From contig JANRJA010000016.1 of the NCBI GenBank assembly GCA_033764315.1, positions 1-32,204 on the forward strand: a stretch of 32,204 nt of DNA, written 5' to 3'. The stretch's first letter is position 1; the number at the start of each line of letters is the position of its first letter. The DNA comes from Oculatellaceae cyanobacterium bins.114 (GTDB taxonomy: Bacteria > Cyanobacteriota > Cyanobacteriia > Elainellales > Elainellaceae). Shown here piece after piece: positions 1 to 32,204 of this stretch. Below the pieces are notes generated by a model, which was given only the letters and a program-made list of their open reading frames with translations, was not told the DNA's origin and made no database searches. The translations under genes and the position numbers were made by a program.

Positions 1-132
1 ATTTTGCAATTGTCCGAACGATTGTCGTGAATCTGTTTCGGGGACACGGGTATAGCTCAATTACTCAAGCCATTCGTCGGGTTGCCCATGATATCCCTCG
101 CCTTTTTTCCTTTTTTCAGTAGATCAGCCCTG
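1..132 (+). mobile_element. Right end of an ISAs1-like insertion sequence; terminal IR ends at ...CAGCCCTG (132)
   Basis: Transposase tail plus a CAGGG-type terminus. The left end and TSD are outside the window. Confidence 0.6.
3..122 (+). CDS. C-terminal fragment of a probable ISAs1-family transposase (runs off the window's left edge)
   Basis: Frame 3 reads FAIVRTIVVNLFRGHGYSSITQAIRRVAHDIPRLFSFFQ*, which resembles the C-terminus of cyanobacterial ISAs1 transposases. It is followed directly by ATCAGCCCTG, whose reverse complement CAGGGCTGAT fits ISAs1-type ends. Confidence 0.7.
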   Translation, partial: FAIVRTIVVNLFRGHGYSSITQAIRRVAHDIPRLFSFFQ

Positions 133-260
133 CCTTGAAAAGGGGAACTTTGACTCCGATCCCCTCCTTTTTAAGGAGGGTTAGGGAGGATCAAACCCAG
201 CCCAGGCTAAATCAGAAGACTTGTGTGTACACGGTAGCCTTAGAAAAGGGGACTTTAGAC
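133..260. repeat. Cyanobacterial palindromic dispersed repeat plus the right TIR (224-238, TGTGTACACGGTAGC) of the MITE family also found at 10809-11092
   Basis: Hairpin CCCTCCTTTTTAAGGAGGG. 224-238 is the reverse complement of the left TIR at 10809 (GCTACTGTGTACACA) with one mismatch. Confidence 0.65.
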
Positions 261-343
261 CTTACTGCATGAGAGTGGGATAGATCCTCGATCTTTGAAT
301 CGACTTGAACATAAGCCGCTACTCATATGAGCAATGCTTGAGG

Positions 344-742
344 GTTACTCGATAACATTCAAGCTTTACTTGATTCAGTTCAAGTGTTACTCGATAACAT
401 TCAAGCTTTACTTGATTCAGTTCAAGCGTTACTCAATAACGTTGCTCCAACTATAAGAAACGTTTAAGTGTTACTCAATAACATATAAGCGTTACTCGAT
501 TCAATTCAAGTGTTACTTGATAACGTTGTTCTAACTATAAGAAACGTTTAAGCGTTACTCAATAACATATAAGCGTTACTCGATTTAGTTCAAACGTTAC
601 TTGATAACATTCAAGCGTTACTCGATTAAGTTGTAACGTTACTCGATTCGATTACAACATGACTCGATTCAGTTCAAGCGTTACTCGATTCGGTTGCGGT
701 GTGACTGGATGCGATCGCCAGGTTATCGAATGCGATCGCACT
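344..742. repeat. 21-bp tandem minisatellite, 19 units, consensus ~GTTACTCGAT(AACA/TCAG)TTCAAGC, with 42-bp and 84-bp higher-order duplications
   Basis: Units stay in exact 21-bp phase from 344 to 742. Units 1-2 recur as 3-4 and units 5-8 recur as 9-12. The last two units degrade and contain HIP1. Confidence 0.92.
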
Positions 743-781
743 GCAACTCATACTAATTCTAGAAATTACTACTACAGCTCA

Positions 782-1038
782 TACCCCACCGCCTGTGGCA
801 CCTCCCCTTACCAAGGGGAGGTTGGGAGGGGTCAAATGTGTAGCCTTAAAAAATTGAATCGATATCAGTAACCCTGTCACTTTACCCCCCAACCCCCCCA
901 ACTTGGGAGACTTCCGCTCCGGTTCCCTCCTTCTGTAATGTGATTTATCTCTCGTGCCAGAGGCTCTGCCTCCAAATCTAGGGTTATCGGAGGCAGAGCC
1001 TCCACATCCAGATTCCCAGCCTCTGGCTAGGAACCAGG
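782..1038. repeat. Cluster of cyanobacterial palindromic intergenic repeats
   Basis: Hairpin CCTCCCCTTACCAAGGGGAGG (~801-821), a C-rich tract (~885-900) and the inverted repeat GAGGCTCTGCCTCC...GGAGGCAGAGCCTC (~960-1002). Confidence 0.7.
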
Positions 1039-1147
1039 AAGTAGCACCTGATTGAGCAAATTTTATCTCTTGCCAATTTATAATCTTTGTCAGAGAATTT
1101 TATTCAAGGTTTTGCACCAACTGCCAAGAGGTTGTGACGGACTGGGG

Positions 1148-1189
1148 TTTGGTTTAGCAGAGTCTCTATTTGGTTTAGCAGAGTCTCTA
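1148..1189. repeat. Perfect 2 x 21-bp tandem duplication (TTTGGTTTAGCAGAGTCTCTA) in the 5' region of the first SLH gene
   Basis: Read directly from the sequence. The paralogous upstream region at ~3592-3611 has only one diverged copy. Confidence 0.9.
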
Positions 1190-1221
1190 AAAGTCGGTGT
1201 AGTCTACTGTTGAGGTGCGTT

Positions 1222-3159
1222 ATGAAATGGAAGATCCCTTCTCTTTTTTTGATTGCTAATAGTCTGATAGCTGGTAGTCTCTTCTTGTCTTCATCTCTGT
1301 CTACAATTGCGGCGACCGACACTCAGGAGACTGTTCCTCAACTCAATAGAGAAGAAAATTTTAATCCTGTCCGTCGTCTTTTGGCTCAAAATGTGGCTGC
1401 TGGAGTGCTTACCCGAATCGATAATTTGGGGGGACAGGTAACCTTGAGAGGCAGCAACGCCAATCGCAGTCAGTTGATGAGAACCCCAGAAGATCGGTTG
1501 AGGGTGCCAGCCCGATCGAGTGCCAATATTGGGTTTCGTCTTGATGGGAACAGCGGCACGATCGCCGGTTTTTTGATGCAAGCAGGCAGTGCTATACAAG
1601 CCACCGAATACTGGTATCCCTGCAATGGACGCTATGGCAGGTTTGTGATCGGATGGTCAGCAGGGCGGGGCACACCAACCTGTCAGCAAGTGAATTTGGG
1701 ATCAACCTTTCGGATCTCCACTCGTACCAATGTCAACAGAGTGATAGTAGGAAGTGCAACGCGATCGATCGCAAATGATTCACTCAAAGCTAACTTTTCC
1801 GATACGCAAGGTCATTGGGCTGAAGCTGAAATTGATGCTTTGAACAATATGGGCATTATTTCGGGCTATTACGGTGGCACCTTTCGCCCCGATGCTCCGG
1901 TGACGCGAGCAGAATTTGCGGCGATGATCAATAAGGCTTTTAGCGATCGCCCTGCCATTCGCTCTGGACAAGATTTCTATGATACCGTCTATCACTGGGG
2001 TAGTGGGGCGATTCGCACGGCTTATGCGCTGGGCTTTATTTCCGGCTATCCTGAAGGGGATTTTCGACCCGATTGGAATGTTAGCCGCGTTGAGGCAGTG
2101 GCAGCACTTGCGACCGGGTTAGGGCTATCAGGCTACGCCAGCCTGGATGGATTTTATTCCGATGCTGCTCAAATTTGTGGCACTTCTGCAAGCTACTGGT
2201 GGGCTTGCAACCAAATCACCGCTGCGACCAGCAACGGGATTCGTATCCAGGGTCCCTTTTCTAACTGGTTTGTCCCCGCTCAACAAGCAACCCGGGCAGA
2301 TATTGCCGTCTTTATCTATCAAGCGTTGCAAAACAGTCCTACCGGAACAATTAGCAGTGAAGAATCTGATATTCTCCTGCAACCTCTTGATTCAAATGCG
2401 GCATGGGTTCTAGCGGATGTAACCGAAGATCGAGTGGAGGTAACTGTGTTAGGAGGAAACGTTGCTGTAGGTTCCGCGACGGCTCCAAAGAATCTTTCTG
2501 CTGGACAACGTTACATTCTTGAAAGCCCTCCTAACGGTCTCCCTCAAGAACAAGTCGTCACCCTGTCTCCGCAAGAGCGAAATGCGATCGCCAATTCCTC
2601 TGAAGTAACGACTTTCCTCAGCCCTGATAGCTGGTTGCCAGAAGACAGTGCTGCTTTATCCCAATACAAAGACTATTATGCTGCCTTGTTGGGGAATGTG
2701 GCTGCCCAACCTCCTGATTTCGATATAGAAGAGTTCAAAATCGAATTTATTGAGCTTGAGCAGACTGGGCCGCTGCGGGGTCGAATTCGCATTGTGGGAA
2801 CGGTGCGAAATGTTGGCGGACCATTTGTCGGCAGTCCAGGACAGCAGCGGTTAGTGTTAGGTGAAACACCACAACTGACCAATAATGAAACCCCTGTCAC
2901 TGTTGCTAGCCAACCCTTTGACCGTGTTGAGACTGGGCAAGTTATTCAAGTTGTGTATGAAAGAGAGTGGGATAACCAAATATACAGACAACCGGGTTCT
3001 ACCGCTATCGTTCCTCGCTACTGGGTTTCCATTGAACGGGAGTACTCTCCAGGTAACGATCCCAACGCTGATGCTAATCCCAGCAATGATATTATCGCTG
3101 GTTGGTTGAGTTCTCCTGCAAGTGAAGCGACCTGCTTTTTTGGCGGGTGTAATTGGTAG
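1222..3159 (+). CDS. Secreted S-layer homology (3x SLH) protein with a split FecR-like domain and a CARDB/Ig-like C-terminal domain, paralog 1
   Basis: Likely ATG at 1222 after GAGG. Sec signal peptide MKWKIPSLFLIANSLIAGSLFLSSSLSTIAA. SLH motifs FSDTQGHWAEAEI...GTFRPDAPVTRAEFA, GYPEGDFRPDWNVSRVEA and ATRADIAVFIYQAL. FecR-like segments EDRLRVPARSSANIGF and VEVTVLGGNVAV...LSAGQ. C-terminal IVGTVRNVG...NPSND. Confidence 0.85.
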   Translation: MKWKIPSLFLIANSLIAGSLFLSSSLSTIAATDTQETVPQLNREENFNPVRRLLAQNVAAGVLTRIDNLGGQVTLRGSNANRSQLMRTPEDRLRVPARSSANIGFRLDGNSGTIAGFLMQAGSAIQATEYWYPCNGRYGRFVIGWSAGRGTPTCQQVNLGSTFRISTRTNVNRVIVGSATRSIANDSLKANFSDTQGHWAEAEIDALNNMGIISGYYGGTFRPDAPVTRAEFAAMINKAFSDRPAIRSGQDFYDTVYHWGSGAIRTAYALGFISGYPEGDFRPDWNVSRVEAVAALATGLGLSGYASLDGFYSDAAQICGTSASYWWACNQITAATSNGIRIQGPFSNWFVPAQQATRADIAVFIYQALQNSPTGTISSEESDILLQPLDSNAAWVLADVTEDRVEVTVLGGNVAVGSATAPKNLSAGQRYILESPPNGLPQEQVVTLSPQERNAIANSSEVTTFLSPDSWLPEDSAALSQYKDYYAALLGNVAAQPPDFDIEEFKIEFIELEQTGPLRGRIRIVGTVRNVGGPFVGSPGQQRLVLGETPQLTNNETPVTVASQPFDRVETGQVIQVVYEREWDNQIYRQPGSTAIVPRYWVSIEREYSPGNDPNADANPSNDIIAGWLSSPASEATCFFGGCNW

Positions 3160-3239
3160 GTGTAATTTTAGCCCTGACTTTGTTATGTTTATTTACCCTT
3201 TGTTTAAGCACCCACTCGGAAGTTTTGTTGATAAAGAGC

Positions 3240-3527
3240 ATGGCTATCCACGAAGTTTTACCAAAGCTCATTGTCATACCTTTATTCAGCACATCTTCAT
3301 TTTTAACTAACATCAAGAGATGGCAATATCCTGCTTGGATGTGTTTGGTGATATTGCTAGAAGTGGTCGTAACACCTGTGCCGTCCTTGGCGCAAGATTG
3401 CAGTGAAGCGGCGATCCAGCAGCACCTGAAGGAGATGATGCAGACAACGGAATGGGAAAAGGCGGTTGAGTTTATACAGTTCAGGAGACACCTAATTGAG
3501 CAGGTTTTGCCTTTCGTCAAGGTATAA
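3240..3527 (+). pseudogene. Truncated paralog (signal peptide plus first helix only) of the HEAT-TM-NACHT gene at 5635
   Basis: LAQDCSEAAIQQHLKEMMQTTEWEKAV here versus IAQTCGEPEIRQHLKEMMQTTEWEKAV. A 32-bp DNA stretch is identical at 3429-3460 and 5809-5840, and homology stops abruptly at ~3465. The start codon is uncertain. Confidence 0.75.
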
Positions 3528-3643
3528 TCGCTATCAAATTCTTTGATTCAAGGCTTTGCACAAACGATCAGATGGTTTTGACGGACTAAGGTTTGGCTTA
3601 GCAGGATCTCTGAGTGCAGGTGTAGCTACTATTGAGGTGCCTT

Positions 3644-5515
3644 ATGAGATGGAAGACTCCTTCTCTTTTTTGGATTGTCAATGGTCTGATAACTAGCAGT
3701 GTCTTCTTGTCTTCGTCTCTATCTGCAATGGCAGCGACCGATACTCAGGAGGCTGTTCCTCAACTCAATATAGAAGGAAGTTTTGCTCCTGCCCGTCTTC
3801 TTTTGGCTCAAACGGTGAGTGCTGGAGTTCTCACTCGAATTGATAACGCGGGGGGACAAGTGACCTTGAGAGGCAGCAACGCCACTCGCAATCAGTTGAT
3901 GAGAGTTCCAGAAGATCGGTTGAGAGTTCCGGCGCGATCGGGAGCCAACATTGGATTTCGCCCTGTTGGTGGAAGTGGGACTATCTCAAACTACTTAGTG
4001 CAAGCAGGTAGCCCCACAACTCATACAGAATATTGGTATCCCTGCAATGGTGGAAGTGGACGGTTTGTGATCGGCTGGTCAACCAGAGGCGGCACCCCAA
4101 CCTGTTCACAGGTGCGATTAGGGCAAACCCTGCGAGTCCCAGCCAGGGGAAATACCACTGCTCGGCTGACTACCCCAACCTTATCAGCACCCTCCAGAAT
4201 CCAGACCTTCAATTCACCTACCGCTAACTTCCCAGACACTCAGGGACACTGGGCTGAGGCAGAAATTGTTGCTTTAAGCAACCAGGGCATTATTGCGGGC
4301 TATTACGAGGATGGCACCTTTCGTCCAGATGCCCCCGTCACCCGTGCTGAATTTGCGGCAATGGTCAATAGGGCGTTTGGAAATCGTGCCCCCCTTAGAG
4401 ACGAACGAGACTTCCCAGATACCCAGGGGCACTGGGCTAACTCTGCCATCCGCACGGCTTATGCCCTGGGGTTTTTCTCGGGTTATCCTGGGGGAGTTTT
4501 TCTACCACAAAGTAGCATTACCCGCGCCGAAGCGGTCGTCGCCCTATCGAGTGGTCTAAATCTGTCAGGAGACGGCAGTTTAGAAGGGTATGCAGATGCT
4601 CCTCAGATTTGCGGCAGTGGTGCCCCCTACTATTGGGCTTGCAACCAGATCAGGGCTGCTGCCAGCAATGGCATTCGCATCAAGGGTCCTAATGTAGGAC
4701 AGTTTCGACCATCCCAGCGAGCGACACGGGCTGATATTGCCGTGTTTATTTACCAGGCATTGGAGATCGGCTCTGGGGTCCCCACGGTGGATGGAACAGA
4801 CGTTGTGATTGAACCCACAGATGCAGATATCGCCTGGGTTTTGGCAGATGTGACCGAGGAAAGAGTAGAGGTCACGGTATTAGGGGGTACTGTTTCAGTC
4901 GATACGGAGACGGCTCCTGCAACGGAGGTTTCTGCTGGAGAGCGTTATACCCTTGAGCAGAATGAAGCTGCTGTGGTTGCCCCGCTTTCCTCTGAGGAGC
5001 GTGGAGCGATCGCCAATTCTCCTGATGTTGTCATGTTCCTAGACCCAAATAGTTGGTCGCCGGAGACGGCTTCTGAGTTGAGTCGATATCAGCTCTACCG
5101 TGATGATTTATTTCAGCCCGATGTAGCCATCAAAATCCATCCCACTCTGGTTACACGAACCTCTCAAAGCACTGGAACAATCCAGCTTGTAGCTACGGTG
5201 GTTAATCAAAGTAGATCGTCTTATGTACCTGGTGCCGTTCAGGAGTTCACATTTGATGAAAATCGAAAAAATGATGATCCCAATTCAACTGCTCCAGCCA
5301 CGCAGAGAAACTTAGGTAGACAGAACTTTGAAAATCTTGCTCCAGGAGAAACTATTCAGATAACTTCTGAAATTCCCTGGGATGTTTCCTCTAGCCAATC
5401 TATCAACGGTTATGTGGCGTGTATTCCTATTCCTATTAACGATCCTAACTATTCTCCTGGATCTGGACGGTGTAGATGGCTTTGGCGCGATGATATTAAC
5501 AATTTATTTCGCTAA
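3644..5515 (+). CDS. Secreted S-layer homology (3x SLH) protein with a split FecR-like domain and a CARDB/Ig-like C-terminal domain, paralog 2
   Basis: Likely ATG at 3644. Collinear with paralog 1 up to ...FLDPNSW. SLH motifs FPDTQGHWA occur twice, plus GTFRPDAPVTRAEFA. Diverged C-terminus IQLVATVVNQS...NLAPGETIQIT. Confidence 0.85.
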   Translation: MRWKTPSLFWIVNGLITSSVFLSSSLSAMAATDTQEAVPQLNIEGSFAPARLLLAQTVSAGVLTRIDNAGGQVTLRGSNATRNQLMRVPEDRLRVPARSGANIGFRPVGGSGTISNYLVQAGSPTTHTEYWYPCNGGSGRFVIGWSTRGGTPTCSQVRLGQTLRVPARGNTTARLTTPTLSAPSRIQTFNSPTANFPDTQGHWAEAEIVALSNQGIIAGYYEDGTFRPDAPVTRAEFAAMVNRAFGNRAPLRDERDFPDTQGHWANSAIRTAYALGFFSGYPGGVFLPQSSITRAEAVVALSSGLNLSGDGSLEGYADAPQICGSGAPYYWACNQIRAAASNGIRIKGPNVGQFRPSQRATRADIAVFIYQALEIGSGVPTVDGTDVVIEPTDADIAWVLADVTEERVEVTVLGGTVSVDTETAPATEVSAGERYTLEQNEAAVVAPLSSEERGAIANSPDVVMFLDPNSWSPETASELSRYQLYRDDLFQPDVAIKIHPTLVTRTSQSTGTIQLVATVVNQSRSSYVPGAVQEFTFDENRKNDDPNSTAPATQRNLGRQNFENLAPGETIQITSEIPWDVSSSQSINGYVACIPIPINDPNYSPGSGRCRWLWRDDINNLFR

Positions 5516-5538
5516 TGCAACAGGATGAAATAACCTGT

Positions 5539-5603
5539 GTAGGTTGGGTTGAAGGATGAAACCCAACGCCTCGGAGGATGTTGAGTTTCGCAGGCTCAAC
5601 CCA
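5539..5603. repeat. GTAG-type REP-like palindromic pair
   Basis: GTAGGTTGGGTTGAAGGATGAAACCCAAC ... GTTGAGTTTCGCAGGCTCAACCCA. Confidence 0.65.
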
Positions 5604-5634
5604 CAAAAGCTAATTTGCAAGAGATTCAATAGTC

Positions 5635-8202
5635 ATGGCGAAATTAGTTATGAGCCAGCGATTTGTTAGCCGAACGCCGTTGCAGACCATCCAAGCTTTT
5701 GGCTTGAAATACCTCGCGACTCCCGTTGTGTTGATATTGGGGGCACTCACGATACCGAGCATGGCGATCGCTCAAACCTGTGGAGAACCTGAAATTAGGC
5801 AACATCTCAAGGAGATGATGCAGACAACGGAATGGGAAAAAGCTGTCAACACAATTGCTGCTTGTGAGGCAACTGCCCTTCCCGGTTTAGTGGTTGCACT
5901 GGAGCAAGGTAGCCCGAATGAACAGTTAGAAGCGATCGCTGCCCTGGAGAAAGTTTTTGCATCCCCCGCCGCCACTGCTGCTTGGGTAGATCAAGCTCCC
6001 CAATTGACCGATATTTTATTGACTCGCTTACAACCCGATGCCGATGAGCAGGTACAGGGGCGAGCCGCCGCCGTGTTAGGAACGGTTGCCTATCTTTCAA
6101 AGGATACCTCTCGCCATGAGGCGATCGCCCAAGCCCTGATCGCCGCTTTGGCGGATAGTAACAATCTGGTTGCGGTTCACATCAATGCGGCTTATGCTTT
6201 GGGACAGGTGCCCAATCAAAAAGACCCGATCGCTCAGGCGTTGTCACCGCTTTTAACCAAGCCTCAAACCGATCTGGGGTTGCGGGAAGCTGCGGCGCGA
6301 TCGCTGGCAGATTTGAATGTGGTTGATCCATTGATCGCCGTCCTGCAAAATCCGGCTGTTGGGGATGATGTGACGTTGTCCATCGTTCGAGGGTTAAGGG
6401 GAGTCACTGCGCCGACTCCAGCGGTAGTAGACACGTTAATTCCGTTTTTGGGGGCAAGCAATCCCGAACTGGTGATTGAGTCATCTACAACCCTTAACAC
6501 CATTGCTCAAAACCAACCTCAAGAGACTGCACCCCTTTTGCTGCCTCACCTGGATGCGCTGGTGGCTCATCTGGCGAACCCAAATTTGACAAGTTTGAGC
6601 AACACGGTGGGGCTGTTGGCAGTGGTGAGTGATCACATCGTTCAAGCTAAACCACCCCAAAAAGAACGAGACGGCTATCTCAAAACCCTCAACCAGGGCT
6701 TGCAAACTCTGGAAACCAACCCCAGCACAACAGACGAACTACGGCGGGAACTACAGCAGGCTGTCAGGTCAATGGAGGCGGGCAACCCTGCCTTGGAGCA
6801 GGTCATCGCGCAGATGGCGCGGACGGGCATGACGACACTGCTGATCCATAGCCTGTTTTGGTTAGCACTGGTGGCGGTGTATCCCGTGTCACCTCAAGTT
6901 CAGGCGATTTTCTTCTGGAACCCCAAAGTCCGCACCATTTTTGGGCTGGGTTATGTCGGGTTAGCCCTCACCTGGATTCCATTTTTGCGTGCCAAGCTAT
7001 TTGCTCCCTTTCGGGCAAACCTGTTGGCGGAGGCGGATCTGGATGAATCAGACAGCCAACTCTACTTTGCTGGGTCAGATGTGGTGCTGCAAGGCAAAGG
7101 GCAACGCATGCCAATTATGGAGGCGGTTCCCGATTTAAAGGGACAGATTGTCTTAGAGGGAGAATCGGGTCTGGGCAAAACGATGGCTCTCAAGTATCTG
7201 GTCAGGCGCAGCCGTCGTCTCGTGGTGTATTTGCCTGCTCGGAAATGTGCGGCTGGGGTGATTGAGTCCATCCGCGATCGCCTCCAGGGTCCAGCGCAAG
7301 ATACCGACTTTCTGCAAAGCTTGATTTACAGCGGGGCGATCGACATCTGCATCGATGGTCTGAATGAGGTCACTCCCGACACCCGCGCTAAAATTACGCT
7401 GTTTGCCGAAACTTACTTCAAGGGCAACATTGCCATCAGTACCCAACCGATGGATTGGACACCGCCGACCAATGCTAAAGTCTACCAGTTGCAACCGCTA
7501 ACATCTGAGCAAATTGGGGATTTTTTGCGATCGCGTCAATCCACTCTATCCCCTAAAGCTCCCGTACAAGGTGCCCAATATGAGCAAGCCTGCCAGGTTT
7601 TTCTGGCTAATCTAGACCCCAACCGCCTAACCACAGAGGCGATGACCCAAACCCTGTCTAACCCAATGGAGTTGACAGTCGTTGCACAAATGATTGCTGA
7701 CGGCAAACAGCCCGATTTACTGAACTTGCAACAGCAACAATACGACGCGATGGCAAGCCGATATCAGTATGTCAACCTCAACCAGCCGTTTCCCCTTGAG
7801 GCATTCGCAGAAATGGCTTACCAGATGCGTCTCAAGGACGAGTTCATTATTCCAGCAGATGCCTGGTTTAAGGAACTGAACTGTATGGAACCCTATCGCA
7901 TGGTGTTGAGTCGCCAACTCTCGGATGCTCAAGGAGGAACCGTGACCGAGTGGCGATTCCGCCATGAAAAAATTCAAGATTTTTTTATTGTGCAAACCTT
8001 CTGGGGACAGGGGAACGAACGCCCAGATAAGCACCTGGGTGATCCTCGTTTTCGGGGAGTATATCTGCTTTTGGCGACTCAGCTCCCCCTCGACAGTGCT
8101 CTGCAACTTCGGGAAATGCTGATTAGCCATGCCGTTAAGACGAAAGATCATACTGTGAGCGATCGCTTTATTGAACTGATTAAAACCCGACAACCACAGT
8201 AA
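5635..8202 (+). CDS. HEAT-repeat / transmembrane / NACHT-like (STAND) P-loop NTPase protein with N-terminal signal peptide
   Basis: Hydrophobic leader ending AIA-Q. HEAT-like repeats VQGRAAAVLG, VHINAAYALG and LREAAARSLA. Hydrophobic segments TTLLIHSLFWLALVAVYP and IFGLGYVGLALTWIPFL. Walker A GESGLGKT, Walker B DICIDGLNE, and the STAND-like motifs NPMEL and FRHEKIQDFF. Confidence 0.85.
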   Translation: MAKLVMSQRFVSRTPLQTIQAFGLKYLATPVVLILGALTIPSMAIAQTCGEPEIRQHLKEMMQTTEWEKAVNTIAACEATALPGLVVALEQGSPNEQLEAIAALEKVFASPAATAAWVDQAPQLTDILLTRLQPDADEQVQGRAAAVLGTVAYLSKDTSRHEAIAQALIAALADSNNLVAVHINAAYALGQVPNQKDPIAQALSPLLTKPQTDLGLREAAARSLADLNVVDPLIAVLQNPAVGDDVTLSIVRGLRGVTAPTPAVVDTLIPFLGASNPELVIESSTTLNTIAQNQPQETAPLLLPHLDALVAHLANPNLTSLSNTVGLLAVVSDHIVQAKPPQKERDGYLKTLNQGLQTLETNPSTTDELRRELQQAVRSMEAGNPALEQVIAQMARTGMTTLLIHSLFWLALVAVYPVSPQVQAIFFWNPKVRTIFGLGYVGLALTWIPFLRAKLFAPFRANLLAEADLDESDSQLYFAGSDVVLQGKGQRMPIMEAVPDLKGQIVLEGESGLGKTMALKYLVRRSRRLVVYLPARKCAAGVIESIRDRLQGPAQDTDFLQSLIYSGAIDICIDGLNEVTPDTRAKITLFAETYFKGNIAISTQPMDWTPPTNAKVYQLQPLTSEQIGDFLRSRQSTLSPKAPVQGAQYEQACQVFLANLDPNRLTTEAMTQTLSNPMELTVVAQMIADGKQPDLLNLQQQQYDAMASRYQYVNLNQPFPLEAFAEMAYQMRLKDEFIIPADAWFKELNCMEPYRMVLSRQLSDAQGGTVTEWRFRHEKIQDFFIVQTFWGQGNERPDKHLGDPRFRGVYLLLATQLPLDSALQLREMLISHAVKTKDHTVSDRFIELIKTRQPQ

Positions 8203-8267
8203 AAAGTTATAGGGATTGACGATTGACCAATCCGCTATGATGCAAAACAGCGAGTTTGGGAAAGCAG

Positions 8268-9476
8268 ATGGCGGTAAATCTCAGTTTTTGCATGATTGTC
8301 AAGAATGAGGCAAAAAACTTGCCCCGCTGCCTCAACAGCGTTCGCACTGTGGCGAATGAGTGGGTGGTGTTAGACACAGGTTCTACTGATGAAACCGTAG
8401 CGATCGCCCAATCATTTGGGGCACAAGTTCACCACTTCACCTGGAACCATGACTTCTCAGCGGCTCGCAACGAAGCCCTCAAGTATGTCAGTGGTGATTG
8501 GGTGTTGGTGCTAGATGCCGATGAAGTGCTGACAGCCGACAGTGTGCCTCTGATTCAGCTGGCGGTGCAGCAAAAAGACTGTTTGGTGATCAACCTACTG
8601 CGACAAGAAGTGGGTGCCGTTCAGTCTCCCTATTCGCTGGTGTCGCGGTTATTTCGGCGGCATCCTGACATTTGCTTTAGTCGCCCCTATCATGCCATGA
8701 TCGACGACAGCGTCACTCAACTGTTAGTGCGAGAACCCCACTGGCAAATTGTGGATTTATCGGAAGTGGCAATTTTGCACTATGGCTATGAACCAGGGGC
8801 GATCGCCAGTCGTGACAAGTTTCACCAGGCTCGTACCACAATGGAACGGTTTTTGGCGTTGAACCCCGGTGATCCCTATGCGTGCAACAAATTGGGTGCT
8901 TTGTATGTCGAGATGGGCAAAGTCGATTATGGTATTGAACTGCTAGAACGAGGCTTGGCGAGCCAACGCCAATCGACTCCGTTGGATGCAGCCGTGTTAT
9001 TTGAATTGCACTATCACTTGGGCATTGCTTACAACCGTCTCAAAGACACTCAACGAGCAGAGCAGCACTACAACGCTGCCACCCAACAACCCATCTTAGA
9101 ACCCTTGAAACTGGGAGCCTATAACAATCTGGGCAGTTTGCAGCAAGCTCAGGGCAACTTTGAAGGGGCAAAAGCCGCCTATGAAGCTGCTCTAGAAGCC
9201 GATCCAGAGTTTGCGATCGGGCACTATAACCTGGGTATGACTCTCAAAGCGATGGGGCAGTTAGAAGACGCGATCGCCCATTATAAAAAAGCCCTGCAAC
9301 TCAACCCAATCTACGCTGAGGCACTGCAAAACTTGGGCGTGGTGCTCCTCAAACTCGGTCGTGTGGAAGAAAGTATGGCGGCCTTTCAACGAGCAATCTT
9401 GCTACATGAACAGCGCAACGTTCAAGAAGCAGAGCGGCTGCGATCGGGCTTGCGACAAATGGGGTTTGAGCTTTAG
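8268..9476 (+). CDS. Glycosyltransferase family 2 protein with C-terminal TPR repeats
   Basis: GT2 motifs LSFCMIVKNEAKNLPRCL, LDTGSTD, DFSAARN, VLDADE (DxD) and ILHYGY. TPR motifs AYNNLG, GHYNLG and ALQNLG. The ATG at 8268 is preferred over the TTG at 8256. Confidence 0.9.
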   Translation: MAVNLSFCMIVKNEAKNLPRCLNSVRTVANEWVVLDTGSTDETVAIAQSFGAQVHHFTWNHDFSAARNEALKYVSGDWVLVLDADEVLTADSVPLIQLAVQQKDCLVINLLRQEVGAVQSPYSLVSRLFRRHPDICFSRPYHAMIDDSVTQLLVREPHWQIVDLSEVAILHYGYEPGAIASRDKFHQARTTMERFLALNPGDPYACNKLGALYVEMGKVDYGIELLERGLASQRQSTPLDAAVLFELHYHLGIAYNRLKDTQRAEQHYNAATQQPILEPLKLGAYNNLGSLQQAQGNFEGAKAAYEAALEADPEFAIGHYNLGMTLKAMGQLEDAIAHYKKALQLNPIYAEALQNLGVVLLKLGRVEESMAAFQRAILLHEQRNVQEAERLRSGLRQMGFEL

Positions 9477-9504
9477 GGAGCTTGGGTTTCAAGAAGGCGA
9501 TCGC

Positions 9505-10638
9505 TTAAGTCGGCGTGACGCTTAACGTGTAATTGGAAGCCGAGCCAACAATGCCGGGATAAACCCGAATGTAGTAGGTATCAAATGGGGAGAGACCTGT
9601 CAGAGTCACACTATCGTTGATGGTTCCCCCATTTCTCGACTGCGCCAGCTTTTGAAATGCCCCATTAAACACCTGAATATCAACGTCATCGCTTAACCCG
9701 CTGACCGTCGCTCGCAGACTGGTAATGCTAGAGTCCAGGTTCAGCACATAAAAATCATTGGTGTCGGGTGAGACGCCTACCCCGTTGGTGATCGATAGAC
9801 CCGTCGCAGTTAGGGTGCCACTGCCTAAGATCGTGCTATCCGTGAAGTTGTCATTGACGCCATCGGGAGGAGATGAAATCAACGAGAGCACATAATTGGT
9901 TGTGCTGCTGCTAAAGGGGATGACACGCGCATAATAGGTTCCCGCTGCCAGGTTGTTGAGGTTCACCGTGTCTGTATTGGCTTGATTGCGGATAGAGCTG
10001 CCAAGTTCGTTAAAGCTGCTGTCATAAATTTCTAAGTCGGCATCTGCCGTTAATCCCGAAATGGAGACACTCAAGTCGCTGGCACTGCTCAATGAAAAGC
10101 GGTAGTAGTCATTCGTATCTCGACCTGATGCACTCGTAAAGCCAATATTATTAGTGATCTGAGTGGGTGTAACAGGCGATGTGCCTGAAATATTGGTCGG
10201 GTCAAAGCGGGCAACATTACCCAGGTTAGAAGCCGTTGCAAAGCTGCCACTATCTGTATCTTGTGAAAGGATAACGGAGAGGCGATAGGCGGTGCGTGCT
10301 CTAGCAATGCCAGGAAACACCCGCACATAATAAATGCCTGGGGCTAGACCACTCAAATCAACTGCATCTGGAGTGGTGCCTGCCAATCGAGAAAGACCGA
10401 GCGATCGCCGAGAGGAGTCATAAACCTGAATATCAGCATCTTGCCGGAGCTGATCCAGTCGGACGACGACATTGCTGCTACTGGCAACCCTAAATTTAAG
10501 GAAGTCGTTGCCATCGCGGACAAAGCGTCCATTCTGGTTGAATCGGAAGCCAATCGTGCCCCGTCGGGAGAGAGTTCGAGTCAAGTTACCCAGATTTTGA
10601 GCCGTCCGAATCGTACCGTTGCGATCGGGGTCTGCCAT
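9505..10638 (-). CDS. Protein with three bacterial pre-peptidase C-terminal (PPC)-like domains
   Basis: Three repeats of the pattern D.ND(F/Y)Y.F...L.GL..D.D(I/L).(V/I)(Y/F)...S...G...D.V.L..L..G.YY.RV.P...Y.LS. Strong AGGAGG RBS. No classical signal peptide. Confidence 0.85.
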   Translation of the reverse strand: MADPDRNGTIRTAQNLGNLTRTLSRRGTIGFRFNQNGRFVRDGNDFLKFRVASSSNVVVRLDQLRQDADIQVYDSSRRSLGLSRLAGTTPDAVDLSGLAPGIYYVRVFPGIARARTAYRLSVILSQDTDSGSFATASNLGNVARFDPTNISGTSPVTPTQITNNIGFTSASGRDTNDYYRFSLSSASDLSVSISGLTADADLEIYDSSFNELGSSIRNQANTDTVNLNNLAAGTYYARVIPFSSSTTNYVLSLISSPPDGVNDNFTDSTILGSGTLTATGLSITNGVGVSPDTNDFYVLNLDSSITSLRATVSGLSDDVDIQVFNGAFQKLAQSRNGGTINDSVTLTGLSPFDTYYIRVYPGIVGSASNYTLSVTPT

Positions 10639-10808
10639 GACTGTGCCTCCTGATTAAAATCGGTTAGCTTCAGTCTAAGGGGGGCAATCCCAATTTAAGC
10701 AGTCTTTATAACAAATTATTCAGGGGGTTAAGTGGCAGAGCCACTTAGGATCGTAGATTAAATAACTTCAGAAACCTCACCCCGCCTACGGCACTCCTCT
10801 CCGACTCG

Positions 10809-11092
10809 GCTACTGTGTACACAGATCTCTGCTTCTTTCCAAATTAGGTGCAGGGTTGTTGCAATCGGGTAAAAACCAGGCATTGGGGGAGACTCCCCCA
10901 AACCCCCATTGGGGGACGCCACTGCCTCCCCCAAACCCCCTAGCAGACAGTGTTTTAGTTCACCCAAAGACGCGCTTCGCATCGGTTCCAAGTTCGGGTG
11001 TTTTGGGCGGGAGCAAGACCTTTGACAAAGGCTCAAAGTCTCCAAATTTAGGAGATTTAGGAAGCTGAGAGAACTTATGTATACACGGTAGC
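10809..11092. mobile_element. 284-bp MITE with 15-bp imperfect TIRs and a perfect 9-bp target-site duplication
   Basis: Left TIR GCTACTGTGTACACA (10809-10823), right TIR TGTATACACGGTAGC (11078-11092). TSD TCCGACTCG at 10800-10808 and 11093-11101. The interior consists of nested palindromic repeats with no transposase. Confidence 0.85.
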
Positions 11093-11131
11093 TCCGACTC
11101 GGACAGGGGCAGGGCGTGAACTCAGTCGAAC

Positions 11132-11235
11132 GCTATACGAGCAAAATCGACTTGCGTCGGTGCAGTAAACCTTTGATTTTGGTAGTCCGCGACGGCGGAC
11201 TTTGCTCTGGTAGCCGCGAATTTATTCGCTGGGCT
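11132..11235. repeat. ~105-bp cyanobacterial structured dispersed repeat, copy 1
   Basis: GAGCAAAATCGACTTGCGTCGG...GTAGTCCGCGACGGCGGACTTTGCTC...TAGCCGCGAATTTATTCGCT; a same-orientation homolog lies at 12279-12398. Confidence 0.8.
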
Positions 11236-11245
11236 GCTTAAACTT

Positions 11246-12247
11246 TTAGGCAAGCAACTGGGCGATCGCCGACTCAATCCAGGCTGTATCAGCGGCGTTA
11301 TAGCCTGGGCCACCCGCCGCATGTCCCCATGCCGATGGCAGCACTCTCAATTCAGCGTTTGGCATGTGTGACACTTCGATCGCACTATCGTCTGGTGGAA
11401 AGTACAAATCAGTTTGACTGGGCATAACGATCGCCTTGGCTCGAAGCGATCGCAGTGCCCGCACAAAATCACCCTCATACAGAGGATTGGCACTGATGTC
11501 AGCGTGTTGCCAACTCCAGATCATGGCCAACAGATTATTTGCATCCCAGGTTAAATGGTCGTCTTCCCACCATTTCAGCAATGCCTCAACGGTTTCAAAC
11601 CCCAGGTTTCGATATAGCCCTTCTCGATAAAACGTTTGTGAATACGCCCAACCTGCATAGACTCGGCCAAATGCTTTGAGTCCTGCTATGGGTGGCTGAG
11701 TATAACGGCCGTTTTGCCAGGTGGCATCGGCGGTTAAAGCCGCTTTAAGCCCCTCTAAAAACACGCCATTATGCACTGAGGTTTTTGCCGAACCGCAATA
11801 CGGGAGAATGCACTCAACGCGATCGGGATAGAGGGCTGCCCAGTGATAAGCCTGCTGTGCCCCCATCGACCACCCCAACACCAGCCTGATCTGCTCAATG
11901 CCAAACTGTTCAGTCACTAAGCGACACTGACACCGAACATTGTCGTACAACGTCACCCCTGGAAACGCTGTAGAGTCTGCCAGATGACTGGGCGAGGACG
12001 ACAGCCCATTACCAAATAGATTGGGGATGATAATGAAATAGTGATCGGGGTCGAGGGCACGTCCCGATCCAATCAAAGCGGCATTACTGCGATGAGTGCC
12101 GCCATAGTGGGTTGGAAAAATAATAACGTTATCTTTTTGAGGATTCAGTGCACCGTAGGTTGTGTAAGCAAGCTTTGCATCCCGCAAAATCTCACCCGAC
12201 TGTAGCCGGATATCGCCTAACTCGTATAGTTTGTAATCAGTGGTCAT
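11246..12247 (-). CDS. Alpha/beta-fold hydrolase of the homoserine O-acetyltransferase (MetX)-like family
   Basis: LQSGEILRDAKLAYTTYG, NLFGNGLSSSPS, nucleophile elbow GWSMG, Asp in DLYFP and His in WGHAAG. It has PTHYGG in place of the HALTG motif of true MetX. Confidence 0.85.
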   Translation of the reverse strand: MTTDYKLYELGDIRLQSGEILRDAKLAYTTYGALNPQKDNVIIFPTHYGGTHRSNAALIGSGRALDPDHYFIIIPNLFGNGLSSSPSHLADSTAFPGVTLYDNVRCQCRLVTEQFGIEQIRLVLGWSMGAQQAYHWAALYPDRVECILPYCGSAKTSVHNGVFLEGLKAALTADATWQNGRYTQPPIAGLKAFGRVYAGWAYSQTFYREGLYRNLGFETVEALLKWWEDDHLTWDANNLLAMIWSWQHADISANPLYEGDFVRALRSLRAKAIVMPSQTDLYFPPDDSAIEVSHMPNAELRVLPSAWGHAAGGPGYNAADTAWIESAIAQLLA

Positions 12248-12278
12248 CGGTTAACGTGAATTTGGGATCAGGATTGTG

Positions 12279-12398
12279 GCGGTTGAAACCGCAACTACAG
12301 GAGCAAAAACGACCTGCGTCGGTTCACTCAACCCTTGATTCTCCGTAGTTCGCGAAGGCGAACTTCGCTCTGATAGCTGCGAATTTATTCGCTAGGCT
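12279..12398. repeat. Cyanobacterial structured dispersed repeat, copy 2
   Basis: GCGGTTGAAACCGC hairpin followed by GAGCAAAAACGACCTGCGTCGG...GTAGTTCGCGAAGGCGAACTTCGCTC...GCGAATTTATTCGCT. Confidence 0.8.
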
Positions 12399-12420
12399 CT
12401 TAAACCGAACTAACGTTCGG

Positions 12421-13275
12421 TTAGTGATTGGTCTGGTCTGCCCAGGGGGTGAGTAATGCCGAAATCCATTTCAACCCGTAGTCAATCAACACCCCAATTA
12501 AACCGATCAGGGCAATGCAAAAAAATACTTTCTCAGTCTGCAAAAACCGTTGAGCCTGCCAAATCTTAAAGCCCAAACCATATTGGGCTGCTACTAACTC
12601 TGCAATCACCAGATAGTTCCAGGCTCCAGCAATATTCACGCGCACTGTGTCGAGCACATTGGGAAACGTTGCAGGCAAAATTACCTTCAATAAAACATCC
12701 CGGCGATTGGCTCCTAATGTATAAGCCACGTTGATCAGCTCATTAGGAATAAATTTCACCGCATCCGCAACCATCATGGTGTTATATAGCACGACTCCCA
12801 AAAACACAATTAACACTTTGGCATCTTCACCCAACCCAACCCAAATAATGATCAGGGGCACAAATGCCATTACTGGCATATAGCGAACGGTGCCAACAAT
12901 GGGTGCAAACAGGCTATCCATGCTATAAAACGTGCCCATCGCAATTCCCATTGGCACGCCAATGATCACCGACAGCAAAAATCCACCCGCAACGCGTCCA
13001 CAACTGGCTAAGACATCAATCATTAGCCCTTCTTGAAACATCGTAATCCCCGCTTGCAACACAGCAAACGGAGTGGGTAGAAACATATCATTGACCCACC
13101 CGGTCATGCTGATGGCCGTCCACAACAACAGGGGAACGGAGAGCGATAGCGTCATGATCAATAGGGATAACCACCGGGGAAATCCTTGGCGAATACTCCA
13201 GAAGACGGATGATTTTAAATATCGTTTTTCGGAAGGAGATGATGAGAGGGGAGTGGTAAGGCTGGATTGCGCCAC
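12421..13275 (-). CDS. ABC transporter permease, NitT/TauT (TauC/SsuC-like) family
   Basis: Multiple TM segments, FLPTP, RYMPVMAFVPLIIIWVG, EAA-like loop ELINVAYTLGANRRDVLLKVILPATFP, and LVIAELVAAQYGLG. Confidence 0.92.
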   Translation of the reverse strand: MAQSSLTTPLSSSPSEKRYLKSSVFWSIRQGFPRWLSLLIMTLSLSVPLLLWTAISMTGWVNDMFLPTPFAVLQAGITMFQEGLMIDVLASCGRVAGGFLLSVIIGVPMGIAMGTFYSMDSLFAPIVGTVRYMPVMAFVPLIIIWVGLGEDAKVLIVFLGVVLYNTMMVADAVKFIPNELINVAYTLGANRRDVLLKVILPATFPNVLDTVRVNIAGAWNYLVIAELVAAQYGLGFKIWQAQRFLQTEKVFFCIALIGLIGVLIDYGLKWISALLTPWADQTNH

Positions 13276-13315
13276 GGTTTATGTTTCCTCAGTGAGTATT
13301 GAAATAGAAGGTGAA

Positions 13316-14674
13316 CTAGAAAAACTTGAGATATCGCTGAATCTCCCAATCTGAAATGTGATTGTGATATTCCTGCCATTCCTCTGATTTAAACCGGACG
13401 TAAGTTTCATACATTAAGGGGCCCATCACGGTTTCACTCAGCGGGTCAGTCGCGAAGGCATTAATCGCATCTCCTAATGTGCGTGGTAAAGAATTAATAC
13501 CCTTTTGAGACAGTTCAATCAGTGAGTAGTTATACATGTTTTCGGTGTGAGGTTCCCCAGGGTCGAGTTCTTCGCGAATGCCCTCTAGACCCGCTGCCAA
13601 AATCATGGCGGCTCCCAGATACAAATTTGTCGAGATATCGGCGGCACGACACTCGACTCGTCCACCACCTAAGGGAATCCGCAGCATGTTGGTGCGGTTA
13701 TTGTTGCCATAGCAGATATAGACAGGAGCCCAGGTAAAGCCAGACATATTACCCTGTTTTACCAATCGCTTATAGCTGTTGACGGTGGGGGCAATCAGGG
13801 CACAAATTGCAGGCGCGTGCTTAAGAACCCCAGCAATGAATTGATAGCCCAATTTAGATAAGCCACACTTGCGGGGGTCATTGGGGTCAGCAAACAGGTT
13901 TTCTCCTGTTTTGGCGTGTGCCAGTGACATGTTGTAGTGGGCACCGCTGCCAGTGCGATCGCGAAAAGGTTTGGGCATGAAGGTGGCAAAATAGCCATGT
14001 TTTTTGGCGATTTCTTTGACCATCAACCGGAAAAACGTGAGCCGATCCGCCATTTTGAGGGCATCACAGTAGGCAAAGTCAGTTTCAAATTGTCCATTAC
14101 CATCTTCATGGTCAAAGGAATAGACATCCCACCCTAAGTGGTTCATGGCCTCGACAATTTCTGTCACCCAGACGTAGTTATCGAGTAGCGCAGGCAGGTC
14201 ATAGCAGGGTTTTGCCAGAGTATCCAGGTCACTGATTGGGGCAAAACCATCGGCTGTCTCTTTGAGGATGTAAAACTCGGTTTCGATGCCCAGGTTAAAG
14301 GTATACCCCATGTCAGCAGCTTGGGCGAGCACTTTTTTGAGAATGCTGCGACAACAGGCTTCAAAGGGTTCGCCTTTGAGATATAAGTCGCTAGCAAACC
14401 AGGCAAATTTAGGATTCCAGGGCAACACCATCACCGAGGACAGATCAGGACGGGCAGACACTTCTTCGTCGCTGACATCCTGAGGTACTCCATCAAGGGC
14501 TGCCCCGGTGAATAGCTCGGAGCCTGCCACCATCTGTGATAAATGGGAGAGGGGCACGGCTTTGGCTTTGCACATGCCGTGAATATCGACAAAGCTGGCG
14601 AGGGCATATTTGACGCCTTGCTCTTCGAGGGAGGTTTTGAGGGTTTGCAGTTCTGGGGTGAGATAGTCAGCCAT
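13316..14674 (-). CDS. glnT: GlnT/GmaS-type glutamine-synthetase-like ligase (probable gamma-glutamyl-amide synthetase)
   Basis: GS signature motifs GIETEF, DHEDGNGQFE, ATFMPKP...TGSGAH, NNRTNMLRIP and RVECR. SGFTWAP replaces the GYEAP glutamate flap, and KYALASFVDIHG and LPWNPKFAW resemble GmaS/GlnT. Confidence 0.88.
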   Translation of the reverse strand: MADYLTPELQTLKTSLEEQGVKYALASFVDIHGMCKAKAVPLSHLSQMVAGSELFTGAALDGVPQDVSDEEVSARPDLSSVMVLPWNPKFAWFASDLYLKGEPFEACCRSILKKVLAQAADMGYTFNLGIETEFYILKETADGFAPISDLDTLAKPCYDLPALLDNYVWVTEIVEAMNHLGWDVYSFDHEDGNGQFETDFAYCDALKMADRLTFFRLMVKEIAKKHGYFATFMPKPFRDRTGSGAHYNMSLAHAKTGENLFADPNDPRKCGLSKLGYQFIAGVLKHAPAICALIAPTVNSYKRLVKQGNMSGFTWAPVYICYGNNNRTNMLRIPLGGGRVECRAADISTNLYLGAAMILAAGLEGIREELDPGEPHTENMYNYSLIELSQKGINSLPRTLGDAINAFATDPLSETVMGPLMYETYVRFKSEEWQEYHNHISDWEIQRYLKFF

Positions 14675-14679
14675 GATTC

Positions 14680-14754
14680 AAAAACGAAGAGTGAAGAACG
14701 AAAAACGAAGGAGAAGAGATGCGATTAACCGCGTTCCTTCTCCTTCATCCTTCC
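14680..14754. repeat. Short heptamer-type tandem repeats (STRR-like) forming an imperfect inverted pair
   Basis: AAAACGAAGAGTGAAGAACGAAAAACGAAGGAGAAG ... TTCCTTCTCCTTCATCCTTCC. Confidence 0.5.
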
Positions 14755-14865
14755 ATAGGTGGTGGCATTTCTTTTAAAGGGGTGCCTTCTTTAAGGGCGT
14801 TTTGAAGTGGGGTGTTGAGGTCACGCATATCGGTTGCCAAGATTTGGGGTCAAAGGGTTCTTCTC

Positions 14866-16026
14866 CTACTTCCTGCCTTTTCCCTGAATCGCCTGCATGA
14901 TCAACTCCTGAAACAGGTGGGTTCCCATTTCCCGTGTTGGGGACAGTCGTCCCGGTTTGTAGCCAAGTGACTGCACTCGTTTTTGGATTTCGGGCAACAG
15001 ACGCAGGTCTTCTTTTTGAATTTTGTCGCCAAAGTCGATTAAAGGCTGAACGTTGTCTTGTGAGGTGGCGATCGCCGTATTGGGCACCAGCCAATCCCAA
15101 CGAATGCGAGTCTTGGTCGGTCCTTGTGGGTCGATCAGATAAATAATGGCGTAACCGGGTGAGAGAATCCAGGCAAAGTTAGGGAAAAAGCTCATGACCG
15201 CGAGCCGTTTCATCTCATCTGGGTTTAGACCTGGCATGTGCAGATCTGGGTCGGCTAAAAACCATTCATCGCCTTCGGTCAATGCGGGGGTGAATTGTAA
15301 ATAGTGGTGATGGCGTGCCTCCGCGATGTTGTGTTTGTAATAACGAATCAGGCTGGGGTGAACAATTGGTTCGTGATAATATTCGGCATTGTTTTCGACA
15401 TAGAGCTTCCAGTTGGTATCTAGCCAATAGTCAATGCTGTGAACCCGGGCCCAGGTGTCGAGTTGATAGCGTTGAAACAGGCTAGGGAGGTCACCGAGTT
15501 GGGCTGCCAGAGATTGAGCCTGGGGGTCGAGGTTGACGAAAATGAACGGGCCCCAAGTGTCGATTTGCACGGAGGTCAGCCCATAGTCGGTGGCGTCAAA
15601 GTTTTCAGCCGCCTCCATATCGGGGATGCCGCGTAGATTGCCGTCGAGGTCAAAACTCCAGGCGTGATAGAGACACGTGAGGTGATTACATTTGCCACTT
15701 CCCAGGGCTAGTGGCCCAGCCCGATGAGTGCAGATGTTAAAGAAAGCCCGCAGTTCTCCTGCTTTGTTTTTGAGAATAATCAGGGGTTGTTCGGCGACAT
15801 CAAGGGTGAAGTAAGAGCCAGATCCCTCAAGTTGGCTAATGTGCCCAACGTAATACCAATATTTACCAAAGACATACTGTTGTTCAAGATGATAAACATC
15901 AGCAGAAAAGTACATTTCTGCGGGCAGAGATACTGCTGCTTGGTGGAGCGATCGCGGCTGCCATGTGCGTAACCAGTCTAATCGCGACCCAGTCTCTGGT
16001 TGCGTTTGTATCGTCATAATCGGCAA
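14866..16026 (-). CDS. Rieske non-heme iron oxygenase alpha subunit (choline monooxygenase/CntA/GbcA-like group)
   Basis: Rieske ligands NICTHRAG...LTCLYHAWSF, mononuclear Fe motif NWKLYVENNAEYYHEPIVH, FPN and QKED. The start may be the GTG at 16026 or the ATG three codons later. Confidence 0.92.
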   Translation of the reverse strand: MPIMTIQTQPETGSRLDWLRTWQPRSLHQAAVSLPAEMYFSADVYHLEQQYVFGKYWYYVGHISQLEGSGSYFTLDVAEQPLIILKNKAGELRAFFNICTHRAGPLALGSGKCNHLTCLYHAWSFDLDGNLRGIPDMEAAENFDATDYGLTSVQIDTWGPFIFVNLDPQAQSLAAQLGDLPSLFQRYQLDTWARVHSIDYWLDTNWKLYVENNAEYYHEPIVHPSLIRYYKHNIAEARHHHYLQFTPALTEGDEWFLADPDLHMPGLNPDEMKRLAVMSFFPNFAWILSPGYAIIYLIDPQGPTKTRIRWDWLVPNTAIATSQDNVQPLIDFGDKIQKEDLRLLPEIQKRVQSLGYKPGRLSPTREMGTHLFQELIMQAIQGKGRK

Positions 16027-16094
16027 ACCTTCACACCAATATTTACGGGTTTGATTTCAGCTTAAATCAACATAACTTAATGTGTTCCCCGAAT

Positions 16095-16135
16095 AGTGTA
16101 TAAGGCTGTGGGTTGATTTTTGTATTACAAAATAC
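16095..16135 (-). promoter_or_regulatory. Canonical class II NtcA-activated promoter for the Rieske-glnT-permease-hydrolase operon
   Basis: Perfect GTA-N8-TAC (GTATTACAAAATAC, 16122-16135). On the minus strand, 21 nt later, a TAN3T -10 box TACACT (16100-16095) points toward the Rieske gene. Confidence 0.75.
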
Positions 16136-16284
16136 TTCTAGTCGAGGAATACACCCTGATCAATACGGAGACTGTTTTTTTGACATCCAGACAAGTGTAT
16201 CGGAGTTAACACTTGATCTCGCTTTCATCCGCTTAACTGAGAGAGTATTATCGATCTACTTCAGGCTCTTGACCGGAATCTACC

Positions 16285-17127
16285 ATGTTAAACGTTCGCC
16301 CTTTGCATGTCGTGGGAAAGCCCAATGCTCAAGCTATGTATGATGTTGATGGGTTGCGATCGCCTCATCTTCCCAAAATGCAAGTGCGCGATGTTTACAA
16401 GTCTTTTTCGGTGCAGGGCAAGCCATTGATGGTGTTGCAAAACATCAATTTGCAGCTCTATTCCAGAGAGTTTGTTTGTTTAGTCGGCACATCAGGGTGT
16501 GGCAAATCGACCCTGCTCAACATCGTCGCCGGATTAGTCTCACCATCGGCTGGTCAGGTGTTAGTGGATGGGGATGTGGTGGCAGGCCCTGGTTCTGATC
16601 GGGGCATGGTGTTTCAAGGCTATACCCTCTATCCGTGGCTGACGGTGGCTGAAAATATTGCCTTTGGCTTGCAGTTAAAAAGAATGCCCAAGGCTGAACA
16701 GCGAGAGCGAGTAGATTATTATCTGGATGTGGTGGGGTTGACTCAGTTTGCTCATGCCTATCCTAAGCAGCTTTCAGGGGGAATGAAACAACGAGTGGCG
16801 ATCGCCCGTGCCCTGGCCAATGAACCCGAAGTGCTGTTGATGGATGAACCGTTTGGGGCACTCGACGCGCAAACCAAAGAGCAACTGCAACAATTTTTGC
16901 TAGATCTGTGGGAACGCACTCACATCACTGTGTTGATGATCACCCATGATGTCGAAGAGGCAATTTTTCTGTCGCAACGAGTGTATGTAATGAGCAGTCG
17001 CCCCGGTCGGCTCAAGTTAGAGGTGCCGATCGCTCTGCCAGAACACCGTGACCTGGAGATTAAGCTCTCGCCTGAGTTTGTAGAGATCAAGCGAGATATC
17101 ATTCATGCCTTGCGGGATGAAGCGTAA
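16285..17127 (+). CDS. ABC transporter ATP-binding protein, NitT/TauT (TauB/SsuB/NrtD-like)
   Basis: Walker [24 protein letters not shown], signature [15 protein letters not shown], Walker [12 protein letters not shown] and ITHDVEEA. Confidence 0.95.
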
Positions 17128-17139
17128 GAGAGTGAGCAC

Positions 17140-17697
17140 GATAACAACTACCCGTTTTCGGTGGGGCGTCCTCCAGCCATTGATAACAACGAGATTTTGT
17201 TACTGCAACTCGACACTCCACTAAACCTGGATCTTCGGGTTGGTGCAGCCGCCCTCGATCGCGATATTACTCAGGGGTCAGCTCGACGAGATCTTTTGGT
17301 TGGTGATGCCGATGTAGACGACTTTATGTTTGGGGGTGGCGGCAACGATCGCCTTAACGGGTTGGGTGGCAATGATCAACTCTATGGCGATCGGGGCAAT
17401 GATCTTTTGATTGGCGAAAACGGCAACGACTTTTTTCGGGGTGGATTGGGTCGGGATGTGTATGTGGGTGGTAGTGGGCGCGATCGCTTTGTATTGGCAC
17501 TGGGCGAAGGAGCCGATGTGATTCGTGACTTTAGTCGGGGCGATCGCATCGCTCTGGCAGGCGGGCTAACCACTTCGCAAGTCAGAGTGCGCGATCGGGG
17601 AGATAACACCCTGATCTTCTCAGGCAATCAACTGCTGGCAACGCTCATCGGGGTTGACGCTAGCGATTTAAGCCGATCTAGCTTTGTGACGGTTTGA
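17140..17697 (+). pseudogene. 5'-truncated remnant of a phytase-like (esterase-like activity of phytase) domain plus RTX Ca-binding repeat protein
   Basis: In-frame sequence upstream of the called GTG gives [24 protein letters not shown], matching the last motif of phytase-like beta-propellers. GGxGxD repeats and D.I.DF...D.I.L follow. There is no ATG or RBS, and it begins 12 nt after the ABC stop codon. Confidence 0.65.
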
Positions 17698-17711
17698 TTT
17701 AACCGTTAGGA

Positions 17712-17746
17712 GTGAATCGGTGTGGGCTTAATCTACACCGATTCAC
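17712..17746. terminator. Hairpin with a 12-bp perfect stem just downstream of the RTX remnant; possible terminator
   Basis: GTGAATCGGTGT-N11-ACACCGATTCAC; no clear U-tract. Confidence 0.45.
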
Positions 17747-18080
17747 ACGTCTAAAACCTATCAATGGCAACTATCGAGGCAGTTGAGACAAAGGGGGTAA
17801 GGGGCAGTGACCTCAGCCAGGGGTGGAGCCTCTTGTGGGTGCGTCTTCTTCTATACCTTCTTTAGATTGGCTGCCATTGTGCTGTCATTGTATTGATGCC
17901 CTGGATGCTTAGTACAACTCGTCGTAAATAGGGGTGGGAATTTGAGGTGCAGGGGTTTTATCTGCGAACCCTGTCTGTGAAAAGCAGTACTTAGCAATTT
18001 TGATCCTGGAAAACAAGGATTGATTAATCTTCTTATTACAATCTTCAAGATTTTGTGAAGTTCAGTATAATCGCATACGG

Positions 18081-18110
18081 TTTAACGAAGCCATAGAGCG
18101 TTCTTAACCT
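18081..18110 (+). promoter_or_regulatory. Possible cyanobacterial Pho box (SphR/PhoB site)
   Basis: TTTAACGA (18081-88) and a perfect CTTAACCT (18103-10) lie 22 bp apart, in 11-bp phase; the middle unit is poor. It sits upstream of an extracellular nuclease gene. Confidence 0.4.
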
Positions 18111-18395
18111 AAACATGAGATTTATATATTTGGGCATACGTGAGATTACCGAGTAATTAATATGCCTTGGGTTTCTGGCGTTTTTCCTAGGTTTTTTAGG
18201 TCAGATCGTCGGGGAGTAGTCCTCACTAATCCCTGAACTCTAGCTTTCAAGAATTTTATCCGTTGACCCACAGCAGATTGTTCCGATAGGGACGCTGACA
18301 ATGTCTGCTGCCCATTTGTTTTGCGCGTTTTTTTGAATTTGAGGGCGATCGCCCCTGTCTCACAGCAATCTTGCTCACTTTACAAGGAGTTCTTT

Positions 18396-21300
18396 ATGCC
18401 GCTCAATGCTGGCGATATCGCTTTTGTCGGTTTTAATGCTGATGGCAATGACAATATTGCCTTTGTTGCACTCACTGATATTAATATTGGCGAAGTCATT
18501 ATTTTTGAAGACAACGAATGGAACGGTACGACCTTTGTTGACACTAATGAAGGCGCATTTAGCTGGACAGCCACGACTCTGGTTTCTGCGGGGACTATCG
18601 TTCGGATTGACAATATTGGGACAGGCACGATCGCCGCTAGCACTGGAACGGCGGCAACTCCCGTCACAGGACGAGGCACAAACCGAGGAATTGGGGCAAG
18701 TGGCGAGACCATTTACGCCTATCAAGGCTCTGCTACATCTCCTACCTTCCTTACCGCGATCACTAATGGTGGGTTTTCAGCAACCAATGGTGTGTTAACC
18801 AACACTGGTTTAACGGCTGGGAGCAATGCTATTGACCTGTCAACTGTTGACCTTGATGCTGACATTGCTGCCTATACAGGTTCTCGCACTGGGCAAGCAA
18901 ATTTCAGTGGGTATCGATCGCTGATTAATAATGCGACAAACTGGATTACTCAAGATGCTACTGGAGATCAGAGTATTGATAGCACCGCTCCCGATGTTCC
19001 CTTTAGTGCCACTGCGTTTACGACCGATATTGTGGTTGCAACCCCAACAGTCACGATCGCCGCGACCGATGCCACTGCTGCTGAAACATTAGCCTCAGAA
19101 GCATCTAACCCTGGTACCTTCCGCATTACTCGCACGGGCGACACCACCAACTCTCTGACGGTGAACTATACCGTTTCGGGGCAAGCGACAAACGGCACAG
19201 ATTACACTCCAAACCTGACGGGTACTGCACTGATCGCGGCTGGTCAGTCTTTTGTTGATGTCACGATTACGCCAGTTGATGATGCTGACTTTGAAGGGAG
19301 CGAAACCATTACCCTAACACTCGTTGATGCGGCTGATTATGATTTGGGTGCAACAACTGCGGCAAATGTGGCGATCGCCGATAATGATGTTGCTCCACCT
19401 ACTCCAACGCTGATCATCTCTGAAGTGCACCCTTCTGGCAGCGGTAACGGCACCTACGCCGCTGACTGGTTTGAAGTAACCAACACGGGCACCAGCGATG
19501 TAGACATTACTGGCTGGAGGATTGACGATGGCTCCAATGTCTTTGCCTCAGCGGTCGCACTCCGAGGCGTAACGACCATCCCTGCTGGAAAGTCAGTGAT
19601 TTTCTTTGAGGGCAACGCGACGGGCTCAACTGATGCCGCGATCATTGCGGCTTTCTCCACAGCTTGGTTTGGCACGGCTACACCGCCCGCTGGCTTCCTG
19701 ATTGGGGCCTATGGGGGTTCGGGTGTGGGGCTGAGTAGTGGAGGAGACGCTGTAAATCTGTTTGATGCAAGCGAAAACCGCATTACAGGGATCAGCTTTG
19801 GGGCTGCCAATAGCACCACAACCTTTGATAACGCCGCGGGTGCGGGTAGCACGATACTCCCATTACCAACCGTTTCTACGTTAAGTGCCACTGGGGTCAA
19901 TGGTGGGTCGGTCTCATTTAATGGAGCAGAAACCGGATCGCCTGGTGCGATCGCCAACTCAGCCCTGCCGACTGTAACGATCGCCGCGACCGATGCTACC
20001 GCTGCTGAAGCAGGACAAGATCCCGGCACCTTCCGCATTGCTCGGACAGGGGCACTAACCGATAATCTGATAGTGGCATACGCATTTGTCGTAGGAACCG
20101 GGCAAGCTAGCAGCGACGACTACACCCCTGCTCTGACGGGTGTAGCGACGATCGCAGCGGGGCAGTCGTTTGTCGATATCACCATCACCCCTGTAGACGA
20201 TCTAGACGTGGAAGGGGCAGAAACCCTAACGCTGGTGCTGTCATCCAGCCCCAGCTATAGCCTTGGGGTTGCCACCGCTACCGTGACGATCGCCGATAAC
20301 GATGTCTCTCTCAATGCTCCTCCCACGATTCAAGAAAGTACAGCAACTCCGTTTGTTAACTTAGCCACCACCGGATCGGGTTTTGTTAGCGGCGTGATCA
20401 ATGACCCTACCGACCCTGCTAGCAGCCTGGGCATTGACTTTGCGATCGCCGATCCCGATACGTCCACTGGCAACCTGACCGTCACGGTCAGCAGCAGCAA
20501 CCAAGCGGTTGTCTCTAATGCCAACCTGACCCTCAGCGGCACAGATGCTACTCGCAATCTAAAAATTACTCCCAGCAGTGTTGGCTTTGCCGATATTACC
20601 GTCACCGTCAGCGATGGCACCAGCACGGCTAACTATGTGATCAACTACGCGGCGTCGGCAGCGTCGGTGAATCCTTTGACAACCCGCTTTCACACGGGCA
20701 CCAGTGATGCCTCCACCGCGATCGCCATTGATGCTGACTATATGTTGGTGGCGGATGACGAAGACCAGACCATTCGCCTGTACGATCGCAACGATTCGGG
20801 TCTGCGATTAAATTCCTTTGACTTCACGGCTAACTTGGGCTTAAGCGGCTCTAGCGAAGTCGATATCGAAGGGTCTACCCGCGTGGGCAACACGATCTAC
20901 TGGACGGGTTCCCACAGCAACAACAGCAGCGGCAACAACCGCGATAACCGCGAGCGGATTTTTTCGACCACGGTATCGGGAACGGGGGCTAACACCACCC
21001 TCAGCTTTGGCGACTATTACTCCTTTTTAGAAGATGACCTGATCGCCTGGGATAACGCCAACGGTCACGGTTTGGGATCCGGAGCACTGGGCTTGGCGAA
21101 CAGTGCAGCCGATGGCGTACTTCCAGAACAGACGAGCGGCTTCAACATTGAGGGGTTGACGATCGCCCCCGATGGCACTACCGCCTATGTCTCTTTCCGC
21201 GCTCCGCTAGAACCCACCAGCACCCGCACCAATGCGCTGATTGTGCCCGTCCAAAATTTTGCCAGCTTGATTGATGATAACAATGTCGGTAGCCGTGCCG

Positions 21301-24300
21301 CTGGTTCCGCTACCTTTGGCGCACCGATTTTCCTGGATTTGGGTGGACGCGGCATTCGTAGCATTGAACGCAACAGTGCTGGGGAGTACTTGATCGTGGC
21401 GGGTACGGCAACGGCTGGAAACGACTTCAAACTCTATACCTGGACGGGCAACCCGGCGAATGCTCCAGTGGAGCGATTGACCAACCTAACAGCACTGCTG
21501 GCCGATGGCAGCTTTGAGTCGATTGTTGAAGTCCCCGATAGCTTGACCACGGGTAGTGCCATTCAGGTGTTGGTGGATAACGGCGATAGCGTTTGGTACA
21601 ACAACGGCACGATCTCTAAAGACCTGGCCCAAGACAACTTCCAGAAATTCCGCAGCGAAACCATAACGCTGGGAGCCGCCAATATTCCCAATCCGGTGAT
21701 CAACGAGTTTGTGTTTGACCACACCGGAACGGACACAAACGAATACATTGAAATCTTGGGTGCGCCTAACACCAACTATTCCAGCTTTAGCCTGTTGGTG
21801 ATTGAGGGAGATAGCGGCTCTGCCATTGGCAACATTGACCGGGTTATTCCTCTAGGCACAACCGATGCCAATGGTTTCTTTGTCGCATCGTCCAACAATG
21901 TCCTGGAAAATGGCACCCAAACCCTGTTGCTGGTTGAAAACTTTACTGGGGTAGTCAACACTGATTTAGATACCAACGATGATGGCGTTTTAGATGCCAC
22001 GCCTTGGGGCACCATTGTAGACAGTGTGGCAGTGAATGAACTCAAAGCGGGCGATCGCACCTACTCCCCCGTTGTGCTAGATCAGTTCTTTGACGATGCC
22101 GCCTTCACGTCCACCTTTGAGCCAGGTGGTGCGTCCCGCATTCCCAATGGCACCGATACAAACTCAACCAGTGATTGGGTTCGCAACGACTTTGATTTAG
22201 CGGGTATCACCGGGCTTACCGGAACTCCCGCTCCTGGTGAGGCATTCAACACGCGTGGAGCGGTCAATGCTGTGGTTCCTGTCCCTCCCGGTATTCGCAT
22301 TGCTCAGTCGGGTGGCAATACTCAAGTGAGTGAAGCAGGTACCACTACCGATACCTATACGATCGCTCTGGCAACCACTCCCACTAACTCAGTCACAGTG
22401 CAGATTGGCTCAACGGTTGCGACCGCAGGGCAAGTTCAACTCAGCACCGATGGCGTCACCTTCTCCAATACGGTCAGCGTTACGCTGAGCAACACCACCC
22501 CAGTCACCATCACGGTTCGGGCAGTGGATGATGCGATCGCGGAAGGGGCGCACACTGCCGTCTTGACCCATACGGCAACAAGTTCTGATGCATCATATAA
22601 CGGCATTACCGTGACGGATGTAACCGTAGGCATTCAGGATGATGAAGCTGCAATCACTGCCATTAACCAGATTCAAGGAGCGGCGCACATTTCGCCTCTG
22701 CAAGGTCAAACCGTTGTCACTCAAGGGATTGTGACGGCTCTGTTTGCCAATCCGCCATCGGGCTATGGTCGCGGCTTCTACTTGCAAAACCCCAATCCTG
22801 ATGCCAATGAGGCTACGTCGGAAGCCATCTTCGTTTTTGTGGGCGCATCAGGCGCACTGCCCACCGTGGGTTCCTCGGTGCAAGTCACTGGACGGGTCGA
22901 TGAATTCCGCCGTGCCAATAATGCCAACAACCTGACGGTGACTCAACTGAATGCTACTGTTGCGGGTGCTTCGGTGAATGCGATCGCCTCCTTAGGTGCG
23001 ATCGCGCCTACCATTCTTGGCAACGGGGGACGCGCCATTCCCAATCAGGTGATCGACAACGACACCACAGGCAACATCGAAACGGGCACGACCACCTTTG
23101 ATCCGGCGCAAGATGGCATTGACTTCTACGAAAGTGTGGAAGGGATGTTGGTGCAGGTTAACAACTCAGTAGCCACTAGCCCTACGGCTACCTTCACCAA
23201 TAACCGTGAACTCTGGGTTTTGGCAGACAACGGCGTGAATGCCACCAGCCAAACCGCTGAGGGAGGCAGCCTGATTACCGCAACCGACTTTAATCCCGAA
23301 CGGATTCAGTTGGATGACGTGTTAATTCGCTCTGCCACTCCGCTGCCGGATGCCAATGTTGGTGCTCAAATCAGCACGGCAACTGGGGTTGTAGACTACA
23401 ACTTCCAAAACTTTGAAGTGTTGTTGACCGCTGGTGTGACTCAAACCACGCCTAGTCCCATTACCAAAGAAGTCACAAACCTGACCTCGACAGACCCCAA
23501 TCAATTGACGGTTGCGACCTTTAACGTCGAGAACCTTGACCCCGGTGATGGCGCAGCCCAGTTTGCTGCACTGGCAAATGCGATTGTCAATAATCTGAAG
23601 TCGCCCGACATCATCAACCTGGAAGAGATTCAAGATAATAACGGTGCAACGAATGACAGTGTGGTGGATGCGTCTGTCACTTTCCAAACGTTGATTAATG
23701 CGATCGCCGCGGCGGGGGGGCCCACCTATGAGTTTCGTCAGATCAACCCGGTGGATGACACCAATGGGGGTGAACCCGGCGGCAACATTCGGGTAGGCTT
23801 CCTCTTTAATCCAACACGGGTTGATTTTGTCGATCGCCCCGGTGGAACGGCAACCACTGCCACAACCGTCAGCAATGTTGGTGGAGTGCCCCAACCCTCT
23901 GCTAGTCCTGGTTTGATTGACCCGACTAACTCTGCCTTTAATGCCAGCCGCAAGCCCTTAGTCGGTGAGTTTCTCTTCAATGGTCAGACGGTGTTTGTGG
24001 TGGGCAACCACTTCAACTCCAAGGGTGGCGACCAATCTTTGTTTGGTCCCAACCAACCTCCGACCCTCAACAGTGAAGTGCAACGCAACCAGCAGGCAAC
24101 GCTAGTGCGCGATTTCGTTCGCAGCATTCTAGCAATTAACCCCAACGCTAACGTGGTGGTTGCAGGCGACCTCAATGACTTCGAGTTCTCAAACCCGCTG
24201 ACGATTCTTGAAGACAATGGTGCTCTCAACACCCTGATTGAAACCCTGCCTGCCAATGAACGCTATACCTACAACTTCCAGGGCAATGCTCAAACCCTCG

Positions 24301-26309
24301 ATCACATTTTGGTCAGTGACAACCTGTTGACCAATCTAAGTGGGTTTGATGTGGTTCACTTTAACTCTGAGTTTGCCGATCAGATCAGTGACCACGACCC
24401 GATCGTGGCTCGGTTTAACCTGCCTGTGCCCAATGCGGCTCCGACAGCGGTTAACCTAACGAACACAGTCACGACCCTGGCTGAAAACACCAGCACCAAC
24501 AACCGCATCTTTGTCGCTGATATCAGCGTCACCGATGATAGCTTAGGCACCAACGGTCTCAGCCTCAGCGGTACTGATGCAGGCTTCTTTGAAATTGACG
24601 GCAATCAACTCTTCCTCAAAGCCAATACAGCACTCAACTTTGAAGGTAAGCCCAGCTACGCCGTGACCGTGAATGCGGATGATGTGACGGTGGGCAACAC
24701 CCCAGATGCCAGCACCAACTTCACCCTGAATCTCACCAATGTCAATGAGACCCCGGTTGCGGTGGATGACAGTGTCAGCACGACTGACCTACAGGCAGTG
24801 GTCATCTCTGTGCTTGCAAATGATGACGATGTCGATGCCAACGATCCATTGGTGATTGACTCGTTCACTAACCCGGCTAACGGTTCTCTCGTCAAAAACG
24901 GTAACAACACCTTTACCTACACACCAACTACAGGTTTTGAGGGTAGTGACAGCTTCACTTATACCCTTAAAGATGTGGGCGGTTTAACCTCCACTGCCAC
25001 AGTCAGCATTACCGTGACGCAAGGTGCAAATCTGATTATCGGAACCAACGGCAACGACAATCTGACGGGCACCAATCGGGCTGATGAGATTCGAGCATTG
25101 GCGGGCAACGACACCCTGAATGGTGGATTGGCAGCCGATATTCTGAAGGGTGGACTGGGTAATGACACCTACATTGTTGATGCAGGCGATGTGATTGTTG
25201 AGAACCTCAATGAAGGCACTGATTTGGTGCGCTCTTCTATCTCTTGGACGTTAGCTGACAACGTTGAGAACCTAACCTTGACGGGTTCTGCTGCCATCAA
25301 CGGTACAGGTAATGACCTTGCTAACGTGCTCACGGGCAACAGCGCAAGCAACACTCTGAGTGGCTTGGGTGGCAATGACACCCTCGACGGTCAAACTGGC
25401 AATGATGTGATGTTTGGTGGCTTAGGCGATGATACTTACATCGTCAATAGTTCCGGCGACGTGGTGAATGAAAACCTTGATGAGGGAACTGATCTGGTGC
25501 GTTCCTCAGTTTCGATCGCCGCTTTAAGTGACAATGTTGAAAACCTGACCTTGACGGGCAACAATGACATCAATGGCACAGGCAACGACCTTGCCAATGT
25601 GATCACAGGGAATGATCAACGAAATGTTCTCACTGGCTTGGGTGGCGATGACATTTTGGAGGGCAAGGGCGATCGCGATACTCTGATCGGAGGTCTGGAC
25701 AACGATACCTACATCGTCAACAGTTCTAGCGATCGCACCACTGAAAACTTCAACGAAGGCACGGATCTGGTGCAATCCTCGGTGTCGTGGACCTTGGGCA
25801 ACAACGTTGAAAACCTAACCTTGACGGGCACTAGCTCGATCAACGGTACAGGCAACTCGCTGGATAACATCATCATCGGCAACAGCCGACGCAACGTTCT
25901 CAGCGGACGCGATGGCAACGACACTCTGATCGGTGGCAGTGGTGATGATGAGTTGATCGGGGGCAGCGGCAACGACATCCTGATTGGAGGGAGTGGCAAC
26001 GACACGGCAACAGGCAACAGTGGCAACGATACGTTTGTCTACACTGCCTTTGGCGATCGCACTGACCGCATCACCGACTTCAACACCACGCAAGACACCC
26101 TTGACTTGAGTGCTCTGTTGGATAGCCTGCCCTATGCTGGTTCTACGCCTACAACCGATGGATTCCTACGGTTTACGCGCTCTGGCTCCAGCACATTGGT
26201 GCAAATTGATCAAAATGGCTTAACGGGTGGTGCTAGCTTTAGCACCCTGGTGACACTCAACAATGTCAACCCCAGCAACCTGGTTGTTGGCGGCAACGTG
26301 CTGGTGTAA
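18396..26309 (+). CDS. Giant type I-secreted (RTX) multidomain extracellular nuclease: Calx-beta, lamin-tail-like domains, DUF3616-like propeller, ExeM/NucH-type EEP nuclease, cadherin/Ig-like domains, RTX repeats and T1SS C-terminal target
   Basis: ATG 18396 follows AAGGAG. Calx-beta-like GTFRITRTG...TDY...TITPVDD...EG.ET occurs twice. LTD-like LIISEV...DWFEV.N and VINEF...EYIEI. DUF3616-like DIEG..., FNIEGL and LDLGGRGIR. Nuclease motifs INQIQG, GFYLQ, NPERI, VATFNVENL, LEEIQD, NHFNSK, GDLND, LDHIL and SDHDP. GGxGND repeats and DRITDF...DTLDLSALL. Confidence 0.92.
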   Translation: MPLNAGDIAFVGFNADGNDNIAFVALTDINIGEVIIFEDNEWNGTTFVDTNEGAFSWTATTLVSAGTIVRIDNIGTGTIAASTGTAATPVTGRGTNRGIGASGETIYAYQGSATSPTFLTAITNGGFSATNGVLTNTGLTAGSNAIDLSTVDLDADIAAYTGSRTGQANFSGYRSLINNATNWITQDATGDQSIDSTAPDVPFSATAFTTDIVVATPTVTIAATDATAAETLASEASNPGTFRITRTGDTTNSLTVNYTVSGQATNGTDYTPNLTGTALIAAGQSFVDVTITPVDDADFEGSETITLTLVDAADYDLGATTAANVAIADNDVAPPTPTLIISEVHPSGSGNGTYAADWFEVTNTGTSDVDITGWRIDDGSNVFASAVALRGVTTIPAGKSVIFFEGNATGSTDAAIIAAFSTAWFGTATPPAGFLIGAYGGSGVGLSSGGDAVNLFDASENRITGISFGAANSTTTFDNAAGAGSTILPLPTVSTLSATGVNGGSVSFNGAETGSPGAIANSALPTVTIAATDATAAEAGQDPGTFRIARTGALTDNLIVAYAFVVGTGQASSDDYTPALTGVATIAAGQSFVDITITPVDDLDVEGAETLTLVLSSSPSYSLGVATATVTIADNDVSLNAPPTIQESTATPFVNLATTGSGFVSGVINDPTDPASSLGIDFAIADPDTSTGNLTVTVSSSNQAVVSNANLTLSGTDATRNLKITPSSVGFADITVTVSDGTSTANYVINYAASAASVNPLTTRFHTGTSDASTAIAIDADYMLVADDEDQTIRLYDRNDSGLRLNSFDFTANLGLSGSSEVDIEGSTRVGNTIYWTGSHSNNSSGNNRDNRERIFSTTVSGTGANTTLSFGDYYSFLEDDLIAWDNANGHGLGSGALGLANSAADGVLPEQTSGFNIEGLTIAPDGTTAYVSFRAPLEPTSTRTNALIVPVQNFASLIDDNNVGSRAAGSATFGAPIFLDLGGRGIRSIERNSAGEYLIVAGTATAGNDFKLYTWTGNPANAPVERLTNLTALLADGSFESIVEVPDSLTTGSAIQVLVDNGDSVWYNNGTISKDLAQDNFQKFRSETITLGAANIPNPVINEFVFDHTGTDTNEYIEILGAPNTNYSSFSLLVIEGDSGSAIGNIDRVIPLGTTDANGFFVASSNNVLENGTQTLLLVENFTGVVNTDLDTNDDGVLDATPWGTIVDSVAVNELKAGDRTYSPVVLDQFFDDAAFTSTFEPGGASRIPNGTDTNSTSDWVRNDFDLAGITGLTGTPAPGEAFNTRGAVNAVVPVPPGIRIAQSGGNTQVSEAGTTTDTYTIALATTPTNSVTVQIGSTVATAGQVQLSTDGVTFSNTVSVTLSNTTPVTITVRAVDDAIAEGAHTAVLTHTATSSDASYNGITVTDVTVGIQDDEAAITAINQIQGAAHISPLQGQTVVTQGIVTALFANPPSGYGRGFYLQNPNPDANEATSEAIFVFVGASGALPTVGSSVQVTGRVDEFRRANNANNLTVTQLNATVAGASVNAIASLGAIAPTILGNGGRAIPNQVIDNDTTGNIETGTTTFDPAQDGIDFYESVEGMLVQVNNSVATSPTATFTNNRELWVLADNGVNATSQTAEGGSLITATDFNPERIQLDDVLIRSATPLPDANVGAQISTATGVVDYNFQNFEVLLTAGVTQTTPSPITKEVTNLTSTDPNQLTVATFNVENLDPGDGAAQFAALANAIVNNLKSPDIINLEEIQDNNGATNDSVVDASVTFQTLINAIAAAGGPTYEFRQINPVDDTNGGEPGGNIRVGFLFNPTRVDFVDRPGGTATTATTVSNVGGVPQPSASPGLIDPTNSAFNASRKPLVGEFLFNGQTVFVVGNHFNSKGGDQSLFGPNQPPTLNSEVQRNQQATLVRDFVRSILAINPNANVVVAGDLNDFEFSNPLTILEDNGALNTLIETLPANERYTYNFQGNAQTLDHILVSDNLLTNLSGFDVVHFNSEFADQISDHDPIVARFNLPVPNAAPTAVNLTNTVTTLAENTSTNNRIFVADISVTDDSLGTNGLSLSGTDAGFFEIDGNQLFLKANTALNFEGKPSYAVTVNADDVTVGNTPDASTNFTLNLTNVNETPVAVDDSVSTTDLQAVVISVLANDDDVDANDPLVIDSFTNPANGSLVKNGNNTFTYTPTTGFEGSDSFTYTLKDVGGLTSTATVSITVTQGANLIIGTNGNDNLTGTNRADEIRALAGNDTLNGGLAADILKGGLGNDTYIVDAGDVIVENLNEGTDLVRSSISWTLADNVENLTLTGSAAINGTGNDLANVLTGNSASNTLSGLGGNDTLDGQTGNDVMFGGLGDDTYIVNSSGDVVNENLDEGTDLVRSSVSIAALSDNVENLTLTGNNDINGTGNDLANVITGNDQRNVLTGLGGDDILEGKGDRDTLIGGLDNDTYIVNSSSDRTTENFNEGTDLVQSSVSWTLGNNVENLTLTGTSSINGTGNSLDNIIIGNSRRNVLSGRDGNDTLIGGSGDDELIGGSGNDILIGGSGNDTATGNSGNDTFVYTAFGDRTDRITDFNTTQDTLDLSALLDSLPYAGSTPTTDGFLRFTRSGSSTLVQIDQNGLTGGASFSTLVTLNNVNPSNLVVGGNVLV

Positions 26310-26329
26310 TTATCCTGCGCTTGTAACTT

Positions 26330-26362
26330 AGACACCGGGGTTCTTTAAGAACTCCGGTGTCT
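26330..26362. terminator. Hairpin between convergent genes; likely bidirectional terminator or palindromic repeat
   Basis: AGACACCGGGGTTCTT-T-AAGAACTCCGGTGTCT. Confidence 0.6.
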
Positions 26363-26364
26363 TG

Positions 26365-26802
26365 CTAAGGCAAATATTTTTGCACAACGATCCACCCGGA
26401 CAGACTGACTAGCGTAAATCCCACCAACAACACCAAATTCGTGCCTATATGCAAGGTGCGTGCCCAAGTACGCTCTGGATTAATTTGAGTCGCACTCCAG
26501 CCTGAGAGCAGTGTCAGCAACACGACAATAATTCCAGCGGGCAGATGAGCCGAGTGCCCCAAACTGCCAAAGTGCCCCAGTGTCCCAACAATGCCAATCG
26601 CCAGCAACAGCAACACCAGGCTAATCATCGTGATGCCAATGCCAAAATGGAGCGATCGCAACCAATCGGGTCGTGAGCCACCGCTCGAACGGCTATAAAA
26701 CATCCCTGTGCCTGTGGCAGCTAAAAGCACATAGGCGAGCAGTGACAAGCCCATAGACCAGGCTGCAATTCGCCAGAGCCATAAAAATGATGGAAGATTC
26801 AA
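26365..26802 (-). CDS. DUF4079-like small membrane protein (cytochrome b561-like His pattern)
   Basis: N-terminus MNLPSFLWLWRIAAWSMGLS typical of the cyanobacterial family, four TM helices, and His in RSLH, HSAHL and RTLH. Confidence 0.75.
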   Translation of the reverse strand: MNLPSFLWLWRIAAWSMGLSLLAYVLLAATGTGMFYSRSSGGSRPDWLRSLHFGIGITMISLVLLLLAIGIVGTLGHFGSLGHSAHLPAGIIVVLLTLLSGWSATQINPERTWARTLHIGTNLVLLVGFTLVSLSGWIVVQKYLP

Positions 26803-27110
26803 TGGAGGTTGCAGTCCAACTCAACACCCCTTTATTATGAGGTCTAAATTGAACTTAGACTCGGCATCACACCTGGCTCGGCATTAAATAAACTGACTGA
26901 AAAGAATAGTGAGAAGAATTGGAAAGAGTCTTGAGAAAGGACAGATGGAGTTTTGATAAAAGAGAAAACCTTAGAGAAGCAATCTTGTTAAGAGGGAACA
27001 CACAACTTTGATCTAATTAAATCTTTAGACTATGTCGGCAATACTTTGGGCGATCGCCAGACTAACGGCACCAACAGGGTATGAAAACTTGTTTTTCTAC
27101 GATTAGAATC

Positions 27111-27467
27111 TTATTCAGCAAGAACAGAAACAGCCGTGCGCGTTTCCTGCGCTATTTTACTCAACCCCAACCCCGTACCAATTGGTTCAACAGCAGGTGC
27201 TGCTTCTTCCTCCTCTTGCAATTGCAGCCGATAGCAGGGAATGGTGTCTGATAAAATGGCACTCGCCATCATTCCAGTGTGGATTTCTAGCAAGCCCTGA
27301 GGCATTGCCTCAAAGAGCAATCGTTGCCCTGGAAAAACAACTCGTTCAAAATACCAGTTAGATACATTGGTAATGCGAGCAATTTGAATTTTGCTCGTAG
27401 CGTTGACGTAACAGCAGAGAATTGGGTCAGAGCAATCTGGAGGTAAGGGATCAAAGATTTGAGCCAT
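27111..27467 (-). CDS. DUF1830 domain protein
   Basis: MAQIFDPLP...ILCCYVNATSKIQIARITN...YFERVVFPGQRLLFEA...LEIHTG...SDTIPC. The ATG at 27467 is preferred. Confidence 0.85.
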   Translation of the reverse strand: MAQIFDPLPPDCSDPILCCYVNATSKIQIARITNVSNWYFERVVFPGQRLLFEAMPQGLLEIHTGMMASAILSDTIPCYRLQLQEEEEAAPAVEPIGTGLGLSKIAQETRTAVSVLAE

Positions 27468-27715
27468 GACAGTTGAGGAGCTTAGCACCAAAAGGAACGA
27501 TTATAAGCAACCCTAACATCGGCTGATCCCTGTTAGCTGTAAACCCGACTACCAAGCATTTTTTGGTGAGCAATGCAATTTCTATAGCTCTCCTCGATTC
27601 CTTGCTATATATCGATCCCTTCTATCCCTGTGCACGCAACAAAAGTCAGTGGTATCGTAAAGTTATATGAAATTTAATTAATGAATCTGGTTTTTCTTGT
27701 CTTGTACAGGCTCCA

Positions 27716-29287
27716 ATGGCAAAAAATCGCATCCTCTACGTTCGCCTTCCCTGCAATCCAATTTTTCCAATTGGGGTTGTTTACCTAGCCGATCACGTCC
27801 ATAAGTGCTTTCCTGATGTAGAACAGCAAATCTTTGATATGGGGACGGTTCCCCCGCTCGATTTTGCCTCTGCACTGGATCGTTGTATTGATGAGTTTCG
27901 ACCGACGTTACTCGTGTTTTCGTGGCGTGATATTCAGATCTATGCTCCCGTTGGGGGACGGGGTGGCAATCCGCTGCAAAACGCCTTTGAGTTTAACTAC
28001 GCTCGCAACCCCCTGCTCAGGCTACGAGGGGCAATGGGTGGGTTGCAATTGATGACCTCTTATTACTCTGAGCTATGGCGCAACTTGGGGTTAATTAAAC
28101 GGGGGCTAAAACGGGCAAAACGCTATACCTCAGATGCGCGTTTGGTCGTGGGGGGTGGTGCTGTTAGTGTCTTCTATGAACAGCTCAACAGCCTATTGCC
28201 TAAGGGCACCGTTGTCTCAGTGGGTGAAGGGGAAAGCTTGTTAGAAAAGCTGTTGCGCGGACAAGATTTGTCAACAGAGCGGTGCTACATCGCTGGAGAG
28301 ACAACCCCACGCGATCGCCTGATTCATGAGCAACCCACTCCCTTTGAAAAAACAGCCTGCAACTACGACTACATTGCCAGTATTTGGGCGGAGTTTGACT
28401 ATTACCTCCAAGAGCGTGATTTCTATGTCGGGGTGCAAACCAAACGAGGGTGCCCGCATAACTGCTGCTACTGCATTTACACCGTGGTGGAGGGCAAACA
28501 AGTTCGGATCAATCCGGCAGACGAGGTGGTGCGAGAAATGCGCCAACTTTATGATCGCGGCATCCGCAATTTTTGGTTTACTGATGCTCAACTGATTCCA
28601 GCCCGCAAGTTTATTGCTGACGTCGAAGAATTACTGCAAAAAGTCCTGGATGCTGGCATGTCCGATATTCACTGGGCAGCGTATATTCGGGCTGATAACC
28701 TGACCCCTAAACTGTGTGACCTGATGGTCAAAACGGGCATGAATTATTTTGAGATTGGCATCACGAGCGGCTCTCAAGAGCTAGTGCGAAAGATGCGGAT
28801 GGGGTACAACCTTCGTACGGTGCTGCAAAATTGCCGTGACTTAAAAACAGCAGGATTTGATGATCTGGTATCCATCAACTACTCGTTTAATGTGATTGAT
28901 GAAACGTTTGAGACGATTCGCCAAACGATCGCCTATCACCGTGAGCTAGAGAGCATTTTTGGAGCAGACAAGGTCGAGCCTGCTATTTTCTTTATTGGGT
29001 TGCAACCTCACACTCATTTAGAAGACTATGCCTTTAAAAAAGGTGTGTTGAAACCGGGCTATAACCCCCTCAGTCACATGCCCTGGGTGGTGCGTAAACT
29101 GTTGTGGAACCCAGAGCCACTGGGGTCGTTTTTGGGTGAGGTTTGTTTGCAGGCATGGCAACAAAACCCCAATGATTTTGGGCGCGAAGTCATGGACATT
29201 TTAGAACAACGGTTGGGCAAGGCTGATTTAGAAGCAGCTTTGACGGCACCCATTGACGCTCCACGAGAACTGGCAGGGGTTGGGTGA
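27716..29287 (+). CDS. B12-binding-domain radical SAM protein, slr0320-like (photosystem II high-light acclimation radical SAM protein)
   Basis: RILYVRLPCNPIFPIGVVYLADH, the CxxxCxxC motif in KRGCPHNCCYC, FWFTDAQ and FEIGITSGSQELVRKM. Confidence 0.9.
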   Translation: MAKNRILYVRLPCNPIFPIGVVYLADHVHKCFPDVEQQIFDMGTVPPLDFASALDRCIDEFRPTLLVFSWRDIQIYAPVGGRGGNPLQNAFEFNYARNPLLRLRGAMGGLQLMTSYYSELWRNLGLIKRGLKRAKRYTSDARLVVGGGAVSVFYEQLNSLLPKGTVVSVGEGESLLEKLLRGQDLSTERCYIAGETTPRDRLIHEQPTPFEKTACNYDYIASIWAEFDYYLQERDFYVGVQTKRGCPHNCCYCIYTVVEGKQVRINPADEVVREMRQLYDRGIRNFWFTDAQLIPARKFIADVEELLQKVLDAGMSDIHWAAYIRADNLTPKLCDLMVKTGMNYFEIGITSGSQELVRKMRMGYNLRTVLQNCRDLKTAGFDDLVSINYSFNVIDETFETIRQTIAYHRELESIFGADKVEPAIFFIGLQPHTHLEDYAFKKGVLKPGYNPLSHMPWVVRKLLWNPEPLGSFLGEVCLQAWQQNPNDFGREVMDILEQRLGKADLEAALTAPIDAPRELAGVG

Positions 29288-29364
29288 ATAAAGGGATGAT
29301 GGGAGCACTCAGCACATCTCTTGACCCGCCTAATCGTTGAGTGCTCACATCATCTAATGTGCTA

Positions 29365-29487
29365 ATGTGCAACTTTTCTGAAACTCCCGCTAGTCCTCAC
29401 CCTATCTCACCGGAAAGGGTGCTGAAATCGCTGAAAGCCCTTCCTTCGTGGGAGAAGAATGGGGATGAAGGTCAATGAGTTGCACAT
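29365..29487. repeat. ~120-bp MITE-like or dispersed repeat bounded by a 10-bp perfect inverted repeat
   Basis: ATGTGCAACT (29365-74) ... AGTTGCACAT (29478-87) enclose degenerate palindromes. A related end, AGTTTCACATCGCGT, lies near 31858. Confidence 0.5.
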
Positions 29488-29636
29488 CGCGTCAAATACT
29501 ATCTTTCATCCTTGTCTCTGTCAGTTTGACGACTTTGGTAAATCTGCGATGATAGGAAGTATCAAAAACTCTGATTATTTCCCTTGAGATCCATCTAGTT
29601 TGTCCACAGTAAAAGAATTTTTTGCTCAATTGTTTT

Positions 29637-31109
29637 ATGTTAAAAGGCTCAATTTTACAAACTCTCAAGGAAGCGCATCAAACCGCAGAACCGGGCAAAC
29701 GATCTTTAAATTTTGGCGTGTATTACAAAAACACACTGGTGTCTTTGTGTCATGCTCTGGAAGATTCTATTTTGACCGATGACTTTTCACCGCTTGTGAT
29801 TACAGCATTTCAGCGAGGCAAGTGGTATTTAGAAGAAGCCGATCGCTATGCTGAAATTGCCGATCACGCCCGACAGATTGTGATTATGGCGGCTCCCGAT
29901 GCAGGTTTTTCTGAACATCCCACTAGCCAGCGACCTAATGTTGCTTTGGTGGGTCTTGATCCTAGCGATCCAGTTGCTCAAGAGTGGCACTTGATTATTG
30001 CCTCACCTCGTTACACCGCAATGGTGTTGTGTCAGGAGTTGAGTCCCGAAGACTACGGCGCAGCGGGGGTGCCCCATGTCGATCGAGAACGCAAATTTTA
30101 TGGGTTATGGACGTTTGAACCAACCCTGGTGCAAGAGACGACTGAGTTGGCGATCGCCCACATTAGTCGTTATAACCCTGCCCTGAGTGATCAACTCATG
30201 GCTCAACTGCAAGCGATCAAAGCACAGCCTCAGCACCCCAATGAGTTGCTGGGGGTGTCAACGGCGGATCGATTGGGAGACATTGTCTCTCGTGTGGTGA
30301 GTTATTTGCAGACCACTCAACACGAGTTGCTGCACGATGCGCCTTCCTATGCTTACCCAGGGCAAGGATTTCTCGATAACAATCTGGTGTCTAATGAGTT
30401 GCAAGCTTTTTTACGCATCGCTCAACTGACTGACCAAACTGACATTAGCAATCCTATGACAGCGGCTGAGGTGGCGACCCTGGCAGAAACCTTGGGGCAG
30501 TTGCTTGACCTCCCCTCTTGGCAACTGCATCGGTTGCGATTAGCAGGGCTGTTGCACCGTATTGGTGCTCTGCGTCAAGATACAGAGTTGACTCCTGATT
30601 CGGCTAAACGCCCTGACCCCGAAGCTGTTGCCCCATCTTGCCCCTTGGTTGCCGGAGCACAATTGTTGCGAACGATGAATCGGATGAAGGCGATCGCCAC
30701 GATCATTACTCACCAAACGGAGTGGTGGAATGGGTCTGGGCTGCCTGCCGGATTAGCCGGAGATTCGATTCCCTTAGAGTCTAGGTTATTAGGATTGGTG
30801 GCGCAGTTTCAGGCGCATCTTGCGTCGCATCGCACAGCGGATACTGAAGCGGGTGATTTTACCTCCTATCCTCAAGAAGCGTTTTCCCAGGCCTTGGCTA
30901 CCTGTCAAGCTGAAGCGGGCGATCGCTGGGATCCTAAACTTGTGGAGGCACTTACTCTATTGGTAGGTGGGTTGCAACAGGGATTGAATCTGCCTGTTAA
31001 CTTGCCCAAAATTGCAGCTGGAATCTGGCTTTTAGATTCTCACTCCGATGATGACTTGCTGCACTACACTGACGAATCTAGCTCGACTCCAAGCCCCTCT
31101 GTGAGATAA
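29637..31109 (+). CDS. DICT sensory domain protein with a degenerate HD-GYP-like domain
   Basis: DICT-like YYKNTLVSLCHALED, AFQRGKWYLEEADRY, QEWHLII and FYGLWTFEP. HD-GYP-like LAGLLHRIG, HQTEWWNGSGLPAGLAGDSIPLESR and WDPKLV. The ATG at 29637 is preferred. Confidence 0.85.
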   Translation: MLKGSILQTLKEAHQTAEPGKRSLNFGVYYKNTLVSLCHALEDSILTDDFSPLVITAFQRGKWYLEEADRYAEIADHARQIVIMAAPDAGFSEHPTSQRPNVALVGLDPSDPVAQEWHLIIASPRYTAMVLCQELSPEDYGAAGVPHVDRERKFYGLWTFEPTLVQETTELAIAHISRYNPALSDQLMAQLQAIKAQPQHPNELLGVSTADRLGDIVSRVVSYLQTTQHELLHDAPSYAYPGQGFLDNNLVSNELQAFLRIAQLTDQTDISNPMTAAEVATLAETLGQLLDLPSWQLHRLRLAGLLHRIGALRQDTELTPDSAKRPDPEAVAPSCPLVAGAQLLRTMNRMKAIATIITHQTEWWNGSGLPAGLAGDSIPLESRLLGLVAQFQAHLASHRTADTEAGDFTSYPQEAFSQALATCQAEAGDRWDPKLVEALTLLVGGLQQGLNLPVNLPKIAAGIWLLDSHSDDDLLHYTDESSSTPSPSVR

Positions 31110-31116
31110 AACCATT

Positions 31117-31758
31117 ATGGATATTGAAGCGATTCTTGCCGGGAAGTTAAAACACTTAGCGGGCGTTGATCTGGAGGATGAAGATCTGCCAAACGCTAAC
31201 TTAAGCGGAGTTAATCTGGCAGGGGCAAACCTGGTAGGGGCTAATTTAAGTGGGGCTAAGCTGACAGGGGCTCATTTAGAAGGGGCCAACTTGATTGGGT
31301 CTCGGTTGGTTGGCACTGATTTGCGGGCAAACCTGCTGGGGGCAAACCTAATGCAGGCTGAGTTAACTGAGGCAGACCTGCGAGGCAGCAACTTGCGCGG
31401 AGCCAATTTAATGCAAGCTAGTCTACACAACACCTGTTTTGCGGGTGCTTTTTTGAGTGGTGCCAATCTGACAGGAGTCAATTTGCAGGGAGTAGACCTG
31501 CGCGGAGCCGAGCTGCGCGGGGCAAACCTCAACAGTGCCAATTTGCAAGGGGCAAACCTATGTCAGGCAGATCTGCAAGGGGCATTATTAAGTGGAGTCA
31601 ACTTAGAAGAAGCTGACCTGCGGGGGGCAAACCTGGCAGGAGCCAATTTGAGCGGAGCTAATTTGTTATGTGCTGACTTGGCAGGAGCCAACTTCAATGG
31701 CGCAACCTTGACTGATGCCTGTCTAGTGGGTACGGAGTTAGCTGAGGAAAAGTCTTAG
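31117..31758 (+). CDS. Pentapeptide repeat protein
   Basis: Continuous A(N/D)LxG repeats. It starts 7 nt after the DICT gene and is likely co-transcribed. Confidence 0.95.
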   Translation: MDIEAILAGKLKHLAGVDLEDEDLPNANLSGVNLAGANLVGANLSGAKLTGAHLEGANLIGSRLVGTDLRANLLGANLMQAELTEADLRGSNLRGANLMQASLHNTCFAGAFLSGANLTGVNLQGVDLRGAELRGANLNSANLQGANLCQADLQGALLSGVNLEEADLRGANLAGANLSGANLLCADLAGANFNGATLTDACLVGTELAEEKS

Positions 31759-31782
31759 ATAACCCTGTGTGCGACTTTCCCC

Positions 31783-31913
31783 AGATCCCCGGTTGCTGTG
31801 ACGCAAATCAGACTATTTTGAGGATGCTGAACGAGCAACCGGGGATCTAAACCTCTAAGTTTCACATCGCGTTAGATAGCAAAAAGTAGGGATATGGTCT
31901 GCCATGTCCCTAC
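31783..31913. repeat. Palindromic intergenic repeats
   Basis: 15-bp perfect IR AGATCCCCGGTTGCT (31783-97) / AGCAACCGGGGATCT (31834-48), and REP-like GTAGGGATATGG-TCTG-CCATGTCCCTAC (31886-31913). Confidence 0.75.
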
Positions 31914-32067
31914 AGAAATTTCACAGCAGAGAGTTCAAATTTGAGCTGTCAACTGTCTTAACAGGTGACACAAGGGTTTGTCAGGGTAGAACCCCCATAC
32001 ACCGCCTTAACCCGTTTTGCAGTGGCTAAAGATCTCAAGAGGACAGTTTGGTGAAGCAAGCTACTAA

Positions 32068-32204
32068 GAACCTATCCGAAAACGTCTCAATGGGTGAGAT
32101 GCTTTTAAGAAGGATGTTTCAGGGATTAACGAGCGATGTCCTTCACAGAGATCAACCCTGCCTATCGATTGCCAGATGAGGTATGGGAACGGGTTCATCA
32201 TGCG
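32068..32204 (+). mobile_element. Left end of a probable IS5-family element; transposase start at ATG 32136 runs off the window
   Basis: TAA followed by GAACCTATCCGAAAA resembles an IS5-type target plus IR. The ORF MSFTEINPAYRLPDEVWERVHHA resembles the L.D..W.RI N-terminal motif of IS5 transposases. Only 23 codons are visible. Confidence 0.45.

Follow-up and report, generated by a model that had tools for sequence, protein, structure and literature searches.

Several described systems bear on the locus reported here. The gdmH gene and gimABC, which encodes the guanidine importer GimABC, are under the control of NtcA according to a published study (PMC12704784), and another gives a precedent for a demethylating oxygenase, MgdH/MgdL, inside a guanidine-riboswitch operon (PMC12508155). 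For aniline and 1-naphthylamine, a third study documents that glutamylation precedes oxidation by a Rieske enzyme (PMC11335346).

We analysed a window of 32,204 nt (positions 1 to 32,204 of contig JANRJA010000016.1, assembly GCA_033764315.1) from Oculatellaceae cyanobacterium bins.114, a filamentous cyanobacterium. An initial annotation had noted four co-oriented genes behind an NtcA box and a divergent ABC ATPase gene between positions 11246 and 17127; this was confirmed, all five genes being intact and the four lying on the minus strand, and its family assignments for all five are supported by profile matches (Table 1). From sequence evidence we propose, with moderate confidence, that the operon, which has an NtcA-type promoter, scavenges nitrogen from compounds of the guanidine type. 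What is new is the combination of an NtcA-type promoter, a Rieske oxygenase and a MetX-like hydrolase in one cluster around a ligase of the GS1 subfamily.

Gene content and promoter of the cluster

Table 1. Positions of the cluster features in the window
Feature	Position	Strand	Remarks
MetX-like alpha/beta hydrolase, PRK07581 subfamily	11246-12247	-	NF005757/PRK07581, 488 bits (cut-off 332)
NitT/TauT-family ABC permease	12421-13275	-	PF00528; TauC best match, 154 bits, below cut-off
GmaS-family gamma-glutamyl ligase, GS1 subfamily	13316-14674	-	TIGR03105, 587 bits (cut-off 469.6)
Rieske non-haem-iron oxygenase, alpha-only	14866-16017	-	PF00355 and PF00848
NtcA-type promoter	16095-16135	-	GTATTTTGTAATAC, a GTAN8TAC box, at 16135-16122, 21-nt spacer, -10 element TACACT at 16100-16095; predicted from sequence
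ABC transporter ATPase, NitT/TauT type	16285-17127	+	PF00005, 118 bits; divergent from the Rieske operon

The predicted promoter lies ~78 nt upstream of the Rieske start codon (ATG 16017). The bare GTAN8TAC box alone is not rare, as it occurs 7 times in the window compared to 2.9 expected. The full layout was defined as the GTAN8TAC box followed after 20-24 nt by TAN3T, upstream of an orthologous Rieske gene. This layout is kept in 13/16 loci, which are kin and hence illustrate conservation and not 13 independent events; in 2000 shuffles of the intergenic regions it was found in a mean of 0.26 and a maximum of 3 loci. It is also present in all four metagenome loci with the divergent ATPase/Rieske arrangement (L108, L109, L110 and L112). 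This conservation in orthologous and metagenome loci supports NtcA-type control, as had been put forward from the window alone, as a probable feature of the cluster.

The Rieske protein counts 383 aa from ATG 16017, in an open reading frame that opens at TTG 16026, and the Rieske alignment A1 shows little or no variation at its residues C96-x-H98, C115-x-x-H118, H215, H220 and D337. Its best NCBIfam match is GbcA, although the score of 180 bits is far under the cut-off of 670. The closest solved structures are the demethylases 4qup and 3vca and CntA (6y8j), with E-values of ~1e-34 to 1e-36, so that its nearest solved relatives are Stc2-type demethylases and CntA, in support of the grouping originally made. 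The hydrolase reaches 140.8 bits with the MetX model (cut-off 500), carries the nucleophile motif GWSMG and has 5e4y and 5d6o as nearest PDB entries (224 bits).

Co-occurrence of the four families, which the initial annotation had named as a check, is found in part: among 14 orthologous loci, the Rieske gene is accompanied by the permease gene in all 14 and by the ligase gene in 12, and the MetX-like gene is present in the window only (1/14). The four genes together are not what is conserved across these loci. The permease orthologues, which follow the Rieske1 gene, are 69-81% identical; those of the ATPase, which too co-occurs with Rieske, ligase and permease across species, are 71-84% identical and, in 11 of the 13 loci where this could be judged, stand upstream of Rieske1 in divergent orientation. 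The usual partners at these loci are a short-chain dehydrogenase/reductase (SDR; 10/14), a creatininase-family hydrolase (6/14) and a binding protein, and EamA-type genes also accompany the cluster in sister loci. The window holds no SDR, exporter, binding-protein or gdmH gene and, as noted before, no mgs, mgd or reductase gene. The genes flanking the cluster, encoding SLH, HEAT, GT2-TPR, PPC-domain and RTX/cadherin proteins, are unrelated to it.

The GS1 subfamily and its guanidine contexts

The ligase was initially described as GmaS-like, which stands as regards the family (TIGR03105 score above cut-off); it is not a canonical GmaS, three amine-site positions being invariably changed. Among PDB entries, the window ligase scores 425 bits with 9qur ('Glutamate--methylamine ligase'), 332 with RhGmaS (7cql) and at most 273 with true glutamine synthetases; it shares ~50% identity with a solved glutamate--methylamine ligase. 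The changes Q175S, N188D and A48T (RhGmaS numbering; S186, D199 and T56 in the window ligase) occur in 17/17 and 82/82 GS1 sequences, Q175 and N188 being common to both solved GmaS enzymes. The signature KTYSDEEDWR is equally constant in GS1 (17/17 and 82/82), whereas the second GmaS paralogue, GS2, has KAYQDEENWR (10/10). The ligase retains the catalytic residues D177, E186 and R312, and GS1, like GmaS, is without the ammonium-site Asp50' (T56 in its place) and the Glu-flap glutamate (W315 in its place). With an added carboxylate and a less bulky side chain, the GS1 site would fit a larger cationic nucleophile; in the literature, we found no tested substrate for any GS1-subfamily enzyme.

In a quick tree, GS1 forms a separate clade (SH-aLRT 98), within which riboswitch-type GS1 (L116, L118, L134) nest among Rieske-type GS1, including that of the window. 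Of 80 metagenome loci with GS1, 20 carry a guanidine-I riboswitch motif; Rfam RF00442 confirmed it in all seven of these that were re-tested and at the host's own gdmH locus (L188), and Rfam guanidine-I matches were also obtained in L090, L091 and L094. No guanidine riboswitch was found in the window. The GS1 orthologues at riboswitch loci are 67-80% identical to the window ligase and have the same amine site. L116 and L118 show the order riboswitch-ATPase-SBP-creatininase-GS1-permease, in L135 the riboswitch immediately precedes GS1, and in several such loci, these three included, no gdmH or carboxylase gene was seen in the stretch analysed. The transporter genes recur in these operons as well, with ATPases 70-77% (L116, L118 and L134; 75-77% in the first two) and permeases 67-73% identical to those of the window.

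Neighbours of GS1 elsewhere include gdmH-like and HypA/HypB-like genes, guanidine/urea carboxylase, DUF1989 (twice), carboxylase and amidase genes, and Gim-type importers; in some loci an importer and a hydrolase are its sole companions. In L015 and L017, carboxylase operons lie directly next to the Rieske-type cluster, and GS1 lies inside complete guanidine routes of the gdmH type (L137, L142, L143) and the carboxylase type (L155-L158). A hydrolase-type gene is found within 2.5 kb of GS1 in 48/80 loci (the 'hydrolase slot'), namely an alpha/beta hydrolase in 15, a creatininase-family gene in 14 and a class-I GATase in 12, the first two never together. MetX-like homologues (45-55% identical) stand beside GS1 in 15/80 metagenome loci and beside GS2 in 13/21 cyanobacterial genomes.

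These contexts (riboswitches, gdmH-like genes, carboxylase, Gim-type importers) point to guanidine, contrary to the methylated or quaternary amine substrate originally supposed. As GS1 lies behind guanidine riboswitches in other bacteria, guanidine-type compounds are the probable nitrogen source, and not methylamines. The riboswitches show regulation by guanidine and do not show that guanidine is the ligase substrate; where an operon already holds all genes of a guanidine route, there seems to be little need for another enzyme that consumes guanidine.

The importer is of the NitT/TauT type, unlike the OpuA/ProU betaine type, and paralogous to GimABC. Its ATPase is only 58% and its permease 48% identical to those of the host's gdmH-linked importer on contig C251. 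With GimA-type proteins, the cluster-type binding protein shares only 28-33% identity, so that something other than guanidine may be imported; the closest binding-protein gene of the host (C68:5741-6760) is 42-46% identical to the cluster type.

Possible routes for the imported nitrogen

According to the guanidine reading, the GS1 ligase and the ABC importer would form the core, with the Rieske enzyme as an add-on. The importer would take up guanidine or an N-alkylguanidine, and the Rieske mono-oxygenase would act on a substituted guanidine and hydroxylate the carbon adjoining its guanidino nitrogen, the chemistry of the relatives CntA, GbcA and Stc2, setting free guanidine and an aldehyde. 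GS1 would then link the gamma-carboxyl of glutamate to guanidine, or to a closely similar compound, at the expense of ATP, and the MetX-like esterase-type hydrolase would process the adduct, glutamine and urea being one chemically plausible outcome. All substrates, products and the order of steps are inferred. The interpretation first suggested is partly supported; its general logic (import, oxidative C-N cleavage, glutamylation of the base set free, hydrolysis) holds if that base is guanidine. Methylguanidine already figured on the substrate list drawn up then. The Rieske gene adjoins GS1 in only 7/80 metagenome loci, and in two species (L010, L012) the Rieske and permease genes occur without GS1, which suggests that the Rieske step may be independent of the ligase. 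The SDR next to the Rieske gene in 10/14 loci is poorly explained by the guanidine scheme.

We regard as rather unlikely that glutamylation comes first, the order known for aniline and 1-naphthylamine. An imported primary alkylamine, amino-alcohol or amino-sulfonate (e.g. ethanolamine, taurine) would be gamma-glutamylated by GS1 and hydroxylated by the Rieske enzyme next to the amide nitrogen, whereupon the alpha/beta hydrolase would help to convert the carbinolamide to glutamine and an aldehyde, which in sister loci the SDR would reduce and the EamA exporter remove. This scheme, modelled on the Ipu and aniline-dioxygenase pathways, would account for the SDR and EamA-type genes, for the recurring trio of a GS-like ligase, an oxygenase and a hydrolase, in which the oxygenase varies (Rieske1, a distant Rieske protein of 350 aa or, in L093, an FA_desaturase-like protein), and for the PuuD type of the class-I GATase in those 12 loci; it also agrees with the best family match of the binding protein, aliphatic-sulfonate SsuA (120 bits, below cut-off). 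It leaves unexplained why same-site GS1 orthologues stand behind guanidine-specific riboswitches beside guanidine enzymes, the Rieske gene is missing from 73/80 GS1 loci, and the window itself has neither SDR nor exporter.

Still less probable is the scheme of the initial annotation, in which trimethylamine, betaine, choline or carnitine would be imported and demethylated or cleaved by the Rieske enzyme, the methylamine glutamylated by a GmaS-type ligase and the MetX-like enzyme would finish the route outside the N-methylglutamate pathway. The Rieske relatives, the GbcA match, the ligase family and its conserved catalytic residues are consistent with it, and NtcA-type control fits nitrogen scavenging; against it stand the replacement of Q175 and N188 in every GS1 sequence, the low GbcA score, the transporter type and the guanidine contexts. 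Moreover, the suggested genome search for mgs/mgd genes did reveal a cluster like mgdABCD/mgsABC, which lies on contig C16; a GS2 with canonical pocket is found on C188. Both are unlinked to the window and could handle methylamine.

We consider it very improbable that GS1 acts as an accessory glutamine synthetase which assimilates the ammonium set free by co-expressed guanidine-degrading enzymes, the Rieske and transporter pair of the window being unrelated. Complete guanidine routes around GS1 share ammonium as product, and Rieske and permease occur without GS1 in two species; yet GS1 lacks the equivalents of Asp50' and the Glu-flap glutamate that a true glutamine synthetase needs for ammonium, the window ligase scores 343 bits with the GlnA model (cut-off 429), and the hydrolase slot would be left unexplained. 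Least probable is a cluster for the breakdown of aromatic amines, of the aniline-dioxygenase type (AtdA1/TdnQ ligase, ring dioxygenase, cis-diol dehydrogenase): ligase, Rieske enzyme and the SDR of sister loci do recall that classical trio, whereas the beta subunit, reductase, GATase and ring-cleavage genes are all missing from the cluster, the Rieske enzyme has its nearest relatives among N-demethylases and not among aniline dioxygenases, the ligase is closest to GmaS, and the NtcA and riboswitch contexts agree with small nitrogen compounds.

Gene content and predicted promoter of the cluster

The gene set and promoter that the initial annotation had described at 11246-17127 were confirmed: the open reading frames are real and intact and belong to the families assigned, with four minus-strand genes, separated by intergenic gaps of 191, 40 and 173 nt, and a divergent plus-strand ATPase gene. 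The neighbours of the cluster, encoding SLH, HEAT, GT2-TPR, PPC-domain, RTX/cadherin, radical SAM and other proteins, are unrelated to it. The host (genome completeness 90.7%) is a filamentous cyanobacterium, and the nearest homologues of its Rieske gene belong to genomes of Oscillatoria, Leptolyngbya and the Elainellales type.

Coordinates of the cluster genes, of promoter and flanking elements in the window, and of loci discussed from other contigs and genomes
Feature	Sequence	Position	Strand	Support
Rieske oxygenase	window	14866-16017	-	PF00355 + PF00848
Glutamine-synthetase-like ligase	window	13316-14674	-	TIGR03105, 587.2 bits versus cut-off 469.6
NitT/TauT-type permease	window	12421-13275	-	
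Alpha/beta hydrolase, MetX-like PRK07581 subfamily	window	11246-12247	-	488 bits versus 332
ABC ATPase, divergent	window	16285-17127	+	
NtcA-type box	window	16135-16122	-	
TACACT hexamer	window	16100-16095	-	
ATG of the Rieske gene	window	16017	-	
103-nt direct repeat, two copies	window	11133-11235 and 12295-12398		about 82% identical
RTX-repeat protein, 178 aa	window	17161-17697		
Multidomain protein, 2662 aa	window	18321-26309		
mgd/mgs-like series	C16	2902-11698 (locus L189 covers 5001-16000)		
gdmH-like locus (L188)	C251	15366-21325		riboswitch, 75.9 bits
GS2 paralogue	C188	17804-19144		
Cluster with Rieske paralogue (L085)	C96	33346-46302		
Second NitT/TauT cluster (L086)	C35	2689-13219		
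Example of GS2 trio	L098	6755-10277		

The importer is incomplete in the window, with permease and ATPase genes present and a binding-protein gene absent. Sister loci of the Rieske cluster do carry this gene, and the closest binding protein of the genome, on contig C68, is 42-46% identical to the cluster-type binding protein. Directly after the ATPase gene, at the position of the binding-protein gene in sister loci, lies the gene for the 178-aa RTX-repeat protein, followed by that for a protein of 2662 aa which combines RTX, cadherin-like, Calx-beta, lamin-tail and endo/exonuclease-phosphatase domains. Arginase-family and carboxylase genes were not found in the window, nor was a cognate FNR-type reductase gene, PF00175 matches in the genome being restricted to contigs C52 and C142. 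Rfam returned nothing for the window at gathering score and chance-level matches only at E<=1, the guanidine-I riboswitch (RF00442) being absent at both.

Upstream of the Rieske gene, a spacer of 21 nt separates GTATTTTGTAATAC from a downstream TACACT, a layout consistent with a class II-type promoter (GTAN8TAC with a TAN3T -10 hexamer at 20-24 nt). Since bare GTAN8TAC is common (7 occurrences in the window versus 2.9 expected), conservation was tested across the 16 loci with a complete upstream region (the window and L008-L022). Box and TAN3T hexamer 20-24 nt downstream were found upstream of the orthologous Rieske gene in 13 of them, the layout missing in L008, L011 and L019; when these regions were mononucleotide-shuffled 2000 times, it was found in 0.26 loci on average and never in more than 3. 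As the loci are homologous, these 13 represent phylogenetic footprinting and not 13 independent events. Four out of four further metagenome loci with divergent ATPase and Rieske genes (L108, L109, L110, L112) have the same layout; L109 resembles a second copy of the locus L018, judged by ligase tree and gene identities, and L110 one of L015, judged by gene identities only. Sigma-70 and terminator consensus scans of 10600-17800 gave counts at or below shuffle expectation. The spaced box noted in the initial annotation is borne out as a predicted element, and its layout and conservation support a predicted NtcA-type control of the cluster.

Conserved neighbourhood of the Rieske gene

A one-genome-per-species scan with the Rieske alignment yielded 77 loci, and neighbours were counted in the 14 loci, the window included, with an orthologue at least 65% identical and at least 4 kb of downstream sequence. 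A permease gene is present in all 14, the ligase in 12 (missing in L010 and L012), an SDR gene in ten and a creatininase-family hydrolase gene in six, and the MetX-like hydrolase gene occurs in the window only (1/14), so that, of the four genes expected to co-occur, Rieske, ligase and permease hold together and the MetX-like gene does not. The ATPase gene divergently adjoins the Rieske gene in 11 of the 13 loci where this could be assessed. Further genes present in many loci are a second Rieske gene and genes for an NMT1-type binding protein, an EamA-type protein, an isochorismatase-family hydrolase and an MBL-fold hydrolase. The pairing of Rieske enzyme, ligase and transporter is conserved, and the window cluster, because it is without SDR and binding protein, is a reduced variant of it.

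In two Elainellaceae genomes, L010 and L012 (about 8.7-12.9 kb in each) comprise a divergent ATPase gene, an NtcA-type box, the orthologous Rieske gene, a permease gene and an isochorismatase-family gene and have no ligase gene, which shows that the Rieske and transporter pair can exist without the ligase.

The Rieske motif (CXH...CXXH) and the 2-His-1-carboxylate triad (C96, H98, C115, H118, H215, H220, D337) are conserved in the alignment. Across 19 mapped loci a second conserved small-subunit family was not seen, the enzyme being of the alpha-only type. It has no equivalog-level match to a characterised Rieske protein (GbcA, 180 bits versus 670), and its matches in the PDB reach E values of about 1e-34 to 1e-36 only. 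The nearest solved relatives, the alpha3-type N-dealkylating mono-oxygenases CntA, GbcA and Stc2, are distant kin which share the iron ligands and the lack of a beta-subunit gene; unlike these systems, the window cluster is without a cognate reductase gene.

The ligase subfamily, its genomic contexts and the adjacent hydrolases

Against the PDB, the window ligase scores 425 bits with 9qur ('Glutamate--methylamine ligase', about half of the residues identical) and 332 bits with RhGmaS (7cql), compared to at most 273 bits for true glutamine synthetases; on the PuuA model it reaches 270 versus a cut-off of 650. Passages of PMC7948447 give the amine pocket of RhGmaS as Tyr147, Gln175, Asp177, Glu179, Glu186, Asn188 and Lys30' and its catalytic residues as Asp177, Glu186 and Arg312, with Ala48' replacing the ammonium-binding Asp50' of glutamine synthetase and Trp300 replacing the Glu-flap glutamate. 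When these residues were mapped by alignment, the window ligase, a member of the same fold and family, was found to have the catalytic equivalents (D188, E197, R327), the Glu-flap Trp (W315) and, at the Asp50' position, T56 (Thr for Ala48). Five of the seven methylamine-pocket residues are kept (Tyr, Asp, Glu, Glu, Lys), and Gln175 and Asn188 are replaced by S186 and D199.

An alignment of 27 cyanobacterial sequences splits into two subfamilies: that of the window ligase, here GS1, with the signature KTYSDEEDWR in 17 of 17 sequences, and a GmaS-type one, GS2, with KAYQDEENWR in 10 of 10, among them the paralogue encoded on contig C188 of this genome. The latter signature is the exact RhGmaS pattern, all seven pocket residues being kept; the former recurs in 82 of 82 matches at least 64% identical from 80 metagenome loci. 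Both clades are supported in a quick IQ-TREE tree (SH-aLRT 98 for GS1 and 96 for GS2). By these residues the window ligase is to be classed as GmaS-like, yet not as a canonical GmaS: the proposed family membership stands as far as the TIGR03105 cut-off and the catalytic residues are concerned, but the methylamine pocket is altered and no mgs/mgd genes adjoin. Automatic annotation and gmaS-based surveys of methylamine users would count GS1 as GmaS or as 'type III glutamine synthetase', for which S186/D199 provides a simple discriminator; the S186/D199/T56 signature, as a predicted division between GS1 and true GmaS-type genes, is new.

GS1 orthologues (at least 67% identity) were found in six genomes besides the window's own in a sample of 401 cyanobacterial genomes. 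Three of these, small and of high GC content, share an operon in the order guanidine-I riboswitch (Rfam), arginase-family (gdmH-like) gene, HypA/HypB-like genes, GS1, binding protein, permease, ATPase and a distant 350-aa Rieske protein, and a fourth (L094) has the same riboswitch-gdmH-like-GS1 operon minus the final Rieske gene. A metagenome scan with the GS1 alignment added 80 loci, many on short contigs, in which the genes within 5 kb of GS1 were NitT/TauT transporter genes (49/80), a MetX-like hydrolase gene 45-55% identical to that of the window (15), creatininase-family (14), class-I GATase (12), isochorismatase-family (8), MBL-fold (7) and Rieske genes of the window's type (7), a biotin carboxylase and DUF1989 pair (7) and an arginase-family gene (6). 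In the subset of 40 loci where GS1 is flanked by 3 kb or more in each direction, 29 have a transporter, 16 a riboswitch, nine a MetX-like gene, seven each a GATase and a creatininase gene, six a carboxylase, five an arginase-family and four a Rieske gene.

By motif scan, the guanidine-I aptamer is present in 20 of the 80 metagenome loci; the seven of these that were re-tested all scored above the Rfam gathering score, as did the genome's own gdmH locus (L188). L116 and L118 have the order riboswitch, ATPase, binding protein, creatininase-family gene, GS1 and permease, with ATPase and permease 75-77% and 67-68% identical to those of the window, and in L135 the riboswitch lies directly 5' of GS1. 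A known guanidine-degrading gene was not seen in the available sequence of several riboswitch operons (L116, L118, L135). In the quick IQ-TREE tree, GS1 genes from riboswitch operons nest among those of the Rieske-type loci. L155-L158 carry GS1 between the importer and two DUF1989, carboxylase and amidase genes, and in L015 and L017 a carboxylase operon of this type abuts the Rieske-type cluster. We take the DUF1989 pairs to be carboxyguanidine deiminases and the arginase-family gene to be GdmH, in agreement with passages of PMC12704784 and PMC12508155. Of twelve riboswitch-bearing loci, only the genome's own gdmH locus has an NtcA-type box upstream. The GS1 subfamily is associated with guanidine sensing and guanidine catabolism. 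In the literature searched (main texts), we found no function for the subfamily, no mention of it in guanidine operons, no record of glutamylguanidine and no link of guanidine with a glutamine synthetase-like protein and a riboswitch; gmaS, cyanobacteria and Rieske together retrieved a general review only, and for guanidine, riboswitch and creatininase together the creatininase appeared only in a cited reference.

The window's hydrolase falls below the MetX equivalog cut-offs (140.8 bits versus 500 and 127.4 versus 331). Like the homoserine O-acetyltransferase MetX and MetX-like esterases it has an alpha/beta-hydrolase fold and a GXSXG nucleophile motif (GWSMG), and its closest PDB entries are 5e4y and 5d6o (224 bits), presumably the esterases MekB and CgHle. 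Its gene stands outside the conserved Rieske cluster, yet it is a recurrent neighbour of the GS1/GS2 ligase family, a pairing that is new: in 13 of the 21 other cyanobacterial genomes that have a MetX-like gene, it lies directly beside GS2. The usual arrangement is a trio of an FA_desaturase-like gene, the MetX-like hydrolase gene and GS2 (9 of 11 loci examined); trio loci are L098-L104, L107 and L091, and the genome's own GS2 lies on C188. The desaturase-like membrane oxygenase of the trio has the arginine hydroxylase GntB as best NCBIfam match (62 bits versus 380). A search for an NtcA-type box 5' of the desaturase-like gene was negative in all 10 loci and gave no sign of NtcA control of the trio. 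Beside GS1, some hydrolase-type gene lies within 2.5 kb in 48 of 80 loci, MetX-like and creatininase types never occurring together, which we read as a 'hydrolase slot' that different enzyme types can occupy, the MetX-like gene of the window being one of them.

A hairpin-rich direct repeat of 103 nt, found via two weak Rfam matches to 'CRISPR-DR28', brackets the MetX-like gene. It looks like a MITE or REP-like element and, being dispersed across the genome (248 blastn matches for the two copies), is not taken as evidence for insertion of this gene; that copies flank the only gene unique to the window variant may or may not be due to chance.

Candidate substrates and related systems

Guanidine has only recently been recognised as a widespread bacterial nitrogen source, and two routes for its use have been described, via the Ni-dependent hydrolase GdmH and via guanidine carboxylase. 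A GmaS-like ligase with a reshaped amine site is found behind guanidine riboswitches in many lineages and, in the window, behind an NtcA-type promoter together with a Rieske gene; these contexts point to a so far unassigned step, dependent on ATP and glutamate, in the metabolism of guanidine or alkylguanidines, which, if true, would widen the range of organic nitrogen compounds usable by cyanobacteria. The cluster is a variant of the known gamma-glutamylation strategy for amine-nitrogen scavenging and is, from the company its ligase keeps, most likely directed at guanidine-type compounds. The importer would take up guanidine or alkylguanidine, the Rieske enzyme would free guanidine from substituted guanidines, GS1 would gamma-glutamylate guanidine or a close analogue and the hydrolase would process the resulting acylguanidine. 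Relatives of the Rieske enzyme break C-N bonds through hydroxylation of the neighbouring carbon. The proposed release of guanidine would parallel the demethylation of methylguanidine by MgdH/MgdL, which are encoded in a guanidine-riboswitch operon together with genes of guanidine catabolism and serve nitrogen supply, the oxygenase hydroxylating the N-alkyl group and a helper enzyme acting next (PMC12508155); unlike the window's enzymes, however, MgdH/MgdL combines a 2-oxoglutarate/Fe(II)-dependent oxygenase with a small lyase as helper, not an alpha/beta hydrolase or SDR, and has no ligase.

Going further, GS1 might represent a third guanidine route, a proposal that we hold tentatively and think rather doubtful as a whole: guanidine would be gamma-glutamylated at the cost of ATP to an acylguanidine, which the adjacent interchangeable hydrolase (creatininase-family, MetX-like, GATase-like or MBL) would split into glutamine and urea, one nitrogen thereby entering glutamine directly, and filamentous cyanobacteria would have added NtcA control and a Rieske enzyme for N-alkylguanidines such as methylguanidine. 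Several observations weigh against guanidine as the target. A riboswitch, a gdmH gene and a binding protein are all missing from the window, identity between the cluster-type binding protein and GimA-type proteins is only about 30%, most GS1 loci have no Rieske gene, the frequent SDR is left unexplained, and GS1 is also present where a complete guanidine route already exists.

In the main rival, an alkylamine or amino-alcohol would be glutamylated first and the Rieske enzyme would then oxidise the amide; it uses the same parts, and the guanidine riboswitches at GS1 loci speak for guanidine instead. Comparable sets of a GS-like ligase, an oxidising enzyme and a glutamyl-removing hydrolase are known from PuuA/PuuD for putrescine and IpuC/IpuF for isopropylamine, and the arylamine gamma-glutamylation pathways of AtdA1/TdnQ and NpaA1 show the pairing of ligase, oxidising enzyme and hydrolase that is seen at GS1 loci, a PuuD-type class-I GATase being among the GS1 neighbours. 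The window cluster differs from the Puu, Ipu and Atd-type pathways in ligase clade, oxygenase type and regulation. An aniline-dioxygenase-type cluster (AtdA1-A5, TdnQTA1A2B) is very unlikely, the window having a single alpha-type Rieske gene and no second subunit, reductase or GATase-like gene.

The methylated-amine pathway of the initial annotation is supported in its gene families and NtcA-type promoter, but methylamine as its target is weakened by the altered ligase site and by separate GS2 and mgd/mgs genes elsewhere in the genome. As the annotation had stated, the window itself holds no mgs or mgd genes. Contig C16 carries soxB-like (482 bits versus 529), soxD and soxA-family genes and a 267-aa gene, continuing with a class-II amidotransferase, a GXGXG protein and a glutamate-synthase FMN-domain protein, which is the layout of N-methylglutamate dehydrogenase (mgdABCD) and synthase (mgsABC). 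This cyanobacterial series, which has no linkage to the window, is a candidate for a complete pathway of methylamine use, and with the canonical-pocket GS2 on C188 it means that a conventional methylamine route may already exist in this genome. A biosynthetic (natural-product) reading of the cluster was dropped because NRPS, PKS and tailoring genes are absent and the regulation is of the nitrogen-scavenging type.

Returning to guanidine-type compounds as the preferred target, the window shares with the GdmH-GhaAB-GimABC locus of Synechocystis, as presented in parts of PMC12704784, a predicted NtcA-type control, a NitT/TauT ABC importer and a putative nitrogen-scavenging role, but differs in having no gdmH, Ni-chaperone genes, riboswitch or binding protein. 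The main text of that paper makes no mention of Rieske and, in the passages covered here, uses 'glutamine synthetase' for ordinary GS only. GdmH-type loci of other cyanobacteria embed GS1 orthologues (L090-L092, L094, L134, L137, L142-L144). The present genome has its own gdmH-like locus on contig C251 (L188), where an NtcA-type box, its spaced -10 and a guanidine-I riboswitch accompany arginase-family, HypB-like and NitT/TauT binding-protein, permease and ATPase genes, in line with what has been published for Synechocystis (PMC12704784). The window permease and ATPase are paralogues of this gdmH-linked importer (48% and 58% identity). The window was rejected as a guanidine assimilation locus proper (riboswitch with gdmH or carboxylase and gimABC), being without riboswitch and degrading enzyme, features found only in the loci of GS1 orthologues. 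What is new is a riboswitch-free, Rieske-bearing variant with an NtcA-type promoter and a MetX-like hydrolase. Funck et al. (2022) is reportedly a further source on guanidine assimilation by GdmH.

Two other clusters of this genome contain related genes. On contig C96, a Rieske paralogue (47% identical) lies amid two DUF1989 genes, a creatininase-family gene and an FA_desaturase-like gene, with a GntR regulator, a 2-hydroxyacid dehydrogenase, a class-II aldolase and a polar-amino-acid ABC transporter, and may represent a second cluster for a guanidino-type compound; in another species (L035), a DUF1989 gene lies about 3 kb from a Rieske paralogue. Contig C35 carries a second NitT/TauT transporter with two tandem binding-protein genes, an SDR gene, two FA_desaturase-like genes, a polysaccharide-deacetylase-family gene, a xylose-isomerase-like TIM-barrel gene and an Lrp/AsnC regulator, and its accessory families recur on the flanks of the full cluster of L016 and L022.
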